Notes: generated by a model from the sequence alone, not told the origin. A stretch of 64,000 nucleotides of DNA from an uncultured Planctomycetaceae bacterium (GCA_963833105.1 CAWHWU010000033.1:29030-93029), one strand, 5' to 3'. Positions 1-64,000 are shown, counted from the first letter of the stretch. Program-made: numbers and translations.

Positions 1-935
1 CGTCGCCTGCGGATCATTTGGGTAAAGCACGTCTCCGGCGACCTGCTCAGAGACAAACCGTGCGTAGGGCTTGTCGTCGTTGAACGAACGGATCAGATAA
101 TCGCGATACGGCCAGGCGTTCGGACGCGGCAGGTCTTCATCGTGTCCATGCGTCTCGGCGAAGTGCACGACATCGATCCAGTGCCGCGCCCAGCGCTCGC
201 CGTACAGCGGGCTTTCCAACAGCCGATCGACAAGCCGCTCGTAAAGCCCGGCGTGTTGTCGGCCGCAAATGCGGCAACCTCCCCAGGCGTGGGGGGCAGC
301 CCGATCAAATCGAAGTAAACGCGGCGGATCAGCGTGCGGCGGTCCGCCGGCTGCGAGGGGGACAGATGGTGCCGTGCCAGATTGGCCGCCACAAAGGCGT
401 CAATCGCGTTGTGGAAGAACTCACCGTACGGAACCGATGCGCGCTCGCCGACTGCGGGAACCGGCGGCCGGGTGAGCGGCTTGAGCGACCAATGATCCGA
501 GCGGGCGGGGCGCAGGCCGGCCGGATCGGCCGGCCAGATCGCTCCCTGTTCGATCCAACGTCGAATCACCGAAACCGCGGCCGTGTCGAGTCGTTGTCCC
601 TCGGGGGGCATGCGGATGGTCGCGTCGACCGCGGAGATCCGCTGCACCAGGCTGCTTTCGCTGCTTTTGCCGGGCACAATGTCCACGCCGTTCTCGCCGC
701 CGCGGAGCGCCGTCTCGCGCCGGTCGAGACGCAAGCCGCTCTCCTGCTGTTTTTCGCCGTGGCAGGAAAAGCAGCGCGCCGCGAGAATCGGCCGCACCTC
801 GCGCGAGAAGTCGACCCGTTTTCCGGAGGCCGCAGCCGGCCGTTCGGCCGCCAGAGAACGTGCGGCCGGTCGGGCGTCAAGCAAAATGAGGAGCGCGGCC
901 GCACAGCCCCACGTGATTCCGCCGACTCGCCCCAT
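1..935 (-). CDS. PSCyt1/DUF1549/DUF1553-family protein (planctomycete cytochrome-c domain protein); 3' end lies outside the window; frameshift near 247-249
   Basis: Hydrophobic N-terminus, then the CFSCHG haem-c motif. A DUF1549-like segment follows (FFHNAIDAFV...RRVYFDLIGLPPTPGEV). After about nt 250 the conserved continuation LYERLVDRLLESPLYGERWARHWIDVVHFAETHGHDED...PYARFVSEQVAGD is in another frame and runs off the window start. Confidence 0.85.
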
Positions 936-1151
936 CGCATTTCACCCCGCGTTCGCCGCACAGCACAGAATTATGGCGGATCGGACCTGGCAGGCACAGG
1001 GTGCGAGTGGTGGCAACCGTCGGCAACCCATTGTAGGCATGGTCTTGAGAGTGATCGTTTTCGTCGGCTGGTTGGTTTATCTCGCGCGTCGCGACCGGGC
1101 CTGTCTCGGCAAACTCCCGTGCCAATCGCCAACTTTCGTCCAGTTCTATAG

Positions 1152-1219
1152 GGCATGCTGTGCATGCCGATTCAATCGTGGTCGTGATCGATGCTCCAAG
1201 GCGGCATGCACAGCATGCC
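1152..1219. repeat. 18-bp perfect inverted repeat (GGCATGCTGTGCATGCCG / CGGCATGCACAGCATGCC) separated by 32 nt
   Basis: Read directly: 1152-1169 is the reverse complement of 1202-1219. It lies in the 670-bp gap between the divergent PSCyt-family gene and sufE. Confidence 0.8.
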
Positions 1220-1602
1220 GTCCGGAACTTCCTGGCGGCGGTCCGGCGGGATGAGCCCCCGCTCTTCTCACAATCCGCACGGTGAGTCAGAGCCAGCGGC
1301 AGCGCCGCGTGGCACGAGGAGGGACCCTAAAAGGGGCCGGAAGTCAAACCACGGATTTCACCGATGACACGGATAAAATCGCACGAACAGGCTCCCACTT
1401 GGTCCGTCGTCGCAACGCACGATTGGTATACGTCGAATCCGTGGTTGCTTGTCGTTTGCGCCAATTCCTTGCGAACCCCAGTGGATTGTCCCGCGAGTCG
1501 CCTTGGAACAGGTCGCACCCCGGCCTAGAATGCTAATGACGGGTGCAGCGCCCTGGATTTTTTGATCGCGGGGCCTTTTGATCGCGCCTGTGTCGTAAAA
1601 CC

Positions 1603-2091
1603 ATGTTGGAAAGCACTTTGGCCGAGTCCGGGAAGAAGCCGTTGAGTCAATCGCAAGCGACGACCATTCCCGAACTGATTGAAACCTTCGACGCGCTGGG
1701 CGATTGGGAATCGCAGTGCGATTACCTGATTGACCTGGGATACGAGCTTCCGGACTTTCCGGAATCGGCACGGAAAGAGGCCAACCGCGTCCATGGCTGT
1801 CAGAGCAATGTGTGGCTGGTGGCGGACAGCAAAGGGAGCAATCCGCCCGTCATCGAGATCGTGGCCGACAGCGATTCGATGATCGTGCGGGGCCTGATCG
1901 CCGTGTTGCTCATGGCCTATTCCGGACACACGGCTGAAGAGATCCTGACGACCGATATCCGGCAAATCTTCACGCGCTTGGGACTGAACCGGCAACTGAG
2001 TTCCGCCCGCCGCAACGGCTTGGAGGGAATGGTCAATCGCATCAAAGGAATCGCGGAAGAGGCGGCCAAGCAGCAGGCGCAGGCGTCGTAA
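1603..2091 (+). CDS. sufE: cysteine desulfuration protein SufE
   Basis: 162 aa with the SufE-type motif RVHGCQSNVWL and an overall SufE/CsdE-like sequence. It sits directly upstream of sufS. Confidence 0.9.
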   Translation: MLESTLAESGKKPLSQSQATTIPELIETFDALGDWESQCDYLIDLGYELPDFPESARKEANRVHGCQSNVWLVADSKGSNPPVIEIVADSDSMIVRGLIAVLLMAYSGHTAEEILTTDIRQIFTRLGLNRQLSSARRNGLEGMVNRIKGIAEEAAKQQAQAS

Positions 2092-2136
2092 CGTCGTCGT
2101 CCCGACCTCGCTTCGACTCCTGGAAACGGGCTTCGC

Positions 2137-3427
2137 ATGTCTCAAGTCACGACCTCCTGCCAATCGATCGACGCCGAACGCATTCGCCGCGAATTCCCGA
2201 TCTTTGATCGGCCGCTGCCCAACGGGCGCCCGCTTGTCTACCTCGACAGCGCGGCCTCGGCCCAGAAGCCGCGCCGCGTGATCGAGAAGGAAACCGAGTG
2301 CTACGAGCGATACTACGCGAACGCCTATCGCGGCGATTATCAGTTCGGCGTCCACGTCGACGAGGAATTGGAGGCGACGCGGGCCAAAGTCCGCGACTTT
2401 ATCGGAGCGGCCGAGCCGGAAGAAATTCTCTTCACCTCGGGCACGACGATGTCGATCAACCTCGTGGCCCAGGCGTGGGGGCGCAAGTTCCTCGCGAAGG
2501 GGGACGAGATTCTGCTCACCCAGATGGAGCATCACGCCAACCTCGTCCCCTGGCAGCAAGTCGCCCGCGAGAAAGGGGCCGAGCTGCGGTTTGTCCGGCT
2601 GGGGCCCGACGGCCTGCTCGATCTCGACCATTTCGACGAGCTGTTGAACGACCGCACGCGGATCGTGGCGATCACGGGCATGTCGAATGTTTTGGGAACG
2701 GCGCCGCCGCTCGCGGAAATCGGCAAGCGGGCCAAGCGCACGGCGCGCTGGTGCTTGTCGACGGCGCCAGAGTGTGCCGCACCTGGCGACCCGCGTCCGC
2801 GAGATGCAGATCGACTTCCTGGCCTTCTCGGGGCACAAGCTGTATGGCCCGACCGGGATTGGCGTCCTTTACGGCCGCCGGACACTTTTAGAGGCGATGG
2901 ATCCGTTCCTTTGCGGCGGGCACATGATCGGCGAGGTTTTTTGGGACCATTCGACCTGGGCCGGGCTGCCGGCGAAATTCGAGGCGGGAACGATTCCGAT
3001 CGCTCAGGCCATCGCCTTGGGGACCGCCGTCGATTTTGTGAGTGAGATCGGCTTTCCGGCGATCCATGCTCACGATCACGATCTCACGTCCTACGCATTT
3101 CAGAGGTTGGCCGAGATCCCCGGCCTGACGATTTACGGACCCGAACCGCCGCACCGCGGACCGATCGTCAGCTTTTCGATCGAGGGGATCCATCCTCAAG
3201 ATCTCGCGAACCTCGTCGACCGGCATGGTGTCGCTGTCCGGCACGGGCATCACTGCACGATGCCCTTGCACGAGACTTTGGGAGTTTCGGCGACGACGCG
3301 GGCCAGCTTCGGCGTCTATTCCACGCGGGCCGACGTCGACGTACTCGTCGAGGCGATCCAATTCGCGCAAAGAAACTGCGGCTCGAGTAAGTGTCGCGCG
3401 ACCGCACGCAAGTGCGATCCCGTGTGA
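2137..3427 (+). CDS. sufS: cysteine desulfurase SufS (class V aminotransferase); two frameshifts at about 2736 and 2768
   Basis: The gene is spread over three frames. N-terminal part: FPIFDR...VYLDSAASAQKP...HHANLVPWQ. A short middle piece: AHGALVLVDGA. C-terminal part: QSVPHL...IDFLAFSGHKLYGPTGIGVLYG...RHGHHCTMPLH. The junction at ggcgccagagt needs one extra c to read GAQSV. Confidence 0.9.
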
Positions 3428-3528
3428 CTTTCTTTCCGGCCGCCGATTTTTGAAAGCGAGCATGAACCGGCTTGCCGACCCGCTTGTCGTCTCGATGACC
3501 ACATCACGGGCGCACGTGGAAGCTTGTC

Positions 3529-4314
3529 ATGGACACTGAGGACGGCAATTGGTTTGAATCCGACTCGTACTGGGCGGCGACGTTCCCGTTCATGTTTCCC
3601 GAGACGAGTTTCGCCGCCGCTGCCGAAAATATTCCGAAGATCGCCACATTGACGGGAATCGCCGCGGGCCATGTCCTTGATTTGGCCTGTGGCCCGGGAC
3701 GTTATGCGATTCCACTGGCGCAAGCCGGCTATGAGGTGACAGGGGTCGATCGCACTCGTTTTTTATTGCAGACGGTGCGCGAGTGGGCTCAAAGTGCCGG
3801 CGCGAAAGTGGAATGGATCGAAGAGGACATGCGGACTTTCATTCGGCCGTCTGCCTTCGACCTGGTGCTCAACGTCTTCACATCCTTCGGCTATTTCGAG
3901 AACCCGACCGAGAATCGCCGCGTGCTCGAAAATATCTTCGCCAGCCTCAAGCCGGGAGGAACATTGCTGTTCGATCATTTGGGCAAGGAGCTGCTTGCAG
4001 CCCGCTTTGTGCCGACATGGTCGGACGCAGCGCCGGATGGCAGTCTGCGGATCGTTCGCCAATCGATCCTGGACGACTGGTCGCGGATCGAAGCGGAATG
4101 GATCCTGCTCGCGCAGGACCGTGCGACGACATTCCGCATCCGGCATTGGATTTACTCCGGTCGCGAGATCCGCGATCTCTTCACGAGCGTTGGCTTCGCC
4201 GACATTTCGCTCTACGGATCCCTGGACGGGACTCCATATGGCCCGCAGGCGCAGCGGCTTGTGGTCGTCGCGCGAAACCTCGTTCCTAATCTCCGACGCG
4301 CCGATTCGGGTTAG
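3529..4314 (+). CDS. class I SAM-dependent methyltransferase
   Basis: SAM-binding motif I VLDLACGPGRYAIPLA followed by EVTGVDRT, with the typical post-I and post-II spacing. Confidence 0.8.
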   Translation: MDTEDGNWFESDSYWAATFPFMFPETSFAAAAENIPKIATLTGIAAGHVLDLACGPGRYAIPLAQAGYEVTGVDRTRFLLQTVREWAQSAGAKVEWIEEDMRTFIRPSAFDLVLNVFTSFGYFENPTENRRVLENIFASLKPGGTLLFDHLGKELLAARFVPTWSDAAPDGSLRIVRQSILDDWSRIEAEWILLAQDRATTFRIRHWIYSGREIRDLFTSVGFADISLYGSLDGTPYGPQAQRLVVVARNLVPNLRRADSG

Positions 4315-5056
4315 CCCAGGGCCGCTTCGAGCACGCCGCGCAAAAACGGAGCCTTGTCAGTCGCCGTCGACGCGTCCAAGCGCGAAACGAGCGGCAAAGA
4401 TTGGAAATCGGCGTGAGGCCCGCCTGGCGACGGTGGATCGTCCGGCCCCAGCCAAGCGATCAGGGTCGGTTCGCTCTCCCCGGAAGCGTCGGGTCGCCAG
4501 TCGAAAATCTCGACGCCTCGCGTCGTCGACAACAGATCGTTGCGCAGACTTTGTCGCTGTGCGTGCGATGAGCCGGCCAGCGCCAATACCAGCGGACGAC
4601 GCAGGAGCCGTAAACGCAGCTCCGCGACCGTCAGTCGTTTGACCGGATGGCGAACGTCGGCCGCGATCTCCACGAGGGGATCCAAAACGAAACGGCGATA
4701 CCAGCATGCCGGATGCGGAACGCGCAGCCGCGGCACGTCGATGATCTGATCGGCATAAAAGATCAGGTCGAGGTCGAGGGGCGCGGTCCCCAATGTTTAC
4801 CGGGAGTTCGTCCGGCCCGGCGTTCGAGGTCCTGCAGGAGATCGAGCAGGACCAACGGCTCGAGGTCCGTCTCAACTTCCGCGGCCGCGTTGGTGAATTC
4901 TCCTCCGGCGTTTGGTCCCACGGCTCGTGTTCGAAATACCGAACTGACACGCGTCACCGTGACGGGTCCGTCCCGCCCCAAGCGCGCGACAGCCCAGCGG
5001 AAAGTCTCGTCAACGTCACCGACGTTGCCGCCGAGGGCGATATAGCAGCAAGACAT
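4311..5056 (-). CDS. folK: 2-amino-4-hydroxy-6-hydroxymethyldihydropteridine diphosphokinase (HPPK) with a C-terminal extension; frameshift at the G-run 4778-4781
   Basis: CYIALGGNVGD at the N-terminus. WGPR then PLDLDLIFY...LRVPHP...RRFVLDPLVEI continues in the adjacent frame (ORFs 4763..5056 and 4311..4793). Confidence 0.85.
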
Positions 5057-5095
5057 GCGACTGCCGCTTGCGCACTGGAGGCCGCACCGCGTTAA

Positions 5096-5266
5096 CTACT
5101 CGGCGGCCTGGATTTGAGTCTCGATGGACGTGTACTTCGTGTTGAGATTCGTGCCGATGGCGGCAACGGTCGCAAACACGGTCATCAGAATCAGCGAGAG
5201 CATAATCGCGTATTCAACTGCAGTTGCAGCGTCGTCGTTCTTGTGAAACGCGGCCAACCATCTCAT
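5096..5266 (-). CDS. flp: Flp family type IVb pilin (56 aa, below the ORF-track length cutoff)
   Basis: My own translation: MRWLAAFHKNDDAATAVEYAIMLSLILMTVFATVAAIGTNLNTKYTSIETQIQAAE. It has the Flp-type AVEY motif followed by a hydrophobic helix. GGAGG lies 6 nt upstream of the ATG. Confidence 0.8.
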   Translation of the reverse strand: MRWLAAFHKNDDAATAVEYAIMLSLILMTVFATVAAIGTNLNTKYTSIETQIQAAE

Positions 5267-5577
5267 GGTTCAACCTCCCGGGCGACTGCCTCTGCAGCTG
5301 GTGTTGGGACTCGGTCATTTTGGTTTTTTGTGAATTTCGCTACTGAAACATACGCCGCCCTAGTCGGACAGTCAAAAACCATCTTTTCGTTGTAGGAGGG
5401 ATTTTGCGTTGCCAAAAGGCGACAGGTATGAAAACTGCAACTCTCACGTGCAGCAACGGGGACTTTTAGGGATCGCATGTCCAGTTGATTGGCACGCCGG
5501 TCTGGCGTTTTTGGGCTGTAACGGCCATACTTATTGGATTGTTTTGAAGCGGCGTAACAGGGCGAAGACGAGGGGAT

Positions 5578-5796
5578 ATGGCGAAAGAAGAAGCAATCCA
5601 GGCAGAGGGTCGAGTGACGGAGGCGTTGGCCAATACCCAATTCCGCGTTCAATTGGATAACGGCCACGAAGTGCTGGCGCACGTCGCCGGCAAAATGCGC
5701 AAGCATTTCATCCGAATTGTGCCGGGAGACCGCGTGCTCGTGGAAGTCTCCCCGTACGATCTCAAGCGCGGCCGCATCACGTTCCGCGAACGCTGA
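5578..5796 (+). CDS. infA: translation initiation factor IF-1
   Basis: 72 aa: [70 protein letters not shown]. This is a canonical IF-1 S1-fold sequence. Confidence 0.97.
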
Positions 5797-5848
5797 CCCT
5801 TCGCTCCACCCTGGGCTCTTTCGTCGTCCTCGTTGGCAAATTTCCGCA

Positions 5849-6352
5849 ATGCCGGAACCGGCCCCTGCACCCGCCACCCCGCATGACGCGGCCACGGTTC
5901 CGCGCGTGATTCTCTTCACCGATGGCGCCTGCCGCGGAAATCCGGGCCCCGGAGGTTGGGCGTATATCCTCCGTCATCCGGCGACCAAGGTTGAGAAAGA
6001 GGACTCCGGAGGCGTTTCTCAAACGACGAATAACCAAATGGAACTGCAGGCGGTGATCCAGGGCTTAAGCGCGCTCAAGCGGCGCTCCGCCGTGGAAGTG
6101 ATTACCGACAGTGTCTACGTCGCGAAGGGGGCACGGGAATGGCTGCCCGGTTGGAAGGCCAACGGCTGGCGACGGCGTGAAAAGAACCGCTGGGTGCCTG
6201 TCAAGAACGTGGAACTGTGGCAAGCGCTCGACGCGCTCATGGCGCGGCACGATGTACGTTTCACCACGATCGCCGGGCACAGCGGCCACGCGGAAAACGA
6301 ACGCTGCGACGAACTGGCCGTGGCGGCCGCTCTGAAACAGATGGGTGGATAG
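5849..6352 (+). CDS. rnhA: ribonuclease HI
   Basis: LFTDGACRGNPGPGGWAYIL...TTNNQMELQAVIQGL...VITDSVYV...GHSGHAENERCDELA. I chose the internal ATG at 5849 because the longer ORF overlaps infA. Confidence 0.9.
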   Translation: MPEPAPAPATPHDAATVPRVILFTDGACRGNPGPGGWAYILRHPATKVEKEDSGGVSQTTNNQMELQAVIQGLSALKRRSAVEVITDSVYVAKGAREWLPGWKANGWRRREKNRWVPVKNVELWQALDALMARHDVRFTTIAGHSGHAENERCDELAVAAALKQMGG

Positions 6353-6386
6353 GATGTCGTTCGGCCGCTTGCCGACCGTCATCGGT

Positions 6387-7133
6387 TCAGAGTTCGATGC
6401 GTGCGAAAAGGTATCCGCCGAAAAACATCAGGCCGACCGTGACAGCCGCCAGGACGCCGACGTCGGTGGCCGCATGGAAATAGGCGACGCCGCCCAGCAC
6501 GCCCCGCAAGCCGTCGACGCCGTAGGCAAGCGGATTGATCCGCGCAATCACCTGCAAGGCCCAGGGCGCGTCTCGCAGCGGAAACAAGGCGCCTGAAAGA
6601 AAAAACGTGGGCATGACCAGAAAGTTCATGACGAGTTGAAAGCCCTGAAAGTCGGTCATGGCCGAGGCGATCGCCGTTCCCAGCGCCGTAAACAATACCG
6701 CGATGAGCGCCATGAATAAGAGAGCCATCGGCGCAGCGGCCAGTCCGGAAAACCGAAAGCCGGCTGCAAGACAAAAGGCGCACACAATCAGCCCCTGGCC
6801 CACGGCCACCGTGGCCCCCCCGAGCACGCGGCCGATCATGATCGTGAGCCGTGAAACGGGCGCAACGAGCGTCTCCTTCAAGAATCCGAATTGCCGGTCC
6901 CAGATCAGCTCAATGCCCGAGAAAACGGACGTAAACAGAACGGTCATGGCGATCACGCCGGGCGCGAGGAATTGGATATAGTTGCCCTGACCGGCCTTTT
7001 GAAAGACGGGGCCCAGACCGAAGCCCAGGCCAATCAAAAACAACAGGGGCTGGCCGAGCGACCCGATAATCCGCGCCCGGGAGCGCATGTAGCGCTTCAC
7101 CTGGCGGAGCCACAGAACATAGATGACGTCCAC
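6387..7133 (-). CDS. ABC-2 type transporter permease
   Basis: 248 aa with six predicted TM helices and an ABC-2 signature region (FLAPGVIAM...WDRQFGFLKETLVAPVSR). It lies 3 nt downstream of the ATPase gene. Confidence 0.85.
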   Translation of the reverse strand: MDVIYVLWLRQVKRYMRSRARIIGSLGQPLLFLIGLGFGLGPVFQKAGQGNYIQFLAPGVIAMTVLFTSVFSGIELIWDRQFGFLKETLVAPVSRLTIMIGRVLGGATVAVGQGLIVCAFCLAAGFRFSGLAAAPMALLFMALIAVLFTALGTAIASAMTDFQGFQLVMNFLVMPTFFLSGALFPLRDAPWALQVIARINPLAYGVDGLRGVLGGVAYFHAATDVGVLAAVTVGLMFFGGYLFARIEL

Positions 7134-7136
7134 GAG

Positions 7137-7931
7137 TCAACGTCTCCACAAGCGGGCGATGTTGCGCATGCGGTCCATCGGATTGGCCTCCTCTTCCCGA
7201 ATGGACGAGCCGGTCAGCGCAAGGAAGGCCTGTTCCAGAGTCTCGGAACCCGTCTGCTGTTTGAGTTCGCCGGGTGATCCTTGGGCGACGATACGGCCAT
7301 GATCGATGATGGCAATGCGATCGGCGACGCGGTCGGCCTCTTCCATATAATGCGTGGTGAGAAACACCGTCACGCGTTCCTCGGTATTCAGCGTGCGCAC
7401 GTGCGCCCAAAGATGGTTCCGCGTTTGAGGGTCCAATCCGAGAGTCGGTTCGTCCAGGAACAGAATCTTGGGCGTATGCAACATGCCGCGGGCAATCTCG
7501 AGCCGGCGTCGCATCCCGCCCGAAAACGTCTTCGCCCGGTCGCCGCGCCGGTCCCAAAGTTCAAACAACTTGAGCAGCATCTCGATCCGCGTGGAACGCA
7601 CGCGTCGAGGCACGCGGTAGAGGGCCCCGTGGATGTCCAAATTCTCGTAGGCCGTCAGTTCGTCATCGAGCGACGGATCTTGAAAGACGATCCCGAACCG
7701 TTCGCGGACTTCATTCTGGTGATGGGTCGGATCGAGGCCGTCGATCTCCACTTGTCCACTCGTCGGCTTCAGCAACGTCGTCAGGATTTTGATGGTGGTT
7801 GTTTTTCCAGCGCCGTTGGGCCCCAGAAAGGCAAAGATCTCGCCGGCCTCGACGGAAAATGAGATATCGGCGACGGCCGTGAACGTGCCGTACTTTTTGA
7901 CCAGATTCTGAACGCGAATAATCGACGCCAA
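7137..7931 (-). CDS. ABC transporter ATP-binding protein (DrrA/CcmA-like)
   Basis: Walker A GPNGAGKTTT, signature FSGGMRRRLEIA, Walker B ILFLDEPTLGLD. The TTG start at 7931 is proposed because the longer ORF (to 8105) overlaps mnmE and adds a non-conserved Arg-rich leader. Confidence 0.85.
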   Translation of the reverse strand: MASIIRVQNLVKKYGTFTAVADISFSVEAGEIFAFLGPNGAGKTTTIKILTTLLKPTSGQVEIDGLDPTHHQNEVRERFGIVFQDPSLDDELTAYENLDIHGALYRVPRRVRSTRIEMLLKLFELWDRRGDRAKTFSGGMRRRLEIARGMLHTPKILFLDEPTLGLDPQTRNHLWAHVRTLNTEERVTVFLTTHYMEEADRVADRIAIIDHGRIVAQGSPGELKQQTGSETLEQAFLALTGSSIREEEANPMDRMRNIARLWRR

Positions 7932-8056
7932 GGCCGGCCTCGGATGTGTTCGGATCGATGCGGGTGAATAATATGTTGCCCAACAGGGAACAAGAAGCCG
8001 TCCGCGATGGGATGTCGCGAGATTGCCAGCCAGGAACGATCCGTTTTCAATAAACC

Positions 8057-9438
8057 GTGATGCAATTCCAGCTCGACGATACGATCGGTGCTCTGGCAAC
8101 CGCACCCGGCGGGGCGGCCCGCGGCGTCATTCGCGTGAGCGGCCCCGCGGCGGTGGTGTCGGTTGATGGCGTTTTTCGCCCGACGGACGAACGGCGTTGG
8201 AGATCGGCACGCCCGGCCTCCGCCCACGCCGGTGTGCTGCGCGTGACGGCCCTCGACACGCCCCTTCCCGTTTTGCTTTATCGTTGGCCGGCCGGCCGCA
8301 GCTACACGGGCCAATCGGTTATCGAGATCCATGCGCCGGGTGCGCCCCGTTGCTCGAAGCGATCCTGGCCGATCTTTTCGCACGAGGCGTGCGACCGGCA
8401 GTGGCCGGCGAGTTCACACTGCGTGCCTTTCTTTCCGGGCGCATCGACCTCGTGCAGGCGGAGGCCGTGCTCGGCGTAATCGATGCGGCCGATGCCGGCC
8501 ATTTGAGGGCCGCCCTGCGGCAATTGGCCGGCGGCGTCTCGGGACGGATCGTCCGGCTCCGCGACGGCCTGCTCGACCTGTTAGCCGACCTGGAGGCCGG
8601 CCTGGATTTCGTCGACGAGGACATTCAGTTCGTCTCGTCAGACGAAGTCGCCGGCCGCATCGCGCACGCGGAGCAGGAAGTGGACGAGCTGCTGGCCATG
8701 TGTGCATCGCGGATGCAGTCGACCGGTCGAGCGCGAATTGTTCTGGCCGGGCTTCCCAACGCGGGAAAGAGCACACTCTTTAACGCACTTGTGGGACGCG
8801 AGGCGGCCCTCGTTTCCTGTGTCGCCGGCACGACGCGCGACTATCTGCGCGCGCACGTCGATTGGCATGGACTGGCTGTGGAATTGATCGACACGGCCGG
8901 ATGGGACGTGGGCGACGTGGATCAAGCGGACGTCTCCCACGCTGCGCAGGCATTAGGGCAAGAGCAGTGGGTTCAGGCGGATCTGATCGTTTGGTGTTCG
9001 CCAGGCGACTTGACGGCGGCCGAGCAACAACTCGAGAACGATCTGTTGGAACCGTTGCGTCGGCAGAAGCGTTCGTTTCTGGTGGTTCGCACTAAGGCCG
9101 ATTTGCTGTCCGGCACGTTCGGCGATTCTCTCGCCGTGAGCGGCGTTAATCGGCAGGGGCTGGCGGAGCTCGCCACCGCGTGCGTCCGCACACTTGCCAA
9201 TCCCCGAAGCGGCTCAAGCGATTTTATCGGCTCCACGGCTGCCCGTTGTTTCGAGAGCCTGACTCATGCTCGACAGGCCCTGTCGCGGGCCCGCACGGCT
9301 GTCGCCTGCCGGGAGGGCGATGAACTCCTGGCCGTCGAACTCCGCGAGGCCGTGGACCATCTCGGTCGCATCGTGGGGGCTGTCTACACGGACGACATCC
9401 TCGACCGGATCTTCAGCCGCTTCTGCATCGGCAAATAG
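8057..9438 (+). CDS. mnmE: tRNA modification GTPase MnmE; frameshift at the G-run 8338-8340
   Basis: DTIGALATAPGGAARGVIRVSG at the N-terminus. Then GEFTLRAFLSGRIDLVQAEAV, the G domain GLPNAGKSTLFNAL...GTTRD...DTAG, and the C-terminal FCIGK. The gene is split across ORFs 8057..8479 and 8197..9438. Confidence 0.9.
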
Positions 9439-9462
9439 GTTGCGAACGGGGAGCCGCCTGCG

Positions 9463-9810
9463 ATGCGCTTGTTCGTCTACGGCACGTTGAAACGAGGTGA
9501 GCCGCGGGACCGTTACTTATCCGGACAGACGTTTATCGCCGTGGCTCGCACGCGACCGGTCTATCGGCTTTACAATCTCGGCGAATACCCCGGGCTTGTC
9601 AGAAGGGCAGACGGATTGGCAATCGAAGGCGAACTCTGGGAGGTCGACGAGGCCTGCCTGAGGCGGCTCGACCAGGTCGAAGGCTGCGACGAAGGCCTGT
9701 ATTGTCGCAGTCCCGTGGATCTCGCACCGCCGCACGACGGCTCGCCGGCCGTGACGTATCTCTATCAAAAAAACGTCGACGGTCTTTCCGAATGCGGAAC
9801 GCGTTGGTGA
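9463..9810 (+). CDS. gamma-glutamylcyclotransferase (AIG2/GGACT-like) family protein
   Basis: MRLFVYGTLKRGE...YPGLV...GELWEV...LD..EG pattern, typical of the family. Confidence 0.75.
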   Translation: MRLFVYGTLKRGEPRDRYLSGQTFIAVARTRPVYRLYNLGEYPGLVRRADGLAIEGELWEVDEACLRRLDQVEGCDEGLYCRSPVDLAPPHDGSPAVTYLYQKNVDGLSECGTRW

Positions 9811-10026
9811 CCAGGCATGGGACGGGCCACCAAACATCGGCCGCTTAGTGCCTCTGTGAGCCGACGATTTTGCTTGGTTCGCCGCGCAGACGGTGGCTGA
9901 AAATGTCGCAGCCTTTTTTCGATCTGGACCCGTCTGAACAGGTGTGGTACATGACGCCCTCTTGGCGCGGACCGAGCGGCGTCGACGGCGGTCCTGCGCC
10001 GTGCTTCTTTCTCGACAGGGCACCGC

Positions 10027-12306
10027 GTGAACGCATTCCCGCGACTGATACCGTACGTCTGGCCACATCGCCGCAAGTTTTACTTCTCGGTGATTTTTTC
10101 GCTGCTGGTGGCCGGATTGTGGGGTCTGAGCCTGTCGTCCGCCTATCCGATCATGACCGTTCTCTTTGAGAACAAGTCGGTTGAGCAGTACGTGGACGAC
10201 TCGATCGCCACCACGAAAGCGGTGATCGAGAAGAAGGAAAAAACTCTCGACGAGCGCGAGGACCAGCTCAAAAAGCTCGACGACCGCAAAGAACCCCATC
10301 GAGGATATTGGCTCAAAGTCATGCGCCGGCAATCGACCGAGCAATCGGTCCTGAGTTCGGCGTCGTACAAGCTCGTGCTCCTCAGTTGGTTCAAGGCCCA
10401 CGTCGTTCCCCATTTGCCGCGAGACCAGTTTAACCTGTTGGCCGTCGTCCTGGCGGTGCAGCTGCTGCTGACGCTCGGGAAAGGAGCCTGCGAGTTCGTG
10501 CAGGAGACGCTGATTGCGCAGATCGTCGAACTGTCCTTGATGGGACTCCGTAAGGACTGCTTCAAACGCGTGCTGCGCCTCGATTACCAGTCCGTCACGC
10601 TGAAGGGGACTCCCAAGCTGATGTCCCATTTCACCAACGACATGAACGTGATGGCCTCAGGCCTGCGGCTGATGGGTGGCAAAGTGATCCAGGAGCCGCT
10701 GAAGGCGGTCGCCTGCATTATTGCGGCCTTCTGCATCTGCTGGCAGTTGACCCTGCTGTCGCTTTTGACCGCTCCCATCCTGGCGATTATTTTCGCCCGC
10801 ATCGGGACGAGCCTGCGAAAAGCCAGCCATCGGGCGATGGACAGCATGACCCGCGTCTACAAGACGCTCGAAGAGACGTTCGATGGCTACAAGGTGGTCA
10901 CGGCATTCAACGCCGCGAGGCGGCACCGGCGGCGGTTCCATCACGACAACAAGGATTATTGCGCGCGTTCGATCAAAATTGCCCGCATCGATGCACTCAC
11001 GGGGCCGATCACCGAGACGATGGCCTGGGTGGCTGCTTATCTGGCTCTTCTGCCCGGCTGTTATCTCGTCCTGCGGGGCACGACCGACATTTGGGGCATC
11101 CGTCTCTCGACGGGCCAACTCGGAATGAGCGGCCTGGGAACGCTCTACGTGCTGCTGGCTGGCATCATCGATCCGGCCCGCAAGCTGTCCTCCACTTATG
11201 CCAAGCTCAAGCGGGCCTCGGCGGCGGCGGACCGCATCTTCGATTTGATGAACGAAAAGACGCGCGTCGTGGAACCGGCCACGCCGAAGGTGTTGCCGCG
11301 GCATGCTCGCAGTATCGAATTCTCCCGAATTCATTTCGCCTACGCCCGCACGGGCGCGAACGGGGTGGCTCGCCCGGCCGCCCTCGAAGATGTGTCGCTC
11401 TCCGTGAAAGCGGGCGAGGTCATCGCCGTCGTGGGCGAGAACGGCTCCGGGAAGTCCACGCTCGTCAATCTCCTGCCGCGGCTTTACGACCCGGATTTCG
11501 GCACGATCACGATCGACGGCGTCGATATCCGCGACGTGAGGCTCGAGGATCTACGAAAGCAGATCGGCGTCGTGACACAAGAGACTTTGCTGTTCGACGA
11601 CACGATTTACGAGAACATTCGCTACGGCAAGCCGGAGGCGAAACGCGCCGAAATCGAAGAGGCCGCCCGCCGGGCCTACGTCACGCGGTTCTTCGATCAG
11701 ATGCCGGATGGCTTCCAGACGCGGATCGGCGAAAAAGGCGGCCGGCTCTCGGGTGGACAGCGGCAGCGGATCGCGCTGGCCCGCGCCATCCTGCGGGACC
11801 CGGCGGTCCTGATCCTCGATGAGGCGACGTCGGCAACCGATGCGCAGAGCGAAATGCTGATCCATGAGGCGTTGCAGTCGTTCGTCAAAGGGCGTACGAC
11901 CTTCCTCATCACGCACGCGGTGACGCCCAGCGTGCTGGAGCTGGTTCACAAGATTGCCGTCATGGATCACGGGCAACTGATCGCCTGCGGACCTCACGAG
12001 GATCTCCTGGCAAATTGCCCGATTTACGATCGGCTGTTCCACGCGCGGGGTCGACGCGTTCGAGTCATGGCCGACTTGCCGGAAGCCGCCGCCGTCGCGT
12101 CGGAGGGCGTTGGGGCGAGTGACGAGCCTGTGCATGCGGATGTGCCCCCGAGCGAGCCGCCGGAAATCTTGCCTTTGCCCGTGACTCGCAGTATTCGATT
12201 GGCGACGCAAAGCATCTCCGCCCCGAATCATGGTGAAACTGCGGATCCGAGCGAGGCCAAGCCGTTTCGGCCGCCCGCGGCAAACGCATCGCAAGACGCT
12301 GCCTGA
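10027..12306 (+). CDS. ABC transporter permease/ATP-binding fusion protein (MsbA-like exporter) with an extended first loop
   Basis: An N-terminal TMD with a charged, coiled insert (KKEKTLDEREDQLKKLDDRKE). Walker A GENGSGKST, signature LSGGQRQRIALARA, Walker B LILDEATSATD. Confidence 0.88.
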   Translation: MNAFPRLIPYVWPHRRKFYFSVIFSLLVAGLWGLSLSSAYPIMTVLFENKSVEQYVDDSIATTKAVIEKKEKTLDEREDQLKKLDDRKEPHRGYWLKVMRRQSTEQSVLSSASYKLVLLSWFKAHVVPHLPRDQFNLLAVVLAVQLLLTLGKGACEFVQETLIAQIVELSLMGLRKDCFKRVLRLDYQSVTLKGTPKLMSHFTNDMNVMASGLRLMGGKVIQEPLKAVACIIAAFCICWQLTLLSLLTAPILAIIFARIGTSLRKASHRAMDSMTRVYKTLEETFDGYKVVTAFNAARRHRRRFHHDNKDYCARSIKIARIDALTGPITETMAWVAAYLALLPGCYLVLRGTTDIWGIRLSTGQLGMSGLGTLYVLLAGIIDPARKLSSTYAKLKRASAAADRIFDLMNEKTRVVEPATPKVLPRHARSIEFSRIHFAYARTGANGVARPAALEDVSLSVKAGEVIAVVGENGSGKSTLVNLLPRLYDPDFGTITIDGVDIRDVRLEDLRKQIGVVTQETLLFDDTIYENIRYGKPEAKRAEIEEAARRAYVTRFFDQMPDGFQTRIGEKGGRLSGGQRQRIALARAILRDPAVLILDEATSATDAQSEMLIHEALQSFVKGRTTFLITHAVTPSVLELVHKIAVMDHGQLIACGPHEDLLANCPIYDRLFHARGRRVRVMADLPEAAAVASEGVGASDEPVHADVPPSEPPEILPLPVTRSIRLATQSISAPNHGETADPSEAKPFRPPAANASQDAA

Positions 12307-12466
12307 CGGCGACAACTGCCGCTCTCTTCGCGCCGGTCCTCTTGCTCGGCAACGCCCTCTCGTGTCGGGCGGCGAGTTTTCCTCCACCGCTGTGAACGAT
12401 TAAACTGCGAGTAGGCGCAAGAATCGCACGAAGAGCGGAATGATCGCCCGATTGGTGGAGGCGAGG

Positions 12467-14775
12467 ATGAAGATCCAGACCGCGTTTTTTCTGATTTGCA
12501 CGTCGCTTAGCCAGACGCCTTACGTGCTGGCCGAGTCGCCGCCGGCAAAGGCTCCCGTGAGCAAGCCTGTCACGGCACATAAATCAGCACCGGTCCGGCA
12601 AGACTCCGCGATCAAGGCGTCGGCGCCCTGTTCCGGCGAAATGTCCGTCGCCGAGCTGACCGCCAGGGTTCGCGACTCGATCGTCGTCATTTCGGTCATG
12701 GGGCGCGACGGGGAACGCTCGAGCTTGGGTGCCGGTTTCGCCATCACGAAGAATGGATTGATCGCGACCAACTTGCACGTGATTGGCGAAGCGCGGCCCA
12801 TTGTTGTGACGACGGCGGACGCGCGGCGATTCGACGTCACGGAAGTTTACGCCACCGACCAGGCGATGGATCTTGCCGTGATTCGCGTGGAGGCCAAGGA
12901 TCTCAAACCGCTGGAACTGGGGAACTCCGACTCGATCAAGCAGGGGCAAGACGTCGTCGCCATCGGCAATCCTCGAGGATTGGAGCACAGCGTGGTCAGC
13001 GGCGTCATCTCCGGCATCCGCAAGATTGACGGCAAGCCCTTGATCCAACTGGCCATGCCGATCGAACAGGGAAATAGCGGCGGCCCCGTGCTCGACCGTC
13101 AGGGCCACGTCCTGGGACTCGTGACGATGAAATCGGTCGTCAGCGAGAACCTCGGCTTCGCGGTGGCGGTCAATGCGCTCAAACCCCTCTTGAAAAAGCC
13201 GAACCCCGTGCCCATCGACCGGTGGCTGACCATCGGTGCGCTCGACGAAACCGAATGGGCCTCGCTTTTCGGCGCCCATTGGCGGCAGCGGGCGGGACGT
13301 ATCCAGGTCGAGGGAACGGGGAGCGGTTTTGGCGGACGCACGCTGCTGGTCTCGAAGCGCGCCGTGCCTGCTCTGCCTTTCGAGGTTGCCGTCTGGGTCC
13401 GTCTTCAGCAGGAGGACGGCGCGGCGGGTCTGGCGTTCGATTTCCACGATTTGCACAGCCATTACGGCTTTTATCCGAGCAACGGACGCATCCGGCTCAC
13501 CCGGTTCGACGGTCCCGACGTCTATTCGTGGCACGTGTTGAAGGAAGTGCAGACTGCCGCCTACAAGCCGGGCGAGTGGAATCGCCTCAAAGTGCGCGTC
13601 GAGAACGAGAAGATACTCGGCTATGTCAACGATGTGCTGGTCGTGGAATCGACCGATGCCGAATTCCGAGAGGGACAGGCGGGATTGGCCAGCTTCCGCG
13701 GCACACACGCCGAGTTCAAGGGTTTTGAGATCGGCAAGAACATTCCATCCGTGTTGCCAACGCCCGAATTGACGGCCCGTGTGAAGAAACTGGCCGACGC
13801 CCTCGACCTCGAAGCGCCCCCGATCCGAAAACGATCGCTCCGTTCGCTTCCGATGCGGACAACGGTGTCCGTGCGCTGCGTCGCGAGGCGGATCGCCGCG
13901 AGCGGGAAGCAAAGCAGCTCCGCCGGCTTGCCGAAACTCTGCAGCTAACTCGCGTCGAACAGCAGTTGAAGTCGCTGTTTGCCGAGAAAGACGAAATGAA
14001 AATCGATCTCTTGCGGGCGGCTCTGTTAATCGCCCGGATCGACAACGACGATCTCGACGTCGATGCGTACGCCCGCGAGATTGACCGCCTGGCGGCGATT
14101 GTGCGGTCCTCTCTGCCGCCGCATGCCGACGCCAAGGCGCGGTTGAAAGCTCTCGACGAATACTTGTTCAAGAAGCTTGGTTACCACGGCAGCCGCACCG
14201 ATTTTTACAACCGGTCGAACAGCTATCTGAACGAAGTGATTGACGATCGCGAAGGGATTCCGATCACGCTGTGCGTGCTCTATATCGAGCTGGCGCGGCG
14301 GTTGGAGGTGAATCTTGTCGGCATCGGATTGCCCGGCCGGTTCCTGGTCCGGATGGCTTCCGAGAAGGACAACGGAACACTGATCGACGTTTACGACGGC
14401 GCCCGCCGCGTCGCACATGCCGAGGTCGAGGCACAATTCCTGGCATTAACGGGCCGTGCGACAACTCCGGAGGATTGGCGCGTGCAGTCGAAACGACAAA
14501 TCGTCGAACGCCTCGTGCAGAATCTGGTGAACATTGCCGAAGATTCGAACGACGCCGAGGCCATGCTGCGTTACATCGACGGTCTGTTGACGCTCGATCC
14601 GGCGTCTCTGCACGAACATTGGCGGAGGGCCTTGCTTTGCTATCAGACGGGACGGCAAGCCGAGGCTCTTTCCGAGGTCAACTGGCTGCTCTCAAAGGAT
14701 CCGGAGAAACTTCCGGAGGCCGCTGATCCCACCCAAATTCGTCAGCTCAAGAGTCTCTTGGAATCGCATCCGTGA
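12467..14775 (+). CDS. secreted trypsin-like serine protease fused to a DUF1080/LamG-like domain and a SirB1-type transglutaminase-like/TPR domain; frameshift at the C-run 13817-13821
   Basis: Signal peptide MKIQTAFFLICTSL. S1C protease motifs (ATNLHVI, DLAVIRV, GNSGGPVLD). A DUF1080-like beta-sandwich (GAHWRQRAGRIQVEG...EWNRLKVRVENEKILGYVNDVLV). One extra C at 13817-13821 joins this in frame to DPKTIAPFASD...REAKQLRRLAETLQ...IDLLRAALLIARIDNDDLDVDAY...GIPITLCVLYIELARRL (ORF 13966..14775). Confidence 0.8.
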
Positions 14776-14832
14776 CAGGATTCGGATTCTACCGCAGTGT
14801 CTTCTTGCCACGTCACGACGAAGGGATTTCCG

Positions 14833-15219
14833 ATGCCGAACCCGACTGTTGCCATCCTGGGGGCCAGTGCCGACCGCGCAAAGTTCGGCAACAAGTCGGT
14901 CCGTGCACATCGGCGCGGCGGTTACGACGTCTATCCGGTGAATCCAAAGGCCGAGACAATTGAGGGCCTTCCCGCGTATCCGTCGCTCGGCGAGGTTCCC
15001 GTGAACCTGCTCGACCGGATCAGTGTCTATTTGCCGCCCGCGGTCGGCCTAAAGCTCCTGCCGGAGATTGCGGCCAAGAAAGCGCGCGAGGTCTGGTTTA
15101 ATCCGGGGAGTGAAAGTCCGGAATTGCTGCAAAAAGCGCGGGCACTGCGCATCCATGCGGTCGCCGGCTGCAGCATCGTCGATTTGGGGCTTTCGCCCGG
15201 CGAATTTTCCGACACCTGA
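14833..15219 (+). CDS. CoA-binding domain protein (YccU/YneT-like)
   Basis: VAILGASADRAKFGNKSVRAH...GYDVYPVNPK...EGLPAYPSL...VWFNPGSE, a typical CoA_binding_2 pattern. Confidence 0.8.
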   Translation: MPNPTVAILGASADRAKFGNKSVRAHRRGGYDVYPVNPKAETIEGLPAYPSLGEVPVNLLDRISVYLPPAVGLKLLPEIAAKKAREVWFNPGSESPELLQKARALRIHAVAGCSIVDLGLSPGEFSDT

Positions 15220-15273
15220 TCTTCGTGCTTCCGCCGGTGACAAATCGCACGTCCCCTCTATGATGAGTAGCGC

Positions 15274-16569
15274 ATGTTGACGAAATCCGAAAAGAGTCTT
15301 GCACATTCCGAGGTCCGGCTCAGTCGGCGGAGGCAGTGGGCAGCCGGCCAGGCCATCAGCTTTCTGATGCAGCAGGCGGTGGAGAATCCGCACGTCATTT
15401 CGCTGGCGGCGGGATTGGTGGACTCGTCGAGCTTGCCGATTGCTGAAACACGGGACGTTCTTCGCGCCGTGCTGGACGATCCGGTGTTGGCTCAACAGGC
15501 CCTGCAATACGGCACGACGCAAGGCTCTGAGCGGTTGCGGAAGGAAGTGGGTCGGCTGCTGGGCGCTGACGAGGGGCTGTCCAATCGCGCCATCGACCCG
15601 GGACAGATTGTCCTGACCACCGGTTCGCAGCAACTCTTGTCGTTGGTCGGCGAAGTCCTGCTCGATCCCGGCGACATTTGCCTGGTCGCCGCTCCAACCT
15701 ATTTTGTTTTTCTGAGCGTGCTTTCCGGCCTCGGTGCGCGGGCAATTCCCGTCGACGCCGACGATCAAGGGATGCGACTCGATCTGCTGGAAGAACAACT
15801 GGCCCGGCTTGATGCCGCCGGCGAGTTGCCGCGAGTCAAGCTGATCTACGTCGTCAGCTACTACGAAAATCCGAGCGGAATCAGTCTCTCTGAAGAGCGA
15901 CGTCAAAGAGTCGTCGAAATTGCCCGGCGCTGGTCGAAAGACCAGCGAATCTTCGTGCTGGAAGACGCCGCCTATCGCGATCTGCGGTATGACGGAACCG
16001 TTCACCCGAGCGTCTGGAGCTTCGACGCCGAACGCGAGACGGTCATCTTGGCGCAGACCTTCTCCAAGAGTTTTTCACCCGGCTTGCGTGTCGGTTTCGG
16101 TGTCGTGCCCGATTCCCTGGTCCGGCCGATCTGCGATCGCAAAGGAAACGAGGACTTTGGCTCGGCCCATTTCAATCAGCAGATCATGACGGCCGTGTTG
16201 GAAAGCGGCCGCTACGAATCGCACGTCGAGCTTGTGCGGGCGTCGTATCGGAACAAACGCGACCGGATGTTGGCGGCGGCCGAACGATATTTCCACGATC
16301 TGCCCGGAGTCAGCTGGGTCCGTCCCGAAGGGGGCCTTTATGTGTGGATGACCCTTCCTCCGGGTGTGGAAACCGGTTTCGACAGTGCTCTCTTCAAAAG
16401 GGCAGCCAAGGTCGACGGCGTGATGTACGTGCCGGGCGAGCTGAGCTACGCCGGGGCGCTCGAAGAACGCCGCCGCAGCCAGATGCGGCTGAGTTTCGGG
16501 GTCGAAACGCCTGACCGGATCGAGGAGGGGATGCGGCGTCTGGCTGCCGCCGTTCGGGCCGTTCTCTGA
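15274..16569 (+). CDS. PLP-dependent aminotransferase (class I/II, 2-aminoadipate/MocR-type catalytic domain)
   Basis: 431 aa. ISLAAGLVD...LQYGTTQGSERLR...YYENPSGISL...FSKSFSPGLRVGF (PLP lysine context)...LRLSFG. Confidence 0.8.
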   Translation: MLTKSEKSLAHSEVRLSRRRQWAAGQAISFLMQQAVENPHVISLAAGLVDSSSLPIAETRDVLRAVLDDPVLAQQALQYGTTQGSERLRKEVGRLLGADEGLSNRAIDPGQIVLTTGSQQLLSLVGEVLLDPGDICLVAAPTYFVFLSVLSGLGARAIPVDADDQGMRLDLLEEQLARLDAAGELPRVKLIYVVSYYENPSGISLSEERRQRVVEIARRWSKDQRIFVLEDAAYRDLRYDGTVHPSVWSFDAERETVILAQTFSKSFSPGLRVGFGVVPDSLVRPICDRKGNEDFGSAHFNQQIMTAVLESGRYESHVELVRASYRNKRDRMLAAAERYFHDLPGVSWVRPEGGLYVWMTLPPGVETGFDSALFKRAAKVDGVMYVPGELSYAGALEERRRSQMRLSFGVETPDRIEEGMRRLAAAVRAVL

Positions 16570-16728
16570 ATACGGTTTCGGACTTTCTCCGTTTCGCGGC
16601 AAGCCGCGATCGAGCATAATTGACGGTCGCGGAACGGACGGACGCTTCTCGGGCCTTCGGATCGCCTTCACGGGAGAGGATCTGCCCGGCCAATTCCTGT
16701 GCGCGCTCGGTGGAAAAAAGGAGACCTT

Positions 16729-17642
16729 ATGGCCCCTTCCAAGCGAAATGCGTTTTCACTTATCGAAGTTTTGGTGGTGATTGCCGTCATCGGGATTCTG
16801 GTCGCGATCCTGTTTCCGGCCGTCCAGGCACGCGCGAAGCGGCCCGGCGGACGCAATGCCGCAACAACCTCAAGCAAATCGGGATCGCCGTCGCCAATTA
16901 CGGGACGGTGTATCATTGTTTTCCCCCCGGGTGGATCGGAGTGACTGACGGCCAACCCGACGCGAATGGACCGAGCGGCATCGCGTGGGGCGCGTTTTGT
17001 CTCCCCACAATCGAGCAATATGCGGCCGCCAAAAAGCTCAATCCGAAGGTCTCGGTCACGAATTCAGCCGACGCCATCCTGCAGGTTTTAAATCTTGAGG
17101 TCTTCCGCTGTCCGAGCGACATTGCGCCCACGACCACTTTCAGCGTGACCGTGCAGGCGCCGAATTTGAATCCGGATCTGCCCAAGAGCTTCGCGATCTC
17201 CAATTACATCGGCTCATTTGGTTCGACCGACTATCATCCCTGCGCGAGCAACCCGGTGGGCACTCCTTGCGTTGGCAACGGGGTGTTTTACCTCAATAGC
17301 TATATTCAAGAGGCCAACATCCGTGACGGCTATACGAACACCATGCTCGCCGGTGAGCGACGCAGCAATCCGAGCGTGTCGCCGGCGATTTATGGAACAT
17401 GGATCGGAGCTCCGCCGGGAGGGGTCGAGTCGATCGGCCGCGTACTCGGTGCCGCGGACTATGCTCCCAATGACCCGTTCAATCATTTCGAGGCCTACTC
17501 GAGCTTCCACCCGGGCGGAGCGCATGTTCTCTTATGCGACGGGAGCGTGCAGTTCATCAGCAGTAGCGTTGACATCCAGCTGTTTATGGGATTGGCGACG
17601 ATCAACAAGCACGACAACGCCATTGTTTTCGTGCCTCAATAG
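16729..17642 (+). CDS. DUF1559 domain protein with prepilin-type N-terminal cleavage/methylation domain; frameshift about 16830
   Basis: AFSLIEVLVVIAVIGILVAILFPAVQA (ORF 16699..16944) continues in the adjacent frame as [23 protein letters not shown]...FHPGGAHVLLCDGSVQFI (ORF 16620..17642). AAGGAG lies upstream of the ATG at 16729. Confidence 0.88.
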
Positions 17643-17960
17643 ACCGGGCGGATCCCGAAACGAGCGACGGTGTACGTGGGAATTGGCTCCATGGACGCCA
17701 GCTTGAGCGTGGCTTGACGGCAACAAACAGCGGGACGAGGGGCGCGCATCATTCGGCGTTCGCGAACCGAAATTCCTTCGTGCGCGAGGGGATTCGTGTG
17801 CCGAATTCCACCGGGACCCGCCGGTTGCGAAGGCGTGCAGACGTCAGTATCACCACTCAATTCGGGTGGTCAGCGCGAATCCACTGATCGGCGGTGGTCA
17901 ACTTTTACGATAATAAGGATCGCGACGTTTGTTCATGTTGGATTGTTCGGGGAGACTTTG

Positions 17961-18683
17961 ATGGCACCCTGCGAGTCGTGCCATGCGGGCTGCTGCCGGT
18001 CGTTTGCGGTCCCCATCCACGGAGCCGACATCATCGCGATCGAGCGACGCTACGGGCTCTCGTTCTGGGATTTCGTGTGCCGCTGGGCTGATCCCGACGG
18101 GAAAATCGCCCATGGTCGCGTCCCGCACTTTTTCTTTCCCGATGCGCCCGACGTGCCGTTCGTGCTGTGCCTGATTCAATCCGAGAGCCTGTTCCTGACG
18201 GGAACGATGAAGTGCCGCTTCCTTGTCGAGTGTCCTCCCGACGACGAACATCCGTTCGGTCAGGCTCGCTGCGGGATTTACGGCGTTCGGCCGTCGGCCT
18301 GCCGGGTGTTCCCGACCAAATTCAATCCCTCGAGCGATCTGGTCATCCTGTGCAACATTCCCCCCTCGCCACGCGAAGACAAGAATCCGGTGTACGACTT
18401 GTGTCCGCGTGAGTGGACCGTAAACGAAATCGATCCGATTCAAAGCATGCAGGATCTGGTCGTGACGAAGTACGAGTACGCGTATTTCACCGAGATCGCG
18501 CGGGCCTGGAATAATTCTCCCCGTTCGTGGGCATCGTTTCCCGATTTCCTGCACCTCGTTTATTCGCATCGCGTCCAGCGCCAGATACGTAAAGGCGAAC
18601 CGGTCGCTCCCACTGAGGAACAGGAGTCCGACGCGTCCGCCGTGGACCAGAATGAACCGGCCCTGAGCCGCGCTGCCGCCTGA
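17961..18683 (+). CDS. YkgJ-family cysteine-cluster protein (CxxCxxCC zinc/iron-chelating domain)
   Basis: MAPCESCHAGCCRSF at the N-terminus and a second cluster ARCGIYGVRPSACRVFP. Confidence 0.7.
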   Translation: MAPCESCHAGCCRSFAVPIHGADIIAIERRYGLSFWDFVCRWADPDGKIAHGRVPHFFFPDAPDVPFVLCLIQSESLFLTGTMKCRFLVECPPDDEHPFGQARCGIYGVRPSACRVFPTKFNPSSDLVILCNIPPSPREDKNPVYDLCPREWTVNEIDPIQSMQDLVVTKYEYAYFTEIARAWNNSPRSWASFPDFLHLVYSHRVQRQIRKGEPVAPTEEQESDASAVDQNEPALSRAAA

Positions 18684-18710
18684 GAGGAACAACCGCGCCG
18701 ATGAGGACCG

Positions 18711-19787
18711 ATGACGTCGAGCGACCCCCGCGCTCCGTTTGAACCGGAGTCGTTCCGACCGACGGCGACGCTCGGCCTGTTGCAATTGCGGTCCGAGCTG
18801 CTGGCATTTACGCGCGCCTTTTTTCTCTCCCACGGCTTCTGGGAGGTCGAAACGCCCATTCTTTCACGCGACGTCGTGGTCGACGCGTATCTGGAGCCTT
18901 TCGTCACACGCGCAGACGGCGCCGCCTGCGCGAAACCAGACCGCGCCGACGAATTGTTTCTGCAGACCTCGCCCGAATTCGGCATGAAGCGATTGGTCGC
19001 GGCGGGCGCGTCGGCCATCTTTCAGATCACGCGCGCGTTTCGCCGTGGCGAGATCGGCGCGCGTCACAATCCCGAATTCACCCTCGTCGAATGGTATCGC
19101 ACCGCCTCGACCTACCACGAGCAAATGAGCTTCGTCGAGGAATTGGTCAGCGGTTTTTTTGAGCGTGCTGCGGCACTAAAAAAGAGCGGAGTTGCCGATT
19201 TCCCCCAGGCGGTTCCTGAGCCTCCGCATTGCCCGTTTCAGCGGATCTCCTATGACCAGGCATTCGAGGAGGCGCTGGGTCAACGTGTTCTCAGTCAAAG
19301 CGCCGCCGAATTGGCACGTCTCGCTGATTTGATCGGTGTCCAAGCTCCGCCCGGACTGGCGGCCGACGACGTCGACGGATGGCTCAACCTGCTGTTGGCG
19401 CTCCGCGTCGAGCCGGTGCTCGCGCGAAAGCCGGCCTTATTCGTCTACGACTATCCGCCCGGGCAGGCCGCCCTGGCCCGTATTCGTCAGGGGCCGCCTG
19501 CCGTGGCGGAGAGATTTGAGCTTTATCTCGGCGGGATCGAGATCTGCAACGGCTATCAAGAACTGACCGATGCCGATGAATTGCGGCGGCGGATCGCCCT
19601 TCAAGCGGCCCTGAGGAGGCGCGACGGCAACCGGCCGCTTCCCCCGCAGAGCCGTTTACTCGACGCGATGGAAGCGGGCTTGCCCGAGTGCGCGGGCGTG
19701 GCGCTCGGCTTCGACCGGCTGTTGATGTCGGCCGTCGGCGCAGCGTCTCTTGCCGAAGTGATTGCCTTCCCGTTCGACCGGGCCTGA
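18711..19787 (+). CDS. epmA: EF-P lysine aminoacylase EpmA/GenX (truncated class II LysRS paralogue)
   Basis: Class II aaRS motifs: FWEVETPIL, FQITRAFRRGEIGARHNPEFTLVEWY, ELYLGGIEICNGYQELTD, GVALGFDRLLM. There is no anticodon-binding domain. Confidence 0.85.
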   Translation: MTSSDPRAPFEPESFRPTATLGLLQLRSELLAFTRAFFLSHGFWEVETPILSRDVVVDAYLEPFVTRADGAACAKPDRADELFLQTSPEFGMKRLVAAGASAIFQITRAFRRGEIGARHNPEFTLVEWYRTASTYHEQMSFVEELVSGFFERAAALKKSGVADFPQAVPEPPHCPFQRISYDQAFEEALGQRVLSQSAAELARLADLIGVQAPPGLAADDVDGWLNLLLALRVEPVLARKPALFVYDYPPGQAALARIRQGPPAVAERFELYLGGIEICNGYQELTDADELRRRIALQAALRRRDGNRPLPPQSRLLDAMEAGLPECAGVALGFDRLLMSAVGAASLAEVIAFPFDRA

Positions 19788-19815
19788 CTCGCGGCGAACC
19801 TCGAAGCCGAGCGAA

Positions 19816-20961
19816 TCAGAAGTCGCTGTCGATCGGCGTGCCTTCCGCGCGGGTTGCCAGCTTGCGGATCAGCCCCTTATCAATCGTTTTGGCGATTGGA
19901 CGGCTCGATCCGTCACACAGTGCGAAGATCACCATGTCCTCGTGGAGACTGCCGAAGCTGAAATACTGGATCGTCGGCGCCTGCACGGGAGGCTGCTGCA
20001 CCCAGAACCAGTAGTTATCAAAATCCGTCGGTGTCGAACGGTCGTTGCGGAAGCGGGCGCAGCAGCTGGAACCGTCGCCCCAGAGTCCGTACCGTGAATC
20101 TCCCATCAACAGCGTATTCGACGTGCCGTCGGTGATATCCGAGATTTTGGTCGCGCTGTTCGGATAGAGGACGCCGTTTTGCATCCAGTCGGTATCGCTC
20201 GAGTTGCTCGCGGGATCGGTAATGGGCTGGGCTCCCATCACTCCGCGATAGGTCGAGTAGGCGTAGCCACCCCCCGTGATGGAACCGGGATTTTCTCCAT
20301 TCGGAACGGTCGGTGATGTTGTGCCGCCCGCTCCCGTGCTCGTCACCGGCGGACGATTGCTGGGTAGAAGGGCACTGGGGCAAATGAAGAGCGGGACGGG
20401 GATTTGCATGCCGGTCAGGTTGATGACGTCATTCTTTTGCAGGTCGAATCGAAGTCCGACCGTCGACTGTTCGATTTGCGGCAGGATGAATGACTGCCAG
20501 CCCCACGGGGGCGCAATCACCCATGTGTAGATTGTCAGGTTGGCCGGCGGGAGAATCAGATTCCCGTTGATATCGTACCGCTGTTGCATCCCCAATTGAG
20601 CCGATTGAGTGAACGTAATGTACTGCGAGACCTCGTACGGATCGCTGAACGGGGTGGTGGGAAACCCCATGTCGATGTCGCCGGAGGGAAAGCACTTGTG
20701 CGTGTCATGGTAATTCTGGCACGCCAAAGCGAGTTGCTTGAGATTGTTGAGACATTGGGTCCGGCGGGCGGCTTCTCGGGCCTTTTGCACAGCCGGCAAA
20801 AGAATGGCCGCCAAGACGGCGATGATCGCGATCACAACCAGCAGCTCAATCAGCGTGAAACCGTGCCGGGCGCGAACCTTCCGTCCTTTCGCCGACGGCC
20901 GTCCGCCGTTCACCGGACTCTTCTGCCAATTGGCGCCGCCTCCTCTGCAACTGCGATTCAT
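19816..20961 (-). CDS. DUF1559 domain protein with prepilin-type N-terminal methylation domain
   Basis: [53 protein letters not shown]...[19 protein letters not shown]. The start at 20961 has GGAGAGG upstream. Confidence 0.9.
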
Positions 20962-21311
20962 AACCTCTCCCCTTGGAACATCCGGCGATTCCGACATGAA
21001 GCAAAAGCGCGACGCCTCGATCAGATGATGCACGCAGTCCGCCTGGCCTGGGCAAGAACCAAGGTCCGACGGCGAAAAAGGCGTTTCACATTAAACCCCG
21101 TCGACGGCCCCGTGTATTCGCAGGTTTGAGCCGATCGGGGGGAATTTCTCAAAATCGTTCCGAACGCGGGCCGGAAGAAATTAGCACTTTGAGGTTACGC
21201 GGGTTCGGCGTAACCTGCAATGCCGATTTTAGTTGAGTACGCAGGCAACCGCAACGAGCGACAAGAGCCGATCCCTCTCAAGCGCCGCGCAGCATCCAAA
21301 AAAGACCGTGC

Positions 21312-22946
21312 TCAAGTCCGTACGAGCCAGGGGAGCGGCGTTCCGGCCGCGGGGAGTCGCACGATTTCCACCCCCTGTACGTCCGGATGCTTAGCCAGCT
21401 CGTTCAGCGTTTCGGGACTGGGCGCGTTGTCGAGATTCAGGACCGCAATCGAGTCTCCTCCCGGCTCATTGCGCTCGCGCCCCAGTGCCATGTGGGCGAT
21501 ATTCACCCGGTGCTTGCCCAGAATCGTCCCGATAAAGCCGATCAGTCCCGGCACGTCCCGGTGGCGATAAATGAGCAGCAGCCCGTCGAGATACGCGTCG
21601 AGATTGAAATTTCCGAGCCGCACCAGCCGCAGGAATTCGTTCCCGAAGGTCGTGCCCGAGGCAGTCAACTCCCCCTGTTCCGTGACGATGGAAGCCGTAA
21701 TCAGCGTCGCAAAGTTCCCCGCTTCATTCGAGGCCGACTCGGTGATCTCGATCCCCCGCTCGCGGGCGAGCATCTCGGCATTCACGATATTGGCCTGCTC
21801 TTCCAGGGCCGACTCCAGCAGACCGGCGGCAAAACTGGCCGTCATGAGCTTTGTTTTTTTGGCGGCCGCTTCCCCTCGGTAGTGGATGCGGGCCGACCGC
21901 AATCCGCCCGAGTGGTTCTGTTGTGCCAAGAGCAGCCCTAACCGCCGGGCTAGGTCGAGATGCCGTTCGACGTCCTGCATCTCTTTGGCCGAAATGGGGG
22001 CCATGTTGACGGCGTGCCGCACCTCATTTCGCAGAAAGAAGCTTGCCAGGATCTCGGCCGCCTCGATGGCGACCAATTCCTGCGCCTCGTCGGTCGACGC
22101 ACCCAGGTGCGGCGTGCACAGGACGTTCGGCAACGCGGGGAGCGGACTCGATTTCGGGGGTTCCTCGACAAACACGTCGAGCGCCGCTCCGGCCACGTGC
22201 CCCGATTTCAACGCTTCGGCCAAGTCGTTTTCGTCAACGATGCCCCCACGAGCGCAGTTAATAATGCGGACCCCTTTCTTCATCTTCTTCAGGCGGTCCG
22301 CATTAATGACGCCGCGCGTCTCGCTGGTCAAAGGCGTGTGGACAGTCAGGTAGTCGCATTCCACGATCATGGCGTCGATATCGCGAAACAACTCAATCCC
22401 CTGTTCGCCCGCCCGCTCGGCCGAGAGAAACGGATCGTAGCCCAACACGCGCATTTCGAGCCCCCGCGCCCGTTGGGCCACTGCCTGGCCGATGCGGCCC
22501 AATCCGAGAATCGCCAGCGTCTTGCCCGAAAGCTGCGTGCCCGTGAACTTGCTCCGCTCCCATTTCCCCTCGCGCATGCTGGCCGCAGCCTTCCCTATAT
22601 TCCGCGAGAGGGCCATCATCATGGCGATCGTATGCTCGGCGGTACTTGTCGTGTTGCCCGCCGGCGTATTCATCACCACGATCCCCTCGCGCGTGGCCGC
22701 CGCGAGGTCGATATTGTCGACTCCGACGCCGGCCCGCACGATCGCTTTGAGCCGCGGTTGATCTTTCAAGATGGCGGCGGTCAGCTTGGTCGCGCTACGA
22801 ATGATGATGCCGTCGGCCTCGTGGAGCGCTTCGCGCACCTGCTCGGGAGTCAGGCCCGATCGGACGTCGACTTCGATTTCCTGAGACTCCTTGAGGACGT
22901 CGAGCCCGGCCGCGGACAGGTTGTCGGTGATCAAAACGCGATACAT
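21312..22946 (-). CDS. serA: D-3-phosphoglycerate dehydrogenase (long form with ASB and ACT domains)
   Basis: MYRVLITD...AGVGVDNIDL...NTPAGNTTSTAEHT...LGLGRIGQAVAQRA...CDYLTVHTPLT...NCARGG. There is a C-terminal ACT-like region. Confidence 0.93.
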   Translation of the reverse strand: MYRVLITDNLSAAGLDVLKESQEIEVDVRSGLTPEQVREALHEADGIIIRSATKLTAAILKDQPRLKAIVRAGVGVDNIDLAAATREGIVVMNTPAGNTTSTAEHTIAMMMALSRNIGKAAASMREGKWERSKFTGTQLSGKTLAILGLGRIGQAVAQRARGLEMRVLGYDPFLSAERAGEQGIELFRDIDAMIVECDYLTVHTPLTSETRGVINADRLKKMKKGVRIINCARGGIVDENDLAEALKSGHVAGAALDVFVEEPPKSSPLPALPNVLCTPHLGASTDEAQELVAIEAAEILASFFLRNEVRHAVNMAPISAKEMQDVERHLDLARRLGLLLAQQNHSGGLRSARIHYRGEAAAKKTKLMTASFAAGLLESALEEQANIVNAEMLARERGIEITESASNEAGNFATLITASIVTEQGELTASGTTFGNEFLRLVRLGNFNLDAYLDGLLLIYRHRDVPGLIGFIGTILGKHRVNIAHMALGRERNEPGGDSIAVLNLDNAPSPETLNELAKHPDVQGVEIVRLPAAGTPLPWLVRT

Positions 22947-23117
22947 GGAAAAGCGCTCGGTTGAAGAACGGGGACCGTATCAGCTTTACGGATGATAAGG
23001 CCCGTCGGCGACGCGCCAAGGCTGCTTTGGGACGGCTTCGCGTGGGGGCGTCTTTGAAAGCCCCTCCGGCAGCCTGTAGAATCGCGGATCCCGCTTTTTC
23101 CCGCCCGAGGACATGCC

Positions 23118-23420
23118 ATGGCAAAACGTGCCGAAGATCCGGTTCTGATCAGCGCCCGCCGCGAAGCGATCATCGTGTTCGCAACGTGGGGCATCGCGAC
23201 GGCGTATTGCCTGATTTATTGCGGCCGATACGCCTACGGGCGGTCGATCGACGACCTGAAGTACGTCTTCGGTTTTCCCGACTGGGTTTTCTGGGGCATC
23301 GTGGTCCCGTGGGGCGTGTGCATCCTGTTCTCGTGGGTCTTCGCGGCCGTCTGGATGCGCGATGAGGATCTGGGTGAGGATCCGCCCGGCGGCACAGACG
23401 AGTTCGAACGGGGGAATTGA
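23118..23420 (+). CDS. YhdT/DUF997 family small membrane protein
   Basis: 100 aa with two TM helices. Its stop overlaps the start region of the following PanF-like symporter. This is the classic yhdT-panF arrangement. Confidence 0.7.
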   Translation: MAKRAEDPVLISARREAIIVFATWGIATAYCLIYCGRYAYGRSIDDLKYVFGFPDWVFWGIVVPWGVCILFSWVFAAVWMRDEDLGEDPPGGTDEFERGN

Positions 23421-23422
23421 CC

Positions 23423-25351
23423 ATGCTGGCCGCGACCGCACCCGCTTGGGGCACACTCAGCGCGCTTGTCATCTTCATTCTGGCGTCGATGTGGATCGGC
23501 GTGCTGGCCAACCGCGCAACGCGCGAGGGATCGTTCCTCAAGGGCTTCTTTTTGGGCAACCGCGGGCTTGGCTCGTGGGCCTTGGCCCTGACTGCCACCG
23601 TGCAAAGCGGCGGGACCTTCATGGGGTATCCCTCGCTGGTCTATTCGCACGGGTGGGCCGTTGTCGTCTGGATCGCCAGCTACATGGTCGTGCCGATCAC
23701 GGGGTTCGGCATCCTGGGCAAGCGGCTGGCCCAAATCTCGCGCCGTTGCGGGGCCATTACCATGCCCGACTTGTTTCGGGAGCGATTTCGCAGTCCCGTC
23801 TTGGGATTGGTCGTGTCGTTGTTCATCCTGTTTTACATGTCGTTCATGATGGTCGCCCAGTTCAAGGCCGGGGCGCTGCATCATGAAAATCTCCTGGGCG
23901 GGGACCGGGAACTGGTCGGAGGACCAGAACGTCGGGCGGTTTCAGGTCACCGACGCGTCGCTGGCCCGTCTCGCGGGCAGCCAGGCGCCGCCTGTGGTCG
24001 ATGCCCTCAAACCACTGGTGGGCCGAAACTACGCGGACGAGAGGCAGCTGGCGGAAGACGTCGCGGCCGCCCTAAAAAAGGAGCGCCGCAAGCGAGCGCC
24101 ACCGAAGAGCAGACGATTCGCCGGCAAATCGCCCTCGCCTCGGAGCTGACCGATTGGCCCTACATCCTGGGGCTGACCATCTTCACGGTCAGTGTGGTCG
24201 GCTATACGCTGATCGGCGGATTTCTCGCCGCCGTTTGGACCGACCTGTTTCAAAGCGTGATGATGTGGGTGGGGGTGCTCATCTTCCTGGTCCTGGCGTT
24301 TCGGGCCGTCGACGCGATCAAGCAGCGCGAATCGGTGGAAAAGAACCGGCCCGCCATCGCGCGAATGAATTCTCTGGAATATGCCAACCGCAAAGCGGTC
24401 GAAAAGACGTCGCCTGACTTCGCATTTTGTCCGGGATACGACGGCCGGCACGAGGGGCGGATGTTTTTGCCCATCGGGCTGGCCTTCTCGTTTTTCTGGA
24501 TCTGGATCTTTGCGGGACTTGGCTCGCCGGCCGGTGTCGTGCGGATCATGGCCTCCAGCAGCACGACTAATATCCGCCGGTCGATCTATCTATTGGGCGG
24601 CTACAACGCCTTTATCTATATCCCGTTGGCCGTGATCTGCATCTGTGGCCGGGTCTTGATCCCCGACTTGCCGGTGGGAAAGACGGACGATGTGGTTCCG
24701 CTCTTGGCGATGAAGGTCACCGGCGATTTGCCGCTGGGGCAGTTAATCGGCGGGTTGATCCTAGCCGCTCCGTTCGGGGCCGTCATGGCGACGGTGAGCT
24801 GCTATCTGGTCGTGATTGCTTCGGGTTTGGTGCGAGACGTTTATCAGCGGTTCGTGCGTCCGGCCGCCTCTTCGCTCGAGTTGCAACGCCTGTCGACCGT
24901 CGTGATGATCGCAGTGGGCGCGATCGCCGTCCTGGCAAATATCCGGCCAGTCGACTACCTGCAGGCGATCGTCGTCTTCAGTGGCACGGGAGCGGCGGCC
25001 ACCTTCAGCTTTCCTCTCCTGATGCTGGTCTTCTGGCGGCGGGCCACCGTGCCGGGCATGTTTGCCAGCATCCTCTGCGGAGCCGCGGCGATGCTCGGCT
25101 TTTATCTGATCGGCGGCGTGTTCGGATACGGCAGCCCCCTGATCGGGCAAGCCACGTCGTTTCGGCCCTATTTTCTCTGGGGGGTCGATCCGCTCATCTG
25201 GAGCCTGGCCGTGTCCTTTCTGACTGGCGTCGGCGTGAGCCTGGCGACCCGGCCGTGCGACGAGGCCCTGGTCTCGAAATTCTTCGACGCACAAGAGAGT
25301 CCAACGCCGGCCGCCGTCCTCGCCGTGAATCCTGCCGAGGCCAGCGCATGA
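23423..25351 (+). CDS. sodium:solute symporter (SSF, PanF-like) with a large cytoplasmic insert; probable compensating frameshift pair at about 23880 and 24075
   Basis: SSF-type TM helices run throughout. Between about 23880 and 24080 the in-frame translation is R/G/P-rich nonsense (HHENLLGGDRELVGGPERRAVSGHRR...). The adjacent frame there gives a natural sequence (IMKISWAGTGNWSEDQNVGRFQVTDASLARLAGSQAPPVVDALKPLVGRNYADERQLAEDVAAALKK). Confidence 0.85.
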   Translation: MLAATAPAWGTLSALVIFILASMWIGVLANRATREGSFLKGFFLGNRGLGSWALALTATVQSGGTFMGYPSLVYSHGWAVVVWIASYMVVPITGFGILGKRLAQISRRCGAITMPDLFRERFRSPVLGLVVSLFILFYMSFMMVAQFKAGALHHENLLGGDRELVGGPERRAVSGHRRVAGPSRGQPGAACGRCPQTTGGPKLRGREAAGGRRRGRPKKGAPQASATEEQTIRRQIALASELTDWPYILGLTIFTVSVVGYTLIGGFLAAVWTDLFQSVMMWVGVLIFLVLAFRAVDAIKQRESVEKNRPAIARMNSLEYANRKAVEKTSPDFAFCPGYDGRHEGRMFLPIGLAFSFFWIWIFAGLGSPAGVVRIMASSSTTNIRRSIYLLGGYNAFIYIPLAVICICGRVLIPDLPVGKTDDVVPLLAMKVTGDLPLGQLIGGLILAAPFGAVMATVSCYLVVIASGLVRDVYQRFVRPAASSLELQRLSTVVMIAVGAIAVLANIRPVDYLQAIVVFSGTGAAATFSFPLLMLVFWRRATVPGMFASILCGAAAMLGFYLIGGVFGYGSPLIGQATSFRPYFLWGVDPLIWSLAVSFLTGVGVSLATRPCDEALVSKFFDAQESPTPAAVLAVNPAEASA

Positions 25352-25423
25352 ACTTTTTCACGCGAATCCCCTCCTAAAAAAAGGGATTACCGTTCCGCCC
25401 GCATAAAAGCCGGTGCCAAGCCC

Positions 25424-26551
25424 ATGCCGATATCGATTGACCCGCGTTACCAGATCGCCGACACGAGCGGGATTTACAGCCCCGCCCTGGTCCTCTTCCG
25501 CGAGATCCTCGAGGCGAACGTCGATGAAATGATCCGCATCGCCGGGCGGGCCTCGCGTCTGCGGCCGCACTGCAAAACGCACAAAATGCCGGCCGTCGCG
25601 CGGATCGAGCTGTCCAAAGGGATCGTAAAGCACAAAGCGGCCACCTTTGCCGAGGCCGAGATGCTGGCCCAAGCCGGCGTCAAAGACGTGAGCCTGGCCT
25701 ACAACCCGGTCGGCCCGAACATCCGCCGGGCCGTCGAATATGTCACACGCTTCCCCGACGTGGCCTTCGCGGTGACTGCCGACCACCCGCTCCCGATTGC
25801 CGAGCTGGGAAAGGCCATGGAGGCAGCCGGAAAGACGGTCGGCGTGCTACTCGATCTCAACGTCGGCCAGAACCGGACCGGCATTCTCCCGGGCGAGGCG
25901 GCCGCCAAGCTGTACCGGCAAATCGCCACGACCCGCGGACTGCGGCCCGAAGGCATTCACGCCTACGACGGGCAGGTCCACCAGTCCTCTCGCGAGGAGC
26001 GGGAGGCCGCCGTCGCCGCCGAGTGGCAAGTGATCCGAGCCTTTCGCGACAGCCTCGTGCGGGAAGGGCTTCCGGTGCCCCGCATCATCGCCGGCGGAAC
26101 GCCGAGCTTTCCTGTCCACGCCCGGCTCGACGATCCGACGATCGAATTGAGCCCAGGGACATGCGTTCTCAACGACGCGGGCTACAGCGAGGCCTATTCC
26201 GATCTCAAGTTCCAGCCGGCGGCCCTCTTGTTGACGCGGGTTGTCAGCCGGCCAGCCGCAAACCGGTTGACGGTCGATTTGGGGACCAAGTCGGTCGCGT
26301 CCGATCCGCCGATGGGAAAACGGGTCGTGTTCCCCGCTCTCCCGGAAGCCGTCCAGGTTGTGCACAACGAGGAGCACCTGGTGCTCGAAACTCCGCGGGC
26401 CGACGAATTCCAGCCTGGCGACGAGCTGTTGGCGATCCCTCGGCACATCTGTCCCACCTGTGCCCTGCACAAGGAAGTTTGCGTCATCTCCGCCGGCCAG
26501 CACGTGGACCGCTGGGAAATCACCGCGCGGGACCGCCAACTCACGATTTGA
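25424..26551 (+). CDS. D-TA/DSD1-family PLP enzyme (alanine racemase N-terminal fold; D-threonine aldolase/D-serine dehydratase-like)
   Basis: LRPHCKTHK (PLP lysine context), AFAVTADH, GGTPSF, and a C-terminal HICPTCAL-type segment. 375 aa. Confidence 0.75.
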   Translation: MPISIDPRYQIADTSGIYSPALVLFREILEANVDEMIRIAGRASRLRPHCKTHKMPAVARIELSKGIVKHKAATFAEAEMLAQAGVKDVSLAYNPVGPNIRRAVEYVTRFPDVAFAVTADHPLPIAELGKAMEAAGKTVGVLLDLNVGQNRTGILPGEAAAKLYRQIATTRGLRPEGIHAYDGQVHQSSREEREAAVAAEWQVIRAFRDSLVREGLPVPRIIAGGTPSFPVHARLDDPTIELSPGTCVLNDAGYSEAYSDLKFQPAALLLTRVVSRPAANRLTVDLGTKSVASDPPMGKRVVFPALPEAVQVVHNEEHLVLETPRADEFQPGDELLAIPRHICPTCALHKEVCVISAGQHVDRWEITARDRQLTI

Positions 26552-26618
26552 AACCTCGCCAAGCGATGTCTGAATCCACGGAATCACCCGCGTCGAAAAA
26601 TCCCGCGCCCAACCGCGC

Positions 26619-27482
26619 TTGCAAACCGGCATCCCCCGTCTCGACGAGTTGCTCGGCGGCGGGCTGATTCCCGGCACACTCACCGTTGTGCTGGGCGCCA
26701 CGGGCATCGGCAAGACGCAGCTCGGCGTGCAGTTCGCCCATCACGGCGCGGCCCAGGAAGGAGAGACCGGCATTCTTTTCGACCTCACCTCCCGCGGCGA
26801 TTCGCAGAGTCACCAAGAGTACGCCCGCCGGCTCTTCGGCTGGGACCTGCGGGTGCGTTCGGCCGACGATCCGGTCGACCTGGCCTCGATTTGGGACGCC
26901 GCCCGGAGCCGGGCCGATTACCTTCACATTTTCCAGCGTAGCGGCCGGCGGGTCTCAATCGGCGACCTCGAGCCGGAGGATTGGCGGCGTTGGAAGATCG
27001 AGCTGGCCCAGAAGCTCGAGCGGACCATCGCCTTTTTTTACGGCAATTTCGTCCAGGGCGTGCGGCGGTGCGTTGTTGACGGAGTCGAGCCGGTCGAACG
27101 GGCCAGCGACTCGTTCCAGTTTCACGTGTTCGACTACGTCTACCATCAAATCCTGCGGAAGGAATCGGACTGGGTGGCCCGCGACCTGTTTCGGGCCCAA
27201 TTTCGCGCGAATGAGGAGCAAGTCAAACAGCACGCCTACGACGAGCGGGCCGTCGCCTGCCTCTTGTTGTGCACGTCGCAGGAAGTGCTGCTCGACGATT
27301 TGATCTCGCGGCCCATCGACACGGGGGACGTGCTGAGCAACGCCAACACGATCATCCACATGGGCAAGGTCCGCGAGGGGAGCCGCATGGGCCGGGCCCT
27401 GCACGTCTCGAAGCACCGGGGAAGCGCCTGCGGCGACGCCATCGTCCCCTACGAAGTCACCGATCGGGGCCTCGCCTTCTAA
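26619..27482 (+). CDS. RecA-superfamily ATPase, KaiC/GvpD/RAD55-like single domain
   Basis: [37 protein letters not shown] (Walker A), then a Walker B-like CLLLCTSQE. The start is uncertain: either TTG at 26619, or ATG at 26566 ([17 protein letters not shown]) if one more frameshift lies near 26610. Confidence 0.75.
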
Positions 27483-27490
27483 GTCGTGCA

Positions 27491-27613
27491 GGCGATTTTT
27501 CTCATTCACCCAAGTGTCCAGTTCGCGCCGCTGATCGATTTTTGACCAATTTCGGCGATTTTTCTGGTTTTTCTGCGGCGCAAAAAAAGGGGAAAGACCA
27601 CAGAAAAATCGCC
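27491..27613. promoter_or_regulatory. AT-rich tract with three copies of GGCGATTTTTCT(G), two direct and one inverted
   Basis: Read directly at 27491-27502, 27554-27566 and inverted at 27601-13. It lies in a 707-bp non-coding gap. Function unknown. Confidence 0.4.
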
Positions 27614-28189
27614 CCTGCCGGTTCGACCCCTTGACTCGTGCCCTAGAATTGTGAAATGGGAGACTTGTCGCGCCGGGTCGCCTTTGTGGGCGCTCCGACG
27701 CACGGTCTCCAACCGGACGAGCCGCCGAGGCCTGCGAACCGGCCACCTTTGCGCGAGCCGTTCCGAGCGGAAAAGCGGCTCACCCGTTAGAGCCCGATTT
27801 GAATCGGAATTGAGGAGCCTTTTCGCATTCGCCAGATCCCTTACAGCCGGCCTCCCTGTCCATAAAGCTCGCGCCCGAACGGACTTAGCGGCGTGAAATT
27901 GAAGCGATTGTTCGCGACGAGCGACGGCCCTTCCCCTCTCTCCCTAAGACATTGACAATTCCCCCATGCCGGATTAACTTCCCCCCCTCCAGCGGCCGAT
28001 CTCGCAGATGGATTTTCGGACCCTCACGCATCGTACCAGGTGCGAAGGGTTGCGAGTCCTTGGGATCGGCAGGGTGGCCGCTTCGACTGTGACGTCGTCA
28101 AGGATTACCAACGATCTGTTTCGACGTGTGACCGGGCCTCCCCGACTCTCGGTCGTGCGTCTCAGTCCAGCCCGCATCGAGAAAGACCT

Positions 28190-29239
28190 ATGCGTAAATC
28201 GATTCATCGCCGCTCCTTGTTGGCCTTGCCCCTTGTCCTGATGATGGCCGGCCCCGTCCTCGCCCAAGAGGACGTGTCGCAGGACCCGTACCTTTGGGCC
28301 AAAAAGATGTTCGAGTCGACCACTCCCAGCCACGATTTCGGTGCCGTCGCCCGTGGGGCCGAGGTCTCTTACCGCTTCAAGGTGACGAACCTCTACGCGC
28401 CGGATGCCCACATCGCCAGCGTGACGACCTCCTGCGGCTGCACGGCTCCCAGCTACGACCAGACGCCGTTCAAGTCGCACCAGTCGACTTACATCACCAT
28501 CTCGATGGATACCAACCGTTTTCAGCACGACAAGAGCTCGACGGTCACGGTCACCTTCGACCAGCCCCAATACGCGGTCGTCCAGATCCCCGTAAAGGTC
28601 TACATCCGCACCGACGTCGTCCTCACACCGGGCTCGGTCAACTTCGGCGCGGTGGACAAAGGGGCGGCCCAAGAGCGGAAGGTCGAGCTGGCCTACGCCG
28701 GCGATCCCAACTGGGCCGTCACCAAAATCGTGACGAACAACGAATATCTGAAGGCCAATGTGAAGGAAACGCGGCGCGACAACGGCCAGGTCGGCTACGA
28801 CCTGATTGTCGCCCTCTCACCCAAAGCGCCGGTGGGTTATCTCCGTCAGCAGATCGTGCTCAACACGAATGACCAGGCGGGCCAAATCCCCGTCCTCGTC
28901 CAGGCACGGGTGGAATCCGACGTGACGGTGACCCCCTCGGTCGTGCAACTCGGTTCGGTCGCTCCGGGGACGGAAGCGGTCAAGACCGTCCTCTTGCGGG
29001 GCCACAATCCGTTCGTGATCGAGAAGGTCGAATGCGAGTCGGCCCACGGCCTCTTCAAGATGCCACAGTTGACCAAAGATGCCAGAACAGTGCATATTCT
29101 CCCTTTGACCTTCACGGCCCCGAAAGAGTCGGGACCGTTGCTTGAGAAGTTCATCGTAACGATCGCCGGGCGTCCGGAGCCGGTCATCTTCACGGCTCAG
29201 GGAACCATCGAGACCGCCCAGCAGATCACGCCAAGGTAG
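28190..29239 (+). CDS. DUF1573 domain-containing secreted protein (three tandem DUF1573/Ig-like units)
   Basis: Signal peptide MRKSIHRRSLLALPLVLMMAGPVLA. First unit HDFGAVARGAEVSYRFKVTNLYAPDAHIASVTTSCGCT. Repeated units begin VNFGAVDKG... and VQLGSVAPG.... Confidence 0.85.
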   Translation: MRKSIHRRSLLALPLVLMMAGPVLAQEDVSQDPYLWAKKMFESTTPSHDFGAVARGAEVSYRFKVTNLYAPDAHIASVTTSCGCTAPSYDQTPFKSHQSTYITISMDTNRFQHDKSSTVTVTFDQPQYAVVQIPVKVYIRTDVVLTPGSVNFGAVDKGAAQERKVELAYAGDPNWAVTKIVTNNEYLKANVKETRRDNGQVGYDLIVALSPKAPVGYLRQQIVLNTNDQAGQIPVLVQARVESDVTVTPSVVQLGSVAPGTEAVKTVLLRGHNPFVIEKVECESAHGLFKMPQLTKDARTVHILPLTFTAPKESGPLLEKFIVTIAGRPEPVIFTAQGTIETAQQITPR

Positions 29240-29244
29240 TTTGC

Positions 29245-30246
29245 ATGTCCGTGCCGATGCCGAACGTTGTGGGTACCTCGATCGACATCAGCTCCGGGCC
29301 TCATCTCGATATCCTGAAGTCGGCCGGGTTTGGTTTCCGCGAAGTCTCGCGGAGTATCGACCTGCGGAAGAATGACCAGTTGATCTCGGCCTTGACGGCG
29401 GCCGACGCCGTCATCGCCGGGGCTGAGCCTTATCCGAAAAACGTGATCGAGGCTCTCCCCAAGCTCCGCGTGATTGCCCGTTCCGGAGTCGGCTTCGACG
29501 CCATCGATCTGGCGGCCTGCGACCGAGCGGGCATCGCCGTTTTGACGACTCCTGGCGTCAACCACCACTCGGTGGCCGAGCACACGCTGGCCCTCCTCTT
29601 CGGCGTGGCCCGCGATTTTCCCATGGCCGACCGCCGCGTCCGCGAAGGAAAGTGGAAGCGGACCAACGGCCCCCGCGTGATGGGCTCGACAATCGGCATC
29701 GTCGGCTTGGGACGGATCGGCCAGGCGGTCGCGACCCGCGCGATCGGCGTCGGTCTCAAGGTTCTGGCCTACGAACCGCAGCCCTACCGCGAGTTTCTAA
29801 AGCAATGGCCGGCGGTCGAGTTGACGTCGCTCGACGATCTCTTGGCCCGCTCGGACTACGTCTCGATTCATTCGCCCCTCACGCCCGAGACGCGTCACCT
29901 GATCAATCGCGACACGCTGGCCAAGATGAAAAAAGGCTCGGTCCTGATCAACACGGCCCGCGGCGGACTGGTCGACGAAGCGGCCCTGTGCGAAGCGCTC
30001 GCCTCGGGCCATTTGCGAGGCGCCGGTCTCGACGTGTTCGAAGTCGAGCCGCTCCCGCTCACCAGCCCCTTGCTCAAGTTCGACAACGTCCTCTTCGCGG
30101 GGCACACGGCCGGTATGGACAACGAGTCGAAGTACGACACCTTCAAGATGTGCGCCGAGAGCCTGGTCAAGCTGCACAACGGCGGCTGGCCCGCCGAATG
30201 CGTCGTCAACCTCCGTGGCGTCACCGGCTGGAAGTGGCAGAAGTAG
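29245..30246 (+). CDS. D-isomer-specific 2-hydroxyacid dehydrogenase (NAD-binding, PGDH-like short form)
   Basis: RSGVGFDAIDL, NHHSVAEHT, GIVGLGRIGQAVATRA, SIHSPLTPETRHLI, NTARGGLVDE, DVFEVEPL, GHTAG. Confidence 0.88.
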   Translation: MSVPMPNVVGTSIDISSGPHLDILKSAGFGFREVSRSIDLRKNDQLISALTAADAVIAGAEPYPKNVIEALPKLRVIARSGVGFDAIDLAACDRAGIAVLTTPGVNHHSVAEHTLALLFGVARDFPMADRRVREGKWKRTNGPRVMGSTIGIVGLGRIGQAVATRAIGVGLKVLAYEPQPYREFLKQWPAVELTSLDDLLARSDYVSIHSPLTPETRHLINRDTLAKMKKGSVLINTARGGLVDEAALCEALASGHLRGAGLDVFEVEPLPLTSPLLKFDNVLFAGHTAGMDNESKYDTFKMCAESLVKLHNGGWPAECVVNLRGVTGWKWQK

Positions 30247-30275
30247 AAGGATGAAGGCGGAAGGATGAAGGATGA

Positions 30276-30539
30276 CAGTAGTTCCCAGTTCGCCGGCTAA
30301 TCAACTGCTTTCAAAACAAGGAGTTACGGCGTCGGGTTTTGGTGCCGTCTTTTTCCGCGCATACCCACCGTCGCGCTGGAAAGCCCGACCAACGATTCAT
30401 CCTGGAAAAATAGGGGATCCGGCACACGCCTAACCTCGCCGCTTCCAGCGGTGATAACACGCAATCACCGTCTAAAAACGTTGGAACGCAACCCATTGTG
30501 AATTCGAATGTTAGTTGGCTGGCGAACTTGGAACTACTG
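30276..30539 (+). mobile_element. MITE copy 1 (264 bp) with a roughly 24-bp imperfect TIR, CAGTAGTTCC[C/A]AGTTCGCC..., and 5-bp GATGA direct repeats
   Basis: Ends read directly: 30276 CAGTAGTTCCCAGTTCGCCGGCTAA; 30511-30539 is the reverse complement of CAGTAGTTCCAAGTTCGCCAGCCAACTAA. GATGA is at 30271-75 and 30540-44. No plausible ORF inside. Confidence 0.85.
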
Positions 30540-30544
30540 GATGA

Positions 30545-30808
30545 CAGTAGTTCCCAGTTCGCCGGCTAATCAACTGCTTTCAAAACAAGGAGTTACGGCG
30601 TCGGGTTTTGGTGCCGTCTTTTTCCGCGCGCACCCACCGTCGCGCTGGAAAGCCCGACCAACGATTCATCCTGGAAAAATAGGGGATCCGGCACACGCCT
30701 AACCTCGCCGCTTCCAGCGGTGATAACACGCAATCACCGTCTAAAAACGTTGGAACGCAACCCATTGTGAATTCGAATGTTAGTTGGCTGGCGAACTTGG
30801 AACTACTG
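30545..30808 (+). mobile_element. MITE copy 2 (264 bp), about 99% identical to copy 1, flanked by GATGA
   Basis: The offset is exactly 269 bp. I saw only two substitutions (gcgcATaccc vs gcgcGCaccc). GATGA is at 30540-44 and 30809-13. Confidence 0.85.
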
Positions 30809-30978
30809 GATGAATCAATCCTCCATACCCGGCCCCCATCGCAAGCTGCCGTCTCGGCACGAAAATGAGTAAAGGGAGGGCGATCCGCCCCGGCGGACCG
30901 CCGAGCCGGATTTGAGTGCGGAGACGAGGACAACGGCTCAGTAAGAGTGCTTTCACGGGCGTCCCATCGGCGACGCCG

Positions 30979-31278
30979 GATGCCACGACCGTACGAGATT
31001 TCAGCCCCGGAGGGGCGGCGGTCTGCTTGCCACCCGCGCAAGCGGGTGGTTGCGTGGCCGCATACCGCTGCGAAGCCCCCGCATCCGTTAGGACGGGTAC
31101 CCGGGCGACACTCGTTTAGCCGTTCACCGCACAATCGCGCATCGGCTGTCTCTCGCACAAAGGCGTGTCGCTCGGGTACCCGTCCTAACGGATGCCAAAG
31201 CTTCAGGATAATCAATGGGTTCCCGATCCCACCCGCTCGCGCGGGTGGCAAACGGACCGCCGCCCCTCCGGGGCTCAG
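30979..31278 (+). repeat. 300-bp nested-palindrome element, copy 1
   Basis: Outer inverted repeat of about 47 nt: AGCCCCGGAGGGGCGGCGGTC..TGCCACCCGCGC.AGCGGGTGG pairs with CCCACCCGCTCGCGCGGGTGGCAAACGGACCGCCGCCCCTCCGGGGCT. Inner pair: CCGCATCCGTTAGGACGGGTACCCGGGCGACAC with GTGTCGCTCGGGTACCCGTCCTAACGGATGC. Confidence 0.85.
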
Positions 31279-31929
31279 GAGAAACAATCACGGGGTGCCA
31301 CGTCCACGGGTTTGCGTGGGCTGGGCGTAGAATCAGCGTTTTCCGAAGAGCCGCCCAAACACAACCCCGACGATTAACCCGCAGCCGGCACCGATTAACA
31401 GTGTTGTGTTGCCACCTGCAAAAACACGCTGGGCGACCAATGGCCCCATTATCGCCCCTACACCGCCGCACATCATGCACGCGCCACTTCTCGGGATAAG
31501 GCAAAGGGGACGCCGCTCTTTCTGGGGGCTCGGAGCTGAGCAACAGGGACGCGGACGGCTGGTAAAAAAACCGTTGCCGTCAGTCAGGCGCCCTACGCCC
31601 AAGGGTCGCCTTCCGTTAACTTTTGAAGACGACCCAGCGTAGCGCTCGCTAACACGCGGCGGAGCCGACCGATGACCGACAAGCAGAAAATAGGATGGCG
31701 TCATGCCGCAACTAAAGTGGAATGAGACCGACTTTCTCACGTGCCTCGAAGTTGAGCCGAGAATCGACGAGTACGAGACTGAAGCCCGGAAAAGCCCGGA
31801 AAAGGTGTCAGGAACCTTTCCGGGATCTGAAGAATGAGTAACAAGGCATTTCATTCATCCTTCCGCCTTCGTCCTTGGCACTTACCGCTTGTCGCCTGGT
31901 GGTGGAATCCTCCCTTTGCAACCGCACCT

Positions 31930-32229
31930 GATGCCACGACCGTACGAGATTTCAGCCCCGGAGGGGCGGCGGTCTGCTTGCCACCCGCGCAAGCGGGTGG
32001 TTGCGTGGTCGCATACCGCTGCGAAGCCCCCGCATCCGTTAGGACGGGTACCCGGGCGACACTCGTTTAGCCGTTCACCGCACAATGGCGCATCGGCTGT
32101 CTCTCGCACAAAGGGGTGTCGCCCGGGTACCCGTCCTAACGGATGCAAACGCTTCAGGATAATCAATGGGTTCCCGATCCCACCCGCTTGCGCGGGTGGC
32201 AAGCGGACCGCCGCCCCTCCGGGGCTCAG
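31930..32229 (+). repeat. 300-bp nested-palindrome element, copy 2 (about 97% identical, same orientation, offset 951 bp)
   Basis: Direct alignment by eye to 30979-31278 shows about 8 substitutions of mixed type. Confidence 0.85.
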
Positions 32230-32241
32230 AAATACAGAAAT

Positions 32242-32274
32242 AAAAGGGGACGCAGCTCTGCTGCGTCCCCTTTT
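32242..32274. terminator. perfect 15-bp-stem hairpin AAAAGGGGACGCAGC-tct-GCTGCGTCCCCTTTT; bidirectional intrinsic-terminator-like
   Basis: Read directly. The GC-rich stem is flanked by an A-run and a T-run, so either strand gives a stem followed by a U-tract. Confidence 0.7.
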
Positions 32275-32313
32275 TCAGTCCCAGTCTTGATCGACATCGA
32301 CGACAAGAGGGCC

Positions 32314-34201
32314 TCAATCCGCAGTGGACAAGAAAGGGCCCCGGAGTCGCGGGTACGACCAGAATCTGCCAGCCCCATTTCTTGTCGCTCCGCCGGGCCT
32401 CGACGTTCGGGCGAGTTTGAGTCGAGATGCCCAGTGATTGCCCGTCGGCCGACATGGTCAAAAGGTAGATGGAAACGTCGCCCGGCAGCTTGAGCAGCTC
32501 GCGGCTCTGGCCCGTCGTGAGATCGAGCCGATACAGCGTCCCGGAAATGCCGCCGAAGACAAGACCGGGCGCGTCAACCTCTTCGGCCACGGCGTACGTG
32601 AATGTCTCGGAATACGCCCAGTGCGGATCGCTCAATTCGCTCCCCGCGTCGCGGGGGACGCTGGCCCAGTCGTAGACGCGCAGCCCCGCGCTGGTCCCAC
32701 ACCAGAGCCAACGTCCGTCCCGGCTGAAACCGGCGGCAAAAACCTTCTCGACGGCTTGGGTCGGAATGACGGGAGTGCGGCCCTCGTGCATCGCCTGCAG
32801 CTGGTCTTTTTGCTCTGCAAAACTCTGTTCCATTTGGCGGCGCATCTTTTCGATCATCTCCTCGGCGTCGACCCCCTGGTTGGATCGGCCGGCCGCCTCC
32901 CGTAACTGTTTCGTCATCGCTTCCAACTGGGCGCGGGCTTGTTTCATGAACTCGTCGACGTCGATCTTACGGAATTGCTCTTGGACCTCTTGGAACACCG
33001 CGGCGACCTGCGGCAACGGCTGTGACATGCCCCCGACGTAGAGCGGCCGCCAGTGCGGGTTCTCGCGGATCGCGATGAGTCCGAACCGGTTGCCGCCTCC
33101 CACAAGCCAGTCTCCGTCGGGATGAAATGCCAAGGGCTGGCAATACCCGCCGTCGCAGGAAGCGATTACGCGGAGGCCCGAGACTTCTCTGACGAGCGTT
33201 TCGCGTCGGGAGGAATGGGCGATCCGCTTGCCGTCCGCGGAGAGGGCCGCCGACAGGGTGAGATCGGTTTCCGGGATGTCGGCGACGAGCTTCCACTGGC
33301 CGGCGTCGACGTCCCAGGCACGCACACGGCTCGCGCCCGCGACGGCGAAACGCGTGCGCGAGGCGTCGCTGACGACGGCCCTGACGTCACTAGGCGCGTC
33401 CAGCGTCAATGGCCGCGGCGTGTCCCAGGGACTCGCGTAAATGGCGAATGAAACGACGCCTGGCCCATGGTCCGACCACGCGACGAGAAAGCCCTCATGC
33501 ATCGCACAGGCGTAGGCCAGGCCCACGATGCCCTCTGTGCGTTCCTCGAAGTAGAGCAGCCGCCCCTCTTGCTGCAATCTCTTGAGTTCATCGGCGAGTT
33601 GCTTTTTGAGCGCGCGTTCTGCTGCGCCTTGGACTGGACGCGGTCGGCCGGAATCTCTTTGAACCGGCTCCAGCCGCGGACGCCTTGCGTTTCTTCTTCC
33701 TTCAAATATTCATAGGCATGTATCAGGTTGGGCACGCCCGTGATGCGCCCCAGCTCGTCGAGCTGCATTTGCGCCAGCGGGTACGCCCCTTCGCGCGAGA
33801 ACTTCCGCCAGTTTGGCCGGCTCGCCCCCCACGAGTTGCGATAAAACCACCGGATTGCCGGTCGTGGCTTCCTGTTCGGCCTGGTCCTCCGCGCCGAAAT
33901 AGCCCGGCACCGACCAGTAGGAATCGACCAGCTTTTTCTTGTGCCAGAGCCAGTAGGCCAAGACATCGTCGTCGTGGACGAGCACGTGCCACACGGTGCC
34001 GCCCAAGCGTTTTGCGAGTTCTTCGCCGACGCGCTGGTCCTGGCCATTGCCGCTCGGAAAGATGCCGACCCAGCCCGACACAACCGGGCTCACGAGGCAC
34101 TGGATCTCGAGCTCTTTGGCGACGGCGGTTGCCGCTTCCAACACGGCCTCGCGGTTGCCGCATTTGACTTGTGTGGAACCGAGAAATGCGCCCATCAACA
34201 T
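32314..34201 (-). CDS. hypothetical protein: unknown N-terminal domain plus a WD40/beta-propeller-like region interrupted by a coiled-coil insert; at least 2 frameshifts (about 33610, about 33790) and an uncertain 3' end
   Basis: Three ORF-track pieces join naturally. Piece 1 ends ...GGEPAKLAEVLAR. Piece 2 is EGAYPLAQMQLDELGRITGVPNLIHAYEYLKEEE...ADRVQSKAQ. Piece 3 begins ERALKKQLADELKRLQQEGRLLYFEE.... The last frame formally stays open to 32075, but there it reads through the 32242 hairpin and the palindromic element. The real stop is probably near 32314 in another frame. Confidence 0.6.
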
Positions 34202-34291
34202 CCTCCGCAGCCAGGCGAGCCGCCACCGTACACTGCGCGGGCGGAGTGGGCAACAAAATTCTTTGGGGGACGCGAAACGGCGAAAAGAGGC

Positions 34292-34309
34292 GAAAAGGGG
34301 ACGCAGCTG
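34292..34309. repeat. left arm GAAAAGGGGACGCAGCTG of an 18-bp perfect inverted repeat bracketing the LRR gene
   Basis: It is the reverse complement of 35560-35577. Sixteen of its nt are identical to the left arm of the 32242 hairpin. Confidence 0.8.
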
Positions 34310-34639
34310 AATAGCACTAACCGAAGCCGGAAGCGGGTATCGATGGAAAGGTGATGGCTGACGAAGGGCGGTTCTAAGTCGCTCTCTAAAAGATCCCGGC
34401 CTCCGTCAAAAATGTGGTTGTTGCAAGGACGTGAATAAAGATGCGTTTGGCACGGACGTTGACCGCGGTGGCCGAGGCGCGCGTGGTGCTGCGAGAGCCG
34501 TAAAGATGTAGTACAAAATCCCGTAGAGGGCGAGTACGGCCATGGACAGGATCGCCTCGAGCAAGCGATCGCGCCACGCAGTCCAGCTGAACAATCCAAG
34601 TGCGAGCAGAGTCACGACAATGGCCCTGCCATCCGGCCC

Positions 34640-35470
34640 ATGACAGACGTGACGCATCCTCAGAAATCCTTGCTCTTCCCCGCGTTTGCCGGCTTTCCGG
34701 ACGTCGTGTGCGATGTGACTGATATTGCAGATGGTGCAACATCGGTCCGATTGTCTGAGAAAGTTCTCAATTTTGATGCTTTGCCGAATCGGAGAGGGCT
34801 GACGAAGCTGTGGTGCTTTGCCATTGACGACAGGAGACTGCGGATTCTTGCGTCCTGCGAATCCCTAACGCAGCTCTTCATGGATGGGCTACGGGTCGGC
34901 GATTTGTCCCCCTTGGCGCACGGCCTGACGCTCGAAACGCTCTACCTGGACACCGCGCCGAAGATTCAGTCGCTCGATTGGGTAGGCGCGCATGGCGACT
35001 TAAAGAGGCTTGGCATCACTCACTTTCGGTCGGTGACCTCGCTGGGACCGTTGGCCGGGCTGACCCAACTTCAGGCGCTCGCAGTCGCCGGCTCGATGTG
35101 GAATCGGATGACCGTCGAATCGCTCACGCCGCTCTCCAATCTCACGGCACTGACGTTTCTGCATTTAACAAACCTCAAGCCTGTGGACGTTTCGCTTGAG
35201 CCGTTGCACGGACTGACGGCGCTCGAAGAACTGGAGTGCGCCAACTTTTACCCGATGGAAGAATTCGCGAAGCTCGCGGCGGCGCTCCGCCAGACGCGCT
35301 GCGACTGGTTTGAACCCTGCGTGCGGTTCCCTCATGTTGCGTGCAAGAAATGCGGACAACAGGAACTTGTCTTGCTAACCGGAATGGGTGCACGGACTCT
35401 TTGCCGAACCTGCGATCAAAAGCGCGTGCGAAAGCATGAAGACGCGTTTTGGGCCATCGCCCGACCATGA
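34640..35470 (+). CDS. leucine-rich repeat protein with a C-terminal CxxC...CxxC zinc-ribbon-like motif
   Basis: Repeated LxxLxxLxL units (LTQLFMDGLRVGDLSPLA, LETLYLD, LKRLGITHFRSVTSLGPLAGLTQLQALAV, LTALTFLHLTNLKPVDVSLEPLHGLTALEEL). Then CKKCGQQ...CRTCDQ. Confidence 0.75.
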   Translation: MTDVTHPQKSLLFPAFAGFPDVVCDVTDIADGATSVRLSEKVLNFDALPNRRGLTKLWCFAIDDRRLRILASCESLTQLFMDGLRVGDLSPLAHGLTLETLYLDTAPKIQSLDWVGAHGDLKRLGITHFRSVTSLGPLAGLTQLQALAVAGSMWNRMTVESLTPLSNLTALTFLHLTNLKPVDVSLEPLHGLTALEELECANFYPMEEFAKLAAALRQTRCDWFEPCVRFPHVACKKCGQQELVLLTGMGARTLCRTCDQKRVRKHEDAFWAIARP

Positions 35471-35559
35471 ATGACGACCGAGCGGTTTTAGGCTGTAAAT
35501 TGGGCTGAGTTCAGTCGTCGTGCCCTATCGCATTTTCTGTGATGGCATCGCACAAAGAG

Positions 35560-35577
35560 CCAGCTGCGTCCCCTTTT
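35560..35577. repeat. right arm CAGCTGCGTCCCCTTTTC of the 18-bp inverted repeat
   Basis: It is the reverse complement of 34292-34309. Fifteen of its nt are identical to the right arm of the 32242 hairpin. Confidence 0.8.
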
Positions 35578-35586
35578 CCCACCACC

Positions 35587-35794
35587 CGAAGTCGAGCCGC
35601 TCCCGCTCACGAGCCCCTTGCTCAAATTCGACAACGTCCTCTTTGCGGGGCACACGGCCGGCATGAACATCGAGTCCAAGTACGACACGTTCAAGATGTG
35701 CGCCGAGAGCCTGGTCAAGCTCCACAGCGGCGGCTGGCCGGCCGAATGCGTCGTCAACCTCCGTGGCGTCACGGGCTGGAAGTGGCAGAAGTAA
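35587..35794 (+). pseudogene. 3'-terminal remnant (last about 68 codons plus stop) of a paralogous 2-hydroxyacid dehydrogenase gene
   Basis: It aligns by eye to 30037-30246 with about 14 substitutions in 208 nt (EVEPLPLTSPLLKFDNVLFAGHTAGM...GWPAECVVNLRGVTGWKWQK). No upstream coding part is present. A GGATGAAGG-type tract follows, as in the intact gene. Confidence 0.85.
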
Positions 35795-35817
35795 TAGAAA
35801 GGATGGAGGATGAAGGA

Positions 35818-37331
35818 CTTTACTGTCGGAATCATCGTCGTTGATCGGGGCGTAAGGGGGGTAAGCGTTTGCGTTTTTGGTAGTGGTAGAAGCGTGCGGT
35901 TTCGTTGCGTCGGAGTTGGCGGGTCGCGGAATTGGCGACGGATTCGGGATGCAAGAGGTTCCATTGCTGTTGCAGAGTTCGGGCGATGAGTTGGCGGACT
36001 TGAGGAACGCTGAGAGCCGGTGTCGTTTGTCGTCCCTTAAGTGATTCGCTCACGAGGAACCAGGTCGCCAGGAGCGAGAGTGTTTGATGGTGATGCCAAC
36101 CTTGCCAGGTCCGCGCTTGGTAGTCGGCCAATCCGGCTTCGCTTTTGCCGCGCCGGATGGTTTCCTCGACGCGGCGTTCGGCGGAGATCACGCGCGCAAA
36201 CTCGGCGGCGGGAGTGCTCGCCGATGCGTTGGACAAATAGATGTCGTCGTGTCGCAGGTCGTGTTCGTCGCGATAACGCGTGAGGATCAAGACCTCGGCG
36301 TAGGGCAGTTTGCGACGGTTGTCCATGGTCTGCACGTGCGGAACGACGGCGATCTCCACGAACAGCGGCCCCTTTTCGCCATCACGCACGTCGATCGACT
36401 GCCACGCCCCTTCAGGAAGTTGATCGCGAATGCGGGTCACACTCACAAACGGACGAGCGGTCGGGCCGCCGGGCCCGCAGTGGGGAACTTCCTGGCCGTC
36501 CAGGATGCGGGCCGTGATGTTACTCGGAATGGCCAGCACGTAGCGTTCTCCCAATTCGTGCAAATCTCGGCGAAAATGGGTCACTTTCCCAAATTCGTCG
36601 TCAGCCGTGATCCAGGCATGTGGCAGGATCGGGCCGCGGGTCCGGATCATCTCCAGAAGCTTGCGCGTGTCGCGTCTGAAAGCGGACCTGAGGCGGGACG
36701 CCGGCCGTACGGCAGCGCTGGCGATCTTTCGTCCATTCCTCGGGCAGATACAGTCGGAAGTCGCACAAGGCGTGTTCGCGTCGCGAGACGTAGGCCAAAT
36801 AAACACCGACTTGGCAGTTGGTGACTTTGCCCAACCGGCCGCACCATTGTTGGGCCGCGCCGACCGATTTCCGGCCCTGCTTGGGAAATGCCGAAGGATC
36901 GATGACCAGCACGCCATCGGCCTCGCCCAGCGTGGCCGCGATCTGGCCGCACAACTCGTCCATCAACGGCACGTGGTTCCAGGTCGAACTGCCGATGAAG
37001 TGCTGCAGATCGTGGCGATCCTGATCTTGCTCGTAAGCGATCGCTTCCGTGTTCTTGCGAGTCACGTTCGACAACAACCCTTTGCAAAACTGCTGAACAT
37101 GTTGCCGTTGACGGTCATTCGACAAACCGTCCAAAAACGGCTTGAGAAAAACAGAGAGCTCCGCGGGCAATCTCCTGACATGGTCGGGCGACACCTCGCA
37201 TTGTTTCAGCATCTGCTCCTTGCGCAATATAAAACGACGATCCATCGCCAGTCTCCCATAACTGATCCTTCGTTTGGAAGATCTCGATCTGGCAATAACT
37301 TAAAGACGATCAGCTCCTTCCGACAGTAAAG
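35818..37331 (-). mobile_element. IS701-family insertion sequence (1514 bp), 14-bp perfect TIR CTTTACTGTCGGAA, 4-bp AGGA target duplication
   Basis: 35818 CTTTACTGTCGGAA pairs with 37318-37331 TTCCGACAGTAAAG. AGGA is at 35814-17 and 37332-35. Confidence 0.85.
35832..37245 (-). CDS. IS701-family DDE transposase; frameshift about 36675
   Basis: N-terminal part (ORF 36601..37245): FLKPFLDGLSNDRQRQHVQQFCKGLLS...VLVIDPSAFPKQGRKSVGAAQQWCGRLGKVTNCQVGVYLAYVS...LYLPEEW. C-terminal part (ORF 35832..36917): HAWITADDEFG...YVLAIPSN...EETIRRGKSEAGLADYQARTWQGWHHHQTLSLLA. Confidence 0.85.
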
Positions 37332-37345
37332 AGGATGAAGGATGA

Positions 37346-38625
37346 CAGTAGTTCCCAGTTTGACTCATGCGTCTAAGTCGACGTAAGGCTTGGAACCATC
37401 GTGCAATTGGGCGACCACTTCGAGGGCGATCCATTCGAGCATGCGGCGGAGTCGCAATTTTTCTTGGTGAAGCGTCATCGAATCTCCGTACCCTTCAGCC
37501 AGCATGGTTTCGTGAATCCACACCCAGACATTCCGCAGCAGAAGCGCGACCACGACGAATAGCAGCCGCAGATGGGGATCGCGGGTGCAGGTGTAGATGC
37601 GCGCCTGGCGGGCTTGGCGGTAGCTCGTCTCGATACCGAAGCGTGTCCGATACAGTTCGCGGATCTCCCGTGGGGAACCGCTGACTCGCCAAGCGGCAAA
37701 CAGGAGCTTTTGTTGCTTGTGTTTGCCGTCTTTGCGGTTCTTGTGAGTCCGGTAGGCCACATAAACCGAGACTGTCACCGACTGCTTCTTGTTCTTCAAC
37801 GTGTGCAAGTAGCATCCGACGTTCTGACGTCGGATCCAATGCAGGCCCCGGAGTTTCCGCCGCTTCTTGGGGATTCGTCCCCGAAACATCACCGGCATCA
37901 CGAAGGGAATCTGTTGCTCTTGTAAAAACCGCGTGACGGTGACGTTGAAGAAGGCGCGATCCAACAAAAAACGTCGGATTTTCAGCTCTTTTGCGCGGAT
38001 TGTCGCCAGCAGGCGATTCAACGCCGTGACCGTCGTTTCGTGTCGCCGCACCCAGGTGGCGGCCAAAGTGTAGCGCACTCCGTGGGAGACAATGCAGGCG
38101 GTGGCGTAGGCATGGAATTTTGTGGTTCCCTGTCGCGGCTTGCCGTAGTAAATCTCGTTGCGGCTGCGTTCGGCTCCCCGTAGTAAGGCACCAAGTGCCA
38201 GTCGATCGCCACTGTCCAAGCGCGACGCTGGAGGCGCCGCGGCAGATGATCCGTCAGCGCAGCATTCAACCGCTTCTCCAGAACCCGAAGCGTCTTGGGC
38301 AGTCCCGCCTCCAACGCGCCCATCACGCTGGTGTCCGACGGAGCGTTCGCCAAATCCCGACAGGCCGCGAACACCGAGATCGTTTCGCGGCTGGCGCAAG
38401 ACGATGTTCCAGACAACCGTCGCCGTACATTTCGGCCCTCGATCCTTCAACTGCATCGAGTTGATCAGCCAACTCAGGGCCCACTGATGAACCTCGCTAC
38501 TCGATATGGTATTTCTGTTCCTTGAACGCATGAGCTCCCTCCTTGGGCTTCTGGTTCTCTACACAAACCAGTCTGAGGAGGGGCCTTGCGTTCCTCAACG
38601 TCAACAGGCCGACTTGGAACTACTG
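37346..38625 (-). mobile_element. ISH3-like (IS4-superfamily) insertion sequence (1280 bp), termini CAGTAGTTCC[C/A]AGT, 5-bp GATGA target duplication
   Basis: 37346 CAGTAGTTCCCAGTTTGAC; 38602-38625 is the reverse complement of CAGTAGTTCCAAGTCGGCC. GATGA is at 37341-45 and 38626-30. The terminal 14-15 nt are identical to the MITE ends at 30276 and 30539. Confidence 0.8.
37365..38531 (-). CDS. ISH3/IS4-like DDE transposase; two frameshifts (about 38160, about 38400)
   Basis: AIDWHLVPYYGEP (in ORF 38018..38416) continues as RNEIYYGKPRQGTTKFHAYATACIVSHGVRYTLAA...FLLDRAFFN...YRTRFGIETSYRQARQA (a Y-x2-R-x3-E-type motif). Confidence 0.75.
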   Translation of the reverse strand: MRSRNRNTISSSEVHQWALSWLINSMQLKDRGPKCTATVVWNIVLRQPRNDLGVRGLSGFGERSVGHQRDGRVGGGTAQDASGSGEAVECCADGSSAAAPPASRLDSGDRLALGALLRGAERSRNEIYYGKPRQGTTKFHAYATACIVSHGVRYTLAATWVRRHETTVTALNRLLATIRAKELKIRRFLLDRAFFNVTVTRFLQEQQIPFVMPVMFRGRIPKKRRKLRGLHWIRRQNVGCYLHTLKNKKQSVTVSVYVAYRTHKNRKDGKHKQQKLLFAAWRVSGSPREIRELYRTRFGIETSYRQARQARIYTCTRDPHLRLLFVVVALLLRNVWVWIHETMLAEGYGDSMTLHQEKLRLRRMLEWIALEVVAQLHDGSKPYVDLDA

Positions 38626-38707
38626 GATGAGTAAAACCGGCTTTGTTTCATCCTTCATTCCGCCGAAGGGCGGATTCAAAGCAACGCTTCCGCCTTCATC
38701 CTTTCCG

Positions 38708-41700
38708 TCATCGTTCCGCCGCCTCGAGCGGTTTCAGCGAATCAAGACGTCTTGTGGCCAGGCCGGAATACAACATCACCGCCACCTGTTGATCCTTGTC
38801 GACGACGGCGCAGGCGACCTTCAGCCCGTCCGGAGAAACCGCCAGCAACCAACCCGTTGCATGGGTGGTAATCTCGGTGGGAAGGGGGAGCGTAAACAGG
38901 TCCTTCTTCTGATCGACGTCCCAGACGTGGACGCCGCGTTGCTCTCCGGAAACGGCAATCAATAGCCGTCCGTCGGAGGAAAAAGCGAACGGCCCGCTAT
39001 CATGCGCCAAGCCGGGCAAGTCCCCAAGCTTGCGGCAACGCTGGGGGTCCCAAAGCTCGATCACGCGGTCGGAACCGAGTGCCATCGATCCGTCCGGCGC
39101 GAAGGCGGCGAAATCATTGAAGCGGTGCGAACTGTGCAGCAGGGATCGCAAGTGTCCGCTCGGCACTTCGTACAGGTTGACGTCCCGTCCCTCGTGGGGA
39201 TGAAAGGCCGTCAGCAGGTCGCCGCGGGCAGACACGGCGACTCCGTCGGATGCCGACTCGTTGAAGAATGTCCCGCCGATTGTTTTGAGCTCGGTTCCCG
39301 TGGCGCCGTCATACAGGTGCACAGACCGTTCCCTGTCCCTTGGGCGGCCTTGCATCACGAGCAGTGACCCGTTTGGGCGGAAACGCGCACCAGAGGGCGA
39401 ACTGACCCGCGGGCAGAGTGATGCTCAGGCGTTTCGCTCCCGTCGCGGCATTCACGAGGTCGACACGCTGCTCGCCGCCGATGGCCAGTTCGCCGCCGTC
39501 GTGGGAATAGCAGACGTTGCGCGCGCCCTCGAGCGGATCGTCTCGGAGGACAGAGGGGCGCATCGTGGCGACGTTCCAAATCTGCAAGCCGGCCCGCTTG
39601 GGTTTGGCAGACTGCCAGGCAATTGCCAATCGGCGCCCGTCGGGAGAAAAGTCCATCCGCCCTGGCAGGGCCTCGGCACGATTCGTCGTTAAGTCCGTCC
39701 ACTGCGGCGCGACGGACATGTCCCACAGATCGACCCGGCCGTCCCGCGCGGAGGTGGCGAGGCGCCGACCGTTGGGCGAGAAGGCGACGCACCAGAAGCC
39801 GATCGGCAGCCCGTCTTTGCCGATCCGCGGCGGGACCGCGACCCAACCTTGCCGGCTGGGAAGATCCCACAACCGCACGGCTCCGTCCCCACCGCAGGAG
39901 GCGACCTGCCGCCCGTCCGGCGAGAATTGGACCGACTCGATATGGTCGAAGTGGGCGGAAAATCGGCCCCGCAAACCCCCGGTGCGGACGTCATGGATGT
40001 TGATCGTGCCGCGGCCGGCCGAGGCAAGCATCTCGACGTCGCGGCTGAAGGCTGTGGAGTGCGACACGTCCGACTGCTGCACGCCGCGGGGCACCATGTC
40101 CGGCATTTCCCAGAGACGAACGGTTTCGTCGTCGCCCGCCGAGGCGAGCAGATGCCCGTAAGTTCCCCAGGAAATGGCCTGGATCCGCGAGCTATGGGCG
40201 TTGGCCGATTTCAACTCCCGTCGCTTCGCCACATCCCACAGCTTGAGCACGCCCGCATGATCGCCCGAAACGAGCAGCTTGCCCGTCGGATCGAACAAAA
40301 CGCAGACGACCTCGGCCTCGTGTCCCATCAGCGTGAAGCGTTCCCGCCCGGTTTCGGCGTCCCAAACCTTGACCGTGTGGTCCTCGCTGGCTGTTGCCAG
40401 GAGCTTCTGGTCGGGGGAGAAATCGACCCAATTTACGTCGTGTTTGTGCCCGCGGCAGACACACACCGCGAGGCCGGTCTGGACGTCCCAAACGCGGGCC
40501 GTCTGATCGCGCCCCCCGAAGCGATCCGCGATCCGTCGCGAGAAAAGCTGACCGAAAACACGTCCCCTGCGTGTCCGATCAGCGACGCCACGCGGGGCAG
40601 CGTTCCCACGGATTCGCCCGGATGACACAGCCGCCACAGGTAGTACCAATCAAATCCGCGGCGGTCCCCCTGGCCGGCCGCAGGGATGTGATGCGTCAGC
40701 AAGGTCGCCATCTCGTCGCCGGCATGGAGGTTGTCGCGGAGCCGTTCCGAGTTCTCGTTCCACAGTTCAAATGCGTCGCGGATGTCGCGCGTGTAGGATC
40801 GCACCGCGCCGCCCTGTGACTCCTCGACCTGGAAGGTCATGGCTTTGGGGAGCTGTTGCCACCAGAAAAGGGCGGTGGCAAGCACTATCGCGAGCCCGAC
40901 CAGACCGATGCGGACCGCCCGGCGCTGCCGGCGACAGGCCTTCGCCGCGCGGCGAACAGGCCGAGCGGCCGGGCGGTCACGGGCAAGCCCGCCGACAGAC
41001 GCTCGAGGTCGCGGGCCAGCTCCTCGGCCGTCGGATACCGCCGCGCCGGCTGCTTTTCCAGGCACTTGAGGCAGATCGCTTCGAGGTCGCGGGGAACCTC
41101 GCGGCGGAATTTCGTGGGGGGATGCGGCTCGTCGATCGCCAGGCGGCGGAGCGTGTCGATCTCGCTGCGCCCTTCGATCGGACGCCGGCTGGTCAACAGC
41201 TCGTACAGGATCACTCCCAGCGAATAGACGTCCGCCGCCGACCCGACGTCGCGAGTCTTGCCTTCGGCCTGCTCGGGCGCCATGTAGGCGGCCGTGCCGA
41301 GCACGGCGTGCGTCGCGGTGACCTCGTCGTCGGAGCCGAAGAGCTTGGCGATGCCGAAATCGGTGATCCGCGGCACGCGCTCGTCCGCGCCAGGCGGCTG
41401 GGGCGGTTCGGTGGAGGCCGGACGTGGGACCGCTTCCAAGAGGACGTTGGCCGGCTTCAGATCGCGATGCACGATCCCGGCCGCATGCGCATGGGCGACG
41501 GCCCGCGCCATGAGCAGCAGCCAGCGGGTGGCAAGGGGAATCGGCACCGGCCGCTTGGCGTCGAGCTCCTGCCGGAACCACGTCGCCAAGTTGGGCCCGT
41601 CACACAGTTCCTCGACGATGTAGGGAAGCCCGTCGGTCTCGCCCGCCTCGTAGACGGGGATGATATTCGGATGCCGCAGGGCCGCCAGCACGCGGGCCTC

Positions 41701-41989
41701 GCGGATAAAACGCTGCCCGGCCTCCTTGGAGACGAGGGTTTCGGCCCGCGCGATCTTGAGCGCCACGAGACGGTCCAACTGCGGGTCGCGCGCGCGAAAG
41801 ACGATCCCCGATCCCCCGGCGCCGATGCGGCCCAAAAGCTCAAAACGGCCGAACCGTCGAGCGCAAGCCTTCCGCCGTGGGGCCGGCCCACGTCACGGGC
41901 TGCGACATCGTCCACGTGTCGGCTTTTTGGTCCGTGAGAGGCTTCTGGAGAGGACCAAGACCAGTGGACGCAGGATCGGGTTCCGTCAT
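38708..41989 (-). CDS. Ser/Thr protein kinase - TM segment - WD40 repeat protein (about 1090 aa); at least 4 frameshifts (about 41850, about 40950, C-run 40512-40517, about 39390)
   Basis: N-terminus MTEPDPAS..., then RFELLGRIGAGGSGIVFRARD, VALKI, HRDLKPANVLL, DFGIAKL, APEQ. TM segment IGLVGLAIVLATALFWW. Then many WD40 units (GHKHDVNWVDFSPDQKLLATASEDHTVKVWD and similar) spread over ORFs 40885..41835, 40433..41581, 39309..40649 and 38708..39358. Confidence 0.85.
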
Positions 41990-42319
41990 CTCAGATGGAT
42001 TGCCTCCAATTGCAGCCCCACGAGCGCCGGTCAAAGCACTTGCGAACTGCGGGGCCTCGCAGGACGGGAAATGGTGTGTCGACCCCATTTGGAGTCGCCG
42101 CCGTCGCGCGCGTGCCCGTTTGCCTTCCTTGGACAGACCCGATTCTAAATGGGCGGCGGCGGCAAATCACGACAGATTCCGCGCAATTTCGCCCGCCGCC
42201 AGAGACATTTCGAATGCGCAGGGCTAGCCGGCCCGGTTCCGAGCCTCGCTCTGGCGGTCGGCCACCTGTCGCATAGAATTCGTTTGGCGGCGAAGGAGAG
42301 CCGTCACAAGGAGTTGGGC

Positions 42320-43668
42320 GTGGCAGGCGATGAAACAAGCAAAGACAATCAGCCCGATGCGGGGGCCACCGATTTGCGGGAGTCGATCCGGCGCTTACCG
42401 ACCACCTCGGGCGTTTATCTGATGAAGGACGCGCTGGGGCGAGTGATCTACGTCGGCAAGGCGGTCAATTTGCGGAGCCGGGTCGGCAGCTATTTCAACT
42501 CGGCCGCCGCGGAGGATATCCGCACGGCCAACCTCGTCCCCGAGATTCGCGCGGTCGACTTCATCGAGACGCAAAGCGAGGTCGACGCTCTGTTGCTCGA
42601 AGCCCGCCTGATCAAGGACGTGCAGCCTCGCTTCAACCAGGAACTCAAGGACGACAAGACCTTTCCGTACCTGGAAATCCGTATCCGCGAGGATTTTCCG
42701 CGGGTCGAATTCACCCGCAAGCCGCGGCCGCGGGGAACGAAGCTGTACGGTCCCTTCACCAACGCGAAAAAGCTGCGGGCGGCGATCGGCGTCTTGCAGA
42801 AGATCTTCCGCTTCCGCACCTGCTCGCTCGACATCGCCGAGGGGGACGAACGCTGGCGGTGGTTCCGGCCGTGCCTGTTGCACAGCATCAACCAGTGCAC
42901 GGCCCCCTGCAACCTGCGGATCAGCCGCGAGGATTACCGCCGCGGCATCCGGCGGCTGATCTTGTTCCTCGACGGCAAGAAGACGCGGCTGCTGCGGGAG
43001 ATGCGGCGGGAGATGGAGCAGGCGTCGACCAAGCTGAAATTCGAGAAGGCGGCCCGCATTCGCGACGAGATCAAGTCGCTCGAGAACCTCGACCTGTGCG
43101 GCAAGCTCGACGAGAACGTGCAGCCCGAGGTGTTTTACATCGACCCGAAAAAGGGGATGGCCGGGCTCAAGAAGATTTTCGATTTGCCGCACTTTCCCCG
43201 GCGGATCGAAGGGGTCGACATCGCCCACCTGCAGGGGGGCGAGACCGTCGCCAGCCTGGTCCAGTTCATCGACGGCTTGCCGTTCAACCACGGCTACAAG
43301 CGCTACAAGATCCGCACGGTGCAGGGGGTCGACGATTTCGCCTCGATCCGCGAGGTGGTGAGCCGGCGGTTTTTGCGTCTGGCCAAAGAGGGGGAGTCGC
43401 TCCCCGACATCCTGCTTGATCGACGGCGGGAAGGGGCAGTTAAGCTCGGCGGTCGAGGCGCTCGAGGCGATCGGCTCGAAGCCGCCGCTCGTCCTGTCGC
43501 TCGCCAAGCGGGAAGAAGAAATCTTTCTCCCGGGTGAGTCGGAGCCGCGCAGACTCTCGAAACACTCCTACGCGCTGCAGACTCTTGCAATACGTGCGCG
43601 ACGAAGCACATCGCTTCGCGCAGCACTATCATCACATTTTGCGACGCAAATCGACGCTGGGGGAATGA
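42320..43668 (+). CDS. uvrC: excinuclease ABC subunit C, short form without a C-terminal (HhH)2; two frameshifts (about 43410, about 43590)
   Basis: GIY-YIG (SGVYLMKDALGRVIYVGKAVNLRSRV). UVR domain (FEKAARIRDEIKSLE). Endonuclease domain (RIEGVDIAHLQGGE...PDILL/IDGGKGQL...LAKREEEIFL...QYVRDEAHRFA). The GTG start at 42320 has AAGGAG 6 nt upstream. The stop at 43666-68 overlaps the next ATG (ATGA). Confidence 0.85.
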
Positions 43669-44483
43669 ATTCACGCCCCCGGAAGGCCTTCCGGGGGCTT
43701 CCATTTGCCATTTGCGCATCTTCGCAGATCGCTACAATCCCCCGCGTGAAAATCCGCAGTCGTTTGCTCACCAAGATCATCGTCTTTTTCGGCGTCGCGC
43801 TGGTGCGCCTGTTGTTCAAAACGTGCCGCCTGCGCGTGGTCGTGGAAGCCCCCGGAACCAATTCGTACGAATCGACAGGGGACCGGCGGTATCTGTATTG
43901 CATCTGGCACGACCAGATCGTGATGACCGTCTTCAGCGGGCGGCCCCAGAAGATGGCGGGCCTCGTGAGCGGGCATCAGGACGGCTCGTACCTGGCCGAC
44001 GCGATGAAGATGCTCGGCATCGTGCCCGTCCGCGGCTCGTCAAAGCGCGGAGGGAGCCGGGCAATGGGTGAACTCTTGCAGCGGGTCCGCGAATACCACG
44101 TGGCGATCACGCCCGACGGGCCCCGCGGACCGCGGCACAAGTTGAAAACCGGGATCGTGTTTCTGGCGTCGCATTCGGGCCGGGGGATCGTACCGGGAGC
44201 CCATGCCTGCCGGCGAGCCTGGCATATTCGCGGCAACTGGACCGACATGATGTTGCCCTGGCCCTTCACTGAGATTTACGCCCGTGGCGGCCCCCCGCTG
44301 TTTGTTCCTCCCGGCCTCGGCCGCGAGGAACTCGAACACTATGCCGAGCGGTTGGAAGCGGAAATGGAGCGGCTGGAGAAGCTCGTGGCTGAAGCGGCAC
44401 AGGGGACAGCGAAAGGGCCCCGGTCGCGGAAATTGCCCGCAACAACGCTCGCCGCCGACGGCGAGGTCCAGGCCGCCGCCTGA
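43665..44483 (+). CDS. DUF374 domain protein (lysophospholipid acyltransferase-like)
   Basis: WHDQIVM...GLVSGHQDGSYLADAMKMLGIVPVRGSSKRGG...ITPDGPRGPRHKLKTGIVFLASHSG, the DUF374 signature. Confidence 0.8.
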   Translation: MNSRPRKAFRGLPFAICASSQIATIPRVKIRSRLLTKIIVFFGVALVRLLFKTCRLRVVVEAPGTNSYESTGDRRYLYCIWHDQIVMTVFSGRPQKMAGLVSGHQDGSYLADAMKMLGIVPVRGSSKRGGSRAMGELLQRVREYHVAITPDGPRGPRHKLKTGIVFLASHSGRGIVPGAHACRRAWHIRGNWTDMMLPWPFTEIYARGGPPLFVPPGLGREELEHYAERLEAEMERLEKLVAEAAQGTAKGPRSRKLPATTLAADGEVQAAA

Positions 44484-44604
44484 TTTCCGGTCAGCCGTTT
44501 TCCGCCGCGAATACGGGCCGCGAATCCGCATTGCCGCGATTGGCTTGCCGCGATATTCTTCGCTCCCCACGATCGTCCCGCGGTCGTGGCCCGGGAGACA
44601 TTTC

Positions 44605-45342
44605 GTGGATTCTTCTCACGGCCCGATTGCCGATTCAAGCCATCTCATCGAACGAACCGGAATCCCGCGGCGGGTTTTGTCGCGGTTGGTGGATACGACG
44701 CAGATGGGAGTCGGCTACCGCGTGCTCGACGTGGGCTGTGCCGGCGGAGAACTGGCCGCCTATCTCGACTCGTTGGGCATCCGTTGCGTGGGGCTCGACG
44801 AATCGGCGGTCCACATTGTCGAGGCGAAACGCGCCGTCCCCGCTTGCGAGTTTCATTGCGGCCCGATTGGCCAGGCACTTACGGCACTCAAGGGAGGATT
44901 CGATCTCGTTCTCGTTCGAGACGTTTCGCCCTATCAGGCGTCCCTGTGTTCGCCGGCAGCCTTCGCGGCCAGCTTTCAGTTACTGGCCCGCGTTCGTCCG
45001 GGCGCGTGCCTCGCGTTTCTGGCGCGAATCGACACGGGCAGCGCGGCCGCCGGGGGACATCGCCTGGCCTGTTTCGCGCGGCACATCGGCTCGTTGCCGG
45101 GGACTTATGATCTTTATGAGATGCCCGACGGCGGGATGTTTACGAAATCGTTCCGCTCACGGGGGGCGGGACAACTGGGGTGCGGCTACGCGCTTGCCGT
45201 GTTGCGATTGCCGCCGCAGCCGTTGAGCCAGGAACAATGGAAACAAGTTGCCGATAAGGCGGTGAGCCCCAACGCGGCCCCTTGCTGCCAGTGGGCTGCC
45301 CAAGGCGGGGCGTCGACCGGTTACCGGTCGAAAGCGGCCTGA
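44605..45342 (+). CDS. class I SAM-dependent methyltransferase
   Basis: YRVLDVGCAGGELAAYLDSLGIRCVGLDES motif I, then FDLVLVRDV. The GTG start is chosen for the GGGAGA upstream; the ORF is open from 44284. Confidence 0.65.
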   Translation: MDSSHGPIADSSHLIERTGIPRRVLSRLVDTTQMGVGYRVLDVGCAGGELAAYLDSLGIRCVGLDESAVHIVEAKRAVPACEFHCGPIGQALTALKGGFDLVLVRDVSPYQASLCSPAAFAASFQLLARVRPGACLAFLARIDTGSAAAGGHRLACFARHIGSLPGTYDLYEMPDGGMFTKSFRSRGAGQLGCGYALAVLRLPPQPLSQEQWKQVADKAVSPNAAPCCQWAAQGGASTGYRSKAA

Positions 45343-45412
45343 TGCGACGCCGCTTCGAGGGGCGCGAACGGGCCGTCGCGGCATCGGCATGACGAATCAG
45401 GGGGGCCTTGCG

Positions 45413-46588
45413 ATGCGCATTTTCTTTTCGGTGGGCGAGCCGAGCGGCGATCAGCACGCTGCCCATTTGATCTACGCGCTCAAGCGGCGGCGGCCCGATC
45501 TCGTGGCATGCGGTTACGGCGGCCCACTGATGCGCGATGCCGGCTGCCGTCTCGATCGCGAATTGACCAACTTCGCCGTCATGGGCGTCTTCCAGGTCAT
45601 TCCGCTGTTGTGGACGTTTTACAAGCTCGTCCGCCGGGCCGAACGGATGTTTCGCGAGTCGCGGCCCGATGCGGTCGTGCTCGTCGATTTTCCCGGCTTC
45701 AACTGGTGGATCGCCCGCAAGGCCAAGGCCGCCGGCATTCCCGTCTTTTACTACCTGCCGCCGCAATTGTGGGCGTGGGGCGGCTGGCGCGTCCGCCGCA
45801 TGCGGAAATTCGTGGACCACATCCTCTGCGGCCTGCCGTTCGAGCCGGAGTGGTATGCCGAGCGCGGCCTGAAAGCCGAGTACGTGGGGCACCCGTTTTT
45901 CGACGAGATCGCCGAGTATCCGCTGAATACGGAGTTTTGCGACCGCTGGAGCGTCGACGACGGACCGATCGTCGGCATCCTGCCCGGCTCCCGCCACCAC
46001 GAGGTGGAGCAATGTTTCCCGCTGCAGATTCGCATGATGCAGCTCCTCGCCGCAAAATATCCGCACGTGCGGTTTCTGGTCGCCTGTTACAAGGAACGGC
46101 ATCGACAGCGGTGTGCTGAATTGCTTGAATCGTCGGGAGTTTCGCTGCCGGTCGAGCTGTGTCTCGGCCGCACGCCCGAAATCATCGAATGCTCGTCGTG
46201 CTGCGTGATGGTTTCAGGCTCCGTCAGTCTCGAGATGCTGGCCCGTGCCAAGCCGGCGGCCGTCGTCTTTCGCGTCTCTCGTCTCACGTATCTGATGTAT
46301 CTTCCCCTGGTCAAAGTCACCTCAATCACTCTCCCCAACCTCATCGCCCGGCAGCGAATCCTGCCGGAGTTTCTGGTCGTCTCGCAGCCTGAGCGGGAAG
46401 TGCGGGCCATGACGGCCGTTGTCGACGAATGGCTGGGCAATCCGCTTTCGCTCGCCCGCACTGCCCGCGAGCTCTCCACGCTCCGCGACGAGATGGTGAA
46501 AGTCGGCGCCACGGGGCGCACGGCCGAGTACATCCTCAGCCGCTTGGCGCCGCTCGATTCGACGGCGACTTTCGCCCGCGCCGCATGA
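45413..46588 (+). CDS. lpxB: lipid-A-disaccharide synthase
   Basis: MRIFFSVGEPSGDQHAAHLI...VLVDFPGFNWWIARKAKAAGIPVFYYLPPQLWAWGGWR...GHPFFD...GILPGSR...SGSVSLE. Confidence 0.9.
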   Translation: MRIFFSVGEPSGDQHAAHLIYALKRRRPDLVACGYGGPLMRDAGCRLDRELTNFAVMGVFQVIPLLWTFYKLVRRAERMFRESRPDAVVLVDFPGFNWWIARKAKAAGIPVFYYLPPQLWAWGGWRVRRMRKFVDHILCGLPFEPEWYAERGLKAEYVGHPFFDEIAEYPLNTEFCDRWSVDDGPIVGILPGSRHHEVEQCFPLQIRMMQLLAAKYPHVRFLVACYKERHRQRCAELLESSGVSLPVELCLGRTPEIIECSSCCVMVSGSVSLEMLARAKPAAVVFRVSRLTYLMYLPLVKVTSITLPNLIARQRILPEFLVVSQPEREVRAMTAVVDEWLGNPLSLARTARELSTLRDEMVKVGATGRTAEYILSRLAPLDSTATFARAA

Positions 46589-46687
46589 CCGGCAGCCACG
46601 GGCCAGCTACAATCGCGGGGCCGCCCGTTCTCTGACTCTGACCGCATCACGATCGGGGCGGATCCAACGTCTTCTGAGGATCGCAGC

Positions 46688-47755
46688 ATGATTACGCAGC
46701 GCGTGCGGATCGGCATCGTCGGCGCGGGGAACAACACGCGGCAGCGGCACATCCCCGGCTTCCGGCAGATCGGCGGCGTCGATCTCATGGGCGTCGTCAA
46801 CCGCAGCCCCGAGTCTTCGGCCCGCGTGGCCAAGGAATTCGAGATTCCCCGCATCTATCCCGACTGGCGGGCGCTCGTCGACGATCCGGAAATCGACGCC
46901 GTCATGATCGGCACGTGGCCCAACCTGCACTGCGAAGTCACCTGTGCCGCGCTCGATGCCGGCAAGCACGTCCTGACCGAGGCCCGCATGGCTCGCAACG
47001 CCGCGGAAGCGCACAAGATGTGCGAGGTGGCCCACCGGCATCCCGATCTCGTCAAACAGATCGTGCCGAGCCCGTTCGGCCTGATGCAGAACGAATACGT
47101 CCGCGAGCTGATCCACGATGGCTTTCTGGGTGAGATTCGCGAAGTCGTCGTGATCGGCGCGACGGATGCCTTCTGGCAATCCGACGCGCCCTTGTATTGG
47201 CGGCAGGATGCCGAGATCAGCGGAGACAACGTCCTCTCGATGGGCATCCTGCACGAGACCGTTTTGCGCTGGGCCCCGCCACCGACGCGAGTCTGGGCGC
47301 AGAAGGCAATTTTCGGGCAGACCCGTCTTGCTCCGGACGGCAAGTCGCGCGTGCCGGTCACGGTCCCCGACAGCGTGCAGGTCGTCACCGAACTGGAGAA
47401 CGGCGGCCGCGGGCTGTACCACTTGAGCGGCGTGTGCCTCTTCGGGCCGGGGCATCAAATCCACTTGTACGGCAGCGAGGGGACGATCAAGTTCGAGGTC
47501 TCGCCGAGCGAACGATTGCTCACCGCGAAGGCCGGCGACAGCCAGCTCCTCGAGTTCGAGGTGCCGAAGGAAAAGCGCGGCGGCTGGCGCGTCGAGGCCG
47601 AGTTCATCGGCGCGATCCGCGGACAAGAGAAGGTCCGCCTCACCGATTTCGCCACCGGCATGAAATACATGGAATTCACCGAAGCGGTCGCTCGCAGCGC
47701 CCGCACGGGCGAGCCCGTCTCGCTGCCGCTGCCGGAGTATCCGCATTTGAAGTGA
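46688..47755 (+). CDS. Gfo/Idh/MocA family oxidoreductase
   Basis: RIGIVGAGNNTRQRHIPGF...DAVMIGTWPNLHCEVTCAALDAGKHVLTEARMA, a Rossmann N-terminus of the family. Confidence 0.85.
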   Translation: MITQRVRIGIVGAGNNTRQRHIPGFRQIGGVDLMGVVNRSPESSARVAKEFEIPRIYPDWRALVDDPEIDAVMIGTWPNLHCEVTCAALDAGKHVLTEARMARNAAEAHKMCEVAHRHPDLVKQIVPSPFGLMQNEYVRELIHDGFLGEIREVVVIGATDAFWQSDAPLYWRQDAEISGDNVLSMGILHETVLRWAPPPTRVWAQKAIFGQTRLAPDGKSRVPVTVPDSVQVVTELENGGRGLYHLSGVCLFGPGHQIHLYGSEGTIKFEVSPSERLLTAKAGDSQLLEFEVPKEKRGGWRVEAEFIGAIRGQEKVRLTDFATGMKYMEFTEAVARSARTGEPVSLPLPEYPHLK

Positions 47756-47862
47756 CGAAGGCCGTGACGCTTCGGCATTCGTTCGTGCGCCCGCTATACT
47801 CCGTGTTTCCGTGAGCCGGACGTCGTGCGGCCCATTTTGAACGCGGTACGAGACAATTCCTG

Positions 47863-48888
47863 ATGCCTGGCGGATTCGAGAAAGAGCTGAGCGTTGCCCT
47901 CGAGGCCGTGCGGTCGGCCGCGCGCGTGTGCCAGAGCGTGCAGGCGAAGATCACGCCCGACATCCTCGAGAAGGACGATCGCAGCCCCGTGACGGTGGCC
48001 GACTTTGCCAGCCAGGCGGTGATCTGCCGCGCGATCGCTGCGGCCTTTCCCGGCGATCTGATCATCGGTGAGGAGGAGTCGTCGACTCTCTCCCGCGGCG
48101 AGAATGCCCCGTTCCTCGACCGGATCCTGGCCGAGCTTCGCGGCGTGGGCATCGAGACGTGCGGCAAAGAGGCCTGCGCCTGGATCGACCGCGCGTCCCA
48201 GAAAGAATATGTGCCGCGATTCTGGACTCTCGACCCGATCGACGGCACGAAGGGTTTCCTTCGCAAAGAGCAATACGCGATCTCGCTGGCTCTGATCGTC
48301 GACGGACGAATCCAGGTCGCCCTCTTGGGTTGCCCGAACTTGCCGTGCGAGCCGGGCGGCACGCGGATCGGCACGCTCTTTTACGCGATTCGCGGCGGCG
48401 GAAGCTGGGCGATCCCCTTGGAAGGCGATGGCTCACGGCGGTCGGTTCATGCCAGCCAGGAATCGGACCCGCGGCAGGCCCGCTTCTGCGAGTCGGTCGA
48501 ATCGGCCCACACGGCACAGGGCCTTTCGGCCAAGGTGGCCGCGCTCTTGGGGATTACGCGCGAGCCGCTGCGCCTCGACAGCCAGGCGAAATATGCGGTC
48601 GTCGCTCGCGGCGAGGCGGAGATTTACCTGCGGCTGCCGGCCAAGTTCGGCTACAAGGAAAAGATCTGGGACCATGCCGGCGGCGTGCTGCTCGTCGAAG
48701 AGGCGGGCGGATGCGTGTGCGACGTGATGGGCCAGCCGCTCGAATTCAACCACGGCTACGAACTCTTGGCCAACCGCGGCATCGTGGCAGCCAATCGTCC
48801 GCTCCATCCCCGCGTGATCGCGGCCCTGCACGAGATCTACGCCAAATTCCCTCCGCCGCAGGCCCCGCCGGTCGTGCCGACCGCTTGA
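47863..48888 (+). CDS. 3'(2'),5'-bisphosphate nucleotidase (inositol monophosphatase superfamily, HAL2/CysQ-like)
   Basis: DDRSPVTVADFASQ, IIGEEE, WTLDPIDGTKGFLR, and WDHAGGVLLVEEAGG, the IMPase motifs. Confidence 0.85.
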   Translation: MPGGFEKELSVALEAVRSAARVCQSVQAKITPDILEKDDRSPVTVADFASQAVICRAIAAAFPGDLIIGEEESSTLSRGENAPFLDRILAELRGVGIETCGKEACAWIDRASQKEYVPRFWTLDPIDGTKGFLRKEQYAISLALIVDGRIQVALLGCPNLPCEPGGTRIGTLFYAIRGGGSWAIPLEGDGSRRSVHASQESDPRQARFCESVESAHTAQGLSAKVAALLGITREPLRLDSQAKYAVVARGEAEIYLRLPAKFGYKEKIWDHAGGVLLVEEAGGCVCDVMGQPLEFNHGYELLANRGIVAANRPLHPRVIAALHEIYAKFPPPQAPPVVPTA

Positions 48889-48892
48889 CGCT

Positions 48893-50602
48893 CTAACGAC
48901 CGTGCCGCACGGCCGAGGCTAAGAGGCCGGCGAGCTTCCAGACTGACGGCTTGTGGTAGAGATCCAATAACCGCCAGGCGACCGCTTCGGGATTCGAGTG
49001 GGTCGCAAACCACATCGGCTTGGGAGAGACGGTGAGCGGCCCGGTGAGCACGTTCTTTTCGATGCCGTCGACGATCGACGTGTTGTGCACCCAGCCGATG
49101 CCGCTTTGAGCGTCGTTGAGGCTGCTGCCGGCCACGCCTCCCCACGCGGGCGACATCATGGCGAAAGCGAGCCCCGACCATTGGTTGATCGCGATCGTGC
49201 CGAACCGGAGTCGACCAAGGGCCGACTGGAGCGCCCGTTCGCGGTTCGAATCCTTGCGGAAATCCGCGGGTAGCGTGATCGACGCCGCCAGCGTTCCCCA
49301 CAATTCGTTGTTGGCAAAATCGACGGCCCGGTCGAGAAAGGCCGTGTCGGAGTCGGCCTCGAGCGGCGTCTCGACGCTCACGCACACGAACGATTCCTCT
49401 TTGAAAAATAGCGGCGATTCCTTGGGCGAGATGCTGCGTAACAGCGTCCAAGGGAGCGTCTCGCCTCCGGCCGGAATGCTCTGGCCGCTAAAGCGTGTGA
49501 ATCGCTCGGCCGCCCCGGGATAGTACGCCTTCCGCGGAGCGATCCGGCCCAAGACGCGGGCCACTTTATCGAGAAACCGATCGCGGTCGGGCCAGTTGGC
49601 CGACGTCACAATGACCTTCGTGGCGATGCAGTTGAACGAGCAGTTATTGGTGATCGACGTGGCCACATTCTCGGCCTGGAAGTCGAGTTGTCGTTCGGAA
49701 TATTTCCCGGGCACGATGATCCAGGGCGTGACGTTGCCCAATTCACTGGTGATGGGCTTGCGGAGAATCGGATCGTTGTCGCGCTTCCGCCGGTCGCGCT
49801 CGGGTCCGGGCGGGCCCCAAACGATCGCGTCATGCGAATGGATCGAACCGGTAATGTGCACCTCGTCAACCAACTCGTGTGCGACCGCCGCCGAGCCGAC
49901 ATCGGCTCCGCCGTAGATGATGCGGAGGTAGCCGGCGTCGATCAGCGGCTTGTATGCCCGCTCGAAAATCGGTCCCAGCGACTCGTTCACCGGGTTCATC
50001 TTGAGCAGGACGGTCCGCCCCTCCTGGAAGAGCTTGGTGAAGGCGTCGGTCGTGGGGATCGACGAGACATTGCCCGCTCCCAGCACGAGACAAATCCGCG
50101 GGTTTCCCGATTTCCAGCGACCGGGGTACCCGTCCGGACACATGCGGAGCGATTCCTCGCCAATGCCCGGCTTCAACCAGGCATCGACCTTGAACCCCTG
50201 AAACGTGATCGAGTCGAACATTCCCCGGGCGGGAAAGACGGGGACGCGGACGCGACCATCGGTTCCCGTCTTCGGTCGGCCGGGAAGCCGTGGTTGTCCG
50301 AGCGAGGCGATGTCTTGCAGGCTTTGGATCACCAATCTCAGTTGGCGGATCGTCGCCACCGGGCCGGCCATGATGTCCTCGGCCCGCAGCGGGCTCGCCG
50401 CCGCGACCCCTTTGTAGCGACAGGCCGTATCGACCCAATCGCGGGCCGTCCGCATCGTCCCCTCAATGCACTCCTCCGCCAGCCGTACCAACTCGGCGGG
50501 CGACGCCTGGGCGAGGCGATTGTGACCTTTGGAGAGGGCGTCGAGCGAGCGGTCGATGTCGTTATTCGTCGCGCGGGACGGAGGTGCCAGGGTGGTCGTC
50601 AT
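48893..50602 (-). CDS. aldehyde dehydrogenase family protein
   Basis: 569 aa. LGAGNVSSIP, LKMNPVNE, ITGSIHSHDAI, ELGNVTPWIIVPG, FNCIATK (catalytic Cys context). Confidence 0.75.
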   Translation of the reverse strand: MTTTLAPPSRATNNDIDRSLDALSKGHNRLAQASPAELVRLAEECIEGTMRTARDWVDTACRYKGVAAASPLRAEDIMAGPVATIRQLRLVIQSLQDIASLGQPRLPGRPKTGTDGRVRVPVFPARGMFDSITFQGFKVDAWLKPGIGEESLRMCPDGYPGRWKSGNPRICLVLGAGNVSSIPTTDAFTKLFQEGRTVLLKMNPVNESLGPIFERAYKPLIDAGYLRIIYGGADVGSAAVAHELVDEVHITGSIHSHDAIVWGPPGPERDRRKRDNDPILRKPITSELGNVTPWIIVPGKYSERQLDFQAENVATSITNNCSFNCIATKVIVTSANWPDRDRFLDKVARVLGRIAPRKAYYPGAAERFTRFSGQSIPAGGETLPWTLLRSISPKESPLFFKEESFVCVSVETPLEADSDTAFLDRAVDFANNELWGTLAASITLPADFRKDSNRERALQSALGRLRFGTIAINQWSGLAFAMMSPAWGGVAGSSLNDAQSGIGWVHNTSIVDGIEKNVLTGPLTVSPKPMWFATHSNPEAVAWRLLDLYHKPSVWKLAGLLASAVRHGR

Positions 50603-50710
50603 GCTTGGTCCCCAGAATCGGAGTCGAGGAAAAGTCGGCGTTCATCATAGCGTGACGGTCGACGTTCTTCGACAATTCGTGCCCCATTTGAATTGGCCGG
50701 CGCTGCTAGA

Positions 50711-51720
50711 ATGACGGACACATCCATGGAAAGCGACTCAAGCCAGCAGACCGGCGACCCGCCGCCCGAAATCTCGATCATTACGCCGTGCTACAACGCC
50801 GTCCGCCATCTGCGAGACGCGATCGAAAGCATTCGCCGCCAGGAGGGGGTGCTGGTCGAACACATCGTGGCCGACGCGGCCTCTAAGGATGGAACGGTCG
50901 ACATTCTCCGCGAGTACCCGGACGTGCGGTGGATCTCGGAGCCGGACCAGGGGCAGGCCGACGCCTTCAACAAGGGTCTGGCGATGGCCCGCGCGCCCTC
51001 ATCGGCTGGCTCAATGCGGACGACGCGTACGAGCCGGGGGCCCTCGCCGCCGTCGTGCGGTTTTTTCGCGAGCATCCTGGGGCCTATCTGCTCAACGGCC
51101 ACCTCGCCCGCGTCGATTCGGCGGGAAATCAGTTGGAGTTTTTGCCCGGCAAATCGAGCCGCTTCTGGCTGCGGCACTTCTGGTTCCGTTGGTACTGGCT
51201 CAATCACCCCTCGACGTTCTACCGGAAAGCGCTGTTCGACGAGATCGGCCCGATCGACACACGCCTGCACTACGCCATGGATTACGATTTTTATTTACGC
51301 GCCTCGCAGCGGTTCGAGTTTTACGACATCGACCTGTTGACGACGCGGATGCTGGTGCATCCCGACGCCAAGACGAGCCACGGCTGGGACAACTTCGCGG
51401 CCGATGTGCAGCGGACGCTCGCCAAGGTCTGGAAGCCGCAACATCCGCTGTTTTACGCCTATTCACTGCTCGGCGTGCGAATGTACGCGGCCCGCAGCCA
51501 TCTCGTCGAATCGTTTATCGGCCTGCGGGTAGGCCGGCGGAAGGACGCACTTCGCGAGTTGGGACGGGCTACCGCCTGGTGGCCCCTGCTGCCCCTGCTG
51601 CCGAGCTTTTACACGTACTGCGGCCGGGCGGGATTGCGAGTTCTCTTAGGGGAATCAGGCTATGCGCGGCTCCGCCAAGGGCTCAAAGACCAGCAAACGA
51701 CCGCAGCCGGCCCACGCTGA
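50711..51720 (+). CDS. family 2 glycosyltransferase; frameshift about 50992
   Basis: ISIITPCYNAVRHLRDAIESI...VADAASKDGTVDIL...DQGQADAFNKGLAMAR (ORF 50693..51340) continues as GALIGWLNADDAYEPGAL... (ORF 50929..51720). The sequence gcccgcgcgccctc needs one extra g. Confidence 0.85.
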
Positions 51721-51762
51721 GGGAGTCGCGAAGGAGAGCTTTTTTCCCTCGTCCCCCACCCC

Positions 51763-52203
51763 TCACCCCTCATCCCTCGTTTTGAGGTTGCGGCGGTACT
51801 CTTCCACGCGGCGATCCGAGGGGTACCAGGCATTCGCGTCCTCTTTGATTTGCCGCAGGTCGTCGGCGGTCGGCGGCTTGTTGGTCCCCGGTTGGTCGCC
51901 CGAGCGACGACGGTGCCGCGGGCGAAACGATTCGACGTAGTTGTCGACCAACTCCCGGCGGGTGCCGTAGAGGTTTGAATCCCGAGCCCGGCGCAAGGCC
52001 GGCGAGTTGAACAGGCACACGAGCAGCATCAAGCCGGCCAGCCCTCCCACCATGAGGACGAGCGGCCACCAGGCGTCCGGCGCGAAGAGAAACACGATCA
52101 CCAGGCAGACGCCAAGTCCCGCCGCCATGACGACGGTGGCGGCGAAGAGGCTGCCCGCGAATCGTCCGTGATCGTGACCGTTGACAGGTGTCGGCTTTGG
52201 CAT
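51763..52203 (-). CDS. hypothetical membrane protein
   Basis: Two TM helices (LFAATVVMAAGLGVCLVIVFLF, WWPLVLMVGGLAGLMLLVCLF) and a charged C-terminal tail. I recognised no family. Confidence 0.5.
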   Translation of the reverse strand: MPKPTPVNGHDHGRFAGSLFAATVVMAAGLGVCLVIVFLFAPDAWWPLVLMVGGLAGLMLLVCLFNSPALRRARDSNLYGTRRELVDNYVESFRPRHRRRSGDQPGTNKPPTADDLRQIKEDANAWYPSDRRVEEYRRNLKTRDEG

Positions 52204-52258
52204 CGCATGTCTCCCACGAACGGGACCACAGGCGAACGGACAGTCGACCGGCAATCAA

Positions 52259-54301
52259 TCAGCCGATCACGTGATGCACGAACAGGTCGAGATAGAAGAC
52301 CAAAATCGCCAGGCACAGGACGAACGCCATGCCGAAATAGGTGGCGGCGATCTGGACACGTTCACTCGGCCGCTTGCGCGTCACGCCTTCCCAGATTAAA
52401 AAGACCATATGCCCCCCGTCCAGTACGGGGATGGGAAGGAAATTCAGCACCGCGAGATTGGCGCTTAAGATACCGAGAAATAATGACATTTCCGCCAGGC
52501 CTTGCCGCGCAAAATCATACGCGACACTGGCGATGCCCAGCGGGCCGTGCAGGTTCTCCACCGACAACTGGCCGGTGAGCAAGTTCCGCAGTGTGAGATA
52601 AAGATCGATGATCGAATTCCGCGTGTGGGTTAGCCCCATCACGGCGGCGTCCGCCAGCCCGTTCGACTTGAGTGTCATCACCTGCGCGTAAACTCGAAGT
52701 CCGCGCAGCCCCGGCACGAACCAGTTCTCCTTGGCGTCGACGAACGGCGTGCACGGCGCCGTATGCGAGCCGTCCGAAAGGGTCAGCACCACGTCTCGGT
52801 CGGTGGCAATCTGCATCAGCACGCTCACGAACGCCCAATTGCTCGGCTTCGCGTGGTCGCGCGGGTTGAAATCGACGGGGATGGTGTCTTTGCCGAAGTT
52901 GTCCGAGGCTTTTCCCTTTGGCAGGACGAATTCCACCTTCTTGACTTGTTCCCCTTTCTTGACGCCAACTTTGTCGGCCGGGCTGCCGGGGATGACGTTC
53001 AGCACGGCGGGAATCACGTTGTAGGCGACGCCGATAGCGGGCGCCGAAAGAGGCGTGTCGGGTTGCATCGGCGGTCGCTCGATCCAGCCGGGGTTATCGG
53101 AGGGAATCAGGCGGATTTCGATGTTCTTCGATTCGGCCCCCTTCACGTCGCGCTGCACGACGACGGTCACCTCGCGTCCGGCGAGGCTCGCCAGCTCGTC
53201 GGGGAGACGCAGCGGATCGATGTCGGTTCCGACAGACCGGTTGTTCACGCGGAGGATTTTGTCGCCGACTTGCATGCCATTCCGCTGCGCGGGCGAATCG
53301 TTGACCAGCGACGTGATTTTGCCGATGTCCATCGTCAGGCCGAGCTGGCGGAAGCGCTGCGGCTCGACCCGGATCGCGACCGGCTTTTCGGGACCCTTGT
53401 CGCGGCGCACCAGGAAATCGACCGGCTTGCTGCGATCGACGGAGAGCAAGTGTTGCAACTCGGTAAAGTTCGAGACGCTGTGCTGATCGAGGCCGACAAT
53501 CTGGTCCCCCGGTTCAAACCCCGGCTTCGCTTTGCTGGCCGGCGAATTGGGATCGGTCACCGAATCGACCGCATCGCGCGTCTTGATGACGTCCAATCCC
53601 AAGGCGGGCGTGACGCCGATCATGCGGCGACCGGCCGCGATGGCGGGCGTCAGTTGAATCTGGAAGGTTTTTCCGTCGACGTGCACTCCCGTCACTTCGA
53701 TCGGCCCCGACGTGAAGGCGATCGCGCGTTGGATGTCTTCAAACGTCGAAGTCGTGCGGCCGCCGATGCTCGTGATGCGGTCGCCGGGCCGCAATCCGGC
53801 TTCCCAGGCGGGGAACCCGGGCTGCAGCGAACCGATCACCGGGGGCGGCATTTCGATGCCGTGGCCGAACGCGATGGCGTAAAACATGACCGCCGTGATC
53901 ACGTTCATGCTCACGCCGGCGGAGATGATCGCCATCCGCTGGCCGACCGATTTCGCAGAGTAAGAGCGGGGATCTTTGGCGATTTCTTCGCTCGTCAACT
54001 GGCTGGGATCCATGTCGTCCTGGCCCAGCATCTTGACGTAGCCGCCGAAGGGAATGGCCGAGAGCGCGTATTCGGTCTCGCCGTACTTGCGGCTCCAGAG
54101 GATCGGGCCGAAGCCGATGCTGAACCGCTCCACGAACACGTCGCACCACTTGGCGACGGCAAAGTGCCCCAGCTCGTGGAAGAAGATCACCAGGCCGATG
54201 CCGATCAGCACGGCCAGGATGCTTCCCGCCTTGCTGACGTAAGGCGCGAAATTGAAGGCGGCCTGGAGCAGGCCGGAGTCGAAAGCGGCAAGCATGTTCA
54301 C
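52259..54301 (-). CDS. rseP: RIP metalloprotease RseP (site-2 protease, M50) with multiple PDZ domains
   Basis: HELGHFAVAKWC (HExxH), GGYVKMLGQDD, several PDZ-like units, and a C-terminal NLAVLNFLPIPVLDGGHM. Confidence 0.92.
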   Translation of the reverse strand: MNMLAAFDSGLLQAAFNFAPYVSKAGSILAVLIGIGLVIFFHELGHFAVAKWCDVFVERFSIGFGPILWSRKYGETEYALSAIPFGGYVKMLGQDDMDPSQLTSEEIAKDPRSYSAKSVGQRMAIISAGVSMNVITAVMFYAIAFGHGIEMPPPVIGSLQPGFPAWEAGLRPGDRITSIGGRTTSTFEDIQRAIAFTSGPIEVTGVHVDGKTFQIQLTPAIAAGRRMIGVTPALGLDVIKTRDAVDSVTDPNSPASKAKPGFEPGDQIVGLDQHSVSNFTELQHLLSVDRSKPVDFLVRRDKGPEKPVAIRVEPQRFRQLGLTMDIGKITSLVNDSPAQRNGMQVGDKILRVNNRSVGTDIDPLRLPDELASLAGREVTVVVQRDVKGAESKNIEIRLIPSDNPGWIERPPMQPDTPLSAPAIGVAYNVIPAVLNVIPGSPADKVGVKKGEQVKKVEFVLPKGKASDNFGKDTIPVDFNPRDHAKPSNWAFVSVLMQIATDRDVVLTLSDGSHTAPCTPFVDAKENWFVPGLRGLRVYAQVMTLKSNGLADAAVMGLTHTRNSIIDLYLTLRNLLTGQLSVENLHGPLGIASVAYDFARQGLAEMSLFLGILSANLAVLNFLPIPVLDGGHMVFLIWEGVTRKRPSERVQIAATYFGMAFVLCLAILVFYLDLFVHHVIG

Positions 54302-54304
54302 GAA

Positions 54305-55450
54305 TCAGCTCTCCAGGCGCGGGCTTCCGCGGGTCCATCGGTCCATCTCTAACAAGTTCGCTAGAGACGGGGAGGAATCGAATTGATGGGCATCCAGGAC
54401 AGATCGGCACACACGGGGAATATCGGTGAATCGCAGCTCCCCGGCAAGAAACCGCTCGACCGCGACCTCGTTGGCCGCATTCAACACCGCGCCGCAAGTC
54501 CCCCCGCGCCGCGCCACCTCGTACCCCAACCCAAGGGCGGGAAACGCCTCCAAATCGGGGGGTGCGAACTCCAGCGTCATGGTTGTCGACCAATCGACCC
54601 TCGGGCTCGTCCCCTCCCAGCGCTCCGGCCACGTCAGTGCGTATTGAATCGGCAGACGCATGTCGGGCGGGGAGAGCTGAGCCACGACGGAACCGTCGCG
54701 GAATTCAACAAATGAATGCGCGATCGACTGTGGATGAATCATCACGGCGATCTGGTCGACGTCAAGCCCGAAAAGCCACTTGGCCTCGATCATCTCGAGG
54801 GCCTTATTCATCATCGTGGCCGAGTCGACGGTGACCTTGGGCCCCATCGCCCAGGTGGGATGGGCCATGGCCATCTTGGGCGTCACGTCTCGCATCTGGG
54901 CGGCCGAAAAGCGGCGAAACGGGCCGCCGCTGGCCGTCAGGACGATCCGGCGTAATTCGCTGCGATTTCCCGCGTGCATGGCCTGAAAAATGGCGCTGTG
55001 CTCGCTGTCGACGGGGATCAGCGAACCCCCCGTCCGCTGGGCCAGTGCCGTCACCAGCGGGCCGGCCACGACCAGCGTTTCCTTATTGGCAAAGGCGACC
55101 CGCTTGCCCGCTTCGAGAGCGGCCCAAGTGCTGCGGAGGCCGGCCGCTCCCACGATGCCGGCCACCACCATTTCGACGTCCGGCTCGCGCGCCACCCGCT
55201 CGATGGCCGCCGAACCGAAGAGCAGCTCGGTTTCGCGCGGAAAGGCCTCTCGGGGGATCGAGTTCCGCAGACTCTCATCGTTGACGATCACCCACCGGGG
55301 CCGGTGTCGGGATGCCTGCTCTGCCAAGACTTCCCATTTCCGGTTCGCCGCGATGGCCACGCACTGCAGGCGGTCGCGATGCGCGTGCACGACATCGAGG
55401 CAGTTGGTCCCGATCGATCCGGTCGAGCCCAATACGGCAATTTGCTTCAT
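54305..55450 (-). CDS. dxr: 1-deoxy-D-xylulose 5-phosphate reductoisomerase
   Basis: [21 protein letters not shown]...ANKETLV...[11 protein letters not shown]...LTASGGPFR...[20 protein letters not shown]. Confidence 0.95.
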
Positions 55451-55601
55451 GCCAGACCGTCGCGCTGCGTCGAAACTTCAAATCCGTCCAGTTGTTACGG
55501 CAAACCACGAGGCCGCATCCCGCATTTTAGGCGGGCTTCTAGAAGGCCGCAAGGTCCGATTGGCGACGCTCGATGATCGGCACGAGCCGAAATCGGAACG
55601 G

Positions 55602-56283
55602 TCAACGCCCCAAGGCTCTGCTCACACTCTCCAAGTACCCTTTCAGGCGGCGTTCCCGCTCGTCCCGTTCCTTGTCTTGCGGCCCGATGATTTTGGGCGC
55701 CAGATCGCGAGCGGACCACAAAAGCTGTTGGCGGACCGGCTCGGAGGAGTTCGCGGACTTTTCGAGATCGCGGACGATCGGAGACAGCTTTTCGCGCGAG
55801 TTTTTGGCCAACTCCTGCCATTCCTTGCCCGACGCCGAACTCGACCGCAATCGGTCGACCTCCGCGACGACATTTTGCAGCGTTCCCAGATACCGCCGCT
55901 CGCGCGTAAGGCTCCGGCCAAAACAACAGAAACAGCACGTTGAGCAGTAGCCAGACACCAATCGCGGCCGCCACGTCCCAATGCCGCAGAATGAGAGACT
56001 TGAATCCCTCCGGCCGCCTCAGCAGAGTTTTTGACGACGCCGCTTGCCGATTCGGGCTCGCCAGGACCGACGTCATGCCGGTTGAGGGGGCGGACGCCGC
56101 CGCCGAACGAAAGGGAGTCCAGTCTCCGTCTTTTCCTTTGCGGATGCGCACCTCTGCGGCGGTTTCTCCCGAGCAGCCGAGCAACTCTTCGAGCGCGCTC
56201 CATCGGAACGGACCATGCGCTCGACCGTCGACTTCGTAATACCACTCGTCGCCGGGAGGGACCGTTTCATCTTTGTAAGGCAC
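55602..56283 (-). CDS. GYF_2 (DUF4339) domain membrane protein; frameshift about 55905
   Basis: WYYEVDGRAHGPFRWSALEELL (GYF_2). TM segment VAAAIGVWLLLNVLFLLFW. It then continues in the adjacent frame as RERRYLGTLQNVVAEVDRLRSSS...KGYLESVSRALGR (ORF 55602..55961). Confidence 0.65.
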
Positions 56284-56358
56284 GGCTGCACCGACCGTTT
56301 ATTGTCACCTCTATCGAGGCTCGTCGCCACTCCGCGCTCACCGCGATCGTTCGACCAC

Positions 56359-57513
56359 TCAGTCGTCAAACGGCAAATCAAATTGATCGTTGGTCAAGCT
56401 GGAGTGGATGTCGGTCCAGATCTGCGGATCGATATTCTCAGACACAAAGTGGGCCGAGCCGTCGAGCATCACGACATGCACCCCGTTCGGATGCATGCTG
56501 CGAGCCGTCGCCTGGATCGTCGCCTCGAGTCCATTGACGAAATTCGACGCGCACGGCATGCCCATCAGGGTCAGTTTTGGAAGTCCGTATTTGGCGATCA
56601 AGGCCGCGCAACCGGCGAACTGATCCGCCGTCGGCTGGGAACTATTCGGCGGACTCGTTGTGGGGAAATTGAAAATGCCATCCCCAACCGTGCCGCTCGA
56701 CCCGGCCAGGCCCAGCGCCCACACGCCTCGCGGATCGAGTGGATCGATGCCGGCACGAACCTCGTCAATCGCCACGATCCGTGACGTTCCGCCCGGAAAG
56801 TCACGTAGCCGATACGAGAAATTCACACCGACGACTCCGGTTCCCCACACCACCATGTTGGCATTCAACAGATCGGGATTCGCGACATTGTTTCCATTGG
56901 TGCAACCCGGCTGCGTCAGGTAGCAGCCCTTCTGCGGACCGTAGTTTGCCGCGTAGTTCCCGCGCGCGTAAGTGTGTCCCGTGGCCGTTCCGGCCGCCAA
57001 AGCCCGCTCGTAGGGCTGCTGGTTGAAGGGATCGCTGGGGCAGAGCATGAAATTCAAAGTTGTCTCACGGGCCGCCGCATTCGTCGGATCGTCGACCGGC
57101 AAGCTCTGATTGAATGCTTTGTAGAGCGCATTTTGCTCCAGATTCGGCAAGAGCATGATGGCCCAGTTGGCCAAGATGCGATCGGGCCCCTTGGCCGGCG
57201 AATAGCCGTCGGCGACGCGATCGATGGCGCCGATTGAAATCTGGCCCCCACCGAGCGGCTCGCCCGGCCCGCCATTCCACACGACCCCGGCCGGCAAGCA
57301 CAAGTTCGCATCATGATAGTTGTGCACCGCCAACCCGAGTTGCCGCAGGTTATTGAAACACTGAGTTCGCCGCGCCGCTTCCCGCGCGGCCTGCACCGCC
57401 GGAAGAAGCAACGCCGCCAACAGACCGATGACCCCAATGACGACGAGCAATTCGATTATCGTGAAGCCGCCTGTCTTGTCTCTTGATCGCATTTCGTACC
57501 GGTTGGCCTTCAT
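56359..57513 (-). CDS. DUF1559 domain protein with prepilin-type N-terminal methylation domain
   Basis: [53 protein letters not shown]...HPNGVHVVMLDGSAHFV. The start could be 57513 or 57492. Confidence 0.88.
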   Translation of the reverse strand: MKANRYEMRSRDKTGGFTIIELLVVIGVIGLLAALLLPAVQAAREAARRTQCFNNLRQLGLAVHNYHDANLCLPAGVVWNGGPGEPLGGGQISIGAIDRVADGYSPAKGPDRILANWAIMLLPNLEQNALYKAFNQSLPVDDPTNAAARETTLNFMLCPSDPFNQQPYERALAAGTATGHTYARGNYAANYGPQKGCYLTQPGCTNGNNVANPDLLNANMVVWGTGVVGVNFSYRLRDFPGGTSRIVAIDEVRAGIDPLDPRGVWALGLAGSSGTVGDGIFNFPTTSPPNSSQPTADQFAGCAALIAKYGLPKLTLMGMPCASNFVNGLEATIQATARSMHPNGVHVVMLDGSAHFVSENIDPQIWTDIHSSLTNDQFDLPFDD

Positions 57514-57532
57514 ACGCCAAAGGGCAGAGGTC

Positions 57533-57952
57533 TTATCTTCCGTTGTCATCAACTGGGGGGGGCTTCTGCGCCACCGGCAGGCAGCAACACGAGGAGGAGA
57601 TTTTAAAATCTGCATATCTCCATGCCTCCTTAAAACGCAGTGCGACGCCAGCAGCTTCTGCCCTCTTTCCCTGCAATCTTAAGCTGCGCTCCAGGCCGTA
57701 CAAGGACCAGCCGTTTTCCGGGTGACGGATTAGATCGTCTCGGTAAACCTTCTCCGCCTCCCCGAACCTTCGTAAAGCCATCAGAGTTGCTCCCAGTGCA
57801 TGTCGCACCGGTACTACCCACGCTGGCGGCTCCGTATATCTCAGAGTGTCTTCGCGACGTACGGCCTCCTGTAATGCATTGACCGACCTATCTGACTGGC
57901 CCATGCGATAAGCGATCTCGCCCTCAAGCATTTCCTCAGCAACGTCCAACAA
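57533..57952 (-). pseudogene. C-terminal fragment of a TPR-like protein gene, truncated by the ISKra4-family element at 57953
   Basis: The reading frame runs without a stop straight into the IS terminus. The fragment (RYTEPPAWVVPVRHALGATLMALRRFGEAEKVYRDDLIRHPENGWSLYGLERSLRLQGK) looks like the conserved C-terminus of a larger TPR protein. No N-terminal part is adjacent. Confidence 0.7.
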
Positions 57953-59750
57953 GGGTACGGTCCCTGCATGGCTGAGGTTTATGCTGCGTTTTGCAGGGTT
58001 TCATGGGATATGTGGACGCGGGCCTGGATTGGATGGGTACTGCGTGGCGTGAGGGTGCGGGCGTAGACTTCGGTCCAGACGCCGCTCAGGACCAGCATGC
58101 GGAGGTTGAGGACGACCTGGAGTCCGTGACGTTTCCAGCGCATTCCAGAGAGCTTGACCCGTTGCGTGAAGAGTGTCTTGCAGGCGGCCTCGGTCACGCC
58201 GCTGCCGATGGGCAGCCCCGCGTCACGGAACGCGTGATACCGCATCCAGACGCTGCGTCGCCGCAGGTACGAGCAGGCCGTTTCGTATGCGGCAGCCTGG
58301 GTTTTGTTCTTCGTTCCGGACCGAGATTCCAACGCCGCGGCCGAGTGCAGGATCCGGTGGACGGCGTTCGGTTCTTGTTTCAGCACCCGGCGCATGCGGC
58401 GCGCCCAGGCTGTCGCAGAGGCCTCGTCCAGGTTCAGGGATTCGGCGATTGTCGTCAGCCGCGAGGCCGCATGGTAGTAGTCCACCACCCGCTGCCACCT
58501 CAGACGCGTCTTCGTCACCGGGTGTCGCATGCGGCACAGGCGTTTGGTGTAGAACGCTTCTTCCTGATCGCCCGCATCGCTGATATACGCCAGTTGCGGG
58601 AGCGGGTCGGTCCACTGCCGCAGGATCTCCTGCAGCAGAGCCAGCAGTTCCTCGGTCATCGTCTGCTGGCCGAGTTCCGGAGCGAAGCCCAGCGACACGG
58701 TTCCCAGCCGCCGTCCCCGCCGGTCATGCACCGAAACCGTTGCGCAGGTGGCCACCTCGAAGAACCCGTGGGGCTGGTTGCCGACCGTGATCCCGTCACG
58801 GCCTACGGCCAGCGTGGGCTGGCCGCGTCCCTTCCGGGCAAAGGCCCGTTGGAGCAGGTCCCTGATCCGCCGGGCCTGCGCTTCCCGCCGCAAGGGAGCT
58901 GTGGCGTCGGACAGGCTCGAGAGCAACTGGCGTAATCGGCCAACGCCCATCGTCACTCCGTGATCGCGTTTCAACAGATCCAGAAGGGTGCGTTGCGTGG
59001 CTCCTGCCTGGCCGGCATGAAACCCCACCCGTTCGGCCAGGGCGGGCGTGCAGCCGTGCCTCAAACCCAGCGCTTCTTCCAGGGGAAACAGCGACGGCTC
59101 CCCGGCCGCATCCGAGCGGTATCCCAGCCGCCGCAGCGTGGCCGGACCAAACAGCGTCGAGATCTCGTGCGGCGTGGCTTCCGCACGACGCCGGTAGGTT
59201 TCGCCTTCGTGCCTGACGTGCGTGGGCCAGTCCGCATGGCTGGAAACTTCCAGCCGGTTCAGCACGGCCTCCAGAATCTCGCGGCCCATCTCCCGCAACA
59301 CGGCCTGCAACTCCTGCTCGAATTCGAAGATCGTCTGGGGAGTGACTTGACCCTGCATCAGTCTTGCGACCAGCGGCCACAGCCTCTCCGCGTGCCGCTC
59401 TTGAAGCGCTCGCGCCTGGGCGATTGCCTGAACCACGTCTCCTTGCAACAGCAGACAGAAAACGATTCCATATGCCATGAGGGTGTCCTTTCCCTGTCGA
59501 GGCCGGTTTTTCCTGAACACAGCCTGACAGAAGGACACCCTCTTTTCATCAGCCAGCCAACTCCCGAGCCGGTGTCTCTCGAAACACCCCCCAAAACGCC
59601 GATTTCACCCGCCACAGCCGGATCGCACCCCTCGGAAGCCGTTATACGCCATCGAGAAGCCTGCAGAACGCTTCGAACACGCCAAAGGAGGCGGACTGCG
59701 GGAGTCAAGACATAGTTCAGCGTCGGAGTCGTCTTGGTAGGCTGCGTGGT
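57953..59750 (-). mobile_element. ISKra4-family insertion sequence, copy 1 (the 57953 end is exact; the other end is only approximate, between 59540 and 59798)
   Basis: 57953 onward is identical to 63254 onward (offset 5301). I could not find a terminal inverted repeat, so the high-coordinate end is unresolved. Confidence 0.75.
57979..59538 (-). CDS. ISKra4-family transposase
   Basis: About 500-519 aa. The C-terminal LPIGSGVTEAACKTLFTQRVKLSGMRWKRHGLQVVLNLRMLVLSGVW is the characteristic ISKra4-type tail. The start may be the ATG at 59478. Confidence 0.75.
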   Translation of the reverse strand: MSFCQAVFRKNRPRQGKDTLMAYGIVFCLLLQGDVVQAIAQARALQERHAERLWPLVARLMQGQVTPQTIFEFEQELQAVLREMGREILEAVLNRLEVSSHADWPTHVRHEGETYRRRAEATPHEISTLFGPATLRRLGYRSDAAGEPSLFPLEEALGLRHGCTPALAERVGFHAGQAGATQRTLLDLLKRDHGVTMGVGRLRQLLSSLSDATAPLRREAQARRIRDLLQRAFARKGRGQPTLAVGRDGITVGNQPHGFFEVATCATVSVHDRRGRRLGTVSLGFAPELGQQTMTEELLALLQEILRQWTDPLPQLAYISDAGDQEEAFYTKRLCRMRHPVTKTRLRWQRVVDYYHAASRLTTIAESLNLDEASATAWARRMRRVLKQEPNAVHRILHSAAALESRSGTKNKTQAAAYETACSYLRRRSVWMRYHAFRDAGLPIGSGVTEAACKTLFTQRVKLSGMRWKRHGLQVVLNLRMLVLSGVWTEVYARTLTPRSTHPIQARVHISHETLQNAA

Positions 59751-59798
59751 CAAACTCGCAACAAGTCTACCTTTAGCGTGTTGACGGTTGCACTCTTA

Positions 59799-60830
59799 TC
59801 ACGGCAATGTGGCAACAGAAATCGGCACGTTGACACGCTGTTGACCGTCGTCGCCGATTACGACGTCCGAACGGATTGTGTCACTCGACGGATGGCTCAC
59901 GATCTCGGCGTCCAAAACGTATCGAGGGATGCCGCTGGTGTCGGACGGCTTCTGCAGGACGCATATTAACCAGGATGGTTTCTTGAGAATGGACAGATGA
60001 TCGTTTGGCTTACGCGCGTACAGAACGATTTGCCTCTTTTTGCCAACGAGTTCGCGGCTGGTCATCGCACTGAAAAAAAGCGTCTGATCAGTCCAGACCG
60101 AGTCATGCACGCGCACTTCGATTGGCAACAGAAGATGATATTTTTCCGTTCCCTGAACTGCGTCAATTGCGCACACACCCCGTAAAACACAATGATGCTG
60201 AGGCGCACGACAACGAAACACGAGTGGTGTTTCGCCCACAATGGTTCTCTCATTCTGGACCAGAAATACGCCATGCTTGGCAACTGGATTTGTGCTTAAC
60301 GGAATCACCTCGAAAGACGGATCGGAACATGCCACTGAGTCAACGGCCAAACTATACGCGGAGTTGCCACCCGCATAGCCGAGCGTCACCCGGCGCTTGA
60401 CAAGCTCTCCGGGTCGTGCATCCCACACAACAATGCGCGTGGGTGCCAAAGTGGGTCCCGATTTGCCAAACCAGGATAAATACAGTTCATGCGGGCTCGC
60501 CTTGTCATTGGCCGCGATTACAAGTTTTGACGAGTGCGGCCCCACGGCAATTGGAACGTCGATCACGATGTTGCTCGTTTGTCCAGCACCGATGGCTGGC
60601 GGAATATGTGCGATTTGACACGAACAGGATGTCGCGACGCTATAAAGTACCAACGGCCCCGTTCCGGCATTCCTCACAGGCAGCTCAAGTGAGTGGGAAC
60701 GAGCCGGCGGCAGGACGCCAAAATCAATGGTCGACGAATCGACCTCAAAACGTGGCGGTTGTTTGGCGTTGCAACCGGCACCGAGGAACCATAGCAGACA
60801 AATGCTAACTCTCAGCGGCACGCTCTTCAT
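59799..60830 (-). CDS. DUF1573 domain lipoprotein
   Basis: Lipobox MKSVPLRVSICLLWFLGAGC. DUF1573 unit IDFGVLPPARSHSLELPVRNAGTGPLVLYSVATSCSC. Codon usage is visibly lower in GC than the rest of the window. Confidence 0.75.
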   Translation of the reverse strand: MKSVPLRVSICLLWFLGAGCNAKQPPRFEVDSSTIDFGVLPPARSHSLELPVRNAGTGPLVLYSVATSCSCQIAHIPPAIGAGQTSNIVIDVPIAVGPHSSKLVIAANDKASPHELYLSWFGKSGPTLAPTRIVVWDARPGELVKRRVTLGYAGGNSAYSLAVDSVACSDPSFEVIPLSTNPVAKHGVFLVQNERTIVGETPLVFRCRAPQHHCVLRGVCAIDAVQGTEKYHLLLPIEVRVHDSVWTDQTLFFSAMTSRELVGKKRQIVLYARKPNDHLSILKKPSWLICVLQKPSDTSGIPRYVLDAEIVSHPSSDTIRSDVVIGDDGQQRVNVPISVATLP

Positions 60831-60899
60831 GCGTGTGACTCCGTGACTCCTTGCGCCTTCGGTTTCGAGGACCAAGCGCGACAACCAGGGCCAATCCAC

Positions 60900-61490
60900 T
60901 TATGCAAAGGGCATCCACATGAGCGGCTCGTTCCAATAGACGTTGCGGCGGTGTCCCAAGGTTCTGCACATCGAGTCCGCGCGCTCTTTTGACTTTGCCA
61001 CACAAAGGACGTTCCCAGTCCATTGGCGGTTTAATCGCTCGACATCTATCGAGAAAGGCAACAATGGTGGATCCAGGATAACTGGTTGCCCTGTTTTGGT
61101 GAGGCCCAATAGCAAAATGAAGTGCCCGCTATCACGTGCGCCCTCAAGCTGCTGCAAATGCAAGATTGCCGGCACCGGCACGCACGCCAATTCATCGCTT
61201 CCTATCTTAGCTGCGACGGGAAAGAGGCCAAGTTTGCGTGCACCTACTTCGATATCGAAAAATGAATTCTGCCCTTCTTTGCCGGGTGCAAGAAGAGATC
61301 GCACCTGATCGAAACTTACATCGACTCTCTGAAGTTTGCAAAGAGTGAATAGGCACGTCACTCCGCACGCCAGGTATTCCGCGGGATCGACACGAGTCTG
61401 GCGACTTTTATCGGGATGTGGCTGTGCGCGAGTTACCGCATTGCCGGATGCCGCTAAAATAAGCAGAGCTGTCAAAGCTGATAGCATCAT
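60900..61490 (-). CDS. secreted peptidase C39-like (papain-fold) domain protein
   Basis: Signal peptide MMLSALTALLILAASGNAVTRA. Catalytic-Cys context EYLACGVTCLFTLCKL. His context DSGHFILLLG...VILDP. The spacing fits C39. Confidence 0.65.
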   Translation of the reverse strand: MMLSALTALLILAASGNAVTRAQPHPDKSRQTRVDPAEYLACGVTCLFTLCKLQRVDVSFDQVRSLLAPGKEGQNSFFDIEVGARKLGLFPVAAKIGSDELACVPVPAILHLQQLEGARDSGHFILLLGLTKTGQPVILDPPLLPFSIDVERLNRQWTGNVLCVAKSKERADSMCRTLGHRRNVYWNEPLMWMPFA

Positions 61491-61526
61491 GTTGCCCCCA
61501 AAGGATATCTGTTCAGTCGTTGACCA

Positions 61527-62745
61527 TCATGATTGCCGCTCTCTCAACCAGCGTCTTAGTGCGACTGAGAGGACCAGAAGCGCCAGTACCGCGACGTTAA
61601 CCCACAGGAAGAGTCGTCGCGGGCTTTCAACCAGACTGGGAACTGCAGCGTTCCTCACCGTGGGGTTATGCTGCTTCAGCGCATCTACTGACGTTAGCCC
61701 TTTCCTGGCCAGCGCATCCAAGTACGCTTCCTGCGACTCGGCTCCAACTCGATAGGTCACATTTTGAATCTCATCTCGCACCAGCGTACCTACAGGCAAC
61801 TTGAAGCTAAATAACGTGTCGTCGACAGGTTCATTAAAATGCGAAGCGGCTCGATCCACTTCAATTAGTGTGGCCCCGAGCTCTTGTCCATAAAACGGGG
61901 AATTCTTGTCCATCCAAAACAACGCCACCCTCCGCGCGGATAGGCACCCAGATTCCTGGTACAATCTCTGCCAACTCGATCTTCGTGCGCTCCAAAGGCA
62001 TCGATGGATTGCGGTGGGTAAAGGCCTCAATCTCAACTGGCATAAAGCCCTTATTGGGATCTAAGGTAAGCCGAACTCCGATGTTCGAGCAGCGTGCACG
62101 GCTTTTTGGATCCGGTTGAGCACTTAACACAATGTACTGGCCCTTTCGGTCAACAGCCTTCACGGATCGACCGCGGATTAGATCAACATAAGAAAGGTCC
62201 CCATCAAGATTGCGATACGCGTTCACGTAGGCGGCGGCGAATGGGCTAGGATTAGTTCTTGCGTAGGATCGTAGTCGTGCGTCAGCTCGCTGTCGGTTAT
62301 ACACAGTCTCGCTTGCTCCATCCCAGATGATTACGGAGCCCTTGCTGATTGAGCCGGTAATCGTTTCTACAACGTCGATGCGAAACTTGCCATGTGAATA
62401 GACCTGTCGGGTCCTCGCTGTATGTGCCGGAATAGGTTGTCCTCCGGGCGCGTCGACTCGAAAATACGGCGTCGACGTACTCGCGGGCTTGCTATTCGCA
62501 GCTAGCGTAGCGCCGTGGTGATCAGAACCACCACCACCAATGTATCCCCAACGCTCCTGTTTGACACTGATATCAAACGCATTAATCGATTCACAAGCCC
62601 GTTCGTACGCCGAGAGCACAGAGTCAACGGTAATCCCAGCTGGTGACGCTGCCGGTGCGGCCATGGTCTTCGATTGACCAGTGTGAAGCCCGATTCCAAT
62701 CATGATTCCTGCCAGGACGCATCCGGCAACCCGCAGTTCCTTCAT
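61527..62745 (-). CDS. hypothetical exported protein (LolA-like fold suspected) with a C-terminal TM anchor; frameshift about 61920
   Basis: N-terminal signal/TM MKELRVAGCVLAGIMIGIGL. ORF 61861..62745 joins ORF 61527..62036 at ...PIRAEGG(VV)/FWMDKNSPFYGQELG.... The C-terminus is SPRRLFLWVNVAVLALLVLSVALRRWLRERQS. GGGAG lies 7 nt before the ATG. Confidence 0.55.
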
Positions 62746-63019
62746 TTGTCGTGCTCCCTAGAACGTCGAGCGGAACATTTCAACTGTACTTTCTGCCGTG
62801 CCCGACAGGTCGACAGTAAGGCCTCCGAAGTTCACCGCAGGTGATCTCGGCGGCGCCTTCTCATTTATCGTGCGAAGAGAGCTGCGTTTCTGCGCGGTTT
62901 TCAACGAAATAGCAATCGGATACCTCGGCACAACCTCAATCGCGTTAGGCTCCACCTGTCGCTCCCGCCGCGATTTAGGCTCACGGACGTATCAAGGAGC
63001 CCTTTTGTGCCGCTCCAAC

Positions 63020-63241
63020 CTAGTTTTTAGGACAGCAAGCAGTATTGACATTCGACACGGTGAATTGGGTACAACCTTGCCCACAAGCCCATGGCGTCCC
63101 GCCGAAGCAGTAACATCCTTTGCCGCCGAGCCCCGCAGCGGTACAAGCACCGCCGGAATGCTTTACGCCACAACCGCAGCTGGTGGTGTTTTGCGTCAGA
63201 CCGCATTGGTATTGGCCACCGCAGCCACACACGGTTTGCAC
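63020..63241 (-). CDS. Cys/Gly-rich small protein (73 aa; 12 Cys, 16 Gly), possibly 5'-truncated by the adjacent IS
   Basis: (V/M)QTVCGCGGQYQCGLTQNTTSCGCGVKHSGGACTAAGLGGKGCYCFGGTPWACGQGCTQFTVSNVNTACCPKN. The GTG start lies 12 nt from the IS end, and the frame is open into the IS. Confidence 0.4.
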   Translation of the reverse strand: MQTVCGCGGQYQCGLTQNTTSCGCGVKHSGGACTAAGLGGKGCYCFGGTPWACGQGCTQFTVSNVNTACCPKN

Positions 63242-63253
63242 AAACGATTCGCT

Positions 63254-64000
63254 GGGTACGGTCCCTGCATGGCTGAGGTTTATGCTGCGTTTTGCAGGGT
63301 TTCATGGGATATGTGGACGCGGGCCTGGATTGGATGGGTACTGCGTGGCGTGAGGGTGCGGGCGTAGACTTCGGTCCAGACGCCGCTCAGGACCAGCATG
63401 CGGAGGTTGAGGACGACCTGGAGTCCGTGACGTTTCCAGCGCATTCCAGAGAGCTTGACCCGTTGCGTGAAGAGTGTCTTGCAGGCGGCCTCGGTCACGC
63501 CGCTGCCGATGGGCAGCCCCGCGTCACGGAACGCGTGATACCGCATCCAGACGCTGCGTCGCCGCAGGTACGAGCAGGCCGTTTCGTATGCGGCAGCCTG
63601 GGTTTTGTTCTTCGTTCCGGACCGAGATTCCAACGCCGCGGCCGAGTGCAGGATCCGGTGGACGGCGTTCGGTTCTTGTTTCAGCACCCGGCGCATGCGG
63701 CGCGCCCAGGCTGTCGCAGAGGCCTCGTCCAGGTTCAGGGATTCGGCGATTGTCGTCAGCCGCGAGGCCGCATGGTAGTAGTCCACCACCCGCTGCCACC
63801 TCAGACGCGTCTTCGTCACCGGGTGTCGCATGCGGCACAGGCGTTTGGTGTAGAACGCTTCTTCCTGATCGCCCGCATCGCTGATATACGCCAGTTGCGG
63901 GAGCGGGTCGGTCCACTGCCGCAGGATCTCCTGCAGCAGAGCCAGCAGTTCCTCGGTCATCGTCTGCTGGCCGAGTTCCGGAGCGAAGCCCAGCGACACG
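63254..64000 (-). mobile_element. ISKra4-family insertion sequence, copy 2 (cut by the window end)
   Basis: It is identical in every comparable ORF translation to 57953-58699. ORFs 57979, 58173 and 58223 reappear at exactly +5301. Confidence 0.85.
63280..64000 (-). CDS. ISKra4-family transposase, C-terminal part (the 5' end lies outside the window)
   Basis: The 239 aa are identical to the C-terminal 239 aa of the 57979..59538 product. Confidence 0.8.
   Translation of the reverse strand, partial: VSLGFAPELGQQTMTEELLALLQEILRQWTDPLPQLAYISDAGDQEEAFYTKRLCRMRHPVTKTRLRWQRVVDYYHAASRLTTIAESLNLDEASATAWARRMRRVLKQEPNAVHRILHSAAALESRSGTKNKTQAAAYETACSYLRRRSVWMRYHAFRDAGLPIGSGVTEAACKTLFTQRVKLSGMRWKRHGLQVVLNLRMLVLSGVWTEVYARTLTPRSTHPIQARVHISHETLQNAA

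Follow-up and report, generated by a model that had tools for sequence, protein, structure and literature searches.

Two identical ISKra4-like elements around part of a conserved gene cluster in an uncultured planctomycete

Insertion sequences and low-GC DNA

We analysed a stretch of 64,000 nucleotides of DNA (referred to here as the window) from an uncultured Planctomycetaceae bacterium, the right end of which carries two copies of one insertion sequence (IS), four genes or gene parts between them and a fragment of a TPR-family gene on their left.

57533-57952, minus strand: TPR-family gene of which the 3'-terminal ~139 codons are present (full-length protein ~540 aa)
57953-59630, minus strand: IS copy 1, ISKra4-like, complete (1678 bp), with 10 public copies identical over this exact span
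59799-60830, minus strand: gene 4, DUF1573 lipoprotein (Pfam DUF1573) with the lipobox LGAGC
60805-61490, minus strand: gene 3, C39 double-glycine-type cysteine peptidase (Pfam Peptidase_C39) with an N-terminal signal peptide
61527-62745, minus strand: gene 2, exported protein of predicted LolA fold, anchored by a C-terminal TM segment; 405 aa when corrected
63020-63253, minus strand: 3' part of gene 1, Cys/Gly-rich secreted protein, the frame being open across 63253/63254
63254-64000, minus strand: IS copy 2, first 747 of 1678 bp, in the same orientation as copy 1

Direct comparison within the window indicated that 63254-64000 is the same as 57953-58699 at 747 of 747 bases, with 0 mismatches, confirming the original prediction of two identical direct copies at an offset of 5301; there was no third copy in the 64-kb window. 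The length of the element places the expected end of copy 2 at 64931, outside the window. The public copies (L042-L051) are 100% identical across exactly the 1678 bp, and the exact transposase of copy 1, which is encoded at 59478-57979 (minus strand; 499 aa from ATG, in an ORF open from a GTG at 59538), is present on 52 public contigs. As to the assignment of the IS to the ISKra4 family, the best NCBIfam model for the transposase was ISKra4 (NF033572; positions 28-422 of 422 matched) and Pfam UPF0236 scored above its cutoff (28.8 vs 24.3 bits), but the ISKra4 score of 138.7 bits was under the cutoff of 205. In tblastn against plasmids, every one of the best matches carried an ISKra4 transposase annotation (26-27% identity). 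ISKra4 represents the p-MULT 4 group of Mutator-like DDE transposases (Guerillot et al. 2014, PMC3942029); members have been reported from Planctomycetes, and for some of them a preference for promoter-proximal insertion has been described.

The IS begins with GGGTACGGTCC and finishes with GGATCGCACCC, which form imperfect terminal inverted repeats matching at 9 of 11 terminal positions; the two ends also have a subterminal GCGTTTTG..GGGT.TTTC block in common, and each 3' strand ends in C. The terminal inverted repeats of ISKra4 elements, 18-39 bp long with a terminal C, thus have a counterpart here, with the repeats being imperfect. Insertions of the p-MULT/ISKra4 type make 8-9-bp direct repeats (PMC3942029), and such repeats of 8 bp were found at other copies of this IS, in perfect form at L044, L045 and L046 and in near or partial form at L042, L043, L047 and L048. 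With its single transposase ORF, 8-bp duplications and imperfect terminal inverted repeats ending in C, the element is, as judged from its sequence, probably a distant member of ISKra4 that scores under the NCBIfam equivalog cutoff. The flanks of copy 1 are TCCAACAA and CTCGGAAG, and their comparison indicated that an 8-bp target duplication around this copy is absent.

Both transposases had been thought to point toward the genes in between (the cargo). This was wrong because all of the genes lie on the minus strand: only copy 2 reads into the cargo, and copy 1 reads away from it, into the TPR fragment. The accompanying idea that read-through could drive the cargo is therefore applicable to copy 2 and not to copy 1.

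The TPR fragment proved to be the orphan C-terminal piece running into an IS end that had been predicted. Its homology in tblastn stops at 57952/57953, the exact boundary of copy 1; it has 122 homologues, the best of them 63-66% identical, and a full-length gene (~540 aa) was reconstructed in another contig (L004, 6011-7634). The N-terminal part was, as also predicted, not beside copy 1, and it was found nowhere else in the window. The missing parts of the TPR gene or of gene 1 were likewise at none of the ten other IS loci (L042-L051).

The AT-richness noted for the DNA between the IS copies held when it was computed. The GC content of 59631-63253 is 54.3%, compared with a mean of 62.1% (sd 1.7, minimum 57.9) for same-length stretches of 1-57952 (z = -4.5), and its GC3 is 0.52-0.58, compared with 0.72-0.79 in host genes. 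The TPR fragment, at 55.5% GC, has a codon log-likelihood ratio of -0.276 (from only 139 codons), which is under those of all 48 host chunks (mean +0.18, sd 0.08, minimum -0.006) and ~5.8 sd beneath their mean, whereas the codon usage of the IS is host-like, with a ratio of +0.17. Thus, the low-GC DNA extends outside the IS pair, and both IS copies are situated within a low-GC tract whose limits they do not mark. This tract was probably acquired horizontally.

Genes between the IS copies and their relatives

The Cys/Gly-rich ORF at 63241-63020 had been taken for a small gene of its own; it turned out to be the 3' part of a longer gene (gene 1), with no credible start codon and with a frame that continues across the IS boundary. 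Its product aligns with the C-terminal part of a Cys-rich and fast-evolving family of 155-164 aa, and both its Cys pattern (CG...C, CxC, C, C) and its position match those of proteins encoded upstream of the LolA-like gene at four other planctomycete loci (L018-L021). The start codon, the hydrophobic N-terminus and the double-glycine leader of gene 1 have been removed by IS copy 2.

The exported protein predicted at 62745-61527 does have a C-terminal TM anchor and is full-length after correction, but no intact ORF encodes it in the window. Within the 1219-nt span of gene 2, a surplus T in the run at 61915-61918 breaks the reading frame, leaving one ORF at 61861-62745 that overlaps another at 61527-62036; deleting one T restores a 405-aa protein that aligns end to end with its family, including the invariant PGxWxP motif. 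An AF2 model of this protein (pLDDT 81, pTM 0.70) was compared with the PDB by Foldseek, where the top matches were LolA3, LolA and LolB, with E about 1e-9, and the top 40 matches were almost all LolA, LolB or LolA-like, with a probability of 1.00. On the strength of the model, the fold of the gene 2 protein is predicted to be that of LolA.

The signal-peptide C39-like peptidase predicted at 61490-60900 passed the Pfam cutoff (PF03412, Peptidase_C39; E = 2.4e-13). The ORF in the window stops at 60900 owing to a 1-nt difference at 60913 and lacks, compared with the orthologues, the C-terminal membrane anchor, which is present together with a basic tail in a 228-aa form (P0004, L002), is also encoded by a near-identical public contig and is conserved in the orthologues of L018 and L019. 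A profile of the gene 3 orthologues gave LahT150 (6mpz) and ComA (3k8u) as its best matches, and the ACGV and NHF of gene 3 align to the catalytic CG and HF of these proteins. Gene 4, at 60830-59799, was also confirmed as a DUF1573 lipoprotein, with PF07610 at 35.5 bits (cutoff 26.1) over residues 52-141; it is 35-36% identical, over the full length, to the gene at the same position in L018 and L019. Differences between the window and near-identical public contigs are of the indel type only, and sequencing error is the likely source of both frameshifts seen in it.

A check of whether the cargo genes co-occur elsewhere gave the four IS-free loci mentioned above, which have the same gene order: a Cys-rich double-glycine protein, a tail-anchored LolA-fold protein, a tail-anchored C39 peptidase, a DUF1573 lipoprotein and then a fifth gene (gene 5), the last being present at two of the four. 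At least five planctomycete loci have the gene set in this order, and in some of them gene 5 and a PMT glycosyltransferase accompany it. In 59631-59798, nothing recognisable as a remnant of gene 5 was seen. The occurrence of the same genes without IS elements at this locus in related genomes had been named as an observation that would speak against a composite transposon; the genes do occur so, in the same order, in distant genomes, but not at a syntenic locus. On the basis of these comparisons, the genes in the window are a fragment of a conserved, uncharacterised planctomycete cluster. The statement that the combination is not a described system also stood, in that no description was found in the curated libraries and papers searched.

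Origin of the IS-bounded segment

The central claim of the original prediction was that the IS copies and the cargo form a composite transposon inserted in the TPR gene. Two direct IS copies, an AT-richer gene string and a TPR gene cut at an IS end are indeed present, but insertion of the whole unit into that gene was not supported. Proteins at least 90% identical to those of the cargo were found only in the source contig and in two short Logan contigs of the same sequence context, and no second genomic context for the IS-cargo-IS unit was found in the protein collection. One long-contig context for the cargo, set against 52 contigs for the transposase, gives no sign that the unit has been moving. 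Furthermore, copy 2 cuts gene 1, and gene 5 of the operon is missing at copy 1, indicating that the IS copies cut a pre-existing cluster and do not bound a neat cassette. The Logan contig L001 stops precisely at 63253 and contains none of the IS, an end that would fit a de Bruijn graph of coexisting IS-bearing and IS-free alleles.

Taken together, the explanation that we prefer, and to which we would give an even chance, is that a recently expanded multicopy IS entered the low-GC tract twice, copy 2 being a plain insertion and copy 1 a rearrangement junction. The 1678-bp ISKra4-like IS would have struck a planctomycete tract that held the TPR gene and the conserved five-gene cluster. Copy 2 would have interrupted gene 1 in its 5' part. 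Copy 1 would mark an IS-mediated adjacent deletion or a recombination between two direct copies, an event in which gene 5 would have been lost along with the N-terminal ~410 codons of the TPR gene, and we propose that the 8-bp duplication is absent at copy 1 because the junction was rearranged. The order of the IS and rearrangement events is what we infer from the arrangement. Two results speak against this reading: the lack of a recognisable gene 5 remnant in 59631-59798, and the absence of the lost TPR and gene 1 sequences from the ten other IS loci. Without the start and leader of gene 1, the cluster in this genome is probably severely impaired, and genes 2-4 would be transcribable only from copy 2.

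A true composite, in which the IS pair captured the truncated gene 1 and genes 2-4 in a donor or elsewhere and the unit jumped into the TPR gene by its outer ends, is in our estimate rather unlikely. It would account for a segment flanked by two identical direct copies that are complete or apparently complete, for the TPR gene being cut exactly at the outer IS end with its N-terminal part absent next to copy 1 and in the window, and for the missing 8-bp repeat around copy 1, and the IS is clearly active. As in Tn10 and Tn5, two identical direct IS copies enclose 3.6 kb of foreign-looking DNA, and an outer end abuts a disrupted gene. However, the atypical composition of the cargo is found again in the TPR fragment, beyond the unit, while the IS is host-like, a single long-contig context was found for the cargo proteins, both inner boundaries cut a conserved operon, and the end of L001 at the inner boundary of copy 2 suggests a coexisting IS-free allele. 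Unlike Tn10 and Tn5, the unit has no second location, its flanking "target" gene resembles the cargo in composition, and the cargo is a truncated operon and not a selectable module. A composite should have intact outer ends and an outer target duplication. Copy 1 is intact at either end; of copy 2, the window includes just 747 bp, and the outer duplication is not visible there. A composite that formed within the same tract and made a short move would also give a cargo-like composition on both sides. We think that insertion of a composite into the TPR gene is not established and is the less likely reading, and that most likely the IS-cargo-IS unit did not transpose into this gene. The 8-mer past the distal end of copy 2 would discriminate between the two, TCCAACAA denoting the composite and GATTCGCT a simple insertion of copy 2.

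It is improbable that the assembler switched between genomic IS copies, so that the TPR gene, the IS and the DUF1573 gene are not truly adjacent. In this reading, the contig would stem from the assembly of a long-read metagenome. In its favour, the IS has dozens of identical copies, related contigs carry long-read-style names (contig_..._np1212) and frameshift-split genes, the changes relative to near-identical public contigs are only indel-type, and the lack of an 8-bp repeat at copy 1 would follow from a switch at the IS, but long reads normally span a 1.7-kb repeat, and the TPR fragment and the cluster are similar in composition, which argues for their physical closeness.

The preferred reading, two separate IS insertions with a rearrangement at copy 1, makes the IS pair ordinary, an active IS family scattering copies over an IS-rich planctomycete genome, and the look-alike composite a matter of routine genome dynamics. 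Apparent frameshifts, and "cassettes" bounded by IS copies, in contigs from long-read metagenomes need to be checked against orthologues before any interpretation.

Predicted function of the cluster

The full-length gene 1 proteins of the four IS-free loci (4/4) have L at -12, M/L at -7, V/I at -4 and G at -2, with S/G at -1 in three of the four and R in L021. This represents a canonical double-glycine leader, which is preceded by a hydrophobic Sec-like segment. No ABC transporter gene was found in the cluster in the window, L018, L019 or L021. To judge from these sequences, the cluster probably matures a secreted Cys-rich protein. The gene 1 precursor would be exported by Sec, and the membrane-anchored periplasmic C39 peptidase would cut after G-(S/G) to release the disulfide-rich domain, with the LolA-fold and DUF1573 proteins serving as a periplasmic carrier or scaffold. 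We tentatively suggest, as a possibility somewhat short of an even chance, that the cluster encodes an undescribed planctomycete secretion and maturation pathway in which the leader of a Sec-exported disulfide-rich protein is cut by a periplasmic C39 peptidase with no ABC transporter, and in which the LolA-fold protein, the DUF1573 protein and possibly the PMT glycosyltransferase handle the product.

The nearest known systems are the C39 peptidases of PCAT/AMS transporters (LahT, ComA, PCAT1, CvaB), with which the cluster shares the C39 fold, the aligned catalytic Cys and His and a nearby gene resembling a double-glycine substrate. In contrast to these, the C39 protein of the cluster (196-228 aa) is a stand-alone protein with a signal peptide and a C-terminal anchor, is predicted to be periplasmic and is not fused to an ABC transporter, its putative substrate is a Cys-rich protein of 155-164 aa, and its partners are a LolA-fold protein, a DUF1573 lipoprotein and a nearby PMT-type glycosyltransferase. 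The predicted fold of gene 2 likewise matches the periplasmic beta-barrel-with-lid proteins of the LolA/LolB/RseB type (LolA3, LolA, LolB and DUF1329; TM-score about 0.6 on the target), but the identity is ~10%, and the protein carries an additional helix at the C-terminus as well as a TM tail anchor and belongs to a family with no Pfam model. In BlaR1-type M56 proteins and in an anti-sigma factor encoded beside an ECF sigma gene, the gene 2 domain serves as the sensor, which points to ligand binding or sensing and not to lipoprotein sorting.

The cluster would thus represent an undescribed variant of double-glycine processing; if this is true, the leader is cleaved in the periplasm and independently of an ABC exporter. 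The cluster would also provide the first functional context for one DUF1573 subfamily and for the LolA-fold family of gene 2, which comprises ~314 clusters.

The conserved gene cluster and its truncated copy

The most valuable result of this analysis is a conserved gene cluster built round a stand-alone, predicted periplasmic C39 peptidase and a Cys-rich putative substrate with a double-glycine leader. The window holds part of this cluster (the cargo) between two IS copies, and all genes of the IS-cargo-TPR stretch lie on the minus strand:

63254 onward, minus strand: IS copy 2, with the first 747 of 1678 bp in the window and an expected end at 64931
63241-63020, minus strand: Cys/Gly-rich small ORF, 3' part of gene 1
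62745-61527, minus strand: gene 2, a LolA-fold protein
61490-60900, minus strand: gene 3, a C39 peptidase
60830-59799, minus strand: gene 4, a DUF1573 lipoprotein
57953-59630, minus strand: IS copy 1, complete
57533-57952, minus strand: fragment of a TPR gene

The DUF1573 and Peptidase_C39 domains originally called for two cargo ORFs were both confirmed. A word-seeded search with gene 2 and C39 returned the query's own record only, and a full HMMER scan with the frame-corrected, 405-aa gene 2 gave 314 representative relatives, which are typically 360-420 aa long and align over their whole length, after which the idea that gene 2 and C39 are ORFans was dropped. Of the closest relatives, P0126 (38% identity) is encoded in GCA_003427375.1 (locus L018), and further loci were sought with a hand-made degenerate DNA pattern. 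The IS-free loci and the additional genes are as follows:

L018: 155-aa protein, LolA-like protein, C39 (226 aa), DUF1573 (346 aa) and 372-aa protein, in this order, with no IS
L019: the gene order of L018, with a fifth gene of 417 aa, plus a PMT-type glycosyltransferase
L020: the cluster order in part
L021: the cluster order recurs
L018 11030-12148 and L019 5098-6351: gene 5, 372-417 aa, with shared motifs such as HPDQFLAY, ACGGTHSLFAL and PWYHALHAL
L018 5622-7259, L019 6532-8064 and L021 259-2073: PMT/ArnT-type membrane glycosyltransferase accompanying the IS-free clusters

The DUF1573, C39 and LolA-like proteins of the window are 33-40% identical to their counterparts in these loci over their full lengths. 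The original prediction had not recognised the gene combination as a described system, and we likewise found no description of it in Pfam, NCBIfam, PADLOC or the literature searched; it proves to be what is left, after truncation, of a cluster conserved in planctomycetes. The window lacks both the PMT gene and gene 5, for which L018 and L019 gave no Pfam or NCBIfam match, and no gene 5 remnant was found in 59631-59798. Nothing was returned by Rfam over 57400-64000, by tRNA gene and PADLOC searches on the cargo or by PLSDB with the LolA-like protein, and promoter and terminator scans on the cargo did not rise above shuffles. A public gene call also places a 65-aa ORF without homologues between gene 1 and gene 2 (62758-62955, minus strand); the corresponding spacer in the other loci is 100-350 nt and has no such ORF, and the ORF is probably spurious.

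Predicted functions of the cluster proteins

The small proteins upstream in L018-L021 are Cys-rich, 155-164 aa in length, and have an N-terminal hydrophobic segment followed by a leader motif, which reads LTQDEMARVWGS, LSPQDLALVQGS, LTQDALSDIRGG and, in L021, LDADQLQLVSGR in the four full-length gene 1 proteins. The pattern, with L at -12, M/L at -7, V/I at -4, G at -2 and S/G at -1 (R at -1 in L021), is by its residues a canonical double-glycine leader. The Cys/Gly-rich small ORF of the window is present in the gene string as predicted, but it has no start codon of its own, and its frame is open into IS copy 2. Because of this open frame, its position, which is that of gene 1, and its match to the conserved Cys spacing of the gene 1 C-terminal part, it was regarded as the 3' remnant of gene 1; therefore, the start, export segment and leader appear to have been cut off by IS copy 2.

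The profile of the C39 orthologues matches LahT150 (6mpz, E = 7e-8), a double-glycine protease, as well as ComA and PCAT1, and the catalytic Cys and His fall into alignment. No cluster locus contains an ABC transporter gene. Since the C39 orthologues have a C-terminal TM segment followed by Arg/Lys in addition to their signal peptide, the positive-inside rule predicts that the catalytic domain is periplasmic.

A confident AlphaFold2 model of gene 2 built from the family alignment (pLDDT 81, pTM 0.70) had LolA3, LolA, LolB and DUF1329 as its best PDB matches (E about 1e-9), and the LolA-like domain is followed by a helix and a C-terminal TM segment with a basic tail. This domain also forms the extracytoplasmic part of BlaR1-type M56 sensor proteases, fusion proteins of 1000-1500 aa whose genes follow one for a BlaI-like repressor, and it is found in an anti-sigma-like protein encoded next to an ECF sigma factor. 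These two settings indicate that it may serve as a periplasmic binding or sensing module. A fusion to a thioredoxin-like domain was observed as well. For these three settings, the loci are L014 2359-5457, L006 2528-7027 and L012 982-2382, and the proteins are P0240, P0252 and P0270.

Taken together, a likely mechanism is that the gene 1 precursor would be exported by Sec and then cut after G-(S/G) in the periplasm by the anchored C39, and that this cleavage would free a disulfide-rich domain of about 110 aa, with the LolA-fold, DUF1573, gene 5 and PMT proteins possibly acting as accessory factors.

Frameshifts and near-identical contigs

The exported protein predicted at 62745-61527 does have the C-terminal TM segment and basic tail, but its 1219 nt are divided between two reading frames in the window. 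When the T4 run at 61915-61918 is shortened by one T, the 405-aa gene 2 results, which agrees with the family across the junction and has the invariant PGxWxP. A Logan protein that is also 405 aa in length (P0002) was rejected as the true product, because its two frames meet at 61990, so that PGxWxP is lost, and the family alignment supports a junction in the T run.

Between the window and two near-identical Logan contigs, L001 (ERR10755945) and L002 (SRR28042096), the only differences lie at 62454, 61990/61989 and 60913, and they are transitions and indels of 1 nt. At each of the two indel sites the minus strand reads either GGAGCGC or GGATGC, and GGAGCGC is the orthologue-consistent form at both, being that of the window at 61990 and that of L002 at 60913, where it gives C39 its conserved C-terminal anchor. 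Our reading is that these differences are sequencing or polishing errors and not biology, and the toggle may represent a motif-specific, perhaps methylation-linked, basecalling error. Systematic GGATGC-to-GGAGCGC miscalls were not enriched window-wide, as ORFs were gained at 7 of 60 edited sites compared with 37 of 400 random insertions.

L001 covers 63253 to 60988 of the window and thus breaks off exactly at the boundary with IS copy 2, without the approximately 30 IS bases expected. Because a short-k-mer contig stops there, the behaviour of de Bruijn assemblers suggests that IS-bearing and IS-free (or otherwise different) alleles coexist in the sample.

The IS pair and the history of the locus

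The two identical direct IS copies were borne out by direct comparison, in which 57953-58699 and 63254-64000 were equal at 747/747 bases with an offset of 5301; the identity breaks off abruptly at 57953/63254, and the window has no third copy. The ORF at 57979-59538 (minus strand) has ISKra4 as its top NCBIfam model, near full length at 138.7 bits against a cutoff of 205, and exceeds the Pfam UPF0236 cutoff; among plasmid sequences, it is closest to annotated ISKra4 transposases, with 26-27% identity. The transposase is 499 aa in length with its ATG at 59478, and the exact protein occurs on 52 contigs of the public protein collection, 10 of which were retrieved for comparison (L042-L051). In all ten, a stretch of exactly 1678 bp showed 100% identity to the window, which sets the limits of IS copy 1 at 57953-59630, and the imperfect inverted repeat places its right end at the same position. 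The IS is plainly active and recent. The ten contexts differ and come from several assemblies of one sequencing project; the IS often adjoins IS66, IS3, DDE_Tnp_1 or IS630-like elements and lies once within the gene of another transposase. The IS pair itself is ordinary, and the host lineage is very rich in IS elements. Of the two transposases, both previously described as pointing toward the cargo, that of IS copy 2 alone reads into gene 1 and the cluster; that of IS copy 1 reads away from it, into the TPR fragment.

Direct repeats of 8 bp were perfect at three retrieved copies and near or partial at four more, in agreement with the length of 8-9 bp reported for the repeats of Mutator-like prokaryotic elements including ISKra4 (PMC3942029). 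IS copy 1 has no target repeat, its flanks being TCCAACAA and CTCGGAAG; therefore, the two flanks do not derive from one simple insertion.

The ORF at 57533-57952 has 122 homologues, many of which appear short, and those on long contigs are genes split by frameshifts in long-read assemblies. The rebuilt full-length TPR gene encodes about 540 aa, the last quarter of which is kept in the window. At L003 3834-6369 and L004 6011-7634, the database proteins of 120-130 aa are pieces of such ~540-aa genes, and an opposite-strand ORF call of 440 aa in L004 is probably an artefact. The view that the TPR gene is cut at the IS end, with its N-terminal part not beside IS copy 1, stands, as the homology stops exactly at the boundary; a tblastn extension 66 nt into the IS was rejected, since a stop codon interrupts it and hardly any of its residues are identical. 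No part of the window matches the N-terminal three quarters, and neither they nor the 5' half of gene 1 were found beside the ten other IS copies. Directly left of the low-GC tract lies a host-type gene of the DUF1559/H-X9-DG prepilin-like kind, a planctomycete hallmark (56359-57615, minus strand), and dxr, also host-type, lies at 54305-55450 (minus strand). The 418-aa ORF of the former overlaps the TPR stop region, so that the gene probably starts further downstream, near 57490.

The inter-IS DNA (59631-63253) was predicted to be more AT-rich than the rest of the window, and it is, with 54.3% GC compared with a mean of 62.1% (sd 1.7, minimum 57.9) in equal-length stretches of the remainder (z = -4.5); GC3 is 0.52-0.58 in the inter-IS genes and 0.72-0.79 in host genes. 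The TPR fragment is similarly low (55.5% GC, GC3 0.58). Codon usage, scored as the log-likelihood ratio per codon of host against cargo, was -0.276 for the fragment and -0.08 to -0.18 for the cargo genes (leave-one-out), compared with a mean of +0.18 (sd 0.08, minimum -0.006) in 48 equal-sized host-gene chunks and +0.17 for the transposase. Since the TPR fragment is atypical and the IS host-like, the atypical DNA extends outside the IS pair into the supposed target gene. Of the arguments against the arrival of a foreign IS-cargo-IS unit in a host TPR gene, composition is thus the main one, and it favours two hits by a resident IS in one low-GC tract.

Two IS events within one low-GC tract, to which we give an even chance, would explain why copy 1 lacks a repeat, and also the two truncations, the similar composition and the stop of L001 at 63253. 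IS copy 2 would be a simple insertion into gene 1, and IS copy 1 the scar of an IS-mediated deletion or recombination between copies that would have taken away the larger part of the TPR gene together with gene 5. The observations behind the original prediction were largely right; its interpretation, insertion of a true composite transposon into the TPR gene, is unproven and less likely than two IS events in one tract. It would likewise account for the lack of a repeat and of the TPR N-terminus, but it leaves the composition of the TPR fragment unexplained, and no second location of the IS-cargo-IS unit was found; we consider it unlikely. A simple insertion of IS copy 2 would predict GATTCGCT at 64932-64939, whereas a composite would predict TCCAACAA. 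An assembly switch at the IS in this long-read metagenome contig is quite improbable.

The window has a second, milder GC dip (about 58%) at 34500-39000, directly followed by its GC maximum (about 67%) at 39000-43500.
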